From positions 8,113-72,112 of the forward strand of contig JANXRV010000123.1 in NCBI GenBank assembly GCA_025356665.1: a stretch of 64,000 nucleotides of DNA, in the 5' to 3' direction. A program made the position numbers and the translations under genes. The DNA is from Pseudomonadota bacterium. GTDB lineage: Bacteria > Pseudomonadota > Gammaproteobacteria > Burkholderiales > SG8-39. This document shows positions 1 to 64,000 of the stretch, one piece after another; the stretch's first letter is position 1, and every line of letters begins with the position of its first letter. Below the pieces are notes generated by a model that saw nothing but the letters and a program-made list of their open reading frames with translations, had not been told where the DNA came from and did no database searches.

Positions 1-1
1 C

Positions 2-682
2 GAGAAAATCAGTGCGATAGACTGGAAGCCCGGCTCCGTGCGCGTCACCACCGCCGGCGGCGAGTGGGCGGGTGATTGCGCCGTCGTGACCCTGCCGGTG
101 GGCGTGTTGCGCAATGGCGACGTGCAGTTCACGCCGGCCCTGCCCGCGTCGTTTACCGCCTCTCTGGGGCGTCTGCGCATGGGGCTGTTCAACAAGGTCT
201 GCCTGAGCTTTCCGGAGGCCTTCTGGGATACCAAGCTTGATTTCCTGACCTATTACTCCGACCCGGCGCCGCTTTGCTATGCGTGGCTGAACCTCACGCG
301 CTACAACGGCGCGCCGGCGCTGGTGGGCTTTACCTCCGGCAGCGCGGCGCGGCAACTCGAGTCCATGACTGACGATGCGATCGTCGCCAATGTGATGCAG
401 CGCATACGCACGCGCGGTGGCAGCGCCGTGGCGGGAAGTCGCAGTGTTCCGGACCCGGTGCAGGTGCGCATATCGCGCTGGGCGGCCGATCCGCTTGCGC
501 GCGGTTCCTATTCCTTCCTGGGTCTGGGTGGCTCGGGTTCTGATCGCGACCGGCTCGCCGTTCCGGTCGGCAACACACTGTTTTTCGCCGGCGAGGCCAC
601 GCATCGCACCGACCCGGCGAGCGTGCACGGTGCCTGGTGGTCGGGCCAGCGTGCCGCGGCGCAAATCCGCGCGTTGGCGTAG
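2..682 (+). CDS. Flavin-containing amine oxidase family protein, 5'-truncated by the window edge
   Basis: Frame is open from base 2. C-terminal motifs VVTLPVGVL, RWAADPLARGSYS and LFFAGEATH...VHGAWWSG are typical of flavin monoamine/polyamine oxidases. Confidence 0.88.
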   Translation, partial: EKISAIDWKPGSVRVTTAGGEWAGDCAVVTLPVGVLRNGDVQFTPALPASFTASLGRLRMGLFNKVCLSFPEAFWDTKLDFLTYYSDPAPLCYAWLNLTRYNGAPALVGFTSGSAARQLESMTDDAIVANVMQRIRTRGGSAVAGSRSVPDPVQVRISRWAADPLARGSYSFLGLGGSGSDRDRLAVPVGNTLFFAGEATHRTDPASVHGAWWSGQRAAAQIRALA

Positions 683-766
683 CGGCGTCCCGGCGGCCGC
701 TTCGCCGCCGATTGCCGCTGGAGTGTCAGTGAAATCTGGTGCAATGGCTCGAAAGCCTCGCCTCGC

Positions 767-1555
767 CTCGGCAGGGCGGTGCTGCGCACGCGTGACCTTG
801 TCGGTGCCCGCGCCCAGGCTGCGATAGCCGAACTGCGACTTCACCACGCGCAGGCCGTAGACGTCGCGCGCGGGCAGGCCGAGCGAACGCGCCATGCCGA
901 CGTAGAGCGCATTGAGGTCGGCGCACTTGCCGCCCAGGTTGCCCGTTTCGAGCATGCTCTTGATGTCGCCGACGCCGCAGCCGCGTGTCTTCGGGTCGCG
1001 GAAAGTGTTGTCGACGATCCAGTCGTAGAGGGCGCGCGCCTTGTCCAGGTCGGTCTTGGCGCCGCGCGTGGCTTCGCGCGCCTTGGCGCGGACGATGCCG
1101 TCGGTGGGCAGCAGTTCGGTGGGGGCGGTATAAAAGGCGCGGTCGGCGGGCGACAGCGCTTCGACCTTGCCCGGCTTGCTCAGGTCGATGGCGCGGTCAC
1201 GCGTGGCGAAGCTGCTGGTCATTTCGATGACCGGGTCTTTCACCGACTCGTTGCATTCGGCGTAGAGCATGGCCGCGCCGTATTTTTTGTCGTGCACGAG
1301 CTCGCTGCGCGTGGCGTTGCCCGACCAGGTGTTGCCATAGGTGCGCTGCCATGCCGCGTCGATCGAGGGCGCGGGCAGCCACACACGGTTTATGCCCTAG
1401 GGGAACACCAGTTCGACGCGCATGGTGGTTTCGAAGCGGCGCCAGGTTTTGGCGGCTTTGGGTTCGAACGGCAGCTGTTGTGCGAAAGCCTGCCGCGGCA
1501 GCGCGCAGGCGAGGGGCAGGCTGGCGCCGGCGAGAAGGACGGTGGGTCTTTGCAT
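767..1555 (-). pseudogene. Transglutaminase-like (Cys protease fold) exported protein, disrupted
   Basis: Manual minus-strand translation from ATG 1555 gives MQRPTVLLAG...WRRFETTMRVELVFP*GINRVWLP...RGCGVGD...GGKCADLNALYVGMARSLGLPARDVYGLRV...TRAQH. In-frame TAG at 1399-1397; homology ends just after AQH. Confidence 0.8.
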
Positions 1556-1720
1556 GTTTAGTCTCCGCGGACAATGGCAGTAAAGGTGCCGGTTGTGTAA
1601 GTCCAGGCGTTCACCCCGGGGGGGTAAAGGCCTCGCGCGGAGCGCAGCGTCGGAACCGCACCCGCAGGGACGGGGCGCGCGAAAGGGCGCCCTGACTGTT
1701 TGTCTGTTCCGCTGCTTGGC

Positions 1721-1749
1721 TGGCTGGAAAAGCCCGGTGAAACGCGGGT
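1721..1749. repeat. Partial copy of the GGCTGGAAACCC...GGGTTTCCAGCC REP-like family
   Basis: tggctggaaaagcccggtgaaacgcgggt resembles the left arm of the copies at 41357, 42461 and 48887. Confidence 0.4.
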
Positions 1750-1755
1750 GCGAGG

Positions 1756-2337
1756 CTAATTCACCGGTTTGAGCAATTGTTCGATTGCCGTTTTTATCTC
1801 GGCCGAGTCCCAGGCCAGTTCACCGTAGGCGGCGTGGCGTATGCGCTGGGCCCGGTCGATGATCAGCGTGGTCGGGAGCAGTTTTACCTTCCACGCCTTC
1901 GCCACCGCGCTGTCGCGATCGAGTAGCAGCGGGAAGCGCACCGGCGTTTTCTGCAGGAAGGCGCGCACCCTGGGCTCGCTGTCGGCCATGTCCACGCCCA
2001 GCAGCACGAAGGGGAAGGGCCGACCGGCCATGTGATCGGCGAGCCGTTGCAGCGAGGGCATTTCCTCGCGGCAGGGCTCGCACCGGCTTGCCCAGAAGTT
2101 GATGACCACGACCTTGCCACGATAATCGGCGAGGCGGTGCTCGCGTCCGTCGAGGTCGCGCAGCGCCAGCGGCGGCGCGGCGCCCGGGCCTTTCCAAGGC
2201 AATAGTTCCGCGGCCACGGTATTGCCCGGCGTGAGGAGCGTGACTAGCGTTGCCAGCGTGAACAGGCCAAGCAGGCACAGCAGCACACCGGCCGCGCCGG
2301 CTCGGATACCATAGCGCAGCACACCATGACAGCCCAT
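1756..2337 (-). CDS. TlpA/ResA-family thiol-disulfide oxidoreductase
   Basis: LADYRGKVVVINFWASRCEPCREEMP (CxxC), N-terminal hydrophobic anchor, LPTTLIID cis-Pro loop. Start uncertain (2337 or 2346). Confidence 0.88.
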   Translation of the reverse strand: MGCHGVLRYGIRAGAAGVLLCLLGLFTLATLVTLLTPGNTVAAELLPWKGPGAAPPLALRDLDGREHRLADYRGKVVVINFWASRCEPCREEMPSLQRLADHMAGRPFPFVLLGVDMADSEPRVRAFLQKTPVRFPLLLDRDSAVAKAWKVKLLPTTLIIDRAQRIRHAAYGELAWDSAEIKTAIEQLLKPVN

Positions 2338-2535
2338 CCCGCCCATCCCGTCCAACGCATGCATTGCGCCCACGTCAAGGGTTTTGCCGTGGCTTGCTAC
2401 CAGAAGGTGTTTGATCATCGTGGGGGCGAAGTTCGCATCATGGCGATCAAGCTGCTCGGCCATGATGTGCGCTAGCTGGAGGCCAAAGGCCAAAGGCCGG
2501 CCATCCCTGCCGCACGAGCGTGTCCGGGTGAGCGC

Positions 2536-3279
2536 ATGAGCGCGGGCGGCTTTTTCGGCGGAAGCCGCGCCGCCCTGCCGGTTGTGCTCGGTTACCTGTC
2601 CATCGGCTTTGCCGCCGGCGTGGTGCAGCGCGCGGCCGGCCTTTCAGTGGCCGAGGTCATGCTGCTGTCGCTGCTGCTCTACGCCGGCTCGGCGCAGTTC
2701 GTGGTGGCGAGCCTGATCGCAACGGCGGTGTCGCCTGCAACGGCCATTGTCACGGTGTTTTTCGTCAACCTGCGCCATTTGCTGCTGGCCTCGGCGCTGG
2801 CGCCGCATTGCCGCAACTTCCCGGTGTGGCAGAACGCGCTGATCGGCGCGCAGCTCACCGATGAGACCTTTGTCGTCGCCTGGGGCAGGCTTACCGCCGC
2901 AGGCGCCACGCCAACAATGGCCGGGCCGGATGCATTCACGGCACGCTGGATGTTTGGCCTCAACGTGTCTGCCTACGCCGCCTGGGCGCTGGCGAATCTG
3001 GCCGGGGCGCTGTTGGGCGGGCGCGTCGGCGGTACGCGCGCGCTTGGCTTTGATTTTGCGCTGGCCGCGATGTTCGGCGCGCTGCTGGTGTTGCAACTGG
3101 CCGCGCAGCCTCGTGCGGCACGAACAACCGGCCTTGCCGTCGCCGCGCTGGCGGCGCTGTTTTCGGTCATGGCGGCGCTGGCGCTGCCGGGCAACTGGAA
3201 TATTCTCATCGCCACCCTTGTCGCGGCCACCGCCGGGCTTTTTTTGCAAAAATGGAAATCCGCGAATACGTCCTGCTGA
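2536..3279 (+). CDS. azlC: AzlC-family branched-chain amino acid exporter subunit
   Basis: LYAGSAQF, VNLRHLL and LTDETF motifs; hydrophobic protein. Confidence 0.9.
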   Translation: MSAGGFFGGSRAALPVVLGYLSIGFAAGVVQRAAGLSVAEVMLLSLLLYAGSAQFVVASLIATAVSPATAIVTVFFVNLRHLLLASALAPHCRNFPVWQNALIGAQLTDETFVVAWGRLTAAGATPTMAGPDAFTARWMFGLNVSAYAAWALANLAGALLGGRVGGTRALGFDFALAAMFGALLVLQLAAQPRAARTTGLAVAALAALFSVMAALALPGNWNILIATLVAATAGLFLQKWKSANTSC

Positions 3280-3584
3280 TCGCATTCGGCTGTGCCGGCG
3301 TGACGCTGCCGCCACGGGTGCTTCCGCTGGTGTTGCTGGCGCGCGTGGCGCTGCCGCCATGGCTGCGCATCTGGTTGTCACAGGTTCCGGTTGCGATCAT
3401 GGCGGCGCTGCTGGCGCAGGAGCTCGCGATCGGGGGAGGGCGCTTGCTGCCCCTCGCGCATAACACGGCGCTGCTCGCCATCCTGCCGGTGCTGCTGGTG
3501 GCGGCCCTGACACGCAGCCTGATAGGGGCGGTGGCGGCGGGTGTCGCGTCTATGGCCTTATTGCGGGCCTTGGCCATGAGCTGA
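3252..3584 (+). CDS. azlD: AzlD-family small membrane subunit
   Basis: 110-aa hydrophobic protein with VTLPPRVLP and VPVAIMAALL, overlapping azlC. Confidence 0.85.
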   Translation: MEIREYVLLIAFGCAGVTLPPRVLPLVLLARVALPPWLRIWLSQVPVAIMAALLAQELAIGGGRLLPLAHNTALLAILPVLLVAALTRSLIGAVAAGVASMALLRALAMS

Positions 3585-3700
3585 AGCGGGTCGTATGCCC
3601 GCCCAGAGACCAGCCATCGAGTTCGACACGCTTGCGCGCAGGCATCGCGGCGCGCACGAATCTCTCGGCGAGGCCGGGCTGATGGTCAATGATCGGACCA

Positions 3701-3805
3701 GGGCGGATTAAGGTGGACTAAGGTGGACTAAGGCGGACTAAGGTGGACTAAGGCGAACCCAGGCGAACCCAGGCGAACTAAGGCGAATTAAGGCGAACCC
3801 AGGCG
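3701..3805. repeat. 10-bp tandem repeat, about 10.5 copies (aggYgRacYN)
   Basis: gggcggatta aggtggacta aggtggacta aggcggacta aggtggacta aggcgaaccc aggcgaaccc aggcgaacta aggcgaatta aggcgaaccc aggcg. Confidence 0.95.
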
Positions 3806-3854
3806 CTTTGTGCGGAGCAGCGGCCTGCGGCGATTTTTTGCCGTTTCCCCAATG

Positions 3855-3892
3855 AAAAAGGCGTCGCCGCTCCCGCGGGGACGCCTTTTTTT
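3855..3892. terminator. Bidirectional intrinsic terminator
   Basis: aaaaaggcgtc...gacgccttttttt hairpin with A and T tracts, between convergent azlD and the SWIB gene. Confidence 0.8.
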
Positions 3893-3907
3893 ACCGGCTT
3901 GCTGCTG

Positions 3908-4255
3908 TTACTTGAGCAGCTTGCTGACCAGCTTGGTCAGTTCGAACATCGAGACCTGCTTCTTGCCACCGAACACGTCTTTGAGTTTATCGTCGGCGTT
4001 GATGTTGCGACGGTTCTTCTCATCTTGGAGCTTGTTCTTCTTGATGTAAGCCCAGACTTTTTTCGTCACTTCGGTCCGCGGCATCGGGGTCGAGCCGATG
4101 ACTGCAATCAGAGCGCCTGTCGGGTTGACCGGCTTCATGAATGCTGCATTAGGCTTTCTCGCCGTTTTTTTCTTTGCGGGCTTTTTTGCAACCGTTTTCT
4201 TTACGACTTTTTTTGCAACCGTTTTTTTCGCAGCAACTTTTTTCTTCGTGGCCAT
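3908..4255 (-). CDS. SWIB/MDM2-domain protein with a histone H1-like Lys/Ala-rich N-terminal tail
   Basis: Repeated AKKTVAKK segments followed by PNAAFMKP...PRTEVTKKVWAYIKKNKLQD..NRRNINADDKL...VSMFELTKL. Confidence 0.92.
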   Translation of the reverse strand: MATKKKVAAKKTVAKKVVKKTVAKKPAKKKTARKPNAAFMKPVNPTGALIAVIGSTPMPRTEVTKKVWAYIKKNKLQDEKNRRNINADDKLKDVFGGKKQVSMFELTKLVSKLLK

Positions 4256-4580
4256 GAGAATCTCCCTCTAAAAATTAAATCGAACAAGAATCATGCTAGT
4301 GGATTCAAGCAAAATATTCAACTGAGAACCCCCCCAGTGAAATCGTGCATTCGGAGGATGCTTCACTCTGTGCACCTTGTCAATCGCCCAAAGCGGGTAT
4401 TTCATAGGGGGCGCAGAGGGCGGAACGACCGGGCAAGGCGATATGCGTGTCCGCGCCCTCCTCTGGTGAGTCCTTTTTACAGGCTCTGTTTCATGGGCGA
4501 AGCATCGATTCTCCCTCTATAATCTTGCGCAGCCATACGGCAGTCGCGGCTTTGCCGCGCCCGCAGTGGCCCCGGAACGC

Positions 4581-5762
4581 ATGGACGCCACCAAGAAGAA
4601 CGTCTCGCTGCTCGCCGCCTGCCAGGCGCTGCTGTTCACCAACAACTCCACCGTCATCGCGCTCAACGGCCTCGCCGGATACGCGCTTGCGTCGAACAAG
4701 GCCTTCGCCACACTGCCGGTGACCGGCTGGGTGGTGGGGGCGGCGCTGAGCACCGTGCCCGCCTCGATGCTGATGCGCCGCTTCGGACGCCGCGCCGGTT
4801 TCACCGTCGGCGCGGTGACCGGGATACTGGGGGCGCTGATCTGCTCGCTCGCGCTGTGGCTCTCCAGTTTCTGGTTGCTGTGCTGCGGCACGATAGTGTT
4901 CGGTGTCTACAACGCCTTCGGGCAGTATTACCGCTTTGCCGCCGCCGACGCTTCCAAGTCCGATTTCAAGGCGCGGGCGATTTCGCTGGTTCTTGCGGGG
5001 GGGCTGGTCGGGGGCATTGTCGGGCCGCAGTTCAGCCAGCGCACGGTCGACCTCTTCACGACGCAATATATGGGTGCCTACCTGTCGCTGATTTTTTTCC
5101 TCGTCATCGTGATCGTGTTGTTGCGCTGGCTGGACATTCCGCCGCCGAGCGAGGCAGAACTGGCCGGACCGGTCAGGCCGATGCGCGAGATCGCCGTGCA
5201 GCCGGCGTTTTTTGTGGCGGTGACCGCCGCCACCGTTGGTTACGGCGTGATGAACCTGCTGATGGTTTCGACGCCCCTCGCGATGGGCTTTTGCGGGCAT
5301 CCGTTTGGTGATGCGGCGACGGTCATAGGCTGGCACGTCATCGGCATGTTCGGGCCTTCGTTCTTCACCGGCTCATTGATCAAGCGCTTTGGCGTGTTGA
5401 GCGTCATGTTCGTTGGCGCGCTGATCCTTTATGTCTGCGTCGCCATCGCGCTCTCGGGCATCACCGTCGCGCATTTCTGGGCGTCGATGGTGCTGCTGGG
5501 CATTGGCTGGAATTTTCTCTACATCGGTGGCACCACGCTGCTCACCGAGAGCTACCGCCCTTCTGAAAAGGCCAAGGTGCAGGGTATCAACGACATGATC
5601 ATTTTCGTGACCATGGCGACAACCTCGTTTTCCTCCGGCCTGCTGCTCGATCGAAACGGTTGGGACACGATCAATTACCTCGCGCTGCCCTTCATTTCCA
5701 TCGCTGTCGTAGGCTTGCTGTGGATGATGATCGTGCGTCGCGGGCAGGCGATGGCGGCCTGA
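4581..5762 (+). CDS. MFS transporter
   Basis: About 12 hydrophobic segments; MRRFGRRAGF loop, YRFAAAD and HVIGMFGPSFFTG motifs. Confidence 0.9.
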   Translation: MDATKKNVSLLAACQALLFTNNSTVIALNGLAGYALASNKAFATLPVTGWVVGAALSTVPASMLMRRFGRRAGFTVGAVTGILGALICSLALWLSSFWLLCCGTIVFGVYNAFGQYYRFAAADASKSDFKARAISLVLAGGLVGGIVGPQFSQRTVDLFTTQYMGAYLSLIFFLVIVIVLLRWLDIPPPSEAELAGPVRPMREIAVQPAFFVAVTAATVGYGVMNLLMVSTPLAMGFCGHPFGDAATVIGWHVIGMFGPSFFTGSLIKRFGVLSVMFVGALILYVCVAIALSGITVAHFWASMVLLGIGWNFLYIGGTTLLTESYRPSEKAKVQGINDMIIFVTMATTSFSSGLLLDRNGWDTINYLALPFISIAVVGLLWMMIVRRGQAMAA

Positions 5763-5809
5763 TTTTCCGGCCTTGTTTTGCTCTTCGGTGTGTTCAAGGA
5801 GATGACGGT

Positions 5810-6796
5810 ATGAAGCAACTGGACCCGCAGGTGCGGGCTCTGCTTGAGGCGGCGGCGCGCTCGGATGCCCCGCTGTTGCAATCGCTCAGCCCGGTGGCGG
5901 CGCGCGAGCAATATCTGCGTTCGCGGGCGCCGGTGCGCCCGCCCACCCCCGATGTTGAGTCGGTGCGCGATCTTCTCATGCCGGGGCCGGGCGGGGCGCT
6001 GGCGCTGCGCCTTTATCGCGGACTCGGAACGGCGTCCGGCGCCAGGCTGCCTGCGGTGGTGTATTTCCACGGCGGCGGCTGGGTCGTTGGCGACCTGTAT
6101 AGCCATGATGTAGTTTGCCGGCAGCTTGCCAACGCGGCGCACTGTGCCGTGATCGCGGTCGATTACCGCCTGGCGCCCGAGCACAAATTTCCCGCCGCGG
6201 TTGATGACAGCATTGCCGCCGTGCGCTGGGTTGCGGCGCAGGCGGGCGAACTGGGCCTGGACCTGGCGCGCATTGCCGTTGCCGGCGACAGCGCCGGCGC
6301 CAATCTCGCCGCGGCGGCGGCGCTAAGCTTGCGCGACCAGCCCCAGCCCGGAGATCCGCAACTGATAATGCAACTGCTGGTCTATCCGGTGACCGACCAG
6401 GGGCTGGACACGCCGTCGGTCAGCGATTACGCCGAGGGTTACATGCTCACTCGCGCCGACATGGTCTGGTATCGCGGGCAGTATCTGCGCACTGACACCG
6501 ACATCGACGACTGGCGCGCCTCACCCTTGCGTGCCGCCGACCTGTCCGGGCTGCCGCCCGCCTATGTCATCACCGCCGGCTTTGACCCCTTGCTCGACGA
6601 GGGGCGCGCCTATGCGGACCGGCTGCGCGCCGCCGGCGTGGATGTGACCTACGAATGTTTCGAGGGCATGGTGCACGGCTTTCTCACCATGGGCGCCGTG
6701 CTCGCCGCGTCACCCCACGCCATTTCTCGCCTGGCGCAGGGTTTGACGCGGGAACTGGCGCGAACGGCCGAAGGGGTCAGGCCGCTGCGGCCATAG
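5810..6796 (+). CDS. HSL-family (Aes-like) alpha/beta hydrolase / esterase
   Basis: HGGG oxyanion motif, VDYRLAPEH, GDSAG nucleophile, DPLLD, HGF; AAGGAG RBS upstream of ATG 5810. Confidence 0.92.
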   Translation: MKQLDPQVRALLEAAARSDAPLLQSLSPVAAREQYLRSRAPVRPPTPDVESVRDLLMPGPGGALALRLYRGLGTASGARLPAVVYFHGGGWVVGDLYSHDVVCRQLANAAHCAVIAVDYRLAPEHKFPAAVDDSIAAVRWVAAQAGELGLDLARIAVAGDSAGANLAAAAALSLRDQPQPGDPQLIMQLLVYPVTDQGLDTPSVSDYAEGYMLTRADMVWYRGQYLRTDTDIDDWRASPLRAADLSGLPPAYVITAGFDPLLDEGRAYADRLRAAGVDVTYECFEGMVHGFLTMGAVLAASPHAISRLAQGLTRELARTAEGVRPLRP

Positions 6797-8054
6797 GCAT
6801 GGGCAGGATGGGCGAGTCGGCGTCGTAACGCTTGCCGGCAAGCAGGCAGAACACCGGCGAGAGATAACGCTCCGCGGTGACCTTGACGCGCAGGTTGTCT
6901 TGTAGCGTGAACTTGCCCGAAAGCAGGTCGATCACGCTGACGTCGGCGGCGCGGCCGACCGCAAGAGAGCCGATACTGTCGGACATGTTTACCAGCTCGG
7001 CGGCGTTGCTGGTCACCGTCTTCACCACGTCGTTGAGCGCCACGCCCAACGTCAGCAGTTCTGTCATGGCGTGCGTCAGGCCGAATGCGGCCACGCCAAA
7101 GAAAGGATTGGACTGGCGGTCGGTCTCGCTCATGCGAAAGGCGTTGTCCTCGGGCGGGCGCACGTTCAGGCCGTGCAGGTCGGCGCCAAGGGTGTAGGGG
7201 ATGATGCCCGCTTCGAGGGCTTTGCGTGCCATTTCGAAGGAAAAATGCGAGCCGTGGCCGACGTCAACGCGCACGCCCCGTGCTATCGCCTCCCAGACGA
7301 TGGGATGAACCTTGCCCTCGGCATTGATGAAGCCGCCCGGATGGCGCGTGAACGGGTGGGCCAGCACGTCGCCGGCCTTGACCAGGGGCACCATCTGGCG
7401 CACCAGTTCGTCGGCGTCCATCACCATGTGGTCCTTGGTCGGCCACAGCTGGCCGAGGTGGACGTAGACCGGCAGCTTGGCTTCGCGGCCGATCTGCGCC
7501 GAGAGCTTCATCACCTCGACGCCCCAGCGCGACGCGCCGCCGATTTCGGCGTGGGCCTTGACGCCCTTGACGATGTCCGGGTTCTCGAGCGCGACGCGCA
7601 CGGTGTGCTCGACATTGACGCAGGAGGGCTGGTAGAGGTCGGGGTAGAGGTGGCCCTCAAGGCCGCCGGCAAGGTAGGACGAGATGAATGCGACGACGCG
7701 GCTCTTGGCCGGTTCGACGATGAATTTGCGGAAACCGGGCAGCGTCATGCAGCTGGGGCCGCCCTGGTCGATGAGCGTGGTCACGCCCGAGCGCACGCCG
7801 ACCAGATCGGGGTTGAGGCCGAAGGTGCCCGTCACGTATTGGTAGACGTGGGCGTGCGTGTCGATGAGCCCGGGCAGCACCAGCTTGTCCTTGACGTCGA
7901 TCACCGTCGTTCCTGCGCCTGGTGTCGGTGTCAGGCCGGCGGCGAGCGCGGCGATTTTGCCATCGCGGATGCCCACGTCCAGCAGGGCGTCGATGTTTTG
8001 CGCCGGATCAATGACGCGGCCGCCGCGCAGAATGGTGTCGAATTGTTGGCTCAT
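6777..8054 (-). CDS. Amidohydrolase/deacetylase-family metallohydrolase (dihydroorotase-like)
   Basis: PGLIDTHAH, GVTTLIDQG, GVKAH, VHLG, DVGHG, GADLH and GSLAVGRAADV motifs. Confidence 0.88.
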   Translation of the reverse strand: MSQQFDTILRGGRVIDPAQNIDALLDVGIRDGKIAALAAGLTPTPGAGTTVIDVKDKLVLPGLIDTHAHVYQYVTGTFGLNPDLVGVRSGVTTLIDQGGPSCMTLPGFRKFIVEPAKSRVVAFISSYLAGGLEGHLYPDLYQPSCVNVEHTVRVALENPDIVKGVKAHAEIGGASRWGVEVMKLSAQIGREAKLPVYVHLGQLWPTKDHMVMDADELVRQMVPLVKAGDVLAHPFTRHPGGFINAEGKVHPIVWEAIARGVRVDVGHGSHFSFEMARKALEAGIIPYTLGADLHGLNVRPPEDNAFRMSETDRQSNPFFGVAAFGLTHAMTELLTLGVALNDVVKTVTSNAAELVNMSDSIGSLAVGRAADVSVIDLLSGKFTLQDNLRVKVTAERYLSPVFCLLAGKRYDADSPILPMPMAAAA

Positions 8055-8096
8055 GCTTGTCTCCGTTGCTGGTGGGCAGAAAATCCGGGCGCTGCC

Positions 8097-8152
8097 GGTG
8101 TTTGGTCGGTGTTTGGTCGACGTTTTGGTCGATGTTTGGTCGATGTTTGGTC
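8097..8152. repeat. 11-12-bp tandem repeat, 5 copies (RRYgtttggtc)
   Basis: ggtgtttggtc ggtgtttggtc gacgttttggtc gatgtttggtc gatgtttggtc, upstream of the amidohydrolase. Confidence 0.9.
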
Positions 8153-8165
8153 ATTGTACTAACAA
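8150..8165. promoter_or_regulatory. Putative MarR operator (GTCATTGTACTAACAA)
   Basis: 15/16 identical to 23602-23617; imperfect palindrome lying between the divergent amidohydrolase and marR genes. Confidence 0.6.
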
Positions 8166-8306
8166 TATTGCCGCTTGCTCAATGCCCGGCGCGCACCGCG
8201 CCTGATTTCGGGGCTGCTGTCGTGTCGCGGCAGGCATGCGAGAATGCCACCCTACACTACTCTTTGCAGCGGGCGGCCCCTACCGCCAATGAAAACCTCC
8301 CGAACC

Positions 8307-8819
8307 ATGAAGCAAAAAACAGCCCTCCCCCCGCCGCTTGTTCCCAGGCGCTCCGGCAAGCCCGCGCGCGAAGTGCTCAAGCGCCGCCCCGGTTTTTTGA
8401 TCCGGCGGTTGCACCAGATCCATACCTCCTTGTTTGCCGAGGAATGTGGGGAATTCGGCATCACGCCGGTGCAGTACAGTCTCATGACCGCCCTCTTGCT
8501 CCACGGCGAGGCGGACCAGGTGTCGCTTGCGGGCGAGGTGGGCATAGACCGCGCCAACACCACCGATGTGCTGCGCCGGCTAGAGGAGCGCGGCCTCATC
8601 GGCCGCAAAATGTCGGCCGAGGACAGTCGCGCCAAGCTGTGTACGCTGACGCGCGAGGGACGCAAGATGGCGATGGCGATGGAAAAGGCCGTGCGGCGCG
8701 CCCACGGGCGCACTGTGGCGCTGCTGCCGCCGGCAGAGCGCAAGGCGTTCTTGGGAAGCCTGCGCCGGCTGGTCGACGCCTATAACGATCTGGGGCGCAC
8801 CAGGCTGCGTCTCAAGTAA
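8307..8819 (+). CDS. MarR-family transcriptional regulator (PcaV/NicR-like)
   Basis: PGFLIRRLHQIH...GITPVQYSLM...DQVSLA..GIDRANTTDVLRRLEERGLI..EDSRAK winged HTH. Start at 8289 or 8307. Confidence 0.92.
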   Translation: MKQKTALPPPLVPRRSGKPAREVLKRRPGFLIRRLHQIHTSLFAEECGEFGITPVQYSLMTALLLHGEADQVSLAGEVGIDRANTTDVLRRLEERGLIGRKMSAEDSRAKLCTLTREGRKMAMAMEKAVRRAHGRTVALLPPAERKAFLGSLRRLVDAYNDLGRTRLRLK

Positions 8820-9017
8820 TGTCGCCAGGTAGGACGTCGGGCTTGAGGCATTCAGCCCGTGAGTTGTGATCTTAAGTATGTACACGAACCAAATAATCGC
8901 AGGGCAGTGCAACATCGGGCATACTTGTCGCGGTGCTTTTTTTCGATCGTCCCGCCGTTGATCGCAGGCCGGGTATGGTTTGCAATCCATTCATTCCAGG
9001 TTTGAGGTTCGTCGCGC

Positions 9018-11426
9018 ATGAGCATTGATCTCAAGGCTTCTCCCGCAGCAAAGCGTAACGCCCAGGGTGGCTCCGGCGGTTCCGGAGGCAAGGGCGTGGG
9101 CGCGCGCCTGGAGCGCAAGGAAGACGAGCGCTTCATGCGCGGTCGCGGCCAGTTTGTCGGTGACATGCGCATGGAGGGCATGCGCGAAGTAGCATTCCTG
9201 CGCTCGCCGCTGGCGCACGCCCGGCTGGGCGCAATCACCAAACCGGCAGGACGCGAGGGCGAGGTCTTTGTTCACGCCGACCTGGTTGGCGTGGCGCCCA
9301 TCACCGCCAATTCCGCTCTCAAGGGTTTCAAGAACTCATCGCAGCCGGTGCTTGCCAGCGGCAAAGTGCGCCAGGTTGGTGAGATGGTGGCGATGTGTGT
9401 CGCCGCCACGCGCGCCGACGCCGAAGATCTCGCCGCACTGGTGGAGGTCGATTACGACGCACTGCCGGCGGTGTCCGACATGATCACGGCGGTCAACGCC
9501 CCGCCCTCGCTGGTGCATGAGCAATGGGGCGACAATGTTTTTCTGGAAACCCTGGTCGATGCTGACCTTGGCGACATCAAGCGCACTGCGGCCATCCGCG
9601 TGCAGCGGCGCATCCGCACCGCGCGCCAGTCGATGGCGCCGATGGAAGGTCGCGGCGTGCTCGCCTGGTATGACAGCCGGCTCGAGCAACTCACCGTCTA
9701 CACCGCGGCGCAAATGCCGCACATCGTGCGCGCCGGTTTGTCCGAATGCCTGGGCATAGACCAGGGCCGCATCCGCGTGGTGGCGCCCGATGTGGGCGGC
9801 GGCTTTGGCTACAAGGGCATCCTGCTGCCCGAGGAAGTCTGCGTCGCCTGGCTGGCAATGAAAAGCGGCCGGCCGATACGCTGGATCGAGGATCGTTACG
9901 AGCAGCTCTCGGCCAACACCAACTGCCGCGAGCACTATTACGACATCACCGGCTACGCCGACAAGGATGGACGCCTGCTGGCCCTGGACTGCGACGCCAT
10001 GGTCGATTCGGGCGCGTATTCGTCGTATCCGTTTTCGGCCTGCCTCGAGGGCGCGCAGGTGAGCTCCATCCTGCCCGGCCCTTATCGCATGGAAAAATAC
10101 CGCTGCCACACCTGGTCGGTATCGACCAACAAGCCGCCCATCCTGCCTTATCGCGGCGTGGCCCGCACCGGCGTGTGCTTTGCCATCGAGTTGTTGATGG
10201 ACGCCATTGCGCGCGAGGCCGGGCGCGAGCCCTGGGAGGTGCGGCTGTTGAACCTGGTGCCGCCCGAGGCCATGCCTTACACCAACATCACCAACAAGTA
10301 TTTCGACAGCGGCGATTATCCGCAGGCCTTGCGCCGCGCGGTGGCGATGATAGACCTGCCCAAATGGCGCGTGCGGCAAAAAACCGGCGAGGCCGATGGC
10401 CGTAAAATCGGCATCGGGCTGTCCATTTTTTGCGAGCAGGGCGCGCACGGCACTTCGGTCTATCACGGTTGGGGCATCCCGATGGTGCCCGGCCATGAGC
10501 AATGCCAGGCGCGCTTGTCGCCCGATGGCGTGCTGGAGTTGCGCATAGGCGCGCATTCGCACGGCCAGAGCCTGGAGACCACGCTGGCGCAGGTGGCCAA
10601 CGAGGTGTTGGGCATAGACCCGGATCGCGTGCGCCTGATCCACGGCGACACGGCGCTGACGCCCTACTCGACCGGCACCTGGGGTTCGCGCTGCGCCGTG
10701 ATGTCCGGCGGCGCTGTCGCCGCCGCCTGCCGCGAGATTGAAAAACGCCTGCGCCACATTGCATCGCGCCTGATGGAGGTGGCCGGCGCTGACCTGGAGT
10801 TCACCGAGGGCGATGTGCGCGTCGCCGGAACCGACAAGAAAATGACGCTGCAGCAACTGGCGCATGTCTGGTACCGCCAGCCGCAACTGCTGCCCGTGGA
10901 TGTCGATCCGGGCGGGCTCGAAGCCACCGCCGGGTACAAGACGCTCAAGGATACGGGCACCTTCAGTTATGCCTGTCACGCCGTCGCCGTCGCAGTTGAC
11001 ACCGAGATCGGCCACGTCGAGATCCTCGATTACGTCATCGTCGAGGACGGCGGCACCATGATCAACCCCATGGTGGTCGATGGCCAGGTCTTTGGCGGCA
11101 CCGCGCAGGGCATAGGCACGGCGCTGTATGAAGAAATGCCCTACGACGAGAACGCCCAGCCGCTCGCCTCGACGCTGGCCGATTACATGCTGCCAGGCCC
11201 GACCGAAGTGCCCGAGCCGCGCGTGGCGCATATGGAGACGCCCTCGCCGCTCACCGCCTTCGGGCAAAAGGGCATAGGCGAGGGCGGCGCCATTGCACCG
11301 CCTGCGGCCATCGCCAACGCCGTCAACGACGCGTTGAAGGACCTTGGCGTCGAGATGCTCGAATCGCCCATTTCGCCGCGGCGCCTGCTGGCCGCGCTGG
11401 CGGCGGCGAAAGTGAAGGCGGCATGA
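9018..11426 (+). CDS. Xanthine dehydrogenase/CoxL-family molybdopterin-binding large subunit
   Basis: RKEDERF, VGGGFGYKG, PYRGVAR, SHGQSLET, GTWGSR, VDGQVFGG and KGIGEGG motifs. Confidence 0.95.
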   Translation: MSIDLKASPAAKRNAQGGSGGSGGKGVGARLERKEDERFMRGRGQFVGDMRMEGMREVAFLRSPLAHARLGAITKPAGREGEVFVHADLVGVAPITANSALKGFKNSSQPVLASGKVRQVGEMVAMCVAATRADAEDLAALVEVDYDALPAVSDMITAVNAPPSLVHEQWGDNVFLETLVDADLGDIKRTAAIRVQRRIRTARQSMAPMEGRGVLAWYDSRLEQLTVYTAAQMPHIVRAGLSECLGIDQGRIRVVAPDVGGGFGYKGILLPEEVCVAWLAMKSGRPIRWIEDRYEQLSANTNCREHYYDITGYADKDGRLLALDCDAMVDSGAYSSYPFSACLEGAQVSSILPGPYRMEKYRCHTWSVSTNKPPILPYRGVARTGVCFAIELLMDAIAREAGREPWEVRLLNLVPPEAMPYTNITNKYFDSGDYPQALRRAVAMIDLPKWRVRQKTGEADGRKIGIGLSIFCEQGAHGTSVYHGWGIPMVPGHEQCQARLSPDGVLELRIGAHSHGQSLETTLAQVANEVLGIDPDRVRLIHGDTALTPYSTGTWGSRCAVMSGGAVAAACREIEKRLRHIASRLMEVAGADLEFTEGDVRVAGTDKKMTLQQLAHVWYRQPQLLPVDVDPGGLEATAGYKTLKDTGTFSYACHAVAVAVDTEIGHVEILDYVIVEDGGTMINPMVVDGQVFGGTAQGIGTALYEEMPYDENAQPLASTLADYMLPGPTEVPEPRVAHMETPSPLTAFGQKGIGEGGAIAPPAAIANAVNDALKDLGVEMLESPISPRRLLAALAAAKVKAA

Positions 11427-11611
11427 ACAATTCTCGCAACGCCGTCATTGCCCTCACTGTTGTCATTGCGAAGTCCCCTCCGGGGATAAACTTCGCGAAG
11501 CAATCTCGTGGCCATTGCGGGGTAGACAGCCAAGCGACGAGATTGCTTCGTCGCGTTGCTCCTCGCAATGACATGCCTTGGATTGCATTTTCCAGGATGA
11601 ATGTTGCATGA
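11423..11611 (+). other. 62-codon bridging ORF containing a palindromic repeat
   Basis: Its ATG overlaps the large-subunit TGA (atga 11423-11426) and its TGA overlaps the medium-subunit ATG (atga 11608-11611). Confidence 0.35.
11461..11573. repeat. GTCATTGCGA...TCGCAATGAC palindromic (REP/MITE-like) element
   Basis: Outer inverted repeat tgtcattgcga/tcgcaatgaca; inner inverted repeat cgaagcaatctcgt/acgagattgcttcg. Confidence 0.85.
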
Positions 11612-12417
11612 AATCCGCCAAATTCAACTACGAAAAACCGCGCGCACTTGCCGACGCGATCAAGTTGCTTGCATCGGGCGGCGGCATGGCCAAGGTCATC
11701 GCCGGCGGCCAGTCCTTCGGTCCCATGCTCAACCTGCGCCTGGCGCAACCGGATTTGCTCGTTGATGTTCGCGGCCTGCCCGAACTCGCGGCTGTGAGCG
11801 AGGACAAAGACGCCGTCAGCCTCGGTGCCTGCACCACGCACGCCGCCATCGAGGATGGTCGCGTGCCCGAGGCGACCGGCGGCATGATGCGCTTTGTCGC
11901 GCGTGACATCGCCTATCGCGCCATCCGCAACCGCGGCACGATCGGCGGCAGCCTCGCGCATGCCGACCCCGCGGGCGACTGGGTCAGTGTGCTGATGCTG
12001 CTCGATGCGACCGTGATCATCACAGGCCCGGCCGGCGAGCGCCGCGTTCCGGCGAGCGAGTTTGTCACCGGTGCGCTCGCCACGGCGCTGGCCGAAGACG
12101 AAATCCTCACCGCCGTGCGCATCGCCAAATTCTCGCCCAAGGCGCGCTGGAGTTATTACAAGTTTTGCCGCAAGACCGGCGAATTCGCCGAAGCCATCGC
12201 CGGATTTGTCCTTGACCCCGCGCGCGGGGTCACGCGCGCGGTCATCGGCGCGGCCGAGGGCGCGCCGGTGGTGATAGCCGACGCCTCGGCGCTGATCAAT
12301 GGCTTTGATCAGGCTGTCGCCTCAAAAGCCACGTCCAGCGCGGGTTTTCAGCCCGGTAGCTATGAATTCCAGGTGCACATGGCGGCCTTGAAGCGCGCCG
12401 CAATCCGTATTCAATAA
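11608..12417 (+). CDS. Xanthine dehydrogenase/CoxM-family FAD-binding medium subunit
   Basis: AKVIAGGQSFGPMLNLRL and IRNRGTIGGSLAHADPAGD motifs. Confidence 0.95.
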   Translation: MKSAKFNYEKPRALADAIKLLASGGGMAKVIAGGQSFGPMLNLRLAQPDLLVDVRGLPELAAVSEDKDAVSLGACTTHAAIEDGRVPEATGGMMRFVARDIAYRAIRNRGTIGGSLAHADPAGDWVSVLMLLDATVIITGPAGERRVPASEFVTGALATALAEDEILTAVRIAKFSPKARWSYYKFCRKTGEFAEAIAGFVLDPARGVTRAVIGAAEGAPVVIADASALINGFDQAVASKATSSAGFQPGSYEFQVHMAALKRAAIRIQ

Positions 12418-12424
12418 GACTGCT

Positions 12425-12892
12425 ATGAAACCGATAAAACTTTCCGTCAATGGCAAAACCGTCGAGGCCATGGTCGAGCCGCGCACCCACCTCGCCGATT
12501 TCCTGCGTGAAACCGAGCGGCTCACCGGCACCCATGTGGGCTGCGAGCACGGCGTCTGCGGCGCCTGTACCATTGAGATTGACGGCGCGCCGGCGCGCTC
12601 GTGCATCAGCTTCGCCGTGGCCTGTGACGGCGCCAGCGTGCGCACCATCGAGGGTTTTGATGATGACGCGGTGATGGCGCAATTGCGCGCGGCCTTTTCC
12701 GCCGAGCACGCGCTGCAGTGCGGTTACTGCACGCCGGGCATGCTGATCACCGCGCGCGACATCGTCATGCGCATCCCCGATGCCGATGAGGCGCGCATTC
12801 GTCACGAGCTGTCGGGCAACCTGTGCCGCTGTACCGGCTATGTCGGTATCGTGCGCGCCATCAAGCGTGTGCTGGCTCAAAAAGCAGTCTGA
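12425..12892 (+). CDS. CoxS-family (2Fe-2S) small subunit
   Basis: GCEHGVCGAC..C, QCGYCTPG and NLCRCTGY motifs. Confidence 0.96.
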   Translation: MKPIKLSVNGKTVEAMVEPRTHLADFLRETERLTGTHVGCEHGVCGACTIEIDGAPARSCISFAVACDGASVRTIEGFDDDAVMAQLRAAFSAEHALQCGYCTPGMLITARDIVMRIPDADEARIRHELSGNLCRCTGYVGIVRAIKRVLAQKAV

Positions 12893-12944
12893 ATGAAAAA
12901 TCAAAATGGACAACGAATGAAAAATCAAAATGCACAAGGAATGA
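12891..12944. repeat. 24-bp tandem duplication at the amidohydrolase start
   Basis: gaatgaaaaatcaaaatggacaac gaatgaaaaatcaaaatgcacaag gaatga gives three in-frame ATGs (12893, 12917, 12941). Confidence 0.9.
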
Positions 12945-14440
12945 GAACCCTCATCAAGGGCGGTTGGGTCGTCAGCTACAAGGGCGGTGCGCATTGCATG
13001 GACCGCGACTTCGAGGTCGCTTTTGAGGGCGACGAGGTCATTTATGTCGGGCCGAAGTTTGACGGCCATGCCGACACGGTCATCGACGCCGCCGGCAAGC
13101 TGGTATGTCCCGGTTTCATCGACACCCACGTGCACACCGGCCACCGCGCGTCGCATCGGCTCATCACCGACGCTGGCCGCGGCGAATTTTTCGGCCAGCC
13201 TTTCCTGGAAATCAGCGTGCCCAAGGAAGGTACGCGCATTGAGGGCGACGTGCGCTACCTTCGCCCCGACGAGGCCGGTGCGGAAGAGGAAATCGAATTC
13301 AACGCCGCCTTCACCGTGGCCGAGATGCTGCGCAACGGCATCACCACCTTTGTCGAATACGGCAGTCAGCTGCGCATCCAGGAGGCCCTCGCCAAGCAGT
13401 GCGCGCGCCTTGGCGTGCGCGGCTACCTCGGCCCCGGCTATGATAGCGGCCGCTGGGTCGGCGATGAGCACGGCCGCCTCAAGCGCATCACCGACGAGGC
13501 GGCCGGCCTGCGCGGTATGGCCGACGCGGTGAAGTTCATCGAACGCATGGACGGCGCCGAGGGCGGGCTGATACGCGGCATCCTGGTGCCGCGCGAACTC
13601 GAGACAACGAGTCTTGCGATCATGCGCCGTACGCGCGAGCTCGCCGACGAGATGAAACTGCCGATGGCAACGCATGCCGCCTACAACATTCTCGAGTTCC
13701 ACGACATCGTACGCGAGCACCGCATGACGCCGATCGAGGTTCTCGACAGCCTCGGGATGCTGCGGCCCACGATGAACATTGGCCACGGCAATTTCATTTC
13801 CGACAATCCCAAGCTCAACTACTCCGGTGCGCGCGATTTGAAGCTGATGGGCGAGGCCGGCGTGTCGATTTCGCATTGCGCCATCAATATCGTGCGCCGT
13901 GCCCGCGCCCTGGACTCGTGGAAAAAATACGCCGAGGCCGGTGTCAACATCGCCCTTGGCACCGACACCTATCCGCGCGACCTCATCCTCAACATGCGCA
14001 CCGCCTCGTATCACGGCAAGGTCATGAGTTCGGATTACCGCGCCGCCACCGCGGCAGATGTATTTTCCGCCGCCACGCTCAACGGCGCGCGCTCGCTCGG
14101 TCGCGATGACCTCGGGCGCATCGCCAAGGGCAGCCGCGCCGATATGATCATCGTCGACCTCACCGGCGGCGACAGCCTTCGTATGGGCCCGATACGCGAT
14201 CCGGTGAAAACCCTGGTCGAGTGCGGCGTCGGCAACGACGTGGATACCGCCATCGTCGCCGGCAAGGTGCGCATGCAGGGCGGCAGGATTCCCGGCGTGG
14301 ATTTCGCCGCGCTGCGCGCCCGCGCCCAGGCCAACGGCGAAAAAATCTGGGCCGGCTGGCATCAGTCTGACCCCCTTGGCCGCACTGCGTTGCAGGCCAG
14401 TCCCTGGTCATTCTGCCCGGCTTGTGACCGCGATGAGTAA
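12941..14440 (+). CDS. Amidohydrolase, chlorohydrolase/deaminase (AtzA/TriA/SsnA-like) family
   Basis: PGFIDTHVH, EMLRNGITT, ATHAAY, GHGN, LGTD and LGRIAKGSRAD motifs; AAGGA RBS before ATG 12941. Confidence 0.88.
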   Translation: MRTLIKGGWVVSYKGGAHCMDRDFEVAFEGDEVIYVGPKFDGHADTVIDAAGKLVCPGFIDTHVHTGHRASHRLITDAGRGEFFGQPFLEISVPKEGTRIEGDVRYLRPDEAGAEEEIEFNAAFTVAEMLRNGITTFVEYGSQLRIQEALAKQCARLGVRGYLGPGYDSGRWVGDEHGRLKRITDEAAGLRGMADAVKFIERMDGAEGGLIRGILVPRELETTSLAIMRRTRELADEMKLPMATHAAYNILEFHDIVREHRMTPIEVLDSLGMLRPTMNIGHGNFISDNPKLNYSGARDLKLMGEAGVSISHCAINIVRRARALDSWKKYAEAGVNIALGTDTYPRDLILNMRTASYHGKVMSSDYRAATAADVFSAATLNGARSLGRDDLGRIAKGSRADMIIVDLTGGDSLRMGPIRDPVKTLVECGVGNDVDTAIVAGKVRMQGGRIPGVDFAALRARAQANGEKIWAGWHQSDPLGRTALQASPWSFCPACDRDE

Positions 14441-14686
14441 GGCCGTAGCAGACGCGGCCCGGCAACGCAGACATAAGGTACGGGAGAGGCACGACTCTTG
14501 CTCGAGACTTGCCCTGATTGTTGCGATGGCTGTCCGATAGTTTCGTGCGGCCAACTGCATAGAGCAACGCATTCGTTCCTTTGGCGAGCGCCTGCGGTGA
14601 TACTCGCGGGCTGTGCCGCCCCGCCCCGTCATCGGCCCGTCATTGCCCCGTCGTTCTCACCGTTGTCATAGGAAACAGGAGTTCTC

Positions 14687-15664
14687 ATGTTCACTCGTGT
14701 TCTTTCGGCGCTCGCGCTCGGCCTCGCCGTCGCGCTGCCTGGGGCTTCCCTCGCGCAATCCGACTACCCGTCCAAGCCGGTGCGCATCATCGTCCCCTTC
14801 GGTCCTGGCGGTGCGGCCGATACCTTGCCGCGATTGATCGGGCAAAAGCTCACCGAGCTGTGGGGCCAGCCGGTGGTGGTCGAGAACCGCACCGGTGCCG
14901 CCGGCAACATAGGCATGGAGGCGGGTGCACGCGCCGCGCCCGATGGCTACACGTTGACCTCAGCACCCGTGGGCAATCTTGCGATCAACCCGCACCTTTA
15001 CGCCAAGCTGAGCTTTGATGTGTTCAAGGATTTCACGCCCATCACGCTTGTCGGTTCGGTGCAGAACGTGCTGGTGGTCAACCCGGCAGTGCCGGCTAAT
15101 ACGGTTAATGAATTGGTGGCGCTGGCCAAGGCAAAGCCAGGCACGCTGACGTTTGCCTCGGGCGGCAATGGCACCCAGGCCCATGTCGGCGGCGAGTTGT
15201 TCAAGGCCATGACCGGTACCGACATGACGCATATCGCCTACAAGGGCGTCGGCGACTCGGTGCGCGACCTGCTGGGCGGTCAGGTATCGATGATTTTTGC
15301 GCAAGTGCCTTCGGTGATGCCGCACATTCAGTCGGGCAAGCTGCGCGCACTGGGCGTGGCGAGCGCGCGGCGCATCGGCGTGTTGCCCGCCGTGCCGACC
15401 ATCGCCGAGGCGGTCGGACTTGCCGGTTTCGAGGCGGTGTCCTGGTACGCCCTGGTCGGGCCGGCCGGCATGCCCGCAAGTATCGTCAACAAGATCCAGG
15501 CTGATGTCGCCAGGGTTTTGCAACTACCCGATATCCGCGAAAAGCTGCTGGCCCTGGGCGCGGATCCGGTCGGCAGCACCCCCGAGCAACTGCTCGCGGC
15601 CATGCGTGCCGACTTTGAACGTTACGGCAGCGTGATTCGCAAGGTCGGCATCAAGGCTGAATAG
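14687..15664 (+). CDS. Bug/TctC tripartite tricarboxylate transporter substrate-binding protein
   Basis: Signal peptide, YPSKPVRIIVPFGPGG, VENRTGAAG, PDGYTL and YKG motifs. Confidence 0.95.
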   Translation: MFTRVLSALALGLAVALPGASLAQSDYPSKPVRIIVPFGPGGAADTLPRLIGQKLTELWGQPVVVENRTGAAGNIGMEAGARAAPDGYTLTSAPVGNLAINPHLYAKLSFDVFKDFTPITLVGSVQNVLVVNPAVPANTVNELVALAKAKPGTLTFASGGNGTQAHVGGELFKAMTGTDMTHIAYKGVGDSVRDLLGGQVSMIFAQVPSVMPHIQSGKLRALGVASARRIGVLPAVPTIAEAVGLAGFEAVSWYALVGPAGMPASIVNKIQADVARVLQLPDIREKLLALGADPVGSTPEQLLAAMRADFERYGSVIRKVGIKAE

Positions 15665-15693
15665 ACGGCTGCCATGCCGCGGCCGGCGCCAAA

Positions 15694-16065
15694 ATGATCG
15701 TCAACGCCCGCATGTATTCGGTCACGCCAGCCAGCACGGCGGCGTGGCGGGAATTGCTGTCGTGGGTTATGGCGCGCGCCGGCGTCCGTTGGGGTTTTGT
15801 CGAGCACAATCCGCCGCTGGCTTTGTCCGACCTTTGGTCGCGCGACGACCTTGGCCCGGTACAGATGTGCGGCCTGCCGTTTTCACGGCGCACGCCGCAG
15901 GCCGCGGCGATTGTCGCGACCGTGCCCTCGCCGCCGCAGTACGAGGGCAAATCCATTTACATGTCCTACATCGCCGTGCGCGCTGATGCCGATGAAGCGC
16001 GCATTCTTCACGAGCTGTCGGGCAACCTGTGCCGCTGCACGATCTTGGGGTTTTCGGGGCGCTAG
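15694..16065 (+). pseudogene. Chimeric ORF: PhnD-like substrate-binding protein N-terminus fused to a CoxS fragment
   Basis: MIVNARMY...LWSRDDLG..QMCGLP...Y.SYIAVRAD followed by ADEARILHELSGNLCRCT. Bases 15985-16040 match 12779-12834 at 53/56. Confidence 0.72.
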
Positions 16066-16400
16066 CGGCTGAGCAGTCCGACCAAGGGGGCGGTCAGTCC
16101 GCACACGCCGGTTACCGCGACCAAAATCCAAAGCTCGCTTTTTAGCAGTGCAAGCGGAGCGCCGGGATTCAGGCTGAGCTGCTGCATGCGTGGCAGCAGG
16201 ATGATGGAAAGGCAAAGCGTAGAGGTGCCCAGCGCCGCCAGCGTGAAGGCGCTGGTAAAGAACGCATGCCGCCCGCCGGCGACCTGGTCGACGAGCAAGC
16301 CGGTGACCAGCATTGCATTCCATGCGATGACCCAGGTCAGCATGAAGCTGGTACGAAAATGTTTGTGCAGCGTGAGTGCGGGGGGTGTCTTGAATGCCAT
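16062..16400 (-). CDS. Hypothetical small membrane protein (about 3 TM segments)
   Basis: ATG-started 112-aa ORF with three hydrophobic stretches; no family recognised. Confidence 0.55.
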   Translation of the reverse strand: MAFKTPPALTLHKHFRTSFMLTWVIAWNAMLVTGLLVDQVAGGRHAFFTSAFTLAALGTSTLCLSIILLPRMQQLSLNPGAPLALLKSELWILVAVTGVCGLTAPLVGLLSR

Positions 16401-16809
16401 CGGGTGTCTATGCTCTAGCGCGGGCGGTCACGCTAACACAGTTCCGGATCCACGCGTCTGTGGCAGGACAGCGTGGCGATGCAGAGCGGGCCGGACTGAT
16501 ACTTGATCGGGCTCGGCAGGGGCGGGCGCGGCGTCTTGTTGCCGATCTGCTTTTGCGAGGCGGTGACAGGCGGCCGCCCTGTTTTCAGCTAAAAAACTGC
16601 TCCGGCGTACCGGTGGTGCCGTAGCGGAGTAGTTGGTAGGTACCTAGCTTGAACTGATAGCGCGTGATGCCCGTCGAATCGGCGGCGGTCTCTAGCTTTT
16701 GCCTGTGCGCGCATTTTGCCCTGCGCACGGCATGGACCCAAGCTTGGGCGTGGCTTAGCTTGGAGGGCTTAGGTGCGCATGATGGCCCGCATGGCGCGAG
16801 AAGTGGCGA

Positions 16810-17334
16810 TCAGCCGGTTTGCGGATCGCGCTGTCCCCCGGCCCGCCATCGATCATCGGCCAGCACGACGGAGGTTTCGACCTGTCTCGCCGGGATAGCC
16901 CAGTATTTGCGCAGCAGGGAATCCTTTTGTTCGCCGCGGATGACGGTGAAATCGTGCTTCTGGTAGAAGGCGATCGCCCACGAGGCATCCGCCCAGGTGC
17001 CGATCAAAAAGGGTTTGGTCGTGAGCCCTTTCACATGGCGCAGCAGGCTTGCGCCCACGCCGGTGCGCTGCGCGCCGGGCGTGACGTAGGCATGGCGCAC
17101 CAGTACGACCTCGTCCTTGTCCTGTATGCCCATCACGCCGCGCATTTGTGCGCCCTCTTCGGCCACCCAGAACGCGATGCCATCGTCGATTTCGCGTTGC
17201 AGTTCGGCAGCCGGCATATACGGGTCGTGCCAGCGATCGGCGGGAATGACGCCGCGATAGGCGAGGGCGGCGGCGTTGATGATGGCCAGGATCGCCGGCG
17301 AATCCGTATTGCGGCTTTTTCTGATCAGCGTCAT
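16810..17334 (-). CDS. GNAT family N-acetyltransferase
   Basis: HAYVTPGAQRTGVGASLL (acetyl-CoA-binding motif A) and AIAFYQKHDF. Confidence 0.9.
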   Translation of the reverse strand: MTLIRKSRNTDSPAILAIINAAALAYRGVIPADRWHDPYMPAAELQREIDDGIAFWVAEEGAQMRGVMGIQDKDEVVLVRHAYVTPGAQRTGVGASLLRHVKGLTTKPFLIGTWADASWAIAFYQKHDFTVIRGEQKDSLLRKYWAIPARQVETSVVLADDRWRAGGQRDPQTG

Positions 17335-17377
17335 GGTGTGCGCAATTGTGGCAGCGGTGGCAGCGGCGGCAGCGGCG

Positions 17378-17914
17378 TCAGAATCGCGATCCGGGCTGTT
17401 TCAGGAACGCGATCTCCTGCGCGCTCGATGCGCGGCCGAGGATGGCATTGCGGTGCGGGTAGCGGCCGAAGCGCTCGATGATGGCCTTGTGGCGCAGTTC
17501 GAAGTCATGGTTGTCCTTGGGCGCGTAGTCGCGGAAAAGCGCTTCCGCCTGCCGGTGTATCAGCGCCGATTCGCTGTGCATGTATGGCATGAAAAGGAAC
17601 GCGCATTCGATAGTCGTGAGTGCGCGATGTGCGCCGGCGGCAAGCGCCTCCTGCGACAGCGCCAGCGCCATCGGGTCTTGCGCAAATGCCGCGGGCGTAT
17701 CGCGAAAGGCGTTGCGGGAGAACTGGTCGAGGATCAGGATCTCGGCGAGGCGGCCCCCGGGGCTGGTGCGCCAGTCGGAAAACTCGCCCTGTGCGGCCCG
17801 GCGCAACAGGTCCCCGAACCTCGCCCGCACCAGCGCGTCAAACTCAGGCGCCGCGCTCCACCATGACTTGGGCGCGGTTTCTGCAAACCAGAATGTGAGT
17901 ATGTCCTGATACAT
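17378..17914 (-). CDS. DUF924 family protein
   Basis: ILTFWF, LDQFSRN, FLFMPYMHSE and IERFGRYPHRNAILGR motifs. Confidence 0.92.
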   Translation of the reverse strand: MYQDILTFWFAETAPKSWWSAAPEFDALVRARFGDLLRRAAQGEFSDWRTSPGGRLAEILILDQFSRNAFRDTPAAFAQDPMALALSQEALAAGAHRALTTIECAFLFMPYMHSESALIHRQAEALFRDYAPKDNHDFELRHKAIIERFGRYPHRNAILGRASSAQEIAFLKQPGSRF

Positions 17915-18001
17915 GATCGATTCCTTGCGACGGGCGCCGCTATGCGCCGCTACGCGCCTTCGCCTGCGCCGCATTGCCGGGCAAAGGCCATAGACTATAG
18001 G

Positions 18002-18613
18002 CTAACGCGGACCCGGCGGAACGGTCGCGACGAGCGACGGGCGGACTGCGATTTGGTCAAACCAGACAGACAGCCGCGGGTGTCCGGGTCGCCAATGGAA
18101 ATCGGGCACCCAGGCTGCGAAGCCGAAGGCGCAGGCGAGCGTTAGCTGCGCCATATTGAGCTCGCCGCGCATCAGCGGATGGTCGATCTCCGTCTCCCAG
18201 AGCCCAAGCAGCCGTTCGCTACGGCCCGCCTCGTGCAGGAGGACGGTGGGCGAACGCTCGTTTTGAGGCCGCGTGATCTCGCGCGCCCAAACCGCGAGTC
18301 CGTCGAGCATGCTTCTGGCCAGCGCTTCGAGACGCCGCCCCTGCCATGCCTGCTCGCCCTCCGGCCAATCGAAAACCGGTTTGCCCTCGAGCTGATCAAG
18401 AAAGGCGCAGATTACGGAGGATTCCTCCAGGCCGACACCGTCATCACGAATCAGGTAGGGCACGCGGCCCGAAGGATTGATCTTGAAGTACGGACTGCCG
18501 GCAAGACGGGTCTGCGCGGTGATGATCTGGACGCGGGCCTGCAATTGCTTTTCGATAACGAGGACACGCGCGATGCGTGCGTAGGGTGAGGCCGGGGTGA
18601 TATACAGTTTCAT
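18002..18613 (-). CDS. Glutathione S-transferase family protein
   Basis: SPYARIARV, INPSGRVPYL, ESSVI and WRPGHPRL motifs. Confidence 0.88.
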   Translation of the reverse strand: MKLYITPASPYARIARVLVIEKQLQARVQIITAQTRLAGSPYFKINPSGRVPYLIRDDGVGLEESSVICAFLDQLEGKPVFDWPEGEQAWQGRRLEALARSMLDGLAVWAREITRPQNERSPTVLLHEAGRSERLLGLWETEIDHPLMRGELNMAQLTLACAFGFAAWVPDFHWRPGHPRLSVWFDQIAVRPSLVATVPPGPR

Positions 18614-18874
18614 GGGGTAGGGTCCTGCCGGTTCCGTTGCGCCGATCGACGGATATTGCCCGGTTTTTCACTGCTCAGGCCTTCGCCTGTGCATCGTCCA
18701 TTCTGCGCCGGGTATCGCCCGGACTCAAGTGACAATGCGACAGACAATGCGACAACGCAACAGTAGGCGATAGCGTTAGTGTGGCAGTGGTTTTGACTTT
18801 CCTCCCCTTCGGCACCGCCGAGCAACGCAGGCGAAGCGAGATACCGTAGGCTGGGTGGATCACGGTATGCGAAA

Positions 18875-18910
18875 AGATTGCCGCGTCGGCTTCGCCTCCT
18901 CGCAATGACG
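18875..18910. repeat. Right-arm copy of the GTCATTGCGAG palindromic element
   Basis: agattgccgcgtcggcttcgcctcctcgcaatgacg resembles 11540-11573. Confidence 0.7.
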
Positions 18911-18967
18911 GACTGGGCGATATACTGGAAACCCGCACCAGACGGGCGTTTCCAGCTTATTGTCCCG

Positions 18968-19687
18968 CTACAAGCCGAGATAAGCCTGGCGCACCCGCGG
19001 GTCGTTGCCCAGTTCGTCGGTGCCGCCATGCATGGCGACCTTGCCGGTCTCGATGACGTAGGCGCGGTCGGCGAGGTCGAAGGCGGTGAAGACGTCCTGC
19101 TCTACCACCAGGATGGCGAGGCCCTTCTTGTTGATGGCGGTCAGCGATTCGCTCAGCAACTCCACGGCGCGCGGGGCGAGCCCCAGCGACAACTCGTCTA
19201 TCATCAAGAGCTGCGGGCGCGACATGATGCCGCGGCCGATGGCGCACATTTGCTGTTCGCCGCCTGAGAGCGTGGTGGCGTCCTGGCTTTCGCGTTCTTT
19301 GAGGCGCGGGAACATCGTGAACACCTCCTCGAGGTCGCGGGCGATTTCGGCGCGGCCGGCGTTGCGGCTGTAGGCGCCGATCAGCAGGTTGTCGCGCACC
19401 GACATGCCGCGAAACAGCCGGCGGCCCTCGGGCACGTGGGCGATGCCGGCGGCGAGTACCGCGTCAGGATCGGCACCGGTGACTGTTTTGCCGCCAAAGC
19501 TGATAAGGCCGCCGGTGGCGCGCACCAGGCCGGAGATGGTGCGCAGCAGTGTCGATTTGCCCGCGCCGTTGGAGCCGACGATGCAGGTTATCTCGCCTGG
19601 CCGCACCTCAAGGTCTATGCCCCAGAGCACCTGCACGTCGCCGTAGCCGGCGGTGAGGCCTTCGATTTTCAGCAAGGGGGCGGTCAT
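18968..19687 (-). CDS. livF: Branched-chain amino acid-type ABC transporter ATPase (LivF-like)
   Basis: GSNGAGKST, HVPEGRRLF, LSGGEQQM and DELSLGLAP motifs. Confidence 0.93.
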   Translation of the reverse strand: MTAPLLKIEGLTAGYGDVQVLWGIDLEVRPGEITCIVGSNGAGKSTLLRTISGLVRATGGLISFGGKTVTGADPDAVLAAGIAHVPEGRRLFRGMSVRDNLLIGAYSRNAGRAEIARDLEEVFTMFPRLKERESQDATTLSGGEQQMCAIGRGIMSRPQLLMIDELSLGLAPRAVELLSESLTAINKKGLAILVVEQDVFTAFDLADRAYVIETGKVAMHGGTDELGNDPRVRQAYLGL

Positions 19688-20484
19688 GGTGCGGTTCCGG
19701 CCAGTTGCTTTTGTCTTGCGGCGAACTTGCTGCCAAGGTAGGCCTCGATCACTTTCGGGTCGTTGACCACCGACTGCGGATCACCGGAGCTGATGAGTTC
19801 GCCGTGATGCAGCACGAGTATGCGTTGCGACAGTGACAGCACCACCTTCATCAGGTGTTCGATGATGATGATGGTGACGCCGCGTGCGGCGATGGCGCGG
19901 ATGAGCGTGAGCGCCTGGTCGATCTCCGATGTGTTGAGTCCGGCGTTCACTTCGTCGAGCAACAGCACCTTGGGTTTCATGGCGAGGCTTTTGGCAAGTT
20001 CGAGGCGCTTGCGCGATGGCAGGGTGAGGGAAGCGGCGGGGCGGCGCGCGAGGTCGGCCAGACCGACGAACTCAAGATGCGACAGCGCGTCAGCCTCGGC
20101 CTGCGCGCGGCTGCCCGCGGCGCCGGCAAATAGCGAACCGGCGACGACGTTCTCGAGCACCGTCATGGCCGGGAAGGGCTGCACGATCTGGAAGGTGCGT
20201 GCCAGGCCGCGTCGTGCCGCCTGGAAAGGCCGCTGGTTTGTCACATCATCGCCGCGATAGACCACGCTGCCGCTGCTGGCCGGAAAAACGCCGGTAATGA
20301 GATTGACGAGTGTGGTCTTGCCCGCGCCGTTGGGGCCGATGAGGCCGACGATCTCGCCCTCGTTCAGCGTGAAGGACACGTCCTTGACCGCCTGTATGCC
20401 GCCAAAGGACTTGGATAGGCGGTCAACTTTGAGCAGGACTTCACCCGAGCCACCCGAGCTAACTGAACTAACGGCGCCGCTCAT
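19684..20484 (-). CDS. livG: Branched-chain amino acid-type ABC transporter ATPase (LivG-like)
   Basis: GPNGAGKTT, GLARTFQ, LLDEVNAGL and VIEAYLG motifs; ATG at 20484 coupled to the livM stop. Confidence 0.93.
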   Translation of the reverse strand: MSGAVSSVSSGGSGEVLLKVDRLSKSFGGIQAVKDVSFTLNEGEIVGLIGPNGAGKTTLVNLITGVFPASSGSVVYRGDDVTNQRPFQAARRGLARTFQIVQPFPAMTVLENVVAGSLFAGAAGSRAQAEADALSHLEFVGLADLARRPAASLTLPSRKRLELAKSLAMKPKVLLLDEVNAGLNTSEIDQALTLIRAIAARGVTIIIIEHLMKVVLSLSQRILVLHHGELISSGDPQSVVNDPKVIEAYLGSKFAARQKQLAGTAP

Positions 20485-21413
20485 GCCGCACCCTTGCGCC
20501 AGCGCAGGCGTAGCAGGCCACCGGGCAGGAAAAAGATCAGCACCACGATGACCAAACCGAGCACGCCCTGGTTGTAATCGAGGAATTTCGCCCAGATGGT
20601 CTCTTCCATCAGCACGAACAGCGCCGAACCGACCACCGGTCCGAACACCGTGCCCGGGCCGCCCAGCAGCACCATCACCGGCGCCTTGAGCGTGAGCAGT
20701 ATCGAGAACGAGTCGGTGGGCGAGATATAGGCTACCCAGGACGAGTAGGCCGCGCCCACGGCGCCGCAGAACACCGCCGAGAGGACAAAAGCGTAGATCT
20801 TGTAGCGCGTGGTGTCTATGCCCACCATGTCTGCGGCATCCTCGTTTTGCTGGATGCAGCGCAGGCCGAAGCCGAGCTTGCCCTTGTCGACCAGCACGGT
20901 GGCGACAAAGGCGAGCAGCATGATGACGATCATGGTGTAGAGGAAGACCCGTCCGATGAAGTCCGGGCCGCCGGCGAGGAACTTGACGTTGAGACCCTCG
21001 CCGCCGCCGGTGAGGCTCGACCACGAGGAGGCAAGCTGCGACAACACCTCTACGATAGCGATCGAACCGATGGCGAAGTAATGGCCCTTCATGCGCAATA
21101 TGATGAGGCCGATGATTGCCGCGAACAGTGCGACCACTGCGGCGCCGCCCAGCCAGGCGAGCGGCAGCAGCGCACCCGAGACCCCGGCGTTTTGCAGCAG
21201 CGCGCCCGAATACGAGCCGAGGCCGACAACGGCCGCGGTGGCAAACGACGGGTAGCCGGTAAAGCCGCCGATGAAGTTCCACGACAGCGCGATGGCACCG
21301 TACATGGCGAGGAAGGTGGCGATCTTGACGATGTAGTTGCTGGCCACCCAGGGCGTGGAAGCGAGGGCGAGCACCCAGAGGGCGAACAGGATGTAGGGCA
21401 GGCGCGCTTTCAT
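20481..21413 (-). CDS. livM: ABC transporter permease (LivM-like)
   Basis: SWNFIGGFTGY, LRMKGHYFAI, LTGGGEG and VLLGGPGT motifs. Confidence 0.92.
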   Translation of the reverse strand: MKARLPYILFALWVLALASTPWVASNYIVKIATFLAMYGAIALSWNFIGGFTGYPSFATAAVVGLGSYSGALLQNAGVSGALLPLAWLGGAAVVALFAAIIGLIILRMKGHYFAIGSIAIVEVLSQLASSWSSLTGGGEGLNVKFLAGGPDFIGRVFLYTMIVIMLLAFVATVLVDKGKLGFGLRCIQQNEDAADMVGIDTTRYKIYAFVLSAVFCGAVGAAYSSWVAYISPTDSFSILLTLKAPVMVLLGGPGTVFGPVVGSALFVLMEETIWAKFLDYNQGVLGLVIVVLIFFLPGGLLRLRWRKGAA

Positions 21414-22270
21414 TCGTAGCCCTTCTTGCCCATCAGGCCGGTCGGGCGCACCACCAGCAGCACCAGCATGATGACAAAACCAATGAGGATGGCGTTTTGC
21501 GGGCCCCACCAGTGGCCGGCAAAGCTCTCGATTACGCCGAGGGCCAGCCCGCCTACCAGCGCGCCGGGCACCGTGCCGAGGCCGCCGATGACGCAAATGA
21601 CAAAGGCCTTGCCAAGGAATAATCCGGTGACGCTGGTGGTGATGGGGAATACCACCGACACCAGCGCGCCGCAGGCGCCGGCCATGAAGGCGCCGAGGCC
21701 GAAGGTGATGGCGTAGACCTTGTTGACCTTGATACCCATCAGCGCCGCGGCATCGCGGTCCATGCGCACGGCGACAATGGCGCGGCCGGTGCGCGAGGTG
21801 CGCAGGATCAGGTACAAGATACCGGTAAGGGCAAGGGCGAGCACCATGGCGGCGACACGGTCGAGGGACATGATCACGCCGCCGATATCAATGCGCCCCA
21901 GGTCAAGCACCACGCGCCGCGGCGTGGCGGTGAAGGCGATGTTCATGGCGTTGTACAGGATCATGTCCAGGCCGAAGGTGAGCGTCAGCGTGGTGAGTAC
22001 CGGGCGCATGATGACGCGGTTGATGACGCCGTACTGGATCATGTAGCCGAGCAGGAACAGCAGCATGGCGATAGGCAGCATCATCACGAAGGGATTGATC
22101 CCCAGGTGCAGCCAGGCGAAAAATGCGATGTAGCCGCCAAGGATGATGAAGGCGCCGTGCATCATGTTGATGACGTTGAGCACGCCCCAGACGAGCGAAA
22201 AACCGACCGCGATGCACGCGTACAGCGCGCCCAGCATCAGGCCGTTGGCGAGGACTTGACCGTATACCAT
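21410..22270 (-). CDS. livH: ABC transporter permease (LivH-like)
   Basis: NGLMLGALY, INMMHG, GRAIVA and RPTGLMG motifs. Confidence 0.93.
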   Translation of the reverse strand: MVYGQVLANGLMLGALYACIAVGFSLVWGVLNVINMMHGAFIILGGYIAFFAWLHLGINPFVMMLPIAMLLFLLGYMIQYGVINRVIMRPVLTTLTLTFGLDMILYNAMNIAFTATPRRVVLDLGRIDIGGVIMSLDRVAAMVLALALTGILYLILRTSRTGRAIVAVRMDRDAAALMGIKVNKVYAITFGLGAFMAGACGALVSVVFPITTSVTGLFLGKAFVICVIGGLGTVPGALVGGLALGVIESFAGHWWGPQNAILIGFVIMLVLLVVRPTGLMGKKGYE

Positions 22271-22339
22271 GGGTTTTTCTGTGTAGGGATCGTACGTGAA
22301 TAAACTCTACTGCTGCGAAAAGGCTGCCGTGTAAAACAA

Positions 22340-22366
22340 CATGGGCGGCGCGACGCACCGCCCATG
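22340..22366 (-). terminator. Intercistronic hairpin after the binding-protein gene
   Basis: catgggcgg-N9-ccgcccatg stem; the minus strand continues TTGTTTT. Confidence 0.5.
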
Positions 22367-22380
22367 CCTGGCAAAGGAAA

Positions 22381-23580
22381 TTACTTGACCGCCTGCAGCG
22401 CGCTCTGCTTAACGCTGTCCGGGAACACCATCACAACCTTGCCGCCCTGCACCTGGATGATGGGCAGCACGCGCGTGCCGTTCATGCCGTTGGGGCCGAA
22501 CTTGATCGGGCCGTAGAAGGTCATGATATCGAGCGATGCGAGCGCATCGCGCACCTTGGCCTTGTCGATGGTGCCGGCCTTTTCGATGGCTTTTTGCAGC
22601 GCCACCAGGCAGGCGGCCGAGGAGGCGTGCACGTAGTCCGGGTCGGCCTTTTCGCGCGCGACGAACTCGTCGTAGAAGGCCTTGGTCGAGCCCCACGGAT
22701 CGTCACCCTTGAATTGCGCGCCGTGGTACCACCAGGTCGCGCTGGTGATGCCTTCGGCAAGCGGGCCGACGGCGTCGATGTATTCCTTGTAGACCGGGCC
22801 GGTGATCATGGTGACGACCGGCGCCTTGAGGTTAAGGTCGGCCATTTGTTTGCGCGCAAGCACCAAATCCTTGCTGTAACCGGTGATGTAAATCCAGTCC
22901 GGGTTGAGCGATTTGATCTTGGCGATGGGCGTGGCGAGGTCAAGCGCGCCGACAGGGTAGAACTCCATCGACACCACCTGCAGGCCGGCTTTTTTGGCCG
23001 AGTCGTCCATGATGGTGGCCATGGACTTGGGGAACACGTCCTCGCGGCCGAGGATGGCGATCTTTTTAACTTTGGGGAACTCCTTGGTCACCACGGTGAG
23101 CAGGTTGTCGATGCTGCCGCCGTTCGGGGCCAGCGTGCCAAACAGGTATTTGTAGCCCTGGTTGAAAATCGACTCCGAGGAGGCGCTGGTAGCGAGGACC
23201 GGCACGCCGTAGCGCTCGGCCACGCCGGCCACGACCTTGGTGTGTCCCGAACCGAAGGGGGCGAGGAGGAAATCAACTTTGTCATCGACGATCAGCTTTT
23301 CCGCGAGTTGCTGCACGCGCTGCTCGTTGGTCTGGTAGTCGTACTGGATGATTTCGACGCGCATTTTCTTGCCGCCGACGCTGATGCCGCCCTGCGCGTT
23401 GACGCGCTTCAACCACATGTCATAGGCGATCTGCTGTTTCTTGCCCTCATCGGCGAGACCGCCGGTGAGCGCCAGCGGCGCGCCGATCTTGATCGTCTGG
23501 GCCTGTGCTACGCCGGCGACAAGGCCGACGGAGACCAACAGCGCCGAGGCGAACTGTGTAATTGCCTTCAATTGTTTCAT
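22381..23580 (-). CDS. Periplasmic binding protein, LivK/type I family
   Basis: Signal peptide ending AQA, IKIGAPLALTG, VNAQGGI and TFYGPIKF; first gene of the Liv-type operon. Confidence 0.92.
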   Translation of the reverse strand: MKQLKAITQFASALLVSVGLVAGVAQAQTIKIGAPLALTGGLADEGKKQQIAYDMWLKRVNAQGGISVGGKKMRVEIIQYDYQTNEQRVQQLAEKLIVDDKVDFLLAPFGSGHTKVVAGVAERYGVPVLATSASSESIFNQGYKYLFGTLAPNGGSIDNLLTVVTKEFPKVKKIAILGREDVFPKSMATIMDDSAKKAGLQVVSMEFYPVGALDLATPIAKIKSLNPDWIYITGYSKDLVLARKQMADLNLKAPVVTMITGPVYKEYIDAVGPLAEGITSATWWYHGAQFKGDDPWGSTKAFYDEFVAREKADPDYVHASSAACLVALQKAIEKAGTIDKAKVRDALASLDIMTFYGPIKFGPNGMNGTRVLPIIQVQGGKVVMVFPDSVKQSALQAVK

Positions 23581-23601
23581 GGTGCCCTCCCGAGTTAGGT
23601 C

Positions 23602-23630
23602 GTTATTGTACTAACAAGTATACTAACAAT
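23602..23630. promoter_or_regulatory. Tandem putative MarR operators (GTTATTGTACTAAC and ACAAGTATACTAAC)
   Basis: Matches 8150-8165; begins about 20 bp upstream of the binding-protein start codon. Confidence 0.6.
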
Positions 23631-23649
23631 TTTCTGCGCAAGGTGCAGC

Positions 23650-23777
23650 AAAAGGCGTCGAGAATATTGAAAATCGCAATGTCGGCCAATTGGCCCGCTT
23701 GCAGCGAACCGGTATCGGCCTCCAGCCCCGGCGCCCGTGACAATTCAGTCGGCGTTGCGGATCAGGATGCGGCTCAA
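23650..23777 (-). pseudogene. Collapsed amidohydrolase remnant (N-terminal and C-terminal segments only)
   Basis: Reads LSRILIRNAD*IVTGA, then after a frameshift GLEADTGSLQAGQLADIAIFNILD. Confidence 0.6.
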
Positions 23778-23803
23778 GTGTCCGGTGTCCGACCTTCGCT
23801 TCT

Positions 23804-23837
23804 GGGTGGATGAGGCAATCGGGTGGATGAGGCAATC
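23804..23837. repeat. Perfect 17-bp tandem duplication
   Basis: gggtggatgaggcaatc twice. Confidence 0.95.
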
Positions 23838-23883
23838 ATCAAAGGCATCCAGTATCCGCAATGCCGCAGGGGCATGGCAAACA

Positions 23884-24058
23884 TTTTTGCATCGCGGCGT
23901 AGAGTGCGGCGCAGGGCAGTAGTGGCGCTCTTCTGCAAGCGGCGCGGGTTTTGCCTAATGTAGGGCGGTACGGCGCTACGGCGCTACGGCGCGCTGCGCA
24001 TTTGCCCGAAGAGGTCATCGTGCGCGTGCCGGTCAGGCAAGAGGTGCTGTTGTTTCCA
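23884..24058 (+). mobile_element. Degenerate IS91-family transposase fragment (zinc-binding region)
   Basis: Across frameshifts: FLHRGVECGA / VALFCKRRGFCLM*G / AAHLPEEVIVRVPVRQEVLLFP. This resembles the IS91-type consensus VAFSCKRRGFCPSCG...AAHLVDEVIPRVPVRQWVLSFP. Confidence 0.72.
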
Positions 24059-24251
24059 ATGTACAATAAAAGCTTGGAGAAAAAGGTGGTTTGAATTCTC
24101 TACGCGCGCACTGATTGTCGACCACCGGGGAAGCGCAGAGGCCCTCCTGCCGAGACGGCTCGTAACTTTATGTACGAGCCGGTAAGGTGATACGGCTACC
24201 TACCGATCGGCGCACAGCCGCTTTAAGTTCATTACGGAATAGGGACTATGC

Positions 24252-25229
24252 ATGAAGGCTGCTGTCATCGAACGCCAGGGTGGCCTGGAAAATCTGGTCT
24301 ATCGGGACTGGCCAGACCCTGAGCCGCGATCCGGCGAGGTAGTGGTCCGGATTCGCGGGTGCGGCCTGAACCACCTGGATATTTTTGTCCGCCGCGGCAT
24401 GCCGGGGTTTCCGGTGCCGACCCCCTTCATTTCAGGCGGCGATATGGCGGGTGAAATCGCCCTCCTCGGTCCAGGGGTGACCGGTTGGGCGACTGGCGAC
24501 CGCGTCGCGCTGCATCCGGTCACGCACGAGGGCATGATGGGCGAGGAGATCCCCGGGGGCATGGCCGAGTACGTTCGCGTGCCTACCGAGAACCTGATCC
24601 GACTTGCCCCGCACGTTGATTTTGTCACCGCAGCCGCGGTACCGATTGCTTACGGCACCGCAATCCGCATGCTCTTTGAAATCGGTTCGGTAAAAGCCGG
24701 CGACCTGGTCCTCATCCTTGGAGCCAGCGGCGGCGTCGGCATTGCCTGCCTTCAACTATGCAAGATGATCGGGGCCACCGTCATCGCCGCCGCCGGATCG
24801 GCGGAAAAATGCCGGCGCCTTGCCGAATTGGGCGCCGACCATACGATCGACTATGTGAAAGAGGATTTCAGCAAGGCCGCCTGGCTGCTGTCCGGGAAAA
24901 AAGGCGTCGATGTCGTGGTGAACTATACCGGGGGGGACACCTGGAACCCGTCACTGCGCGCCCTCAAGCCCCGCGGGAAACTGCTCACCTGCGGTGCGAC
25001 CGCAGGCTACGAGACGCAAAATGACATGCGCCTGCTATGGGTGCGTGAACTGCAACTGCTCGGATCAAACGGCTATTCCAAGGCCGATGTTGCGGCCGGC
25101 CTGGACCACGTGGCCCAAGGACGATGCAAGCCCGAAGTAAGCCGCGTCATGCCCTTGTCTGAAGCGCGCGAGGCCGAGCGACTGATCGAGTCAAGAGACT
25201 TCATCGGCAAGATTGTCCTGGTGCCCTGA
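24252..25229 (+). CDS. MDR-family (zinc-binding dehydrogenase / quinone oxidoreductase-like) NAD(P)H oxidoreductase
   Basis: LNHLDIFVRRG, GGDMAGE, GASGGVG, TCGATAG and GKIVL motifs. Confidence 0.9.
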   Translation: MKAAVIERQGGLENLVYRDWPDPEPRSGEVVVRIRGCGLNHLDIFVRRGMPGFPVPTPFISGGDMAGEIALLGPGVTGWATGDRVALHPVTHEGMMGEEIPGGMAEYVRVPTENLIRLAPHVDFVTAAAVPIAYGTAIRMLFEIGSVKAGDLVLILGASGGVGIACLQLCKMIGATVIAAAGSAEKCRRLAELGADHTIDYVKEDFSKAAWLLSGKKGVDVVVNYTGGDTWNPSLRALKPRGKLLTCGATAGYETQNDMRLLWVRELQLLGSNGYSKADVAAGLDHVAQGRCKPEVSRVMPLSEAREAERLIESRDFIGKIVLVP

Positions 25230-25261
25230 ACCAAGACACCAAGACACCAAGACACCAAGAC
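25230..25261. repeat. 8-bp tandem repeat, 4 copies (accaagac)
   Basis: Lies directly after the MDR stop codon. Confidence 0.92.
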
Positions 25262-25299
25262 TAAGCGCTCTGCGGCCGCTTTCGCGACGGGCGCCCGCC

Positions 25300-26841
25300 T
25301 TATCCGCCGGCAAGCGTGGTGCGAATAAGCGCCTTGTCGGGTTTGCCCGCCAAACCAATCGGGATGGCATCGACGATCATGATTTTGCGCGGATGCGCAT
25401 AGGCCGGGCCGTTTGCGAGCGTACACGCCTTCAACGCCTCGACACCAACCGATGCGCCCGGCCGCAACACCACCATGGCGGCGGGCACGTAGCCCTTGAC
25501 CTCATGGGGGATGGGCACAACGCAGGCATCGGTGACGTCCTGGTGGTTAAGTAACAGGCTCTCCACCTCACGCGGATAGATGTTCTCCCCGCCGCAGCTG
25601 AACATGTCGTCAACGCGGCCGCGGAAAAAGAAAAAACCATCCGCATCGACGCGGAACAGGTCGCCGGTACGAAGCCAGCCCTCGACAATGCGTTCGCGCG
25701 TGAGTTCGGGCAGATTCTGGTAGCCGTCGGTGACGCATGGACTGCGCGTCCACAATTCGCCCTCTGGCGTGGTGTCACGTCCGTCGGCCGTCACCAGCTT
25801 CACCTCGTAGCCGCTGGCGATCAGCCCCGCGCTGCCCGCCGGCGTTTTGCGACCGTCGGTTGGCACGCGAAGCGGCCCGCCGGCTTCAGTCAGCCCGTAA
25901 CTCTCTTTTACCTTTACCCCGGGGAACAAACGTTCCAGGTTGCGCACAAGCTCGGTCGGCACCACCGCGGAGCCGATGACAAACAGTTTGAGCGCGCTGA
26001 AATCAAGCGATCGGATGAGGTCCTCGTGTTGAAGAATCATCGAAAAAATCGCCGGCACACCGCCGCAGAACGTCGTCTTCTCGCTTGAAAGCGCGGCGAG
26101 AAACGCCTTGGGCTCGTAACGCGGCAGCAGCACTGCGCGGGCCCCGGCAAACAGATTGGGCTTGATCGTTCCGCGCATGGCGTTCTTGTGGAACAGCGGC
26201 ACGGTCACAAGTCCCACTTCGCCAGTGCCGGTGGGCCAGGACGCCTCGGTTGAGCGAATGCTCCAGAGCATTCCGCTATGGGTCAGCCTCGCCCCCTTGG
26301 GCTTGCCGGTCGATCCGGCGGTGTACGGTTGAAACGCGATGCCATCGGGTGACAGCCGCGCCACCGCCTGGGGCAGGCCCGCGTCAAGCGCCGACGCATA
26401 GCCAACCCAGCCGGCTGGCGGCGACTGGTCGAGAATCACCCGGTGTCTCAAACCAAGCTTTTCGGCCAGGGCAAGCCCAAGCGGGCAGGCCTCGGGATCC
26501 AGGATCACCGCACTCGCTCCGGAATCGCGCAACATGAACTCCAGGTTCGCCTCGACCTGGCGCACATTCAGCGGAACGGCAACCAGGCCGGCGCGCATTA
26601 CCCCGAAGAACGCCTCCAGATATTCGCAGCGATTGCCCACAAGAATGGCGACGCGCTCCCCGGCTTGCATGCCAAGGGATTGCATCAGAGCGGCGACAGC
26701 CTGCGTGCGGCGTTCCAGTTCGGCATAGGTGAATACGCGACGCTGCGCGTCCCACAAGTCGACGATGGCGGTGTTTGCCGGCAGGCGCGCAGCGGTGCCT
26801 GCGGAAAAATAACCAAGATTGTCCTGAACGGCATCAACCAC
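25300..26841 (-). CDS. Class I adenylate-forming enzyme (acyl/aryl-CoA ligase)
   Basis: YTAGSTGKPKG, YGLTE, GWLRTGD, GRVDD..GGENIYP and GKPDK motifs; GTG start with GGAG RBS. Confidence 0.92.
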   Translation of the reverse strand: MVDAVQDNLGYFSAGTAARLPANTAIVDLWDAQRRVFTYAELERRTQAVAALMQSLGMQAGERVAILVGNRCEYLEAFFGVMRAGLVAVPLNVRQVEANLEFMLRDSGASAVILDPEACPLGLALAEKLGLRHRVILDQSPPAGWVGYASALDAGLPQAVARLSPDGIAFQPYTAGSTGKPKGARLTHSGMLWSIRSTEASWPTGTGEVGLVTVPLFHKNAMRGTIKPNLFAGARAVLLPRYEPKAFLAALSSEKTTFCGGVPAIFSMILQHEDLIRSLDFSALKLFVIGSAVVPTELVRNLERLFPGVKVKESYGLTEAGGPLRVPTDGRKTPAGSAGLIASGYEVKLVTADGRDTTPEGELWTRSPCVTDGYQNLPELTRERIVEGWLRTGDLFRVDADGFFFFRGRVDDMFSCGGENIYPREVESLLLNHQDVTDACVVPIPHEVKGYVPAAMVVLRPGASVGVEALKACTLANGPAYAHPRKIMIVDAIPIGLAGKPDKALIRTTLAGG

Positions 26842-27160
26842 CGGAATCTCCCTTAATCTTCTCTATGAGCCAATAGGCTTTCAGCGCCCTTGCGGCAGTC
26901 GCAATGCCACCGATTCGGAGGGCATCGCAACATGTTAGTATTTCGGCGGAACGTGAAGGCACGCGATGCGCACCTTAGCGGTTACCGGCCACCTGCTTTT
27001 CAATTCTGATTTTACGCCGGAAGCGTACGCGAAGACGACAATCCGGCACAACCCCAATAATGCCAGCGCCCACCCGATCCAGTTGCGCGACAGAACAATT
27101 CTCCACCAGAAACGGCTTCCCGTTCACGGCGGTCTGGCAGCACGGTGAAAGAATTACGCT

Positions 27161-29521
27161 ATGACACGCCCTAACGATAGCAGCCTGATCGGTCAGTCGA
27201 TCGCCCGGCCCAAGGCCCGACAATTCACATCGGGCCGCGGCCGCTACACCGACGATGTGCGCGTTCCGGGCCTGTTGCACGCGGCCTTTTTGCGCAGCCC
27301 CCATGCGCATGCACGCATTGTTTCGATCGCGCTGGACCAGGCCCGTCTGTTGCCCGGGGTCAGCGCGGTGTACACGGCCGATGAGATTCTCTCCGTCTGC
27401 AAGCCCTGGACTACGACCTTCAAACTGATACCGGGTCACCGCTCCCCGCCCCAACCGGCGCTGGCTCAGGAAAGGGCGCTCTGGCAGGGACAACCGGTTG
27501 CGCTGGTTATCGCCGCATCGCGCGCAATCGCCGAGGACGCGGTCGCCTTGATCGAGGTCGAATGGGAAAGCTATCCGGCGCTCACGAGCGCCGCCGACGC
27601 GCTCGCCGAGGGCGCGGCAGTGCTGCACCCCGAACTGGGGTCCAATCTGCTCTTCGAGCACCGGATCCGCAGCGCAGACGCGCAGACGGCCTTTGACAAG
27701 GCTGACCATGTGGTGCGTCGTCAACTGCGTTTCCCGCGCCACACCGGCGTTCCGCTTGAGGGTCGCGCGATCCTGGCTGAATTCGACCCGACACAAGAAA
27801 CCCTCACGGTCCACGCATCGACGCAGATTCCCCACCAGCTGCGTGCCATCCTTGCGGCGCAACTTGGCTTGGGAGAGCACCGCGTGCGCGTTCTGGTCCC
27901 CGACGTCGGCGGCGGTTTCGGTATCAAACTTCACACCTACGATGACGAGATGGCGGTTTGCGCCGCCGCCGTGCTGCTTGGCAGGCCGGTTAAATTTATC
28001 TGCGACCGCCTCGAAGCGTTCGCGAGCGACAACCATGCCCGGGGGCATCAGGTCAGCGCGGCGATCGCCTGCGATGAGCAGGGCATCATCCGCGGCTTTT
28101 CCACCGACGACGTCATGGAAGCCGGCGCTTTTTCCGCCTATCCGCGCACCAGCGTACTCGAGGGACTTCACGCCATCACGATGGTCGGCGCGCCCTATGC
28201 CGCGCCTTCACTGGACGCCCATCTTCGCATTGCCTTCCAAAACAAGCCCCATGTCGGATCTTACCGGGGCGTCGGGCAACCGATAGGCTGCGCGGTTACC
28301 GAGATGCTGGTGGATGCCGCTGCGCGAAAACTCCAAATCGATCCGGCCGAATTCAGGCGGCGCAACTATCGCAACGCAGCGGTCTGCGGAAACATCTCTG
28401 CAGGCGGCGTTGACATGGGTGGCGAGCTGACGTTTATCGCCTGCCACGACCGGCTGCTGGAGATGATGAACTACCCGCAATTGCGCACCGAACAGGCGGA
28501 GGCAAGGCGGATGGGGCGCCACCTTGGCATCGGCTTCGCGTGCTTTGTCGAGGCCTCGGCAACCGGGCCGATGTTTTACGGCAACGCCGGCATAGCGATA
28601 GCAGCCAGCGACGGCTGCAGCGTCCGGCTGGAGCCAACGGGCTCTGTCACCTGCATCACCAGTTCGCAGTTTCAGGGCCAGGGCCTTGAGGTCGGCCTCG
28701 CACAACTTGCTGCGCAAACGCTTGGCGTACCGTTCGATTCGGTCAGCATCGTGCACGGGGACACCGCAGTCACGCCGATGGGTGGCGGCACTTACGCTTC
28801 GCGCGGCCTTGCCATCGGCGGAGAGGCCGCGCTGCTCGCAGCGCGAGGATTGCGCGAACGCATTCTTGCTGCGGCGGCAAGCATGCTCGAGTCGTCGGTG
28901 GGGGATCTGGAGCTGATCGACAGTCAGGTGCGCATACGCGGCACCGACCGTGCGCTCACGCTCGCCGAGATCGGCTTCACAATGCATTACCGGCAGCATC
29001 TGATGCCCCCTGATGTTCCGACCGATCCCATGGTCACCGCGCACTACGCCTCGAAACGCCCCTACCTCGTGGCCAACGGCATTCAGGCAAGCCTTGTCGA
29101 GATTGATCCGGAATCGGGGTTTGTGCGCCTTCTTCGCCATTGGGTTGTCGAGGATTGCGGGCGTGTCGTCAACCCGATGCTGGTTGACGAACAGATTCGC
29201 GGCGCCGTCGTCCAGGGCATAGGTGCGGCGCTGTTTGAGGAGTGCCTCTATGACGAGCAGGGCCAGCTGCTGTCGGCCACGATGGCCGATTACCTCGTAC
29301 CGATGGCCGCAGACATGCCGGATATCGAAATCGGCCATATTGAGACGCCAGTCCCGGACACCTTGCTTGGCGGTAAGGGTGTGGGTGAGTCCGGTATTGT
29401 CGGGGCCGCTGTGGCGGTGGCAAATGCCGTCAATGACGCTCTGGCGCCCCTCGGGGCGGAAATAAGCGACTTGCCGATCACACCTGAACGCATGTTGCGT
29501 GCCCTCGGCCGGGTGCCGTAA
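27161..29521 (+). CDS. Orphan xanthine dehydrogenase-family molybdopterin-binding large subunit
   Basis: GRGRYTDD, VGGGFGIK, SYRGVGQ, QGQG, GTYASR and KGVGESG motifs; no adjacent M or S subunit genes. Confidence 0.93.
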   Translation: MTRPNDSSLIGQSIARPKARQFTSGRGRYTDDVRVPGLLHAAFLRSPHAHARIVSIALDQARLLPGVSAVYTADEILSVCKPWTTTFKLIPGHRSPPQPALAQERALWQGQPVALVIAASRAIAEDAVALIEVEWESYPALTSAADALAEGAAVLHPELGSNLLFEHRIRSADAQTAFDKADHVVRRQLRFPRHTGVPLEGRAILAEFDPTQETLTVHASTQIPHQLRAILAAQLGLGEHRVRVLVPDVGGGFGIKLHTYDDEMAVCAAAVLLGRPVKFICDRLEAFASDNHARGHQVSAAIACDEQGIIRGFSTDDVMEAGAFSAYPRTSVLEGLHAITMVGAPYAAPSLDAHLRIAFQNKPHVGSYRGVGQPIGCAVTEMLVDAAARKLQIDPAEFRRRNYRNAAVCGNISAGGVDMGGELTFIACHDRLLEMMNYPQLRTEQAEARRMGRHLGIGFACFVEASATGPMFYGNAGIAIAASDGCSVRLEPTGSVTCITSSQFQGQGLEVGLAQLAAQTLGVPFDSVSIVHGDTAVTPMGGGTYASRGLAIGGEAALLAARGLRERILAAAASMLESSVGDLELIDSQVRIRGTDRALTLAEIGFTMHYRQHLMPPDVPTDPMVTAHYASKRPYLVANGIQASLVEIDPESGFVRLLRHWVVEDCGRVVNPMLVDEQIRGAVVQGIGAALFEECLYDEQGQLLSATMADYLVPMAADMPDIEIGHIETPVPDTLLGGKGVGESGIVGAAVAVANAVNDALAPLGAEISDLPITPERMLRALGRVP

Positions 29522-29587
29522 AGGTTCCAATGCAAGTTTCAGCTTGACCACCGGCGCCGGTAAGCGGCGTGCGATACGCTTGTGTGC

Positions 29588-29621
29588 GACTTTTTCTGAC
29601 CCGCGTGACTTTTTCTGACCC
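29588..29621. repeat. 15-bp direct repeat, 2 copies (gactttttctgaccc)
   Basis: Copies at 29588 and 29607. Confidence 0.8.
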
Positions 29622-29774
29622 TATTGCCTCGCCAACGCGCTTGCCGTGCCAGTGCGAGCCTGCCCCGGTTTGTCAAAGACGAGTTCGAGGCCGTTCTGCG
29701 CCAGTCTTTGCCAGGGCTCCGGCGAGGGGCGGCAAAAAGGCGGGCCGGAGCGGGCGGTAGTAGAATCGGTCGCC

Positions 29775-31865
29775 ATGAACGCGCGCATCCCGATTATCGA
29801 CCGCAAAGTAGTGCGCGGTGCCTGTCCGCACGACTGCCCCGACACCTGCGCGCTCGCCGTGACGGTGGAAAACGGCATCGCCATCAAGGTCGAGGGCGGG
29901 GACATGCCCTTCACCGCCGGCACGCTTTGCACCAAGGTGGCGAAATACCTTGAGCGCACCTATTCGCCCGACCGCGTCACGCACCCGATGCGGCGCATCG
30001 GCGGCAAGGGTCCGGGTCGGGGCGGCTGGGAGCGCATCAGCTGGGAGGAGGCCCTCGCCATCATCGTGACACGGTTCAAGGCGGTCTGCGCCGAGGATCC
30101 GCAGGGCGTGCTGCCCCTTGATTACGCCGGCACCATGGGCCAGGTGCAATGGCATTCCATGGGCAGGCGCCTGTTCAGCCGCATGGGCGCCTCGTTGCTG
30201 GACCGCACCTTTTGTTCCTCCGCGGGGAAGGCCGGTTTCAAGATTTCACTCGGTGCTACGGTGGGCATGGATCCGGAGCGTTTCGAGGATTCCAGGCTGA
30301 TTATCATCTGGGGTTCCAATCCCATCGTCTCCAACCTGCACTTGTGGACGCGCATCCAGGAAGCCAAGCGCCGCGGCGCCAAGCTCATCGCCATCGATCC
30401 GTATCGCAGCCTTAGCGCCGAGAAATGCCACCAGCATCTCGCGCCGCTGCCAGGCACCGATGGTGCGCTCGCCCTGGGCTTGATGCACGTCATCATCGGC
30501 GAGGGACTGCACGACCGCGACTATGTCGCCAGTCATACGCTGGGGTTTGAGCCCTTGGCGGAACGGGTCAAGGCATTCACGCCGGACAGGGTTGCCGCCA
30601 TCACCGGCCTTGCGGCGCAGGACATCATTGCCCTTGCGCGCGAGTATGCCGCGACCAAGACCGCGGCCATACGGCTCAATTACGGCATGCAGCGGCACTC
30701 GGGCGGCGGCATGGCTGCGCGTAACATCGCCTGCCTGCCCGCTCTCACCGGGGCCTGGCGTGAGGCGGCTGGAGGCGTCACCATCGGCACCGGCGGTTTT
30801 TTTGGCATCAACGAGGCGGCGGTGCAGCGCCCCGATTTGCTCCAGTTGTCGGCGCAGCCCAAGCCGCGCACCATCAACATGAGCGCGGTGGGCAACGCGC
30901 TGCTCGCGGCCGATCCGCCGGTGCGCGCTACCTACGTTTACAACACGAACCCGGTTGCGGTCGCGCCCGATTCGAGCAAGGTCATCGCCGGGTTTTCGCG
31001 CGCCGACTTGTTTACGGTCGTGCATGACGTGTTCATCACCGACACCGCCGAGTACGCCGATATCTTTCTGCCGGCGACGACGCAACTCGAGCACTACGAT
31101 GTGCACACCGCCTACGGCCATCTTTACGTCACCGCCAATAACCCGGCGATCGCGCCGGTGGGTGAATCGCTGCCCAACTCCGAGGTGTTCCGGCGCATCG
31201 CCGCGGGCATGGGCTATACCGAAGCGTGCTTTCGCGATTCGGACGAGGATATTTGCCGGCAGGCGCTCGATTCGAACAATCCGCGCATGCAGGGAATAAC
31301 GTGGGACAAGCTAAAAGAGGCGGGCTGGATACGCTTGAACGTGCCGGTGATATTCGCGCCCTTTGCGCAAGGCAATTTCCCCACGCCCTCGGGCAAATGC
31401 GAGTTCTACAGCGAGACGGCAAAACAGCAGGGCCTAGACCCGCTGCCGGCGTGGACGCCGCCGCGCGAATCGGTCGGCTCCAATCCGGAACTGGCGAAGC
31501 GCTTTCCGCTCGCGATGATCTCGCCGCCCAACCGTCATTTTCTTAATTCAACTTTTGCCAACCTGCCTTTCGCGCTGGCCGAGGCGAAAGAGCCGATGCT
31601 CGACATCCATCCGGAGGACGCTTTTGAGCGCGATATCGTTGATGGCGCAATGTTGCGCATCCACAACGACCGCGGTTCCTTTCAGGCGCGCGCCCGCGTC
31701 AGCGACAAGGCCCGCCGCGGCGTGGTCATCGCACTTTCGGTGTGGTGGAGAAAACTCACGCCGGACGGAAAAAATGCCAACGAGGTGACCTCACAGGCCA
31801 CCGCCGATATGGGCGGCGCGGCGACCTTTTACGATTGCCTTGTTGAAGTGGAGTGCGCGGCATGA
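29775..31865 (+). CDS. Molybdopterin (bis-PGD) oxidoreductase, YoaE/FdhF-like, cytoplasmic
   Basis: CPHDCPDTC...C iron-sulfur motif, ISWEEAL, IIWGSNP, TDTAEYAD.FLPA and C-terminal dinucleotide-binding domain; no Tat signal. Confidence 0.92.
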   Translation: MNARIPIIDRKVVRGACPHDCPDTCALAVTVENGIAIKVEGGDMPFTAGTLCTKVAKYLERTYSPDRVTHPMRRIGGKGPGRGGWERISWEEALAIIVTRFKAVCAEDPQGVLPLDYAGTMGQVQWHSMGRRLFSRMGASLLDRTFCSSAGKAGFKISLGATVGMDPERFEDSRLIIIWGSNPIVSNLHLWTRIQEAKRRGAKLIAIDPYRSLSAEKCHQHLAPLPGTDGALALGLMHVIIGEGLHDRDYVASHTLGFEPLAERVKAFTPDRVAAITGLAAQDIIALAREYAATKTAAIRLNYGMQRHSGGGMAARNIACLPALTGAWREAAGGVTIGTGGFFGINEAAVQRPDLLQLSAQPKPRTINMSAVGNALLAADPPVRATYVYNTNPVAVAPDSSKVIAGFSRADLFTVVHDVFITDTAEYADIFLPATTQLEHYDVHTAYGHLYVTANNPAIAPVGESLPNSEVFRRIAAGMGYTEACFRDSDEDICRQALDSNNPRMQGITWDKLKEAGWIRLNVPVIFAPFAQGNFPTPSGKCEFYSETAKQQGLDPLPAWTPPRESVGSNPELAKRFPLAMISPPNRHFLNSTFANLPFALAEAKEPMLDIHPEDAFERDIVDGAMLRIHNDRGSFQARARVSDKARRGVVIALSVWWRKLTPDGKNANEVTSQATADMGGAATFYDCLVEVECAA

Positions 31866-32224
31866 AGGCCCGCGTCAGCGCGCTTGCACGCACCGGGGCG
31901 CGCGCCGGTACGCAATTTGGCGGCAGGGTCCATGCTTTTGCGCGCCGCAGCCTCGATGGCGAGGCGCATTTGTGGAAGGTATGGTGGCTGGGGGGTATCC
32001 CGGTTGCGCTGTCCGCCAGCGCCATCACCGTTGCGGCGGAACTGGCGCGCGACCAAACCCATCACGGCACCGGTGCGCTGCTCGATACGGTGAAACTGCT
32101 GATTTACCTCTTCTGGTTTTGCGCCGCCTGGCGCTGCGCGCGCAATGTCGAGCGTCCGCTGTGGACGCCGGTCGGCCAGCTTGCCATCGCCACCAGCCTC
32201 GTCTTGACCGCCATTACCTTCTAA
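31862..32224 (+). CDS. Hypothetical membrane protein
   Basis: ATGA overlap with the upstream stop; three hydrophobic segments; GEAHLWKVWW and WRCARNV. Confidence 0.7.
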   Translation: MKARVSALARTGARAGTQFGGRVHAFARRSLDGEAHLWKVWWLGGIPVALSASAITVAAELARDQTHHGTGALLDTVKLLIYLFWFCAAWRCARNVERPLWTPVGQLAIATSLVLTAITF

Positions 32225-32415
32225 AGCGGACGGCGCGAGCTTTGCGCTGCGCGCTTTGATCCAAATCACCGTGGCAAGATGTACGACGACTGCTGTTTTC
32301 TTCAGGTTTGACAGCAGCGGCGCAAGAACCTATTGTGGGGTGCGCAGTCACCCAGTCAACATAAAAGGCATAAGCCAAATACATCAGACTGCCGTCCGTC
32401 ACCATAGGAGGAGAC

Positions 32416-33435
32416 ATGAGTAAATCCACGTTTGCAAATGGCTTTCGTGCGGCCGTCGCCGCACTGGCCATCGCCGCACTGGCCATCGCCGCGTTCAGCC
32501 TGCCCGCAACAGCGCAACAAGTCATCACACTTCATGGCGCAGTGCAGTTTGCCGATGACCACGCCTTCAACCGGTCGCTGCTCAAGTTCGAGGAACTGGT
32601 GAAGAAGTACTACGGCAAGCCGATCAACTTCGTGCTCCATCGCAACAGTGAACTGGGCCTGGAAAAGGATTACGTCGCCTACATGAACCAGGGCATTTCG
32701 GTGGACTACGCCATCGCGTCCCCGGCGCACATGTCGACTTTCTCCAAGGCGGCGCCCTTTATCGACGCGCCTTTCCTGTTCCGCGATCTGAACCACTGGA
32801 ACAAGGTGCTGGACCTTGACCTGCTCAAGCCTATCGCCGAAGAGATCGCGCAAAAGGCCGACGTGATGCTGATCGGCTACGCCGGTGGCGGCACGCGCAA
32901 TATTTTCTCCAACAAGCCGGCCAAGAATCTCGCCGAGCTGAAGGGCCTCAAGGTGCGCGTGCAGGGTGCGCCGATCTGGAGCAAGACCTTCGGCGCCATC
33001 GGCATGTCGCCGACGGTGATCGCCTACAACGAAATCTACAACGCCATCCAGAACGGCGTCATCAACGCCGGCGAGAACGAGGCGGCGGGCGTGGAGGCGA
33101 TGAAGTTTTTCGAGGTTGGCTCCAATTTGCTGATGACGCAGCACGCCATCACCATCCGGCCTATCTGTTTTTCCGGCAAGACCTTCAATAAGCTGTCGCC
33201 GGACCTGCAGGCCGCCATCATCCGGGCGGGCAAGGAGGCGGGCACCTACGGCCGCCAGGTCGAGGCCGGCGAGGACACCGCCAAGCTCGTCGCGCTGGAG
33301 AAGGCCGGCAAGCTGAAGCGCGTCCCCTTCACCCAGCGCGCGGAAATGCAAAAAATCGTCGACCCGATCATGGCCGCCTACGCCAAGGAAATCGGCGCCG
33401 ACGCGATCCACGCCAAGATTCTCGCCGTCAAGTAG
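32416..33435 (+). CDS. dctP: TRAP transporter substrate-binding protein
   Basis: Signal peptide, PFLFRD, LKGLKVRV and EIYNAIQNGVINAGEN motifs; AGGAGG RBS. Confidence 0.93.
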   Translation: MSKSTFANGFRAAVAALAIAALAIAAFSLPATAQQVITLHGAVQFADDHAFNRSLLKFEELVKKYYGKPINFVLHRNSELGLEKDYVAYMNQGISVDYAIASPAHMSTFSKAAPFIDAPFLFRDLNHWNKVLDLDLLKPIAEEIAQKADVMLIGYAGGGTRNIFSNKPAKNLAELKGLKVRVQGAPIWSKTFGAIGMSPTVIAYNEIYNAIQNGVINAGENEAAGVEAMKFFEVGSNLLMTQHAITIRPICFSGKTFNKLSPDLQAAIIRAGKEAGTYGRQVEAGEDTAKLVALEKAGKLKRVPFTQRAEMQKIVDPIMAAYAKEIGADAIHAKILAVK

Positions 33436-33526
33436 TCCCTCTGAGCTTCGATCGCTGACTTTTGATTGTTTATATTTGCGCCTCTTCGGGTTTCCCGGAG
33501 GGGCGCAAGGTTTGTTCGGGCCTCGC

Positions 33527-34054
33527 ATGAAAAACATACTCGATTGGTATCACCGACTGCTCACCTGGTTGCTGGTCGGCACGGTGGCGATTCTCATCAT
33601 TCCGGTGACGCTGCAAATCATTTCGCGCTACACCGCGCTGATCCCCTCGTGGATCTGGACCGAGGAGTTGTCGCGCTTCATGTTCATCTGGATGGTGATG
33701 ATTGGCGCGATGATAGGCGTGCGCGAGGGCTCCCATTTTGACGTCGACGTCTGGCCCGAGCTTGGTGCGCGCGGCGCGGCGCGGCTGCGCATCGTCTCGC
33801 ATCTGTTCGTGCTGGTCTTTGCGCTGGTGTTTGTCTGGTGGGGCATACAGTTCGTGCGCTTTGGCTGGAACCAGGAGTCGGAACTGGCCGAGTTGCCGAT
33901 GATTTATATTTTTCTCGCCTGGCCGGTAGCCGGGTTCACCTGGGTGTTGTTCCTCGGCGAGATCTTTGTCGCCGATATCCGCACCCTGCTCGCGGCCGAT
34001 GGTAAAACCGCGGCCGCGCCCGAAGCGCGGCACGACCTGAAAGGCCATCAATGA
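33527..34054 (+). CDS. dctQ: TRAP transporter small permease
   Basis: WTEELSRFMFIW..GA..GVREGSHFDVD motif; four TM segments. Confidence 0.92.
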   Translation: MKNILDWYHRLLTWLLVGTVAILIIPVTLQIISRYTALIPSWIWTEELSRFMFIWMVMIGAMIGVREGSHFDVDVWPELGARGAARLRIVSHLFVLVFALVFVWWGIQFVRFGWNQESELAELPMIYIFLAWPVAGFTWVLFLGEIFVADIRTLLAADGKTAAAPEARHDLKGHQ

Positions 34055-35370
34055 CCCAGGCCGCCCTGACGCCCGGATTGGCGGCGCTGCTGCTGTTCGG
34101 CACTTTTTTCGCCTTGCTGGTGGCGCGCGTGCCGGTGGCCTTTGCGCTTGGCCTCGCCTGCCTGCCCTCGCTGATTTTCGAGCCGCGCCTGTCGCCCATG
34201 GTTTTGTTCAACGAGACCTTCAAGGCCTACAACTCCTTCATCCTGTTGTCGGTGCCGTTTTTCCTGCTCACCGCCAACCTGATGGGCATAGGCGGCATCA
34301 CCGACCGGCTGGTCAAGTTGTCGCGCACCATGGTGGGCAGCATGCCCGGCGCACTGGCGCAGATCAACGTCGTGCTGTCGGTGTTTTTTGCCGGCATCTC
34401 GGGTTCGTCCACGGCCGACGCGGCGAGCCAGAGCAAGATTTTCATCGACGCGCAGACCAAGGAGGGCTATGACTTGTCTTTTTCCATCGCCATCACCGCA
34501 GTGTCGGCGGTGCTGGCGGTAATCATTCCGCCCTCCATCCTGATGGTGGTGTGGGGCGGTGTGATCTCCACCTCGATAGGCGCCCTGTACCTGGCCGGCA
34601 TCGTCCCCGGCCTGCTCATCGCCGGGGCGCAAATGGCCACGGTGCACGTCTACGCGGTGCGGCGCAAATACCCGGTGTATCCGCGCGCCACGACGAAGGA
34701 GTTTTTCACCTCCATGCTCGAATCGGTGCCGGCATTGATGACGCCTTTCATCATCGTCGGTGGCATCCTGCTGGGCTGGTTTACGCCGACCGAGTCGGCG
34801 GCGGTGGCGGTGATTTACGCGCTGGTGCTGTCGATGTTCGTCTACCGCGAAATGGACAGGAAGCGTCTTTACACCGCGCTCTCAGAGACGGGCAAGCTCT
34901 CGGCCATTGCGCTGTTTTGCGTCGGCACCGCCTCGGCCTTTGGCTGGCTGCTGGCCTACTACCAGATTCCGCAGGCACTGCTCGCCAATGTCACGACCTG
35001 GGGGCTGGGCATCATAGGCGTGGGCATGTTCATCGCGTTCGCCTTCCTGGTGGTCGGCTGCTTTCTTGACGCCATCCCGGCCATCATCATTGTCGGCACC
35101 ACGCTGCAGCCGCTGGCTGCATCGGTGAACATGCACCCGGTGCAGTTCGCCATCATCGGCATCGTCGCACTCGCATTTGGCCTCGTAACGCCGCCCTACG
35201 GCCTGTGCCTGATGATCGCCTGCGCGGTGGCCAAGGTGCGCCTGCGTTACGCGCTCAAGGACACCATGATCATGCTGGTGCCCATGCTGCTGGTACTGAT
35301 TGCGCTGATCATCTGGCCCGAGGTCTCGTTGTTCCTGCCGCGGCTGATTTCACCCGAACTGCTGAAGTGA
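34051..35370 (+). CDS. dctM: TRAP transporter large permease
   Basis: VPFF, FAGISGSSTAD, IIPPSI, FTPTESA and GLVTPPYG motifs. Confidence 0.95.
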   Translation: MTQAALTPGLAALLLFGTFFALLVARVPVAFALGLACLPSLIFEPRLSPMVLFNETFKAYNSFILLSVPFFLLTANLMGIGGITDRLVKLSRTMVGSMPGALAQINVVLSVFFAGISGSSTADAASQSKIFIDAQTKEGYDLSFSIAITAVSAVLAVIIPPSILMVVWGGVISTSIGALYLAGIVPGLLIAGAQMATVHVYAVRRKYPVYPRATTKEFFTSMLESVPALMTPFIIVGGILLGWFTPTESAAVAVIYALVLSMFVYREMDRKRLYTALSETGKLSAIALFCVGTASAFGWLLAYYQIPQALLANVTTWGLGIIGVGMFIAFAFLVVGCFLDAIPAIIIVGTTLQPLAASVNMHPVQFAIIGIVALAFGLVTPPYGLCLMIACAVAKVRLRYALKDTMIMLVPMLLVLIALIIWPEVSLFLPRLISPELLK

Positions 35371-35377
35371 CCCGGCA

Positions 35378-36145
35378 ATGAACACCACCGACCGCTTCAG
35401 TCTGCGAGGCAAATACGCCCTGGTCATTGGTGGCACCAGCGGCATAGGCAAGGCCATCGCGCGTGGCTACCTCGAGTCGGGTGCGCGCGTCATCATCGCC
35501 GGGCGCAATGCCGACAAACTGGCCGGGGCGCTGGCCGAACTGCAAGGGCTGGGCGCGGTGTTCGGCTACACCGCCGATGTCAGCGACGAAGCCGGCTTGC
35601 GCGGCCTGGTGGGTATCACGCTCGCGCACCACGGCCGCATCGACGTGCTGGTCAATTGCCAGGGCATTACCCTGCTCAAGCCAGCCGAGGATTTCACACC
35701 GGCCGACTGGGACAGCATCATCAACACCGACCTGAAAAGCGTGTTTTTCGCCTGCACCGAGGTCGGCCGCCACATGCTCGGGCGCGGGCAGGGCGCCATC
35801 ATCAATATCGCCTCGCTCGCTTCGCACCGCGGTTGGCCGCGCAGCGCGCTGTACGCCATCGCCAAGACCGGCGTGCTCAGTCTGACGCAGACCCTCGCCG
35901 CCGAGTGGGCCGGGCGGGGCGTGCGCGTCAACGCCATATCGCCGGGATTTTTCATGACTGAACTCAATCGCGACAAGATGTCGGCCGAGCGCAAGGCGCT
36001 TGCCCTTGCGCGCACGCCGGCGGGGCGTTTTGGCGAAGTCGACGAGCTGGTTGGCGCGGCGATTTACCTCGCCTCTGGCGCTGCGGGCTTTGTCAGCGGC
36101 GAGAGCATCGCCGTGGACGGCGGCTTTCTAGCCACCGGACTTTAA
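35378..36145 (+). CDS. SDR oxidoreductase (KduD/gluconate 5-dehydrogenase-like)
   Basis: GGTSGIG, YAIAK, VRVNAISPG and RTPAGRFG motifs. Confidence 0.9.
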   Translation: MNTTDRFSLRGKYALVIGGTSGIGKAIARGYLESGARVIIAGRNADKLAGALAELQGLGAVFGYTADVSDEAGLRGLVGITLAHHGRIDVLVNCQGITLLKPAEDFTPADWDSIINTDLKSVFFACTEVGRHMLGRGQGAIINIASLASHRGWPRSALYAIAKTGVLSLTQTLAAEWAGRGVRVNAISPGFFMTELNRDKMSAERKALALARTPAGRFGEVDELVGAAIYLASGAAGFVSGESIAVDGGFLATGL

Positions 36146-36157
36146 TACGGAGGGCGC

Positions 36158-37000
36158 ATGCTGCGAATCGAGCCCCTGTCCGATGTCGCCGGCGCTCGGG
36201 TTTCCGGACTCGACTTGTCACAGCCTGTCAGCGCGAAAGCATTTTCGACTATCGAACAGGCGTTGCACACGCATTGCTTTGTGGTGTTCCCGGGGCAGAC
36301 GCTCTCTTCGCGCCAGTTTGTGGCGTTTGCCCGCCTGTGGGGCCGCGCCGAGCCGCATGTCATCGACACCTTTCACCATCCGGATGACGCCAATATCCTG
36401 ATGCTCTCGAATGTGTCGCGCGAGGGCAAGCCCATCGGCTTGCTCGATGCCGGCACCTATTTCCATACCGATTACTCCTACCTTGGGGTGCCGGCGCGTT
36501 GCACCATCCTGCATGCGATACAGATGCCGCGCGAAAAAAGCGGCACCACATTCGCCAACCAGACGCGCGCCTATGCCGACCTGGCCGCGGCAATGAAGTC
36601 GCGCATCGAGGGCATGCTGGTACGCCACCACTACGGCAATCGAGACGACCTTGATGAGTCTTCTCGCACCGTCGCCTCGGTATTGAGCGAAAGCCAGAAG
36701 AAAAAAGTCGACTGGGTGCGCCACCTGCTGGCGCGGCCGCATCCGCACACCGGCGTGAAGTCGCTCTATGCGGTGTCGGGTTCGTCCTTTGGTATCGACG
36801 GCATGGATGATGCGGCGGCGGTCAGTTTGCTCGACGAACTCAAGGCGCATGCGACCGCCGAACGCTACCGTCACACCCACAACTACAGCATCGGCGATGT
36901 CATTGTCTGGGACAACGCGCAGTTGCTGCACGCCGCGCCGCTCACCGACCTCAAGCATGCGCGCACGCTGTGGCGCATCACCGTCAAGGAAGCGGCCTGA
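36158..37000 (+). CDS. TauD/TfdA-family Fe(II)/2-oxoglutarate dioxygenase
   Basis: FHTD, GTTFAN, HPHTG, WDNAQLLH and RTLWR motifs. Confidence 0.92.
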   Translation: MLRIEPLSDVAGARVSGLDLSQPVSAKAFSTIEQALHTHCFVVFPGQTLSSRQFVAFARLWGRAEPHVIDTFHHPDDANILMLSNVSREGKPIGLLDAGTYFHTDYSYLGVPARCTILHAIQMPREKSGTTFANQTRAYADLAAAMKSRIEGMLVRHHYGNRDDLDESSRTVASVLSESQKKKVDWVRHLLARPHPHTGVKSLYAVSGSSFGIDGMDDAAAVSLLDELKAHATAERYRHTHNYSIGDVIVWDNAQLLHAAPLTDLKHARTLWRITVKEAA

Positions 37001-37245
37001 GCGCAGTGCGGGCATTCGGGCGCCGATAATGCGCGGCCACGCTGCGCGGCGGCAGCCGCCTGGCGAGGGCCTGTATGACCTGGCGAGCCGCCCGCTCTGG
37101 CGTATGCTGCGAATCAGGCTGTGGCTGACGCAGGCCTACAGTGGCTGCGGCTTGACCCGGTGGATGCCCACAGCTTCGGCGCCGGAAGTAAATGTAGGCG
37201 ATGTTGCTCAAGTCAGCCTTTCAATCGATGCTGGCACAGCCTTGC

Positions 37246-37273
37246 CTTGATTTAACAATCAAGATTGATCAAT
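37246..37273. promoter_or_regulatory. AT-rich inverted repeats upstream of the Bug-SDR-TauD operon
   Basis: CTTGATT-taac-AATCAAG followed directly by the palindrome ATTGATCAAT. Confidence 0.5.
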
Positions 37274-37385
37274 TAAGGGATATCCAATACATTGCGCATC
37301 GTACAAACAGAGATTTGCCGTCGCGAGCGGGCGCAGGTGCACACTTGCAGCCAAGATCGGGCGACCTGTAACAGGAGGATTCACC

Positions 37386-38381
37386 ATGCTGCAATCTCAG
37401 TGCTTGCCACGCCGTCGCACACTTGCCGCGGCGTTCGCGTGCGTTTTTGCCTTACTGCTTTCGCCCTCGGCCGCCTGGTCGCAGGCCTGGCCGAGCAGGA
37501 CGGTGAAGATCGTCGTGCCCTATCCGGCCGGCGGCGGCACCGACGTGATGGCGCGTTTTCTCGCGCAAAAATTTTCCGAAATGTGGGGCCAGCCTGTGGT
37601 GGTCGAGAACAAGGGCGGGGCCGGCGGCAACATCGGCGCCGACCAGGTCGCCAAGTCGGCGCCAGACGGCTACACGCTGGTGATGATGCCCAGCAACCTG
37701 TCCATCAACCCCTCGTTGTTTGACAAAACCCCCTGGGACGCGGTCAAGGACTTTTCACCGATAGGCACCGTGGCCACCTCACCCATCATGGTTGGGGTCA
37801 GCGCCGGTGTGCCGGCCAACTCGATCAAGGAACTGATCGCGCTCGCCAAGGCCAAGCCCGGTTCGCTCAATTACATTTCCTGCGGCGGCGGCTCGCCCCA
37901 GCACATCGCCGGAGAAATGTTCAACGCCATGGCTGGCGTGCAGATGCAGCATGTGCCCTACAAGGGCTGCGGCGCGGCGATTCCCGATGCCGTGGCCGGC
38001 GTGGTGCAGGTGCTGTTCAGTACGGTCGCGAACATGAATCCACACATCAAGTCGGGCAAGTTGAAGGGCTTTGCCGTGGCCGGAGCAAAACGCAGCGAAC
38101 TGGTGCCCGATGTGCCGACGGTGTCCGAAGCGGGTCTGCCGGGCTACAACTTCGACGTCTGGTTCGGCCTGCTCGCGCCGGCCAAGACGCCGCGCGATGT
38201 CATCGTCAAGATAAACCGCGACATCAACTCGCTACTGGCGCAAAAGGATGTGAAAGAGCGACTGCAGGGGCAGTTCTATGACGTGATGCCGGGCACGCCC
38301 GAGCAGTTCGCGACGCTGATCGAAAAAGACCTCGTCCGCTTTGGCAAGGTTATTCGCGATGTGGGCATCAGGCCCGAGTAA
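37386..38381 (+). CDS. Bug/TctC substrate-binding protein
   Basis: WPSRTVKIVVPYPAGGGTD, VENKGGAGG, PDGYTL and HVPYKG motifs. Confidence 0.95.
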   Translation: MLQSQCLPRRRTLAAAFACVFALLLSPSAAWSQAWPSRTVKIVVPYPAGGGTDVMARFLAQKFSEMWGQPVVVENKGGAGGNIGADQVAKSAPDGYTLVMMPSNLSINPSLFDKTPWDAVKDFSPIGTVATSPIMVGVSAGVPANSIKELIALAKAKPGSLNYISCGGGSPQHIAGEMFNAMAGVQMQHVPYKGCGAAIPDAVAGVVQVLFSTVANMNPHIKSGKLKGFAVAGAKRSELVPDVPTVSEAGLPGYNFDVWFGLLAPAKTPRDVIVKINRDINSLLAQKDVKERLQGQFYDVMPGTPEQFATLIEKDLVRFGKVIRDVGIRPE

Positions 38382-38392
38382 GGGGCGGGCGC

Positions 38393-39172
38393 ATGGGCGA
38401 GAAGCGATTCGATGTGGCGGGCCGGGTGGTGATTGTCACCGGCGGCGCCTCCGGTATAGGCAAAGTGTATTGCGAGGCGCTGGTTGAGGCCGGGGCGAAG
38501 GCGGTGCTGGCCGACCTCGATGGCGAGCTCGCCGCTGCGACGGCAAAGGCATTGAGCGCCGATGGCAGCCTCGCGCTCGGCGCCGGATGCGATGTCGCGG
38601 ATGCGCAATCGGTGCAGGCCATGGTCGATGCCACGGTAAAAAAATTCGGCCGCATCGACGGCCTCGTCAACAACGCCGCATTGATGAGCGCGCTGCCGCG
38701 CGGCCCCTGGCATGCCATCGAGGAATCCGATTGGGATCGCGTTATGGGCGTGAACCTGCGCGGTCTCTTCCTGTGCAGTCGCGCCGTCTACCCGCACATG
38801 AAAAAAGCCGGCGGCGGGCGCATCGTCAATATTTCTTCCAATCGCGTATGGGAAGGCACGCCCAACCGGCTGCACTACACCACCTCCAAGGCGGGCGTGA
38901 TCGGCTTTACGAGGGCGCTGGCGCGCGAGGTCGGCGATGACAACATCACCGTCAACGCCATCACGCCGGGCTTTACCGCGAGCGAAACGCAGGTGGGCGG
39001 CAGCGACCCGGCCTACATGGCGCGCATGGCCGCCCTGAACGAGCGCAAGGCGCTCAAGCGCACGCAACTGCCCGAGGACCTGGTCGGGGCGCTGCTGTTT
39101 TTGTTGTCGGACGCGAGCGCCTACATCACCGGCCAGACCGTCAATGTCGACGGCGGCGCGATGATGCATTGA
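38393..39172 (+). CDS. SDR oxidoreductase
   Basis: TGGASGIG, NNAA, YTTSK and ITGQTVNVDGG motifs. Confidence 0.92.
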   Translation: MGEKRFDVAGRVVIVTGGASGIGKVYCEALVEAGAKAVLADLDGELAAATAKALSADGSLALGAGCDVADAQSVQAMVDATVKKFGRIDGLVNNAALMSALPRGPWHAIEESDWDRVMGVNLRGLFLCSRAVYPHMKKAGGGRIVNISSNRVWEGTPNRLHYTTSKAGVIGFTRALAREVGDDNITVNAITPGFTASETQVGGSDPAYMARMAALNERKALKRTQLPEDLVGALLFLLSDASAYITGQTVNVDGGAMMH

Positions 39173-39227
39173 GAAATGCATGGAGCAAAAATCGGCAATT
39201 CGAAGGGTAGGGAAACAAGGAGGCGGT

Positions 39228-40076
39228 ATGAACACAGTGGCGGCGGCAGGCATACAGGTAAAGCCGGTTTCACCGGCAATCGGTGCGGAGGTGAGCGGCG
39301 TTGATTTGTCGCAACCGCTCAGCGACGCCGAGTTCAGGCAGATAGAGCAGGCCTGGCATGACGGCCTGATCCTGCTCTTTCACGGCCAGCATCTTGAAGA
39401 GGAAGAGCAGGTGCGTTTTGCCGAACGCTTTGGCACCCTCGCCGGCGTGCTCAACAAGCACACCGGGCGCGGCCACCATCCGTCGGTGATGTACATCTCC
39501 AATATCAGGGAAAACGGGCAGTTGATTGGCGCGCTGCCCGACGGCGAAATGTTTTTCCATTCCGACCAGTGTTACGTCGAGCAGCCGGCCATGGCGACCA
39601 TGCTCTACGCGATGGAAATACCTTCAAAGGGTGGCGACACGCTGTTCGCCAACATGGTCAAGGCCTACGACACGCTGCCCGCCGAGCTGAAGAAAAAACT
39701 CGAAGGCCTCAAGGCTGAGAACGTCTATGACTACGAGGCGAGCGGCACCACGCGCGGCTCCAAGATAAAGGAGGGCGTGAAACACTTTGCCCATCCGGTG
39801 TTCCGCACCCACCCTGTGACCGGCCGCAAGGCGCTTTACGTCAATCGCCTGATGTCCGATCACATCGTCGGGATGCCGATCGAGGAGAGCAACGAGATAC
39901 TGAATTTTCTGTTCGATCACGCCGAAAAGCCCGAGTTCGTCCATGCCCACCAGTGGAAGGTCGGTGACCTCATCCTGTGGGACAATCGCTGCAGCCTGCA
40001 CGCGCGCAGCGATTTCGATGCGAGCGAGCGCCGCAAGTTGCGGCGCATTACCGTGCTGGGTGAAAAGCCGTATTAG
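39228..40076 (+). CDS. TauD/TfdA-family dioxygenase
   Basis: FHSD, GGDTLFAN, HPVTGRKALY and WDNRCSLHAR motifs; AAGGAGG RBS. Confidence 0.93.
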   Translation: MNTVAAAGIQVKPVSPAIGAEVSGVDLSQPLSDAEFRQIEQAWHDGLILLFHGQHLEEEEQVRFAERFGTLAGVLNKHTGRGHHPSVMYISNIRENGQLIGALPDGEMFFHSDQCYVEQPAMATMLYAMEIPSKGGDTLFANMVKAYDTLPAELKKKLEGLKAENVYDYEASGTTRGSKIKEGVKHFAHPVFRTHPVTGRKALYVNRLMSDHIVGMPIEESNEILNFLFDHAEKPEFVHAHQWKVGDLILWDNRCSLHARSDFDASERRKLRRITVLGEKPY

Positions 40077-40159
40077 ATTTAGTTGCTCCACGTAATCGGT
40101 TCGCCGGTTCAAATAAGCAGGTTCCGGCAAACCCGCGGGCAGTGCAGTGATTAGCAGGT

Positions 40160-40277
40160 CCCCTCCCCCCCTGGCGGGGGAGGGACAGGGAGAGGGGGAA
40201 AGCCCGCAAGCTCGTGTATCGTCGCGCTTGTGCGGATTCATCCTCTCCCCAGCCCTCCCCCGTCAAGGGGGAGGGGG
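40160..40277. repeat. CCCTCCCC...GGGAGGG composite palindromic (REP-like) element
   Basis: Two hairpins (ccctcccccctggcgggggaggg and ccctcccccgtcaagggggaggg) flank the inverted repeat gggagagg/cctctccc. Confidence 0.8.
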
Positions 40278-40364
40278 TAAGACGCAGGAATCGGGCGGTG
40301 CCTCATTTGCCGTTCCCGGTTTGAAACCCGAGTAAAACCCGAACCAAAGAAAGACGTAACCCCC

Positions 40365-41354
40365 ATGTCCAACATCAAACTCAGTCTCGCCATCGGCGAT
40401 TACGATCATGTGCGCGACCTGCTCGATGGCAGCGTCCGCGCCGAGGGTATAGACCTCACCGTGCTGCGCCTGCCGATCGAGGAGATTTTTTATCGCTTTG
40501 TCAAAAACCGCGAATGGGATGTGTCGGAGACCTCTTTTGGCAAGGTGGTGTCGCTCGTCTCCCAGGATGACAAGGGCCTGGTGGCCATCCCGGTGTTCCC
40601 CTCGCGCGTGTTCCGCCACTCGTCGATTTACGTGCGCAGTGAAACGGGCATTACCAAGCCGGAGGAGCTCAACGGCAAGCGCATCGGTGTGCCCGAGTGG
40701 GCGCAGACCGCCTCGGTCTACTCGCGCGGCATGTTGGCGCACGAATACGGCGTCGACCTCAAGTCCATCCACTGGCACCAGGGTGGCGTCAACGAGGCCG
40801 GGCGCATCGAGAAGGTCAAGCTGAAGCTGCCAGAGGGCATGAAGTACACCGTGGTGAAAGACAAGTCGCTGTCCGACATGCTGCTGGCCGGGGAGCTCGA
40901 CGCGGTGCTGTCGGCACGGCCGCCGCATCCGTATTCCAGCGGCGACCAGCGCGTGCGCCGCATGTTCGAGGATTACCGCACGGTCGAACTGGCTTACTGG
41001 AAAAAAACCGGCATATTCCCCATCATGCACGTCGTGACCATGCGCCGTGAAGTCTATGAGGCCAACCACTGGGTGGCGATGAATCTGCTGAAGGCCTTCA
41101 CCGAGTCGAAGGATCGCAGCCTCAAGCGCATGGCCGATATCACCGCGTCGTTTTATCCGCTGCCCTGGATGGACCAGAACACCAATATCTCGCGCGAACT
41201 GCTGGGCGAGGATTTCTGGCCCTACGGCATAGAGGGCAGCCGTAAGACCCTGGAGGCCTTTACGCAATATGCCTTCGAGCAGGGCGTGTGCCATCGCAAG
41301 GTTGCGGTGGATGAAATGTTTGCGCCTGAAGTGCTGACTACCTTCAAGGTTTAA
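40365..41354 (+). CDS. 4,5-dihydroxyphthalate decarboxylase-like protein (PBP2 fold)
   Basis: LSLAIGDYD, EEIFYR, IPVFPSRVFRHSSIY, GIFPIMH and DFWPYG motifs. Confidence 0.85.
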   Translation: MSNIKLSLAIGDYDHVRDLLDGSVRAEGIDLTVLRLPIEEIFYRFVKNREWDVSETSFGKVVSLVSQDDKGLVAIPVFPSRVFRHSSIYVRSETGITKPEELNGKRIGVPEWAQTASVYSRGMLAHEYGVDLKSIHWHQGGVNEAGRIEKVKLKLPEGMKYTVVKDKSLSDMLLAGELDAVLSARPPHPYSSGDQRVRRMFEDYRTVELAYWKKTGIFPIMHVVTMRREVYEANHWVAMNLLKAFTESKDRSLKRMADITASFYPLPWMDQNTNISRELLGEDFWPYGIEGSRKTLEAFTQYAFEQGVCHRKVAVDEMFAPEVLTTFKV

Positions 41355-41356
41355 TC

Positions 41357-41390
41357 GGCTGAAACCCGCGCCAGTCGCGGGTTTCCAGCC
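41357..41390. repeat. REP-like palindrome of the GGCTGGAAACCC family
   Basis: ggctgaaacccgcg-ccagt-cgcgggtttccagcc. Confidence 0.8.
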
Positions 41391-41459
41391 AATGCTGTGC
41401 CCGTTCAAATCGCCCGCAGGGGCTTTTAATCCGTGTCAATCATCCAGTCTGAGGATTCC

Positions 41460-42452
41460 ATGTCAAAGCTGAAACTTACGATGGCCTGTTGGGACTACGA
41501 CCGTACCAAGGCCATCGCCGACGGCACCGTGCAGCCCGACGGTATCGATGTCAATTACCTGAACCTGCCGGTGGAGGAGACCTTCTTTCGCATGCTGCGC
41601 AACCAGGAGTTCGACTGCGCCGAAATGTCGCTCTCTTCGTACAGCGTTTCGCTGATGCGTGAAAAGCAGCCCTTCATCGCCATACCGGTATTCCCCTCGC
41701 GCATGTTCCGCCACAGTGCTATCTACGTGTCCGCTAAAAGTGGCATCCGCGAGCCCAAGGATTTGATTGGCAAAAAAATCGGCACGCCCGAGTACCAGAT
41801 GACCGCGCCAGTCTGGATACGCGCCATCCTTGAAGAAGAATACGGCGTAGACCATACCAGCGTGGAATACCACACTGGCGGCGAAGAGGAGCCCGGTCGC
41901 AGCGAAAAGCTCAAGCTGGACCTGCCGCCCGCGGTAAAAATCCGCCCCATCGGGCCGACGCAGACGCTCTCCCAGATGATTCTTAACGGTGACATCGACG
42001 CGCTGGAAACCGCGCGCGCGCCCTCGACTTTTTATTCACATCCGGACCGCGTCAAGCGCCTGTTCCCGGATTTTCACACCGTCGAGCGCGACTACTACCG
42101 CAAGACGCGCATTTTTCCGATCATGCACACCTTTGTAATCCGTCGCGAACTCTACGAAGCCAACCCCTGGATCGCGCAGTCGCTGTACAAGGCGTTTGTC
42201 CAGGCGCAGCGCATCACCTACGATTCGCTGCGCGAAACGGCCGCGCTCAAGACCATGCTGCCCTGGCTGGGCGCGCATGTGGACGACCTGGTCGCCGATT
42301 TCGGCCCCGACTGGTGGGCCTATGGTCTTGAACCCAACCGCCACGTGCTCGAGACCTTTTTGCGTCATCACCACCGCCAGGGGCTGTCGAAGCGCCTGCT
42401 CAAGCCCGAAGACTTGTTCGCGCCGGAGACCTTTGAGGCCTTCAAGATCTAA
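41460..42452 (+). CDS. 4,5-dihydroxyphthalate decarboxylase-like protein (second paralog)
   Basis: LTMACWDYDRT, EETFFRM, EMSLSSY, IPVFPSRMFRHS, PEYQMTA and IFPIMH motifs. Confidence 0.87.
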   Translation: MSKLKLTMACWDYDRTKAIADGTVQPDGIDVNYLNLPVEETFFRMLRNQEFDCAEMSLSSYSVSLMREKQPFIAIPVFPSRMFRHSAIYVSAKSGIREPKDLIGKKIGTPEYQMTAPVWIRAILEEEYGVDHTSVEYHTGGEEEPGRSEKLKLDLPPAVKIRPIGPTQTLSQMILNGDIDALETARAPSTFYSHPDRVKRLFPDFHTVERDYYRKTRIFPIMHTFVIRRELYEANPWIAQSLYKAFVQAQRITYDSLRETAALKTMLPWLGAHVDDLVADFGPDWWAYGLEPNRHVLETFLRHHHRQGLSKRLLKPEDLFAPETFEAFKI

Positions 42453-42460
42453 GGGGTGAG

Positions 42461-42495
42461 TGGCTGGAAACCCGCTCCAGGCGCGGGTTTCCAGC
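42461..42495. repeat. REP-like palindrome of the GGCTGGAAACCC family between convergent genes
   Basis: tggctggaaacccgc-tccaggc-gcgggtttccagc. Confidence 0.8.
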
Positions 42496-42502
42496 GTATC
42501 TG

Positions 42503-43459
42503 CTAATCTATTTTAGCGCCGACGTCTTTGACGACCTTGCCGTACTTCTCATAGTCGGCCCTCACCATCGCGGCGAATTCCTCGGCCGTGGTGATCAGCG
42601 GCTCGAGTGCGCCCGAGCGGGCGAATTTTTCTTTCACATCGGGCAGGGCGAGTGCCTTGTTCACTTCGGTGCGCAGTCTGGCAAGCACCGGTTCCGGTGT
42701 CCCTTTGGGCGCGCACAGTCCGAGCCAGATGCTGTTGGCGAAGCCCGGATAGAACTCGCCTATCGTCGGCACGTCGGGAAAGCCCGCGAGGCGTTTTTTG
42801 CCGGCAAGGGCGAGGGCGCGCAGCTTGCCGGCGCGAATTTGCGGTCCTGCGGTTGACCCGGCGAATTCGATAGTCACTTCTCCGGCCATGGTGGCGGTGG
42901 TGGCTGGCGCCGCCCCCTTGTAGGGAACGTGCACAAGATTGATGCCGGCGCGTGTCTTGAGCATTTCCATTGATAACTGGTGCTGGCTGCCGTTGCCGCC
43001 CGAGGCGTAGGCGAGCGGCGGGTTGGCCTTCTTGGCGAACTCGATGAATTCCTGGAAGGTCCTGAACGGCGCATCCGGATTAGCGGCGAGAAAAAATTCG
43101 TTTGAAGCGATGCTCACAACGTGCGCGAGGTCCTTCATCGGATCGAAGGGCATCTTGCTGTAGACATGCGGGTTGATGACGATCTGGCTGTCGGCGCACA
43201 GCAGCAGCGTGTAGCCATCGGGCGCGGCCTTGGCGACGATATCGCCGGCGATGTTGCCGTTCGATCCGGTGCGATTCTCTATCACCACCGGCTGGCCGAA
43301 AACTTCGCCGAGTTTTTCGCCAATGACGCGGGCGGTGATGTCCGGCGCGCCGCCCGGGGGGATGTGCACGAGAATGCGAATCGGCCGGGTCGGCCAGCTT
43401 TGCGCTTGCGCGCCGCCCGCGGCCAGCGCGAGTAGCAGGACTGCCAGCAGTTGCCGCAT
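42503..43459 (-). CDS. Bug/TctC substrate-binding protein
   Basis: [25 protein letters not shown] and HVPYKG motifs. Confidence 0.94.
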   Translation of the reverse strand: MRQLLAVLLLALAAGGAQAQSWPTRPIRILVHIPPGGAPDITARVIGEKLGEVFGQPVVIENRTGSNGNIAGDIVAKAAPDGYTLLLCADSQIVINPHVYSKMPFDPMKDLAHVVSIASNEFFLAANPDAPFRTFQEFIEFAKKANPPLAYASGGNGSQHQLSMEMLKTRAGINLVHVPYKGAAPATTATMAGEVTIEFAGSTAGPQIRAGKLRALALAGKKRLAGFPDVPTIGEFYPGFANSIWLGLCAPKGTPEPVLARLRTEVNKALALPDVKEKFARSGALEPLITTAEEFAAMVRADYEKYGKVVKDVGAKID

Positions 43460-43461
43460 GC

Positions 43462-44184
43462 TCAGCGCCGCGTGAGGGCGCCTTCATCCGCGCCCTTCAT
43501 GTTGTAAAAAGTCCACATCTTGGCGATGACCTTGGGGTGCCAGATCTGGCTTTTCGCATCCGCCAGTTCCTGTCCGCTTATGGCTTGCGGCGTGCCTATC
43601 TGGCTGGCGCGAAACAGGCGCAGCGCGTTGTCTTCCAGCATCACCGATGCGGCAAAGGCCTGCTCAATGCTGTCGCCGACAATGACCGCACCGTGGCCGC
43701 GCAGCATCATCGCCTGGTTTGATCCGAGGGTGCGGGCGAGCGCTTCGCCCTGTTCGGGACGCTGTATCAGCGTCGGGTCCGGATCCACCGGCACCGTTTC
43801 GCCAAAGGCCGCGCCGGTGACGCCGACCGGGTACAGCGGTTTGCCGACGATGCTGAACAGCGTGGCGTAGGCGAGGTGCAGGTGGAACACCGCCATGACG
43901 TCGGGGCGCGCCTTGAACACACCGGTGAAGATCGGCGTTTCGCTTGGCGGATTGTTGCTGCCCTCGACCTTGTTGCCCTGCGGATCGACCACAACAAAAT
44001 CATCGCCCTCCAGCAGCCCCGGATGGCGGCCCTGGGTGCCGCGCATCTCGCGTGGATTGAGCAGCAGGTTGCCGGTCTCCGGAATGCGGGCGCCGACCAG
44101 GCCGCCGTGGTCCATCAGGCCCTCCATGTAGAGCAGCCGGCAGGCATCGGCCAGTTTGTCGCGCAGTTCCTTGCTTCCTTGCAT
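43462..44184 (-). CDS. Class II aldolase/adducin family protein
   Basis: PPSE, ARPDVMAVFHLH and LRGHGA (zinc-binding His triad). Confidence 0.88.
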   Translation of the reverse strand: MQGSKELRDKLADACRLLYMEGLMDHGGLVGARIPETGNLLLNPREMRGTQGRHPGLLEGDDFVVVDPQGNKVEGSNNPPSETPIFTGVFKARPDVMAVFHLHLAYATLFSIVGKPLYPVGVTGAAFGETVPVDPDPTLIQRPEQGEALARTLGSNQAMMLRGHGAVIVGDSIEQAFAASVMLEDNALRLFRASQIGTPQAISGQELADAKSQIWHPKVIAKMWTFYNMKGADEGALTRR

Positions 44185-44213
44185 GGTTTTTCCTTGTTTG
44201 GTCGGTGTGGTGT

Positions 44214-45200
44214 TCAGTCTATGGTCGCGCCAACTTCTTTGACCACCTTGCCGTACTTGTCGTAGTCGCGGCGCATTATTGCGGAGAATTCCCCCGGCGT
44301 GGTGATGTAGGGTTCCAGGCCGCCGGCACCATGCAGCCTTTGTTTTATTTCAGGCTTGGCCAGCAACTTGTTTATTTCGGCACGCAGTTTGGCGAGCACG
44401 GGTTCGGCCATGCCCGGCGGGCCGTACAGCGCCAGCCAGATGGTCACTTCATAGCCCGGATAGAACTGGCCGATGGTCGGTAACTCGGGGAAGGTGTCGG
44501 AGCGGTGGGCGCCGGTCACGGCGATGGCGCGCAGGCGCCCCGATTTGATCTGCGCGGCGTTAGAGGTGCCCGAGAACACCGCCATGGTTTCGCCGGCGAC
44601 GGTGGCGGTCGCCGCCGGCGTGCCGCCCTTGTAGGGTACGTGCACGAGCTCGATGCCGGCGCGCGCTTTGAGCATTTCCATCGACAAGTGGTGCTGGCTG
44701 CCGTTGCCACCCGAGGCGTAGGCGAGGGGCGGGTTGGCCTTCTTGGCGTAGGCGATGAATTCCTCGAAGGTTTTCACCGGTAGCGCAGGATTCACCGCCA
44801 GAGCGAACTGGTTGGAGGCGATGGTGGCCACCGGGGTGAGGTCCTTGAGCGTATCGAGTGGCATTCTGTTTTTGTACAGATGCGGGTTGATGACGATCTG
44901 GCTGTCGGCGCAAAGCAGCAGCGTGTAACCGTCCGGCGCCGCTTTGGCGGTCACTTCAGAGGCGATGTTGCCGTTGGAACCAACGCGGTTTTCCACCACC
45001 ACCGGCTGGCCCATGGCCTCGGACAAGGCCTGCCCGAGTACGCGCGCGACGATGTCGGGGGCGCCACCGGGCGGGATCGGCACCAGCAGTTTGATCGGGC
45101 GCGAAGGGTAGGACTGGGCCAGTGTGGCGGTGGTGAACAACGCCGTGCAAAGCAAAGCGGCGATCGTCGCGGCAGCCCACGCAAAAATGCGTCTCTTCAT
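44214..45200 (-). CDS. Bug/TctC substrate-binding protein (close paralog of 42503-43459)
   Basis: [19 protein letters not shown]; shares [13 protein letters not shown] and [10 protein letters not shown] with the paralog. Confidence 0.94.
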
Positions 45201-45238
45201 GCGGCCTCCTCTTTGGTCATGCTCTTTGGTCGCCGGTT

Positions 45239-45264
45239 CCCCCCTCCCGCAAGGGGCGAGGGGG
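45239..45264. repeat. Single hairpin of the CCCTCCCC REP-like family
   Basis: cccccctcccgcaaggggcgaggggg. Confidence 0.5.
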
Positions 45265-45334
45265 CCTGCTGTGCTTTTCTTTCTGGAACCGGTTTTGCCC
45301 TTGCTTAACTGCTTAACTGCTTACTCTTGACTGC

Positions 45335-46069
45335 TTACTTTTTTGCGCGCGCCGCTTCGGCGACGCGTTCTTTCCACAAAGCCCATGGGCGCTCGACGGT
45401 GTCGTCGTTGGCCTTGCTCGAACCCAAGGCCTCGCCTTCTGTAAGAAAGCTGACATCGCCCAGTTTCATCGCCTCGACCTGGATGCGGGCGTTGACCTCG
45501 GCGTAAATGCCGCGGTAGACCGCCTGCTTGATCGAGTTGCCGACGGCGACCGAGCCGTGGCCGCGCATCAGCGCGAAATTGGATTTGCCCAGAACCCTGG
45601 CGAGGGCCGCGCCCTGTGTGTTGTTCTGCACCAGCATGTTGGTGTCGGGGCCGCTCTCGTCGCGTATCTCGTACACCGGCGTCGAGAAGCCGAGAAAGCC
45701 ACTCATGTGGCACACCGGCAGCAACTTGGCCTTGGTGATGCCAAAGGGGATCACCGCTACCGAGTGGCTGTGCACCACCGACATCACCTCGGGGCGCGTG
45801 CGGTAGATCTCGCTGTGGATGAAGCGCTCGAGGTAGGATTTGCGGCCCTGTGCGTCTAGGGGCTGGCCATCGGCGACCTTGTATTCGAGGATGTCTGCTG
45901 CGGTGACGGTGGCCGGCGCGATGCTGCGTGACAGGAAAAAAGTGTCCGGATTGTGGTTGTTGCGCACGCTGATGTGGCCGTAGCCGTCAACGACGCCTTC
46001 GAGAAACAGAATGTGATTGGCGGTGACGAGATCATCGATCAGCGCGGGATCGGGGGTTGCTGTGCTCAC
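45335..46069 (-). CDS. Class II aldolase/adducin family protein, pyridine-dicarboxylate decarboxylase-like
   Basis: GHISVR, YLERFIHSEIYRTRP, VHSHS and MRGHG motifs; GTG start with AGGAGG RBS. Confidence 0.9.
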   Translation of the reverse strand: MSTATPDPALIDDLVTANHILFLEGVVDGYGHISVRNNHNPDTFFLSRSIAPATVTAADILEYKVADGQPLDAQGRKSYLERFIHSEIYRTRPEVMSVVHSHSVAVIPFGITKAKLLPVCHMSGFLGFSTPVYEIRDESGPDTNMLVQNNTQGAALARVLGKSNFALMRGHGSVAVGNSIKQAVYRGIYAEVNARIQVEAMKLGDVSFLTEGEALGSSKANDDTVERPWALWKERVAEAARAKK

Positions 46070-46316
46070 TGAGCCTCCTATGGCTTTTTGATGTTGCGGA
46101 ATTCCGGCAGCGCGTGAAATGCGTGCGACGGGTGCGCAATTATGCGCCATGCCGGCCGCAAGGGCATGGTTGAGCATTGAATCAACATGCACGCAGGGCG
46201 ATCGCGCCATGGGCTTGAGAAAATCACCGGCCGCCGTAGCCTAATTCTCCTAAAATGGCATCCTTGAAATTCTCAGACCGGCGACGCCCGCCAAGGTGTC
46301 GCGCGCGCCAGTTCCC

Positions 46317-47966
46317 ATGTCCGCACCATCCCCGGTAATTTCTCCATTGTTGAGCGCGGCGGTCATCGTTGTCGGTGCCGGCCCGGTCGGCCTGACGCTT
46401 GCCAACGTGCTGGGCCAGGCGGGCATTCACACTATCGTCATCGACCGCGAGGAGGGCACCGTCGCCGAGGCGCGCGCGGTGTCTATAGACGACGAGTCGC
46501 TGCGCTCCATGCAGGCCATCGGCCTGGGGCCGGAGATACTCAAGGATGTGGTGCCCGGTTACGGCAGTCATTACTACACCGGGCCGCGCGGCCGCCAGTT
46601 CGCCATGGTCGAGCCGACGGTCAGCGACTATGGCTTTCCGCGGCGCAACGCCTTTCGCCAGCCCTTGTTCGAGGCCTCGCTGTTGCACGGTTTGCTGCGC
46701 TTTTCCTGCGTGCGTGTTTTGTTCGGGCATACGCTTGAGACCATCACCCAGGACGCCGGCGCTGTGATTGCCGGCGTCACGGCAGCCGATGGGACAAGCC
46801 TGCGCATTGGCGCGCACTGGCTCGCCGCCTGCGACGGTGGCCGCAGCACAGTGCGCAAGCTGCTTGGCGTGGAAATGGCCGGTTCGAGTTTCCGCGCGCG
46901 TTGGCTGGTGCTGGACACCGAAAACGACAATGACAGCTACCGCCATTCGCGCGTTTATTGCAATGCCGCGCGCGCGGTGCTCGATATTCCCGGGCCGCAG
47001 CACACGCGCCGCTTCGAATTTTTGCTCAAAGAGGGCGAGGACGAAGAGGCGATCATGGCGCCCGAGTGCGTGCGTGAACTGCTGCGTCCCTACCGTGGCG
47101 AGCAAGCCACCAACATCGTGCGCAAGATCGTCTATACCTTTCATGCGCGCATGGCGGAAAAATGGCGCGTCGGCCGCGTCTTTCTTGCCGGTGATGCGGC
47201 CCACCTCACCCCGCCCTATGCAGGGCAGGGCCTGAACAGCGGCGTGCGCGATGCCCATAACCTTGGCTGGAAGCTTGCGGCCGCATGTCGCGGACTGCTT
47301 GGCGACAAGGCCCTCGACTCCTACGAGTCCGAACGCCGCGACCACGCCTGGTCGCTGATTCAACTCGCGCTCAATCTGGGTGTGGTGATGGCGCCGAAAA
47401 ACCGCCTGCATGCGGCCGCCGTGGTGTGGTTTTTTACGCTGGTGGGCTTGATTCCACCGCTGCGCGATTATTTTTTGCAGATGCGCTTCAAGCCGAAACC
47501 ACGGTTTGAGCAAGGCCTGATCGTTGCTGATGCGGCTGCGGGCAAGGCCTCTTTGGTAGGGCGCATGCTGCCCCAGCCCATGGTTTGCGGCGCCGACGGC
47601 CGCAGCCAGTTGCTTGACGAGTTCATCGGCGCGGGTTTTGCGATCATTGCCACCGGGACGGCTGGTGAGGCGGCGCTTGCGGCCTTGGTTGATCCCCTGT
47701 GGAGCCGCCTGGACGTCCGGCGTATCGTCATCGTCGAAGCCGGTGAAATTCCAGGCGGCGTGGTCGCAAACAATGCGCCCAAGACCGTCGACTGCCAGCG
47801 CGTCGTTGACAGCGCTGGCGCGATGGCCGGCGTGCGCGCCGCCGCAGGCGGGCGCCTGATCCTCGTGCGCCCTGATCGCTATGTCGCCGGTGTTTTTGAG
47901 GCTGCCGATGAGGCGGCCTTTGCCATCCGCTTCCGGCGCCTGCTCGATGGCAGCGCCACAGTTTGA
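46317..47966 (+). CDS. MhpA-like FAD-dependent aromatic hydroxylase
   Basis: VGAGPVG, ACDGGRS, FLAGDAAH..PPYAGQGLNSG.RDA.NL.WKL and LVRPDRYV motifs. Confidence 0.9.
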   Translation: MSAPSPVISPLLSAAVIVVGAGPVGLTLANVLGQAGIHTIVIDREEGTVAEARAVSIDDESLRSMQAIGLGPEILKDVVPGYGSHYYTGPRGRQFAMVEPTVSDYGFPRRNAFRQPLFEASLLHGLLRFSCVRVLFGHTLETITQDAGAVIAGVTAADGTSLRIGAHWLAACDGGRSTVRKLLGVEMAGSSFRARWLVLDTENDNDSYRHSRVYCNAARAVLDIPGPQHTRRFEFLLKEGEDEEAIMAPECVRELLRPYRGEQATNIVRKIVYTFHARMAEKWRVGRVFLAGDAAHLTPPYAGQGLNSGVRDAHNLGWKLAAACRGLLGDKALDSYESERRDHAWSLIQLALNLGVVMAPKNRLHAAAVVWFFTLVGLIPPLRDYFLQMRFKPKPRFEQGLIVADAAAGKASLVGRMLPQPMVCGADGRSQLLDEFIGAGFAIIATGTAGEAALAALVDPLWSRLDVRRIVIVEAGEIPGGVVANNAPKTVDCQRVVDSAGAMAGVRAAAGGRLILVRPDRYVAGVFEAADEAAFAIRFRRLLDGSATV

Positions 47967-47986
47967 AACAGCCGAAAGCCACGATC

Positions 47987-48868
47987 ATGTCCCGACTGCA
48001 GACGTCCACTCCGGCGCGCCTTCACCACCTGCATCTCACCAGCGAGGATCCCAAGGCCCTTGCGCGTTTTTATGTCGATCTGATGGACCTTACCCCGACT
48101 GAAATTGACGGCGGCGCGATCTTGCTGCGGGGTGGTCTGCGCAGCCTTCAGGTGAGCCGCGGGCCGTCGCGCGCGCTGGCCTGGAGTGCCTATGCCCTTG
48201 CCGACGATGCCGCCCTGGCCCGGCTGCGCGCGCGACTCGCGGCGGATGGTTTCGGTGCAAGGGACATGCACAGCATGCAGCCTATTAAGGCCCCGCTGTT
48301 TGGCGATGGTGCGTTTGTCGTCGCCGACCCGCAGGGCAGGCGCGTGGTGTTCGGTGTTCCTGCCGACGATAACGCCAGCCCTGTAGTTCGCGATGGGCGT
48401 CGCGATGCGCGCCCTGCGCGCATGCAGCACGTGGTGTTCCAGACCACAGAGCTTGACGCCATGGTGGCGTTTTACTCGGGCAGGCTTGGCTTCACGGTTT
48501 CGGACCGCGTGGTGGAGGAGGATGGCAGCCTCGCCGTGTGTTTCATGCGCTCGGATGACGAGCACCATAGCGTGGCTTTTTTCCGCGGCGTGCGCAACGA
48601 GCTCGACCACCATTGCTATGAGACCGACGGCTGGATGGACATACGCGACTGGGGTGATCGATTCGCCAGGGTTCGCATTCCGATATTTTTCGGCCCCGGC
48701 CGCCACGGCCCCGGTGACAACCTGTTCTTCATGGTCAACGATCCGGATGGCAACAAGGTGGAGTTGTCCGCCGAGATCGAGATCGTCAAGGCCGACAAAC
48801 CGGCCGGAGTCTGGCCGCAAAGCGAATACACACTCAATAGCTGGGGCCGTGCCTGGATGCGCAGCTAA
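47987..48868 (+). CDS. VOC-family extradiol ring-cleavage dioxygenase-like protein
   Basis: MQHVVF, EHHSVAF, LDHHCYE and GPGRHGPGDNLFFMVNDPDGNKVE motifs. Confidence 0.87.
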   Translation: MSRLQTSTPARLHHLHLTSEDPKALARFYVDLMDLTPTEIDGGAILLRGGLRSLQVSRGPSRALAWSAYALADDAALARLRARLAADGFGARDMHSMQPIKAPLFGDGAFVVADPQGRRVVFGVPADDNASPVVRDGRRDARPARMQHVVFQTTELDAMVAFYSGRLGFTVSDRVVEEDGSLAVCFMRSDDEHHSVAFFRGVRNELDHHCYETDGWMDIRDWGDRFARVRIPIFFGPGRHGPGDNLFFMVNDPDGNKVELSAEIEIVKADKPAGVWPQSEYTLNSWGRAWMRS

Positions 48869-48886
48869 GAGGTGGCGCAGATGGGG

Positions 48887-48918
48887 TGGCTGGAAAGCCG
48901 GATAAGGGTTTCCAGCCA
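48887..48918. repeat. REP-like palindrome of the GGCTGGAAA family between convergent genes
   Basis: tggctggaaagcc-ggataa-gggtttccagcca. Confidence 0.78.
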
Positions 48919-48934
48919 ATGCCGGTGGGTTTTT

Positions 48935-49561
48935 CTAAAAACGTCCGCCCAGGGCGTAAAAAGCCAGCTTGGCTACTTCAAGCAGCACGTTTCTTGCAGC
49001 CTGCTGGTCGGTCCACCACTTTTCCGGAAATTCTTCAAAGCGTGTGGCGACGATACGGATGTCGGCCTCGGGCATGGTGCGGCGAAATATGTTGCCGGTG
49101 CGCCGGGTGTGGAAGGGCGAGGTGATGACCAGAATGCGGCGTTCGCCGCGTGCGACCAGCGCCTTGGCCGCCTGCGCTTCGGTGGCCGTGCTGACCATGT
49201 CCTTCGCCAGCCATGCTATCGCGTCCGCCGGCACGCCTTTTTTCAGCAGGATCTGACGGCTGATATCCTCTATGAACGGAAATGCGATGCCTTCGTCATC
49301 AAGCAGACGCAATGACGGGTCGCGCACCGCGGCGCTGATATACACTCTGGGGGCATACCCTTCGCGATATAGTTGGGCCGCCTCGAAAACACGTGTCAAA
49401 TCGCCGGACAGCAGGACGATGGCGTCGGCTTTTTGTGGCGCGTCGGCATGATGCAACCAGCGCCCGGCAGAATATAGTGCCGCCGATGCGACGAACGATG
49501 CGACAACAACAAGCCCGACAATGAACAGCAGGCAACGCTTGATGCAAGACATGATGGTCAT
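48935..49561 (-). CDS. YdcF/ElyC/SanA (DUF218) family protein
   Basis: N-terminal TM segment, ADAIVLLSG, STATEA, ITSPFHTRR and E.AK motifs. Confidence 0.88.
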   Translation of the reverse strand: MTIMSCIKRCLLFIVGLVVVASFVASAALYSAGRWLHHADAPQKADAIVLLSGDLTRVFEAAQLYREGYAPRVYISAAVRDPSLRLLDDEGIAFPFIEDISRQILLKKGVPADAIAWLAKDMVSTATEAQAAKALVARGERRILVITSPFHTRRTGNIFRRTMPEADIRIVATRFEEFPEKWWTDQQAARNVLLEVAKLAFYALGGRF

Positions 49562-49588
49562 TTCCTTTTCTCTTTCGCTATTTTATCC

Positions 49589-50380
49589 ATGAAGCTGCTG
49601 CGCAAGTGGCTCGGTGGCGAATATGTCGAGGTCAGCGAATCGGCGGGCGTGCGCTCCTTGCATCTGGGCGGCGATGCCATACAAAGCGCGATGCGCTTAT
49701 CGGCACCGGACAAACTCGAGCTGCATTACACGCAGGCGATGATGGCCTGCCTGCTGTTCCGGCCCGATCCGGGCGCTATCCTGATGATCGGCCTTGGCGG
49801 CGGATCCTTGGTCACATACGTGCGCGGCACCCTGCCCAAGGCGCGCATGACCGTGATCGAGATCAGCGCCAAGGTGGTGGCTGCTGCGCGCAGCTTTTTT
49901 TCGCTGCCCGGTGACGATGAAACGCTGCGTGTGGTGGTGGACGATGGCGCGAAATACGTCGCCAGGGAGGCGGCCGAGGTCGATGTGCTGCTGCTCGATG
50001 GCTTTGACGACGGCGCGCAGGCCAAGCCGCTTTGCACCGCGTCTTTTTACCAGTACGCCTACGAGGCCCTGTCTGCGGACGGGGTGCTGGTGGTGAACTT
50101 CATGGCCGAAGACCCGAAGCTTGAGCTTTACCGTTCGCGCATCGCCCAGACCTTTAACGGCCGCCTGGTGTGCATGCATGCGGCCGACCGGGTCAATGTC
50201 ATTCTGTTCGCCTTTCGTGGCGCCGACACCCGCGTCGCCTGGGAGACGCTGCGCAAGCGCGCGAAATCGCTTAAGCGCAACCATCCCAACCTGCCGCTGG
50301 AAAAATTCATCACCCTGCTGCGCGAGGGCAACGCGCATACGGCGAACTACCTCAGCATCAGGGGAGAACGGGCGGCGTAA
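49589..50380 (+). CDS. Spermidine synthase-like SAM-dependent transferase
   Basis: VRSLHLG..IQSAM, YTQAMM, IGLGGGSL and DVLLLDGFD motifs. Confidence 0.88.
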   Translation: MKLLRKWLGGEYVEVSESAGVRSLHLGGDAIQSAMRLSAPDKLELHYTQAMMACLLFRPDPGAILMIGLGGGSLVTYVRGTLPKARMTVIEISAKVVAAARSFFSLPGDDETLRVVVDDGAKYVAREAAEVDVLLLDGFDDGAQAKPLCTASFYQYAYEALSADGVLVVNFMAEDPKLELYRSRIAQTFNGRLVCMHAADRVNVILFAFRGADTRVAWETLRKRAKSLKRNHPNLPLEKFITLLREGNAHTANYLSIRGERAA

Positions 50381-50486
50381 GGGTAGGGTCGATTGGCTCC
50401 CCTTCCTGCGCACGTATGGAACTATGTGCGTGGTTCCAGATCCAGGATTGCGGCTACTGCTGGAGGGTGTCCCCGCGGCAAACCCG

Positions 50487-50798
50487 CTACGGTGCAGCGT
50501 CTTCAATGATGAGGCTAACCTCGTCATCGTTCACCGTCACAGGAAAGGTCTGCACGGGTTTTCCCGCATTTCCCTTGCCCTTCCACACATCGACTCGAAA
50601 ACTGTGCAGGGGGCACTTCACTGTGGTCCCATCGAACTCGCCCTCGCCTAGGGAAGCACCGCGGTGCGGACACCGGTTGTTGATCGCCGCACACCGCTCG
50701 CCCACCCGGAATACCGCGACGCGCAGTCGTTCGCTAACCTCGACGATCTTGCAGCCGCCGTCCGGGATTTCGTTCCTGCTGATCTTGATGATTGCCAC
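50487..50798 (-). CDS. Rieske (2Fe-2S) ferredoxin
   Basis: NRCPHRGASLGEG and CPLHS motifs; 103 aa. Confidence 0.92.
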   Translation of the reverse strand: MAIIKISRNEIPDGGCKIVEVSERLRVAVFRVGERCAAINNRCPHRGASLGEGEFDGTTVKCPLHSFRVDVWKGKGNAGKPVQTFPVTVNDDEVSLIIEDAAP

Positions 50799-50923
50799 GG
50801 TCTAGCCTTTCCACGTTTTTTTCCACCGTCGCCAGTGTTGGAAATTTTCATTATTTCGAGAGACCGTATTCTGTCGTTAGTCGTCAATAAATTCCACTCT
50901 TATGATGAGCTCCTTGCAAAAGT

Positions 50924-50949
50924 CTAAATTCGCGAACTAAATTCGTGAA
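50924..50949. promoter_or_regulatory. Tandem 13-bp operator-like sites (CTAAATTCGYGAA twice)
   Basis: Direct repeat with internal TTCGYGAA palindrome in the Rieske/Bug divergent region; related sites at 52938, 53847 and 63867. Confidence 0.55.
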
Positions 50950-51117
50950 TATTGCGGCGTGCCGTTTAGTCCACGTGGGACATTTTCCAGGTGATTATGA
51001 TCAGTGTGTTAGTGTTCTGTGTGTTTTATGCGCTGGCTGGTTTAAATAAATACTTTGCGCACTCCACTGCGCACTGTTTGACATACGTCTGAGCACAATT
51101 TTCTATTAGGGACAGAT

Positions 51118-52101
51118 ATGCGTTTGAATTTTTTAACCTTCGTTTTTCAGATTTTGAGTGTTTTGAGTGTCGTGCTCCCCTTTTCGAATGCGTATGCCCA
51201 GAACATTTGGCCGAATAAGCCCGTCAAGCTGATTTTGCAAAGTCCTCCCGGTGGAACTAGCGACTTGATTGCGCGGCTCCTACAAGCACCGCTCCAGGAA
51301 GCGCTCGGGCAGCCCGTGATAATCGAAAGTCGCCCCGGCAGCTTTGGCATTCCGGCAGGGATCGTGGTCGCGAATGGAGGATCCGACGGGCATACCTTCG
51401 GGCTCTTTGGCAGCAGTTTGGCGAGCAACGTAGTGATGCAGAAGAGTCTGCCTTACGACTCATTGCGTGACTTTACGCCGGTTAGCTTAGTAGCTCGAAC
51501 TCCGAACCTGATTTCGGTAAATGCATCCAGTCCGATAACCTCTATCCAAGATCTGGTGGCGGCGGCAAAGGCAAAGCCTGGGAGCCTAAGTTTCGGCACG
51601 CCGGGACCCGGGCTGACGCAGCACTTTGCTGGTGAATGGTTGAATTTTCTGGCCGGTATAAACATGGTGCACGTGCCCTACAAGGGGGCTGGGCCGGCAA
51701 TGAACGACACGATGGGCGGGCAAATTCCGGTTGTGATAACCGTAGCAGGGTCCGCTACTGCGCTGGTGCAATCGGGCCGTTTGCGTGCGCTGGCCGTAAC
51801 AGGCCTCGAGCGGTTACCACTGTTCCCGAACGTGCCTACAGTTGCGGAGCAGGGTTATCCCGGCTTTTCCATAGTTGAGTGGTTCGGTATCGTGGGGGCT
51901 CCGGGTATCCCAGTTGAAGTCACAAGAAGGCTTAATGTCGAGGTCAATCGAGCGCTCAGAATCCCCGCAATTGCGGAGCGGCTTCGAAACCTCGGGTTTC
52001 AGCCGGGTTCACAGAGTCCCGGGGAATTCCAAGCATTTATAGAGGAAGAGGTGAAGATTATCCGCACTATCGTTCGCAGCGCGAAAATCAGCGTCGACTA
52101 A
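51118..52101 (+). CDS. Bug/TctC substrate-binding protein
   Basis: WPNKPVKLILQSPPGGTSD, HVPYKG and LRALAVT motifs. Confidence 0.93.
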   Translation: MRLNFLTFVFQILSVLSVVLPFSNAYAQNIWPNKPVKLILQSPPGGTSDLIARLLQAPLQEALGQPVIIESRPGSFGIPAGIVVANGGSDGHTFGLFGSSLASNVVMQKSLPYDSLRDFTPVSLVARTPNLISVNASSPITSIQDLVAAAKAKPGSLSFGTPGPGLTQHFAGEWLNFLAGINMVHVPYKGAGPAMNDTMGGQIPVVITVAGSATALVQSGRLRALAVTGLERLPLFPNVPTVAEQGYPGFSIVEWFGIVGAPGIPVEVTRRLNVEVNRALRIPAIAERLRNLGFQPGSQSPGEFQAFIEEEVKIIRTIVRSAKISVD

Positions 52102-52171
52102 TGGCATGCGCCTGTGCGATGTAGTCCGCGTGAGCCTGAATCTGCCGCAGCTGTTTCCATCCTGACGTTCT

Positions 52172-52924
52172 TCAGGCCTCTTTCGCCGCACGAGAGGTTT
52201 CTGCGTAGGAGAGCTTTTGTAGTACTTGGTCGCGCTGCTTTCGCACGTGACCTTGTATGGATACCGACAGTGCCTTCAAGTCCGCCCTGAGGTACGCCTG
52301 CCCGATTTCGTGATGCTCCTTCAACATCATGAGAGAAGGATCTTCTTCGCCCAGGTACAGAGCCGAGAGCCAGCGCCGATATTTTTCAAAGTCTTTTAAG
52401 ACCGAGATTAATTGATCATTATCGCAGCGATTGTGTAGTAGATCAGGGAATGCAATTGCCAGAGATGCGTACTCACGAGCGCGCTTTGCGTTAAGGGCAT
52501 CCTTCATCTGAGCAAGAACCTTGACGATTTTTTCATGATCTCCGGGCTTGGCGTTAAGGCTGGAGATAAACGTCCGATTGATTTCGAGGATTATCCAGGT
52601 CTCGTAGGTATCGAATACAAATTTCTTCGTTGGTGTTGCCACCCTCCGATCTCGGGGGCCCAGGCGCTCGGCAAGGCCGTCCCTCTCTAGAGCCGCCAGT
52701 ACATCGCGAACAGGCGATCGGCTGGTCGCGTATTCCTTTGCAATGAACTCCTCTGAAAGCCTACTTCCCGGAGGAAGTTCTCCAGAGACAATTCGTAACT
52801 CAAGATTCTCGTGAAGTTGTTCGGTGAGGCTTCTGCGTTGCAGCTTCAGTAGACGGGAGCCAATGGGCTTTTCCGCCACTTCAGCTATGGGTTTTATTAG
52901 TGCTACTTTTTTTGATTTTTCCAT
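52172..52924 (-). CDS. GntR/FadR-family transcriptional regulator
   Basis: IVSGELPPGSRLSE...SRSPVRDVL..LERDGL winged HTH, followed by an FCD-like C-terminus (EH..I). Confidence 0.9.
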   Translation of the reverse strand: MEKSKKVALIKPIAEVAEKPIGSRLLKLQRRSLTEQLHENLELRIVSGELPPGSRLSEEFIAKEYATSRSPVRDVLAALERDGLAERLGPRDRRVATPTKKFVFDTYETWIILEINRTFISSLNAKPGDHEKIVKVLAQMKDALNAKRAREYASLAIAFPDLLHNRCDNDQLISVLKDFEKYRRWLSALYLGEEDPSLMMLKEHHEIGQAYLRADLKALSVSIQGHVRKQRDQVLQKLSYAETSRAAKEA

Positions 52925-52968
52925 GTGCTGGTGTTTCCACGCGAATTTTTAAGCGGTGTTACCCGTGC

Positions 52969-53835
52969 TCAGGCAATCCGCGCGGGCAGGGCTAACCACT
53001 GCCGAGCACGTATCACCCATTCTGAATGGGCATCCCGAGCGGCCTCATGTGTGCCGAAGTGAGTAAGCCCCTTTAATTCTAACAGTTCCACCCTGCATCC
53101 TGAGTTGGTGAGTGCCTCTGCCATATTCCGAGCTTGTGGGAGGAGTTCGGGCAAATCTTGTGTCCCAAAGGCGATAAGAAATGGGGTGTGATTTCCGCTG
53201 GTATGCAGCACAGGACTCGCAGCTTCCGTGTCTGCCAGATCATCCAGGAAATTCGAAACCTTCATTCTGCGGACAGGATCGTCGCTGCGTAGGTCAAAGG
53301 GCGCGCTGATGGGCATGCACGCCGTCGGGATATTTTTGGGAATGCCCCTGCTTGTCGAGAGATCTGACCTTACTGTGGCCAGAGCGGCTAGGTGACCTCC
53401 TGATGAGTGCCCCCCGAGAAAAATTCGATCCGGGTCCCCGCCGTGCTTGGCTATGTTTTCAGAGACCCATTTTAGTCCGTCGAGAACATCTTCCAAGGGC
53501 TTCGGAAATTTCGCTAACGGTGCCAGCCGATGCGATATCGACACAAAAATCGCCGGCAGCGAACAAAAAGCAGGTGCCATAAATCCCATCCATTCTTTGT
53601 ACCCGTTCGCCCACGCTCCGCCGTGTACAAAGCACAGCACCGGCACGTCACGGGCAGAGGAGTCCGCAGGCAGATACACATCGAGTTTTTGCCAGTAATC
53701 ATTGCCAAAGGGAACATCGAGCAGGGTTCGGGACTGTTCTTGTGCCAGTCGTGACCACTCGAGAATGCGCGCAGAGTAGGCAGGACCATCCGGATGGATC
53801 AGGGGGGGGAGTTCTGGCAAATCTTCAAAGGACAT
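52969..53835 (-). CDS. Alpha/beta hydrolase, arylformamidase/kynurenine formamidase-like
   Basis: QKLDVY, VHGGAW, RLAP, GHSSGGHL and THF motifs. Confidence 0.85.
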   Translation of the reverse strand: MSFEDLPELPPLIHPDGPAYSARILEWSRLAQEQSRTLLDVPFGNDYWQKLDVYLPADSSARDVPVLCFVHGGAWANGYKEWMGFMAPAFCSLPAIFVSISHRLAPLAKFPKPLEDVLDGLKWVSENIAKHGGDPDRIFLGGHSSGGHLAALATVRSDLSTSRGIPKNIPTACMPISAPFDLRSDDPVRRMKVSNFLDDLADTEAASPVLHTSGNHTPFLIAFGTQDLPELLPQARNMAEALTNSGCRVELLELKGLTHFGTHEAARDAHSEWVIRARQWLALPARIA

Positions 53836-53863
53836 TGGTATTCCCTTTTGCGAAATTAGTGTG

Positions 53864-53884
53864 TATCGTGCTTTGTACACGATA
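53864..53884. promoter_or_regulatory. Inverted repeat TATCGTG-N7-CACGATA
   Basis: Perfect 7-bp arms in the hydrolase/diiron-oxidase divergent region. Confidence 0.5.
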
Positions 53885-53975
53885 ATGTAATTCTGATTAC
53901 TGGCTAGTGGATTGGGTACCGCAGACGCCGCCAGCCTCCCACAATTCTCATAGAAATTTTTTAATAGGGGTAACC

Positions 53976-54689
53976 ATGTCTCTTACTGCTTCAGCGGTGC
54001 TCGAGGAAATCAAGAATATCCACAAACGCAAGCCGATGTATGGTCATCCGCTTTGGACCGGCATGGTGGATGGTACCTTCAGTCTCGAGCAGGTGCGTTA
54101 TTTCTGTCTGCAGCACGGTGTCATCCCTTTGCACAATCACAACTACCATGGTCGCCTGTACGTTGTTTGTCCGGATGCTGCATGGCGCGAGAAAATTGCG
54201 GAAGTCGCATACGAAGAGGCGACCGGTCGGATTCATGCCGACGGCGTGTCGCACCATAAGCTGTATTTGAACTATGGCAAGGCGTTGGGCCTGTCACGAG
54301 AAGAGATGCTCAACGCCGATTACTGCGGCGGCGGATTGGCATTCAAATCATTCTTCCAAGAATTATGCGGTAAAAATTTTCTCGAGGGTGTTTCTACGCA
54401 CATGTTGGCGGGCGAGGCGCCGATCCCCGGTTTGTACATACGCGTTGCGAAGAAGTTGCAGGAGAAATTTCAACTCTCGGACGAAGGCATCGCGTACTGG
54501 ACGGTGCATGACAGTGCGGACGAAGATCACTCCGATGTCGGCCGAGAACTCCTGGATCAGTTTGCACCCACCGACAAAGACAAGGAACTTGTCCTCAAGA
54601 CCGTGCGTACTACCGTTGATGTCATGCATCTGATGTATGACGATTTTTATGCAAACATGATGCGTATTACCACGGGGAAAAGCAAATAG
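53976..54689 (+). CDS. TenA/PqqC/CADD-family heme-oxygenase-like diiron protein
   Basis: HPLW, YEEATG...SH..LY..YGKALG, GE and YWTVHDSADEDH (E/H/E/H-x3-D-x2-H ligand set). Confidence 0.85.
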   Translation: MSLTASAVLEEIKNIHKRKPMYGHPLWTGMVDGTFSLEQVRYFCLQHGVIPLHNHNYHGRLYVVCPDAAWREKIAEVAYEEATGRIHADGVSHHKLYLNYGKALGLSREEMLNADYCGGGLAFKSFFQELCGKNFLEGVSTHMLAGEAPIPGLYIRVAKKLQEKFQLSDEGIAYWTVHDSADEDHSDVGRELLDQFAPTDKDKELVLKTVRTTVDVMHLMYDDFYANMMRITTGKSK

Positions 54690-54722
54690 CTGCTGCCGAC
54701 CTCTTTACCAGGAAAGTCAAAA

Positions 54723-55127
54723 ATGACTCAACAAACCATTCTCGCGCCAGGGGTACCCGCGGGACCAGCGGGAAGTTTTTCCGCCTGCAAAAGGGTGGGC
54801 GATACGGTATACATTTCGGGGACGGTTGCTTGGGATCAGGATATGAAACCCCTGGGGGGCAACGATGCCTACCAGCAGTCAAGAATAATTTTTGATTACT
54901 TGAAGCGCATCATGGAGGCAGCCGGAGGAGAGATCGACGACATTGTGCGGATCACCGTATTCACTACCGACATGCGTCATCAACCTGCGTTCTGGAAGGC
55001 GCGAAAGGAATTTTTCTCTGGTGATTTTCCCTGCTCTACGCTGGTGTGTGTGTCGGCACTATTCCTGCCCGAGCTTTTAATTGAAGTGGAAGCGACCGGC
55101 GTGATCGGTTCGGCGAAGCGCAATTGA
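54723..55127 (+). CDS. RidA/YjgF family protein lacking the catalytic Arg
   Basis: VYISG, DIVRITVF, FPCSTLV and LLIEVEA motifs. Confidence 0.9.
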   Translation: MTQQTILAPGVPAGPAGSFSACKRVGDTVYISGTVAWDQDMKPLGGNDAYQQSRIIFDYLKRIMEAAGGEIDDIVRITVFTTDMRHQPAFWKARKEFFSGDFPCSTLVCVSALFLPELLIEVEATGVIGSAKRN

Positions 55128-55176
55128 GGTACCTGGCCCAGGCGGCGAGTTACGTAGTGATTAGAAAAAAAAGCCA

Positions 55177-57537
55177 ATGAAATATATCGGCCGACCGCTC
55201 AAACGGCGTGAGGATGTTCGATTTCTCACAGGTGGCGGGAATTTCGTGGATGACGTCAAGCTACCCAACACGGCTTGGATTGGATTTCTGCGAAGCCCGC
55301 ACGCACACGCGCGCATTCTCTCAATCACATCAACGGCTGCGAAAGACATGCCTGGTGTGCTTAGAGTGCTGACGTTCGCCGACTGGAAAGAGGCGGGGCT
55401 GGGTGAGCTGACCTGCGTCCATCCGATGCCCTTTAGTGATGGGCGCCCCATGAATGAAGTCCTGCGTCCATGTTTCGCGTCCGATTGCGTGCGGCATGTC
55501 GGCGACGTGGTCGCTGCCGTTGTGGCCGAAGACCGCTATGCGGCCCTTGATGCGCTGGATGCCATCGAAGTGGACTATGAAATTTTGCCCGGGATTGCGA
55601 TTACGGCGCAGGCGCTCGATTCAGAGGCGCCGGTAATTCACGACAGCTTGCATTCCAACCTGGTTAACGATGTTGTGCGCGGGAACAGGGCGGCGACAGA
55701 TGCTGCATTTGCGACCGCGGCGCACGTCACGGAGCTGACCTTATCGAGCAACAGGGTTGCAGGCAATCCGATGGAACCGCGCGCCTACATTGCTGACTAC
55801 GATCGCGCTACAGCACGTAGCACACTGTGGGCAACCACGCAGGTTCCGCACATGCTCCGGCGCTGGATCTGCAAATACACCCTATTTATTCCAGAAAACA
55901 AGCTGCGTGTAATCGCCCCCGATGTTGGAGGCGGGTTCGGGGTCAAATGTCACTACGCCGTGGAGATTGCTTCCGTGGTGTGGGCATCCCGACTTCTGGG
56001 ACGCCCAGTCAAATGGACTTGCACGCGATCAGAGCTAATGATGTCCGACGCACAGGCGCGCGATCACTACACGCATGCGAAGATGGCATTCTCCAAGACC
56101 GGGCAGATCCTCGGCATGCAGGTTGATACGCTCGCGAATTTTGGAGCCTACTGCAGCAATTTTGGTCCGAGCATTCCCGGTAACTCGTATCCGCAGACAA
56201 TCACCGGTCTTTATATGACGCCCAACCTGGATCTGCGGGTGCGCGGCGTGTACACCAACACCGTACCTATTGACGCTTATCGCGGCTCGGGGCGACCCGA
56301 GGCGACCCTGGTGAACGAACGGTTACTCGAGAATGGGGCCCGTGAAATGGGCATTGATGTGGTGGAAATGCGCCGACGCAATCTGATCCCGCATGAACTC
56401 TTCCCGTACAAGACACCGGTTGGGCGGGTCTATGACTCCGCTAACCCGCCGCGGATGCTCGAAGAGTTGGTTGTGCTTTCTAGTTACGCGAAGTTGCGTG
56501 AACAACAACTACGTCGACAAAACGCCGGCGAACTAGTGGGAATTGGCCTTGCCGCATTCCTGGATAAATCAGGCACAGGCCCCAGCGCGACGCTTGCCTC
56601 TAAGGGCGGTATGCACGGCGGCTACGAAAGTGCGTTGGTTCGAGCCCACAGCGACGGGAAGGTGACCATATTCTCGGGAAGCCATTCGCACGGGCAGGGC
56701 CACGATACGGCGTTTTGCCAGGTGGCGGCCGACCGTCTGGGTCTGCCGCTTGAGGACATTTCCCTGGTGCAAGGTGATACCGATAGCGTTCCATTCGGCA
56801 ATGGCACTTGGGGTTCACGCTCTTTATCGGTGGGCGGCATTGCCATCTACAAAGCCTCCAACAAAGTTATAGACAAAGCCAAAAAGATTGCCGCCCACAT
56901 GTTCGAATGCGCGGTATCAGATCTTGACTATGCCAATGGACTATTCTCAGTGGCTGGGACGGATCGCGTTGTCACGTTTGCCGAAGTTGCCGACGCCGCT
57001 CACCACGGGGCGAATTGCCCGACCGAAGCAGATTTCGAACCCGGGTTGGAAGCCACAGTGTTTTACGATCCGCCCGATACCAATGATCCCTCTGCCATGC
57101 ATTTGGCCGTGGTCAGCATTGATCCCAAAACTTGGCGTGTGCAAGTCGAGTCTTATTACACGCTCGACGATTGTGGCCTGGTGGTTAACCCGCTCATTGT
57201 CGAGGGCCAAGTCCATGGCGGGCTGGCTCAGGGTATCGGTCAAGCGATGATGGAAAAAGTCTCCTACGATGCGGAGTCCGGTCAGTTGCTCACGGGTACT
57301 TTCATGGATTACGCGATGCCGCGTGCGAGTGACATGCCACCTTTGAAGCTTGGGTTTATCTGCACACCTGCGCCAGGCAATCCACTCGGGGTGAAGGGCG
57401 GAAGCGAGACAGGTACGATAGGTCCGCCTGCGTCTATCGGCAATGCCATTGTCGACGCACTTTGGCACCTTGGCGTCCGTCATGTCGATGCGCCGTACAC
57501 GCCGCATGCGGTATGGAAGGCGGTAAGCGGACAATGA
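55177..57537 (+). CDS. Xanthine dehydrogenase-family large subunit (form II CoxL-like)
   Basis: [39 protein letters not shown] and KGGSETG motifs. Confidence 0.94.
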
Positions 57538-58028
57538 GCGCTCGAGTTTTTAAATCTGTGGATATAACCGTCAACGGGGCGACGCTACGCGCAGAAGTTG
57601 AGACACGGCAGTCTTTAGCCGAATTCCTGCGTGCTCATGCCGGGCTGACAGGTACCCACATCGGTTGCGATACCAGCCAGTGCGGTGCATGCACGGTGCA
57701 CGTCGATGGCGTAGGCCTGAAGTCCTGTACTCTGCTGGCCGTACAAGCCAACGGCGCAGTCGTAACTACTATTGAAGGTCTTGCGGTGCGGGATGCCATG
57801 CATCCGATGCAGCAGGCGTTTCAGGAACATCATGCGCTTCAATGTGGATTTTGCACGCCCGGCATGGTAATGAGCGCACTCGATCTGGTGCGGAGAAATC
57901 CGCAGCCGACGGACGATGATATCCGGCACGCGCTTGAGGGAAACATCTGTCGCTGTACCGGCTATTACAATATTGTGAAAGCCATCTCTGCGGGCGCCAA
58001 AGCAATGCGCGAATTGCGCCCCGAATAG
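57534..58028 (+). CDS. CoxS-family (2Fe-2S) small subunit
   Basis: [18 protein letters not shown] and NICRCTGY motifs; ATGA overlap with the large subunit. Confidence 0.95.
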
Positions 58029-58049
58029 CACGAGAATTATTTCCATACC

Positions 58050-58844
58050 ATGCATTCATTTGAATATAGAGATCCCCGATCGCTCGTCGATGCCGAGGCC
58101 ACCCTGCGCGATGTGGGTGGCGCGAAATTGCTCGCTGGCGGTATGAGCCTTATCCCGGTTATGCGACTGCGGCTGGCCGAGGTTCCTGCTTTGGTTGACC
58201 TCAACCGGATCGAAGTCCTCGCCGGTATCACTGTTTCAAATGGTGTGGTCAGAATCGGATCGATGACGCGGCACGCCACAGTCGCGGCATCCGCCGAGGT
58301 GAAGGCGACGATTCCGGCCCTGTCCGTCCTTGCCGGAGGCATTGGCGATCCCCTTGTGCGCAACCGCGGAACTATCGGAGGGTCTCTTGCGAATAACGAT
58401 CCGTCGGCCTGCTATCCATCTGCCTTGTTGGGGCTCGATAGCACCGTGATTACCCAACGACGTCGTATTGCGGGTGACGCTTTCATTACCGGCATGTTCC
58501 AGACCGCGTTGGCTGCAGACGAAATTATCACGGCCGTGGAGTTCTCGGTGCCGCATTGTGCGGCGTATGTGAAATTTGCTAATTATTCTTCGCGATTCAG
58601 CATCGTCGGAGTCTTTCTATCGAGATATCTCTCGGGTGTACGAGTTGCCGTCACAGGTGCGGGGGCGCATGCGTTCCGTGCTACCGAACTAGAAAAAGCG
58701 CTGAGTCGTGATTTCTCAGCCACAGCGATCGAGGACATTACACTTGATCCAAAAAACCTGATGTCCGATCTTCACGCGAGCGCTGAATACCGGGCTCATC
58801 TCATCAAAGTGCTTACCCAACAGGCGGTGATGGCATGCATCTGA
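58050..58844 (+). CDS. CoxM-family FAD-binding subunit
   Basis: LAGGMSLIP and VRNRGTIGGSLANNDP motifs. Confidence 0.94.
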   Translation: MHSFEYRDPRSLVDAEATLRDVGGAKLLAGGMSLIPVMRLRLAEVPALVDLNRIEVLAGITVSNGVVRIGSMTRHATVAASAEVKATIPALSVLAGGIGDPLVRNRGTIGGSLANNDPSACYPSALLGLDSTVITQRRRIAGDAFITGMFQTALAADEIITAVEFSVPHCAAYVKFANYSSRFSIVGVFLSRYLSGVRVAVTGAGAHAFRATELEKALSRDFSATAIEDITLDPKNLMSDLHASAEYRAHLIKVLTQQAVMACI

Positions 58845-58887
58845 CACGAGTTTTTGGGACCACAATAATCTACGCGAAGGTCAGTCG

Positions 58888-59853
58888 ATGAACCTCTTTC
58901 TGACCTGCACATGGCTCGTACTCTCAACTCTTGCCGGAACCGCGTTTGGACAGACTCCGGCGTATCCCAGCAAACCGGTGCGAATCATCATCTCGTTTCC
59001 GGCCGGGGGGAGCACCGATTTTCTCGCGCGGATTCTCGCCGAACGGCTTCAATCGGGGATGCAGCAAACGGTAATCGTCGAAAACCGACCCGGTGGTAAT
59101 TCAGTTATTTCCGCGGAAATGGTTGCAAAGGCCTCGCCCGACGGATACACCTTGTTTATGGCAGTGGATTCGGTTATGTCCCTTAATCCATTGCTTTACT
59201 CCAAACTTTCCTACGACCCGGAGCGTGACTTCATACCAATCTCGCATGTGGCATCGCAGCCGTTTTTCATGGTTGCCGGCCCGCGCTCCCCGGTTCGAGA
59301 CTTGCCAAGTTTGATTGCCTACGCAAGGGAAAACCCGGGTAAGTTGACTTATGGAACATCGGCCATGCTTCAGCAACTGGCGGGTGAGAAATTGAAACTC
59401 GATAGCAAGGTAGATATGTTGCATGTGCCCTTCAGGGGTTCTCCCCCTATGCTGCAAGCTCTTTTGAACGGCGAAATAGACTTTGCTATCACGGCGACGA
59501 CACCGTATGCCACCTACGTGAAAGAGGGGCGATTGTTCGGAATCGCAACATCGGGTGGTCAGCGCGAGATGGTCCTGCCGACAACACCAGTCGTGAGAGA
59601 GGCCGGTTTTCCCGATCTGGAGTTTGGCAATTGGAACGGTCTTTACGCTCCGGCAGGAACGCCCACCTTTATTCTTGAGAAACTCAACGCTGAAGTCCGA
59701 AAGGCCATGAGCGATCCGGCTGTTTCTGCAAGGTTGATTCCTGCAGGTATTTATCCGAGTACCGGCACACCTGAGCAACTCAGAACCCTGAGAAAGTCTG
59801 ATATCGAACGCTGGGGGCCCGTGATTAAGGCCGCCAGAATAAAGCTGGATTGA
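58888..59853 (+). CDS. Bug/TctC substrate-binding protein
   Basis: YPSKPVRIIISFPAGGSTD, VENRPGG and PDGYTL motifs. Confidence 0.94.
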   Translation: MNLFLTCTWLVLSTLAGTAFGQTPAYPSKPVRIIISFPAGGSTDFLARILAERLQSGMQQTVIVENRPGGNSVISAEMVAKASPDGYTLFMAVDSVMSLNPLLYSKLSYDPERDFIPISHVASQPFFMVAGPRSPVRDLPSLIAYARENPGKLTYGTSAMLQQLAGEKLKLDSKVDMLHVPFRGSPPMLQALLNGEIDFAITATTPYATYVKEGRLFGIATSGGQREMVLPTTPVVREAGFPDLEFGNWNGLYAPAGTPTFILEKLNAEVRKAMSDPAVSARLIPAGIYPSTGTPEQLRTLRKSDIERWGPVIKAARIKLD

Positions 59854-59922
59854 GTTTGCAGGCGGTGGAAATGCCACGCGATTGCCTAGCGATAGGCACT
59901 TGCTAACTGAAAGGACTTTGCC

Positions 59923-60729
59923 ATGGCTTTACTCAAGCATGTCGCAATTGTTGTCTCTGATCTGGAAAAAGCAGCTTCGTTTTACGAGGAAGTCTTCGCC
60001 TTAGAGCGCGTTGGTCGCGATGATCTCGAATTTGGGTCGGGTATTTACCTTTCAGATGGTGTATTCAACCTGGCGTTGCTCCGCTACAAAGGGGCGAGTG
60101 GGTCTGGATTGTCAAACGCCGAAACATTTATCGGGACACACCATTTCGGTTTTGTCGTTGAAAACCTAGAACGAGCGGAAGAGAGGATAAAAGCTGCCGG
60201 TGGAACGTTCTTTTTTCAGCTTGGCGAGGGCGAAGACAAGATCAACTTCGAACGAAAGTTCAAGGATCCGGACGGGATCATTTTTGATATTTCACGGCAT
60301 GGTTGGGCTACGGCGGCAACTCCTGCGACTAAATCCAAACTTCGCCATGTGGCCATCGTCGTTAAGGATCTCGAGAAGGCTGCCCAGTTCTATGAGAATG
60401 TCTTCGAACTAAAACGGGTTGGCCGGGATGACCTTGAGTTTGCCTCTGGCATTTATCTGTCAGACGGAACCAGCAATCTTGCACTGCTTCGCTATAACGG
60501 AACGAAAGGTTCGGGTCTGAAGGACGCGAACAGTTTTGTTGGGGCTCACCATTTCGGTTTTATGGTCGATGATCTTGTCGCAACGGAAAAGCGCATTAAG
60601 GAAGCCGGTGGCACCTTCTTTTTTCAGCTCGGGGACGGAGAGGAAAAAGAGAACTTCGAACGCAAGTTCAAGGATCCTGACGGTATTATTTTTGACCTAT
60701 CAAAACATGGCTGGGCGGGAACGCGGTAG
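59923..60729 (+). CDS. VOC/glyoxalase protein made of two tandem near-identical domains
   Basis: Both halves contain L.HVAIVV.DLEKAA.FYE.VF, IYLSDG..NLALL, HHFGF.V and KFKDPDGIIFD.S.HGW. Confidence 0.92.
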   Translation: MALLKHVAIVVSDLEKAASFYEEVFALERVGRDDLEFGSGIYLSDGVFNLALLRYKGASGSGLSNAETFIGTHHFGFVVENLERAEERIKAAGGTFFFQLGEGEDKINFERKFKDPDGIIFDISRHGWATAATPATKSKLRHVAIVVKDLEKAAQFYENVFELKRVGRDDLEFASGIYLSDGTSNLALLRYNGTKGSGLKDANSFVGAHHFGFMVDDLVATEKRIKEAGGTFFFQLGDGEEKENFERKFKDPDGIIFDLSKHGWAGTR

Positions 60730-61009
60730 CTATACGCTACGTCTTCTATTTTTGTTTCGATCCGCCCTCGTCGGCGCATTGTGTGTTCTCTTCGTTAATG
60801 TTGACGCGATTTGCTGTTGGGTAAAGCGCATGGTGCGGGGAATGGCGGTGGCAATGGAAATTTTCTTCCTCTCGCGGGAGCGAGTTGTTTCCTTGGAGCT
60901 GGCAGGGGAGGTGGTACAAGTTTTATAGATGGAAGAGTCCATTGGGTGCCTGGCGGGCTAATACACTCCCAACTTTGGCATGTAATATTTTTTTCAAGGT
61001 AATCAATTA

Positions 61010-61318
61010 ATGAGCTTTTACGCCCACCACGTTTTTTTTTGCTGCAACCAGCGACCCGATGGGCAAGCCTGTTGCGAAGACTACGGTGCGACCGAGCTGC
61101 GTGCTTATGCCAAAGATAAGGTCAAGGCGCTCAATCTATCAAGTCAGAGCAAGGTCCGCATTAACCAAGCTGGCTGTCTCGACCGCTGTGAGTTGGGGCC
61201 GGTCATGGTCATTTATCCGCAAGAAACCTGGTACACCTATGTAGACAAATCGGATGTCGACGAAATTATTGAAGAGCACCTCAAAAACGGCCGTATCGTC
61301 GATCGTCTTAAGATTTAG
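61010..61318 (+). CDS. Thioredoxin-like (2Fe-2S) ferredoxin
   Basis: HHVFFCCNQR..CC and RINQAGCLDRCELGP..VIYP..WY motifs. Confidence 0.93.
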   Translation: MSFYAHHVFFCCNQRPDGQACCEDYGATELRAYAKDKVKALNLSSQSKVRINQAGCLDRCELGPVMVIYPQETWYTYVDKSDVDEIIEEHLKNGRIVDRLKI

Positions 61319-61324
61319 AGTCCC

Positions 61325-61384
61325 GTGACGCTCTTTGACATTACGGTGGATCCGCCGGCGTGGTGGGCGGAGCAACGGCGGCGG
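61325..61384 (+). pseudogene. Probable C-terminal remnant of a recombinase-cassette protein
   Basis: VTLFDITVDPPAWWAEQRRR recalls the TLFDLAVDPP.LWEEQR tail of small proteins found next to serine recombinases (from memory). Confidence 0.4.
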
Positions 61385-61451
61385 ATGAAGGAGCTGAAGG
61401 TTTTTATTCCTGTGGCCAGACCAGAAAGACAACCCGCATTGTTTCTTGGGA

Positions 61452-61829
61452 CTACTTATCCGGCGATGCCGTTAGCTTATCAATCAATTCTGAGTATCCG
61501 AACGGCTTGGGCAAGATGTCGTTAAAACCAGCTTCGAGAAAGGTTTGCCGGTGTATCTCATGTGCATGCGCGGTACAGGCAATGATGTGAGCATGGTTAT
61601 TCGTTGCGCTAGATCGAAGAACTTTACAAGTGTCCATACCGTTGATACCCGGCATACTGATGTCCAAAAGTATCACGTCAATGATATTTTTTTGGGCCAA
61701 TTGGAGACAATCAAACCCATTCGTTGCTTGAAACACCTTGGAATAACCAGCCTTCCGTAACATCCTGATTACGATCTGAAGTAACGCGGGATAATCATCG
61801 ACGATCATCACAGCCTGATTCTTGGCCAT
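61452..61829 (-). CDS. Stand-alone receiver-domain response regulator
   Basis: IVDD, LLDISMP, CTAH and LPKP motifs; alternative start at 61850. Confidence 0.9.
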   Translation of the reverse strand: MAKNQAVMIVDDYPALLQIVIRMLRKAGYSKVFQATNGFDCLQLAQKNIIDVILLDISMPGINGMDTCKVLRSSATNNHAHIIACTAHAHEIHRQTFLEAGFNDILPKPFGYSELIDKLTASPDK

Positions 61830-61836
61830 GGGATTT

Positions 61837-63555
61837 TCAACAGTCTTCATTGCCGACCTCAACGAATGGCAAAGTGACGTTGAATTTACTGCCAATCCCA
61901 ACAGAGGACTCAAGTCCAATCTGCCCCCCGAAAGATTCGACCAACTGAGCCGAGAGGTACAAACCAAGCCCGGTGCCTGATAAGGGTCGTGAACCAAACT
62001 CTTCCAATTGGCTAAATTGCTTGAATAATTTCGGAATATCTTCCGGACTTATTCCCGCGCCAGTATCCTCAATCACAATTTTCACGAACTTTCCGTCCAA
62101 TTTGACCTCGAATGCGACACCACCTCGATCGGTAAATTTGATTGCGTTATTGACCAGGTTTTGGAGCACCTGAATCAATGCGGTTCTGCTTGCTGCGACA
62201 AAAGGCAGATCCATATCAGGATGCTTGAGGCTGAGCGCCAAGCCCTTCTTGGATGCTTCAGCTTGGTTTATCGCGATGACCGTTTTAACGACATCCACTA
62301 CATTTACCTTTTCTTTTTTTGCTAAAGCTGAAGATGAACCAACAGAACTGAGCATCAGCAGGTTATCGACGATGTTCTTCAGATGATCGCCTGCCGAAAA
62401 AATGGACTCCGCGGTCTTCCGCGTTTCTTCGTCATCTGTAAAAGTTTTAATATAGTCCGCCCCCGCTTTAATTCCAGCCAATGGCGTCCTCAGTTCATGC
62501 GACATATTGCGTATAAACACTTCTTTGACACCAAGGGCCAAGGTGAGATGTTTACTCTGCAACTGCAGACTATCTTCAAAGGCTATAGATTTGCGAGATG
62601 AAAACTCGATCACAAAGAAAAGAATGCATAGCATGACGGACATTAAGATGGCCGCCAGATATCTGGATCTATCAGCAGCCAGGTTATCCGAGAACATTTC
62701 GTCGTTCGAGGCGGAAATGACCACCATCAGGGGCAATCCGGGAACGCGCTGATAGGCGTAATATTCCGAAAGCTGGTTTTCATCCGAAACCTCAAGCAGT
62801 CCGGAATCCTTAGTCGGTTGTTTTGCGATTTCCTGAAACCATCTGGTTGAACGAACATCCCTATCCACTTTCAACGCAGCGCCTGAATATTCCGTCCTTG
62901 AGTACCCATCTTCGCCGACAAGGTACATAGCCCTTCCGGGTGAAACCATATCCTTATACAACTCCGCAAAATATTGAGGTGCGAACGAAACCACAGCGAC
63001 TCCAATAAAGCCCTTCCCAGGCTTATCGATTCGGCGAGCAACTTGAATAGACAACTTTCCCGAAGACCTGCCAAGCACTGTGCGTCCTATAAACAATGGT
63101 TCGCCTGATCCGTTCTTATGGTGAAGGAAATGGGGTCTATCCCTAAGATCGATTTTGACAAACGGCGTGGGAACATTCCCGGCTATGGCAAATCCCTCTG
63201 AATTTATGATTCCAATCTGGGGGTACAACCGGGTATCTTCGAGAGAACGAATCTGCCGTCCCGACAGATTTATGGCGTCGCCCTTATCCAAGTATTCCAA
63301 CGTCACAAATTTTGCCAAGATATCGGCGCCAAAAAAACTTCTTTCAGAATGTAATGCAGCGACTTTCGCCAAGCGTTCAATGCGCTGGCTTGACTGAGCC
63401 AGCACGCGCGACCGATCCTGTACTGACAAGCTTAGGGTTGTTATCCAAATTGACGAAAAAACAATCAAGATTGAAATTAGAACTGGAGGCCGCGCTGTTA
63501 ACATGCGGGCTTTTTTCGCTCGGCGGAATCGATGCCGGCGAGAATAGGTCGGCAT
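61837..63555 (-). CDS. Sensor histidine kinase with a periplasmic Cache domain
   Basis: Two TM segments around DLRDRPHF..H..LFIG; MSHELRTPL, NLVNNAIKFT, DTGAGI and GTGLGL motifs. Confidence 0.93.
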   Translation of the reverse strand: MPTYSRRHRFRRAKKARMLTARPPVLISILIVFSSIWITTLSLSVQDRSRVLAQSSQRIERLAKVAALHSERSFFGADILAKFVTLEYLDKGDAINLSGRQIRSLEDTRLYPQIGIINSEGFAIAGNVPTPFVKIDLRDRPHFLHHKNGSGEPLFIGRTVLGRSSGKLSIQVARRIDKPGKGFIGVAVVSFAPQYFAELYKDMVSPGRAMYLVGEDGYSRTEYSGAALKVDRDVRSTRWFQEIAKQPTKDSGLLEVSDENQLSEYYAYQRVPGLPLMVVISASNDEMFSDNLAADRSRYLAAILMSVMLCILFFVIEFSSRKSIAFEDSLQLQSKHLTLALGVKEVFIRNMSHELRTPLAGIKAGADYIKTFTDDEETRKTAESIFSAGDHLKNIVDNLLMLSSVGSSSALAKKEKVNVVDVVKTVIAINQAEASKKGLALSLKHPDMDLPFVAASRTALIQVLQNLVNNAIKFTDRGGVAFEVKLDGKFVKIVIEDTGAGISPEDIPKLFKQFSQLEEFGSRPLSGTGLGLYLSAQLVESFGGQIGLESSVGIGSKFNVTLPFVEVGNEDC

Positions 63556-63890
63556 ATCTCCCGATCAATGACGGCGTTACGCCGCTCCGGCGGATCGCCC
63601 GCTCTGGGCAAGGCTGGTTTAGGTGGCATGAAGGTCAAACAGGCTGTCGTGCATGAGCGACTTATCAATCAAATATCGCGATGAAATCGCGCCAATTCTG
63701 AGTTTAAAAATATTCAAAACAACACTAATAAATCAACTAATTACAAACCAATCATCAAATTTAGAGCCGCCAATCACACTCGTTCAAGGCGTTCTCCCCT
63801 GAAAAACCTTGGGACACTAATGGGCTGATATGTACATCAAGAGCCCTGCGCTTGGGTAAGGTGTTATTCGTGAATTTAGAGATACTCACG

Positions 63891-63928
63891 CCTTACTCCT
63901 TGCTCCTTACTCTTTAGCCTTTACTCTT
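63891..63928. repeat. Degenerate 7-bp tandem repeat (cYttact), about 5 copies
   Basis: ccttact ccttgct ccttact ctttagc ctttact ctt. Confidence 0.7.
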
Positions 63929-64000
63929 GGATCGCGATTTGAGGCCGAAATTTCAAGGTGGCAATGGCAAGAGCATAGCGGTGTGGTCCGTGACAAAGAA

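Follow-up and report, generated by a model that had tools for sequence, protein, structure and literature searches.

A transferable gene block joining a heme-oxygenase-like diiron protein, a Rieske ferredoxin and a molybdenum hydroxylase probably encodes an undescribed degradation route for an organic acid

The window is the whole 64,000-nt stretch of DNA that was analyzed, and all positions are window coordinates. A gene block at positions 50483 to 61319 (no strand assigned) carries a Rieske-type [2Fe-2S] ferredoxin of 103 amino acids (50487 to 50798, minus strand; PF00355, 2e-12) at one end and a thioredoxin-like [2Fe-2S] ferredoxin of 102 amino acids (61010 to 61318, plus strand; PF01257; NF041612, 7e-20, under cutoff) at the other. 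Next to the Rieske ferredoxin lie a Bug/TctC periplasmic solute-binding protein (51118 to 52101, plus strand; PF03401, 3e-62), a GntR/FCD-family regulator (52172 to 52924, minus strand; PF00392 and PF07729) and an alpha/beta hydrolase. These are followed by seven co-directional genes with gaps of at most 69 nt, which run from a heme-oxygenase-like diiron oxidase/oxygenase (HDO) through a Rid-family protein, the three subunits of a CoxLSM-type molybdenum hydroxylase and a second Bug/TctC protein (58888 to 59853, plus strand; PF03401, 7e-64; nearest solved chain Bug27, 4e-57) to a two-repeat VOC protein. The ORF list, Pfam and NCBIfam confirmed all genes named in the initial annotation at their places.

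The extent of this conserved block was taken from blastn, metatranscriptome contig ends and GC content. The block matched one close relative (L001) as a single collinear blastn match of 10,846 columns at 93.5%, whereas the flanks of the two were unrelated; no mobile-element genes were found in the block flanks. Metatranscriptome contigs from other populations had loose ends at 50474 and 61319, which mark recurring borders. The GC content was 53.7% in the block and 61.9% in the adjoining 10 kb on the left, in line with the AT-richer island described initially. These data support the conclusion that the 10.8-kb block behaves as one transferable unit. The unit had been placed at 50487 to 60729; it does act as a unit but is larger, reaching 61319 and adding the second ferredoxin. 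In three lake RNA libraries, contigs 90 to 99% alike covered 23 to 25 of the 30 bins of positions 50000 to 62000, and HDO was covered in all three, where DNA carry-over is possible; the block may be expressed in lake populations.

HDO (237 amino acids; 53976 to 54689, plus strand) was recognized by PF14518 (7e-17), its ligands and its predicted fold. Residues E81, H93, E147, H178, D182 and H185, numbered from the methionine at 53976, align to E81/H88/E142/H174/D178/H181 of CADD and are invariant across 33 related sequences, and the initial reading of a complete CADD-type ligand set therefore stands. The structure model has a confident heme-oxygenase-like fold (pLDDT 90.6) and is closest to CtCADD (TM 0.82/0.90, rmsd 2.0 Å), followed by PqqC, FlcD, UndA and HrmI. 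The self-sacrificing p-aminobenzoate synthases CADD and NePabS are the nearest solved relatives by sequence (E values of 4e-7 to 8e-6) as well as by fold, with identical positions of the three histidine and three carboxylate ligands. This closeness of fold, together with source labels of relatives such as "PQQ biosynthesis protein C" or "TenA family," would fit an ordinary PqqC, TenA thiaminase II or CADD-type p-aminobenzoate (pABA) synthase beside unrelated genes. However, HDO scored 22.5 bits against the PqqC model (cutoff 240), 27.8 against TenA (cutoff 130) and 63.5 against the CADD family (cutoff 200), and it has all the metal ligands missing from metal-free PqqC and TenA. PqqE was not found in the 90%-complete genome (best score 56 bits, cutoff 381). 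HDO is only 21% identical to CADD/NePabS; Lys152 of CADD aligns to Val, and Tyr27, the sacrificial substrate residue of CADD according to the available text of PMC9522330, is replaced by a Trp that is invariant in HDO and its relatives. As had been noted for the adjacent genes, no pqq, thiamine or folate genes occurred among the scanned window ORFs, which at 1 to 46 kb were 40 ORFs passing a length and GC3 filter, whereas CADD/NePabS have a folate-related context. These comparisons support the view that HDO falls outside PqqC, TenA and the CADD-type synthases, and make an ordinary member of any of the three extremely improbable.

The VOC protein (59923 to 60729, plus strand; glyoxalase/dioxygenase superfamily by Pfam) is a tandem duplicate of an approximately 130-residue glyoxalase-I/MMCE-like domain, and assignment as a canonical extradiol dioxygenase was rejected by its sequence. 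Its model (pLDDT 93.1) moderately resembles hydroxymandelate synthase/HPPD and catechol 2,3-dioxygenases (TM 0.64 to 0.74, rmsd 4 to 6 Å). The 400-residue protein P0028 consists of a VOC domain, 60 to 62% identical to each window repeat, and then an HDO (66%). Three of the 15 members listed for its cluster have 400 residues, and the rest are separate proteins of 134/145 and 238 residues; in P0028 a single VOC repeat is thus fused or adjacent to an HDO. Distant HDO paralogues also have dioxygenase neighbors (VOC, LigB or bicupin), along with DLH, FAA or alpha/beta hydrolases and TRAP, ABC or TTT transporters; these contexts are catabolic. The hydrolase of the block (52969 to 53880, minus strand; HGGAW and GHSSG motifs) had been called formamidase-like. 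This label was not upheld: by Pfam the protein is of the Abhydrolase_3/BD-FAE (hormone-sensitive-lipase) type, the solved structures most closely related to it are carboxylesterases, and the 60 PDB matches listed included no formamidase.

The Rid-family protein (54723 to 55127, plus strand; PF01042, 2e-22) lacks the RidA/RutC arginine. Its Ser105, in the motif FPCST, occupies the alignment position of the Arg in RutC and in two RidA-type chains, and all 20 HDO-linked Rids share this replacement. In Rid proteins the Arg binds a carboxylate, and an Arg-less Rid suits imines other than 2-imino acids. The molybdenum hydroxylase comprises a CoxL-type large subunit (55177 to 57537, plus strand; Pfam; active-site loop AYRGSGR), a [2Fe-2S] small subunit, CoxS (57462 to 58028, plus strand, likely start ATG at 57534; PF01799 and PF00111), and a CoxM-type FAD subunit (58050 to 58844, plus strand; PF00941 and PF03450). 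In a survey of 60 HDO loci besides the window, many of which end at contig ends, making counts lower bounds and absences weak, an Arg-less Rid lay within 8 kb of HDO in 20, and a CoxL of 60 to 68% identity in 12; 10 loci had both, with the genes arranged in two different orders. The HDO-linked CoxLs and that of the block formed a clade of 14 of the 29 rows (SH-aLRT 100; one quick tree and one FastTree), outside which the two other CoxLs of the window fell. Each of five checked genomes holds 26 to 42 CoxL-family matches and at most one copy from this clade; coincidence among abundant CoxL genes therefore does not account for the adjacency of HDO and CoxL. Three of five HDO-bearing genomes checked lacked the CoxL orthologue (best match 43 to 44% identical), and the other two had one of 67 to 68% approximately 145 to 160 kb from HDO. 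CoxL is an optional, dispensable companion of HDO.

Part of this evidence would suit an amine-to-acid route, in which HDO would convert a primary amine or an amino acid into an imine by oxidation of the BesC or N-oxygenase type, Rid would hydrolyze the imine, and CoxLSM, as an aldehyde oxidoreductase, would form the acid; the VOC protein and hydrolase would act later or on side products. The order HDO-Rid-CoxLSM is collinear with that sequence, the Arg-less Rid fits the imine type, and formaldehyde-activating family (GFA) genes neighbor HDO in 14 of the 60 loci and the CoxLSM orthologue in two genomes (G201 and G202). Glyceraldehyde (aldehyde) dehydrogenase subunit models are the best NCBIfam matches for CoxS (glyceraldDH_gamma) and CoxM and the second best for CoxL, although all of these scores are far under cutoffs. 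Characterized HDOs also have mainly amino and fatty acids as substrates, according to the accessible part of PMC13108848. However, many HDO-Rid loci are without CoxL, and neither the VOC-HDO fusion nor the recurrent VOC, LigB/cupin dioxygenases and ring-fission-type hydrolases near HDO paralogues is explained. We regard this route as possible but unlikely.

The Rieske ferredoxin has an intact cluster motif, with C43-x-H45 and C62-x-x-H65 invariant in 18 sequences, and is HcaC/AndAb-like by NCBIfam, under cutoff. At L060 a 57% relative is found immediately upstream of another HDO, in the order GntR-Rieske-HDO, and at L084 a second relative lies two genes from HDO, in the order hydrolase-Rieske-GntR-SBP-HDO-...-VOC; GntR/FCD relatives (42% and 38%, respectively) adjoin both sets. 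With relatives beside or close to HDOs at these loci, the Rieske ferredoxin belongs to the block unit. Hydrolase relatives of 29 to 36% adjoin Rieske ferredoxin genes in L084 to L087. In the reverse test, 15 metagenome loci with Rieske ferredoxin relatives of at least 56% identity, two of them near-duplicates (L076 and L077), held VOC2-like genes in 6, HDO in 3, CoxL in 3, Abhydrolase_3 in 4, Bug in 4 and GntR in 1. The ferredoxin proposed to feed the diiron enzyme is thus upheld as a member of the unit, but a Rieske ferredoxin lay within 8 kb of HDO in only 1 of the 60 other loci, and two ferredoxin loci (L086 and L079) carry instead a Rieske oxygenase, which could be its true partner type. 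No Ring_hydroxyl_A domain was found among the scanned window ORFs, consistent with the initial statement that a ring-hydroxylating partner is missing, and the block has no ferredoxin reductase gene.

The complete gene set was found only in the window and L001. Conservation of the neighborhood was accordingly borne out for the parts, which recur together in unrelated lineages, but not for the full set. Such a pattern could reflect a mosaic of two or three modules (HDO-Rid, CoxLSM and Rieske-VOC-hydrolase-GntR) that evolve separately, serve separable related steps or different substrates and form no single dedicated pathway. Each is found in the absence of the other modules: HDO-Rid-HDO2 together with EamA/SDR/TRAP, CoxLSM at 145 to 160 kb from HDO, and Rieske-VOC-hydrolase accompanied in L086 by a Rieske oxygenase. 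Nevertheless, the block moves whole with sharp borders, seven of its genes form one tight run, the modules re-associate repeatedly across distant lineages, and the VOC-HDO fusion or adjacency spans a supposed module border. A mosaic is, in our judgment, improbable.

The block probably encodes an undescribed degradation route for an imported organic acid, and we put at about even the chance that it is a catabolic module like the pyridine-acid pathways pic and nic, with HDO and the Rieske ferredoxin in the oxygenase slot. We infer its reactions, electron path and substrate class as follows. The acid would enter via the Bug (TTT) binding proteins, under control of the GntR/FCD regulator of this presumably horizontally moved module. 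HDO would catalyze an oxidation that depends on O2, most likely a hydroxylation readying a ring for cleavage, and would be re-reduced by the Rieske ferredoxin and possibly also by the second [2Fe-2S] ferredoxin. CoxLSM, of its dedicated clade, would hydroxylate the same skeleton in a water-dependent reaction. The oxidized product may then be worked up by the VOC protein, the hydrolase and the Arg-less Rid through ring opening or isomerization, ester, amide or C-C hydrolysis, and imine or enamine hydrolysis. The earlier proposal of a degradative route for an imported N-containing acid is partly supported, in that the block is one unit, its parts recur and HDO appears distinct from PqqC, TenA and CADD. 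Its N-heterocyclic substrate was a guess; the S and M subunits score best against aldehyde dehydrogenase models. The combination does appear undescribed, since no match to the gene set was found in NCBIfam curated models or the literature searched.

To our knowledge, heme-oxygenase-like diiron enzymes have so far been known only from biosynthesis, and in the block an enzyme of this type stands alongside breakdown-type enzymes, a Rieske ferredoxin and a molybdenum hydroxylase. A biosynthetic or detoxifying role, in which the genes would make or modify a small cofactor-like or signaling metabolite and not serve growth, would follow all characterized HDOs. We give it little credence: ligases, NRPS/PKS, methyltransferases and exporters are all missing from the block, which carries a GntR/FCD regulator, a molybdenum hydroxylase, a hydrolase and two binding proteins of the uptake type, and the HDO paralogue contexts are catabolic.

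The catabolic module can be compared with several known systems. The nic cluster is the nicotinic acid counterpart of the pic cluster, to which it is related. The pic cluster degrades picolinic acid in Alcaligenes faecalis JQ135 and is also present in Bordetella (bioRxiv 10.1101/530550). Like the proposed module, the pic and nic pathways have a three-subunit CoxLSM-type molybdenum dehydrogenase and a second hydroxylation step that depends on O2 and uses a Rieske ferredoxin, along with a ring-opening metalloenzyme, an alpha/beta hydrolase, a transcription regulator, carboxylate uptake and Bug-rich betaproteobacterial hosts. Their second oxygenase is either PicB, a four-component Rieske oxygenase, or a flavin monooxygenase, whereas HDO with the Rieske ferredoxin would fill this slot in the block. 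By Pfam, the block has no oxygenase alpha/beta subunits or reductase and no PicC-type decarboxylase, amidase or maleate isomerase; its ring-opening candidate is the glyoxalase-like VOC protein, and Rid and the second ferredoxin are additional. The Rut pyrimidine pathway likewise uses a Rid protein and alpha/beta hydrolases (RutC and RutD) for the reactive enamine/imine products of an oxidatively opened N-ring. However, RutC is only the second-best NCBIfam match of the block Rid (58.7 bits, cutoff 169) and its Arg is replaced by Ser, the block has no RutB, RutE or RutF genes, and a luciferase-like gene of marine loci did not match RutA.

For the proposed electron transfer, toluene-4-monooxygenase offers a parallel from aromatic catabolism, in which the Rieske ferredoxin T4moC delivers electrons to the carboxylate-bridged diiron hydroxylase T4moH. 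T4moH adopts a ferritin-like four-helix diiron fold and works with an effector protein and a reductase, whereas HDO has a seven-helix heme-oxygenase-like fold. PMC13725569 cites this enzyme, as reference 52, for its diiron and Rieske components. According to the same paper, the HDO MboA, which forms the alkyne of mangotoxin, depends on the reductase MboB, and uncharacterized ferredoxin-like proteins are encoded in the SznF and RohS clusters; these systems, like the block, place an HDO gene beside a dedicated iron-sulfur electron-transfer protein. MboB is a phthalate-dioxygenase-reductase-like flavo-iron-sulfur protein, whereas the candidate in the block is a small Rieske-type ferredoxin without a reductase; the Mbo system is biosynthetic, and the block would be catabolic.

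The genes under study lie in a discrete, mobile block. Comparison of the whole window by blastn with a 38-kb contig from a genome of the same genus (L001) gave a single match, 50483-61319 at 93.5% identity, with no likeness on either flank. Therefore, the transferable unit runs from the stop of the Rieske ferredoxin gene to the end of a gene for a thioredoxin-like [2Fe-2S] ferredoxin (61010-61318). The initial annotation had closed the unit at 60729 and had missed this second ferredoxin, which is inside the stretch shared with L001. Every gene that it did name was present. ORF listing with Pfam and NCBIfam scans identified a Rieske ferredoxin (50487-50798, minus strand), a Bug/TctC binding protein (51118-52101, plus strand), a GntR/FCD regulator (52172-52924, minus strand), and an alpha/beta hydrolase (52969-53880, minus strand). 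These are followed by a tight co-directional run that opens with the heme-oxygenase-like diiron protein (HDO; 53976-54689) and continues with Rid (54723-55127), CoxL (55177-57537), CoxS (57462-58028, probable start at 57534), CoxM (58050-58844), a second Bug (58888-59853), and a two-repeat VOC protein (59923-60729). The hydrolase had been called formamidase-like; it bears no formamidase mark, and its Pfam type and its solved relatives, which are carboxylesterases, identify it as an Abhydrolase_3/BD-FAE (hormone-sensitive-lipase type) enzyme. GC content drops from about 62% to 53.7% inside the block, as expected from its description as an AT-richer island. Promoter and terminator scans gave no excess over shuffled expectation (10 versus 7.4 ± 2.5 and 17 versus 12 ± 3.9, respectively), and no small ORF of note was found between the VOC gene and the second ferredoxin gene. 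An inverted repeat, ATCGTG-N7-CACGAT, was seen by eye at 53865-53883, in the hydrolase/HDO divergent region.

The surroundings of the block differ between the window and L001. In L001 it is bordered on one side by another CoxLMS set, a deacetylase, and a Bug gene and on the other by an ABC transporter and an ornithine-cyclodeaminase gene; no integrase or transposase was found beside it in the available 6.5 and 3.4 kb. Loose ends at 50474 and 61319 were also seen in contigs of RNA libraries from other lakes. The left flank of the window is common to metagenome contig L101 up to 50572 and diverges beyond. L101 (1-1470) keeps this flank and the final 86 bases of the Rieske gene, followed by unrelated DNA without a Pfam match, and the junction may mark a different island or may be the scar of a deletion at the same site. 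HDO matches at an E value of ≤1e-10 occurred in 14 of 201 genomes of the window's family. A close orthologue was present in only two of the four same-genus genomes; the remainder were 47 to 51% relatives in two genomes of another genus and otherwise matches of 22 to 28%. The block is a sporadic, laterally moved island. The window's own genome is metagenome assembled (165 contigs, 90% complete, 7% contamination), and the contig stops about 300 bases past the end of the window.

The HDO was modeled with AlphaFold2 from an alignment of 33 relatives, giving a confident, all-helical model (pLDDT, 90.6) with the seven-helix heme-oxygenase-like fold. The top Foldseek match was CtCADD (TM, 0.82/0.90; rmsd, 2.0 Å; 21% identity), followed by PqqC, FlcD, UndA, HrmI, and TenA proteins; the probability was 1.00 for CtCADD, PqqC, FlcD, UndA, and HrmI. 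The closest solved sequences, the p-aminobenzoate synthases NePabS and CtCADD, matched with E values of just 4e-7 to 8e-6. Residues E81, H93, E147, H178, D182, and H185 fall on the six ligand positions of CADD, the E-H-E-H-(D/E)-H primary motif, and are kept in 33 of 33 sequences, bearing out the complete CADD-type ligand set of the initial annotation; W27 and a family motif around PLHNHNYHG are likewise invariant. The protein scored far below the cut-offs of the PqqC model (TIGR02111; 22.5 versus 240 bits) and the TenA thiaminase II model (TIGR04306; 27.8 versus 130 bits), and its separation from both families was upheld. It also failed the CADD/PabS model (TIGR04305; 63.5 versus 200 bits). 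In alignments with both CtCADD and NePabS, the position of CtCADD Tyr27, the residue that CADD sacrifices for p-aminobenzoate (PMC9522330), is occupied by Trp27. By its predicted fold and its ligands, the protein is a member of the HDO superfamily, and the model failures place it in a subfamily of its own. The names of its ESM Atlas clusters are solely TenA, PqqC, or "iron-containing redox enzyme"; with scores so far below the cut-offs, that the protein is a PqqC, TenA, or CADD is scarcely credible. The earlier statement that no pqq genes are adjacent held for the window ORFs scanned (pqqA, pqqB, and pqqD by Pfam scans). PqqE was not found in the window's genome (top score, 56 bits versus a cut-off of 381), an absence that is unproven since the genome is 90% complete. 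A second heme-oxygenase-like gene occurs in this genome (contig C41, 7409-8086); it scored 53 bits with the PqqC model, under the cut-off of 240.

This is a narrow subfamily: in 1.84 billion representatives, a profile search found 1034 proteins at E values of ≤1e-3, 299 at 1e-10, and 30 at 1e-30. Close relatives (45 to 69%) are nearly all encoded in alphaproteobacterial metagenome genomes. The settings of distant HDO paralogues (45 to 57%) are plainly catabolic, namely, HDO-VOC (328 aa)-aldo/keto reductase-dienelactone hydrolase, LigB dioxygenase-hydrolase-binding protein-HDO-ABC transporter, and TRAP transporter-HDO-FAA hydrolase-bicupin dioxygenase. A biosynthetic role, as in all characterised HDOs, is quite improbable beside such company. 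Arrays of three to five HDO paralogues within about 10 kb were seen at six loci (L010, L011, L013, L023, L035, and L037; in L011 at 1342, 4084, 6110, 9255, and 10001), four of which also carry a VOC of the 328-aa type (L013, L023, L035, and L037) and three an aldo/keto reductase (L013, L023, and L037).

A scan of one genome per species yielded 61 HDO loci; L001 holds the same block, so the 60 others were counted, and 8 kb on each side was searched with window proteins and with those from annotated loci. A Rid gene was found within this distance in 20 of the 60, a CoxL of 60 to 68% identity in 12, and both in 10. These counts are lower bounds, because contig ends cut many loci. The trio occurs in two very different gene orders. 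High-GC genomes have CoxMSL divergent from HDO-Rid-HDO2, after which an FAD ring hydroxylase often comes, and marine and lake Rhodospirillaceae have hydrolase-GFA-HDO-(unknown, 380 aa)-Rid-CoxL-hydrolase-luciferase-like monooxygenase-hydrolase. All Rid- or CoxL-linked HDOs, and that of the window, lie within one clade of 39 (FastTree, 82 rows; support, 99).

The linked partners are themselves of distinct types. The window's CoxLSM proteins have the architecture of xanthine-oxidase-family Mo hydroxylases, with a large subunit that binds Moco (PF01315, PF02738, and PF20256), a small subunit with two [2Fe-2S] domains (PF00111 and PF01799), and an FAD medium subunit (PF00941 and PF03450). The active-site loop of form I aerobic CO dehydrogenases is AYxCSFR, whereas the window's CoxL has AYRGSGR and scored 627.5 bits with TIGR02416, below the cut-off of 991. 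In a quick maximum-likelihood tree of 29 rows, the window's CoxL, the 12 linked CoxLs, and that of L001 form a clade of 14 (SH-aLRT, 100), and the window's two other CoxLs fall outside it. The distinctness of this clade carries weight since CoxL genes abound in these genomes: five HDO-bearing genomes (G201 to G205, the genomes of loci L009, L061, L019, L029, and L017) have 26 to 42 CoxL-family matches each at E values of ≤1e-100 and at most one member of the linked clade each. All five are alphaproteobacterial metagenome genomes of 2.7 to 4.6 Mb. The linked Rids are just 30 to 38% identical to the window's Rid. A conserved arginine in the P-A-R motif marks RidA-type 2-iminoacid deaminases; at this position serine was found in 20 of 20 linked rows, and Ser105 of the window's Rid aligns to the arginine of RutC (3v4d), 3r0p, and 6l8p. 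The RidA-type model TIGR00004 was likewise failed (61.9 versus 106 bits). These data establish that this HDO clade has travelling companions of two kinds, a dedicated clade of CoxLs and Rids of an Arg-less type.

The initial annotation had named conservation of the gene set across genomes as a check, and such conservation holds in part: Rid and CoxL recur near HDO, but a linked-clade CoxL orthologue is absent from three of the five genomes surveyed (top match, 43 to 44%). In the other two, an orthologue of 67 to 68% identity lies about 145 to 160 kb from HDO, adjoining a GFA-family gene. This survey is the main evidence against tight HDO-CoxL coupling, and conservation of the block is partial. 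It counts toward a looser mosaic of modules, in which case the block would be an ordinary uncharacterised catabolic neighborhood; we consider this decidedly unlikely.

Genes of the GFA (glutathione-dependent formaldehyde-activating) family adjoin HDO in 14 of the 60 loci (among them L019, L021, L032, and L041), and two others (L112, 11370-11618; L113, 11635-11883) adjoin a CoxLSM orthologue distant from HDO. An amine-imine-aldehyde-acid route, with HDO and Rid acting before CoxLSM as an aldehyde oxidoreductase, would agree with these neighbors, with the gene order, and with the top NCBIfam matches of CoxS and CoxM. It is at odds with the dioxygenase and hydrolase company of the genes and is an unlikely reading.

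The Rieske ferredoxin is a 103-aa protein with PF00355 as its sole domain; C43, H45, C62, and H65 of its CxH...CxxH motif are invariant in 18 sequences. It was found near HDO in 1 of the 60 loci, L060, where a GntR regulator (42%), the ferredoxin (57%), and a second HDO follow each other on a single strand. Because of this low count, the reverse scan was performed, in which metagenome contigs were searched with the ferredoxin. This returned 32 loci, 15 of which have relatives of at least 56% identity. Among the neighbors in these 15 were a VOC2-like gene in 6 (L076, L077, L078, L079, L086, and L087, with L076 and L077 being near-duplicates), HDO in 3 (L084, 52%; L076 and L077, a distant subfamily), CoxL in 3 (L081, 82%; L079, 45%; L076, 28%), Abhydrolase_3 in 4, Bug in 4, and GntR in 1; four short contigs had none of them. 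The order in L084 is hydrolase-Rieske-GntR-binding protein-HDO-...-VOC. The Rieske ferredoxin family thus travels with VOC, HDO, CoxL, hydrolase, and GntR genes.

Two of these loci bear on how the ferredoxin is used. Locus L086 (1-5273) encodes a ferredoxin of 74% identity (cut by the contig end), Rid, Abhydrolase_3, Bug, and a single-domain VOC that is 74% identical to a window repeat, together with the alpha and beta subunits of a ring-hydroxylating oxygenase; no HDO or CoxL was seen within its 7.2 kb. An oxygenase alpha subunit is also present in L079. A Rieske oxygenase in place of HDO at these loci argues against a simple ferredoxin-to-HDO reading; thus, the lower set (ferredoxin, VOC, hydrolase, Rid, and Bug) pairs with either oxygenase type. 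This arrangement fits, without proving, the idea that HDO takes the place of the oxygenase in the window. Complex prediction for HDO (alignment A1) and the ferredoxin (alignment A2) gave a score of 0.01 against a mark of 0.32 and is uninformative on binding.

The VOC protein has an independent link to HDO. In the 400-aa protein P0028, a VOC domain that shares 60 to 62% identity with each window repeat precedes an HDO (66% identity). Of the 15 members listed for the 90% cluster of P0028, 3 have 400 aa, and the rest are separate proteins of 134 or 145 aa and of 238 aa. Therefore, VOC-HDO adjacency is certain, and fusion in some strains is probable. The window's VOC is an internal duplication of a glyoxalase-I/methylmalonyl-CoA-epimerase-like domain of about 130 aa. 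Its model (pLDDT, 93.1) has a moderate likeness to two-barrel VOC oxygenases, with TM values of 0.68 to 0.74 for hydroxymandelate synthase/HPPD and 0.64 to 0.70 for catechol 2,3-dioxygenases (rmsd, 4 to 6 Å for both).

The closest known logic is that of the pic cluster, a likeness of working and not of membership. In pic (bioRxiv 10.1101/530550), a picolinate dehydrogenase of CoxLSM type acts ahead of PicB, a Rieske oxygenase with four components, after which come a decarboxylase, a ring-cleaving dioxygenase, a deformylase of the alpha/beta-hydrolase type, and an amidase. For the first hydroxylation, the block has an enzyme of the Mo dehydrogenase type, a candidate counterpart of PicA or NicAB. 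For the second oxygenase (Rieske PicB or flavin NicC), the block contains no Ring_hydroxyl_A or FAD_binding_3 domain and has HDO instead. No amidohydrolase_2, amidase, or Asp/Glu-racemase-type domain, as would mark PicC decarboxylase, amidase, or maleate isomerase, was found among the 12 block proteins. The block lacks the defining oxygenase, decarboxylase, amidase, and isomerase and has HDO, Rid, and the glyoxalase-like VOC in their stead. Two further systems were considered and rejected. The homarine (hom) operon, considered as the relatives are marine, is unrelated, as its products are the FAD-binding protein HomA, HomB, a peptidase, and an aldehyde dehydrogenase. A Rut-like reading of the marine loci was rejected, as their luciferase-like monooxygenase has no RutA match and their hydrolases match RutD weakly.

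HDOs studied to date are reported to need no protein effector (PMC13108848). MboA/MboB is the only reconstituted HDO-reductase pair found in the literature searched, and the SznF and RohS clusters have ferredoxin-like genes that are uncharacterised (PMC13725569). The full-text literature searched, which leaves subscription journals largely outside, describes no such cluster joining HDO with catabolic, Mo-hydroxylase, Rieske, or ring-cleavage genes, and no protein of the window block or of related loci reached an NCBIfam equivalog cut-off. The combination, first flagged as undescribed, was still so after this search, and the oxygenase component, HDO, is rated unprecedented for an aromatic or N-heterocyclic-acid catabolic cluster.

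We consider the chances evenly balanced that the block is a catabolic module for an organic acid that works like pic, with HDO and the Rieske ferredoxin as its oxygenase. From the gene content we infer the following steps. An organic acid would enter by the Bug/TTT route and relieve GntR repression, and CoxLSM would hydroxylate it in a water-dependent reaction. HDO would then add a second oxygen function and be re-reduced by the Rieske ferredoxin, perhaps also by the second ferredoxin. The VOC protein would open or rearrange the activated ring, and the ester, amide, or enamine functions that result would be removed by the hydrolase and Rid. A bolder version is tentative and on the doubtful side: the HDO clade and the Rieske ferredoxin would form a new kind of multicomponent oxygenase for aromatic or N-heteroaromatic acid breakdown, the superfamily's first catabolic role. 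In the Bordetella-type block, the two ferredoxins would pass Mo-hydroxylase electrons straight to the diiron center, so that a substrate molecule would itself cover the cost of its second oxygenation and no separate NAD(P)H reductase would be needed. If true, an HDO that acts in catabolism and has a natural protein as its reductant would broaden the chemistry and biology of the superfamily and would supply a physiological electron donor where most in vitro HDO work uses chemical mediators. Freshwater and marine Alphaproteobacteria with dozens of CoxL paralogues have the same HDO clade in clusters of the Rid/CoxL or hydrolase/monooxygenase kind; therefore, naming the substrate would annotate a recurrent, unexplained part of the carbon and nitrogen turnover of aquatic bacteria.

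At least six coded studies have near-identical DNA in their lake, freshwater, or sediment metagenomes. Lake metatranscriptome contigs from three libraries, 90 to 99% alike, cover 23 to 25 of the 30 bins of 50000-62000, and HDO is covered in all three. These contigs are weak evidence of expression in relatives, because DNA carry-over is possible, and stretches without cover (e.g., 59624-60425, contigs X15 to X17) do not mean silence.

Elsewhere in the window, a second Mo-hydroxylase set (CoxL, 9018-11426; CoxM, 11578-12417; CoxS, 12425-12892) is flanked by amidohydrolases (6777-8054, minus strand, and 12893-14440), a MarR gene (8175-8819), and a Bug gene (14687-15664), and the region 6777-15664 has the look of a further catabolic locus for N-heterocycles or amides. 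The third CoxL-type gene of the window (27161-29521), a solitary one outside the HDO-linked clade in the CoxL tree, adjoins an AMP-dependent ligase (25300-26841, minus strand) and a molybdopterin oxidoreductase (29646-31865) in the region 25300-31865. One plus-strand run (32416-40076) encodes a TRAP transporter (DctPQM), two short-chain dehydrogenases, two TauD/TfdA-family dioxygenases, and a Bug protein. The high-GC native DNA immediately left of the island (46296-48868) encodes an extradiol VOC dioxygenase whose start is overlapped by the gene for an MhpA-like FAD ring hydroxylase (678 bits with NF004831, which exceeds the cut-off). A response regulator and a dCache histidine kinase (61452-63555) have a GC content of 47%, below that of the block, and lie outside the L001-shared stretch, so they constitute a second foreign piece at the contig end.
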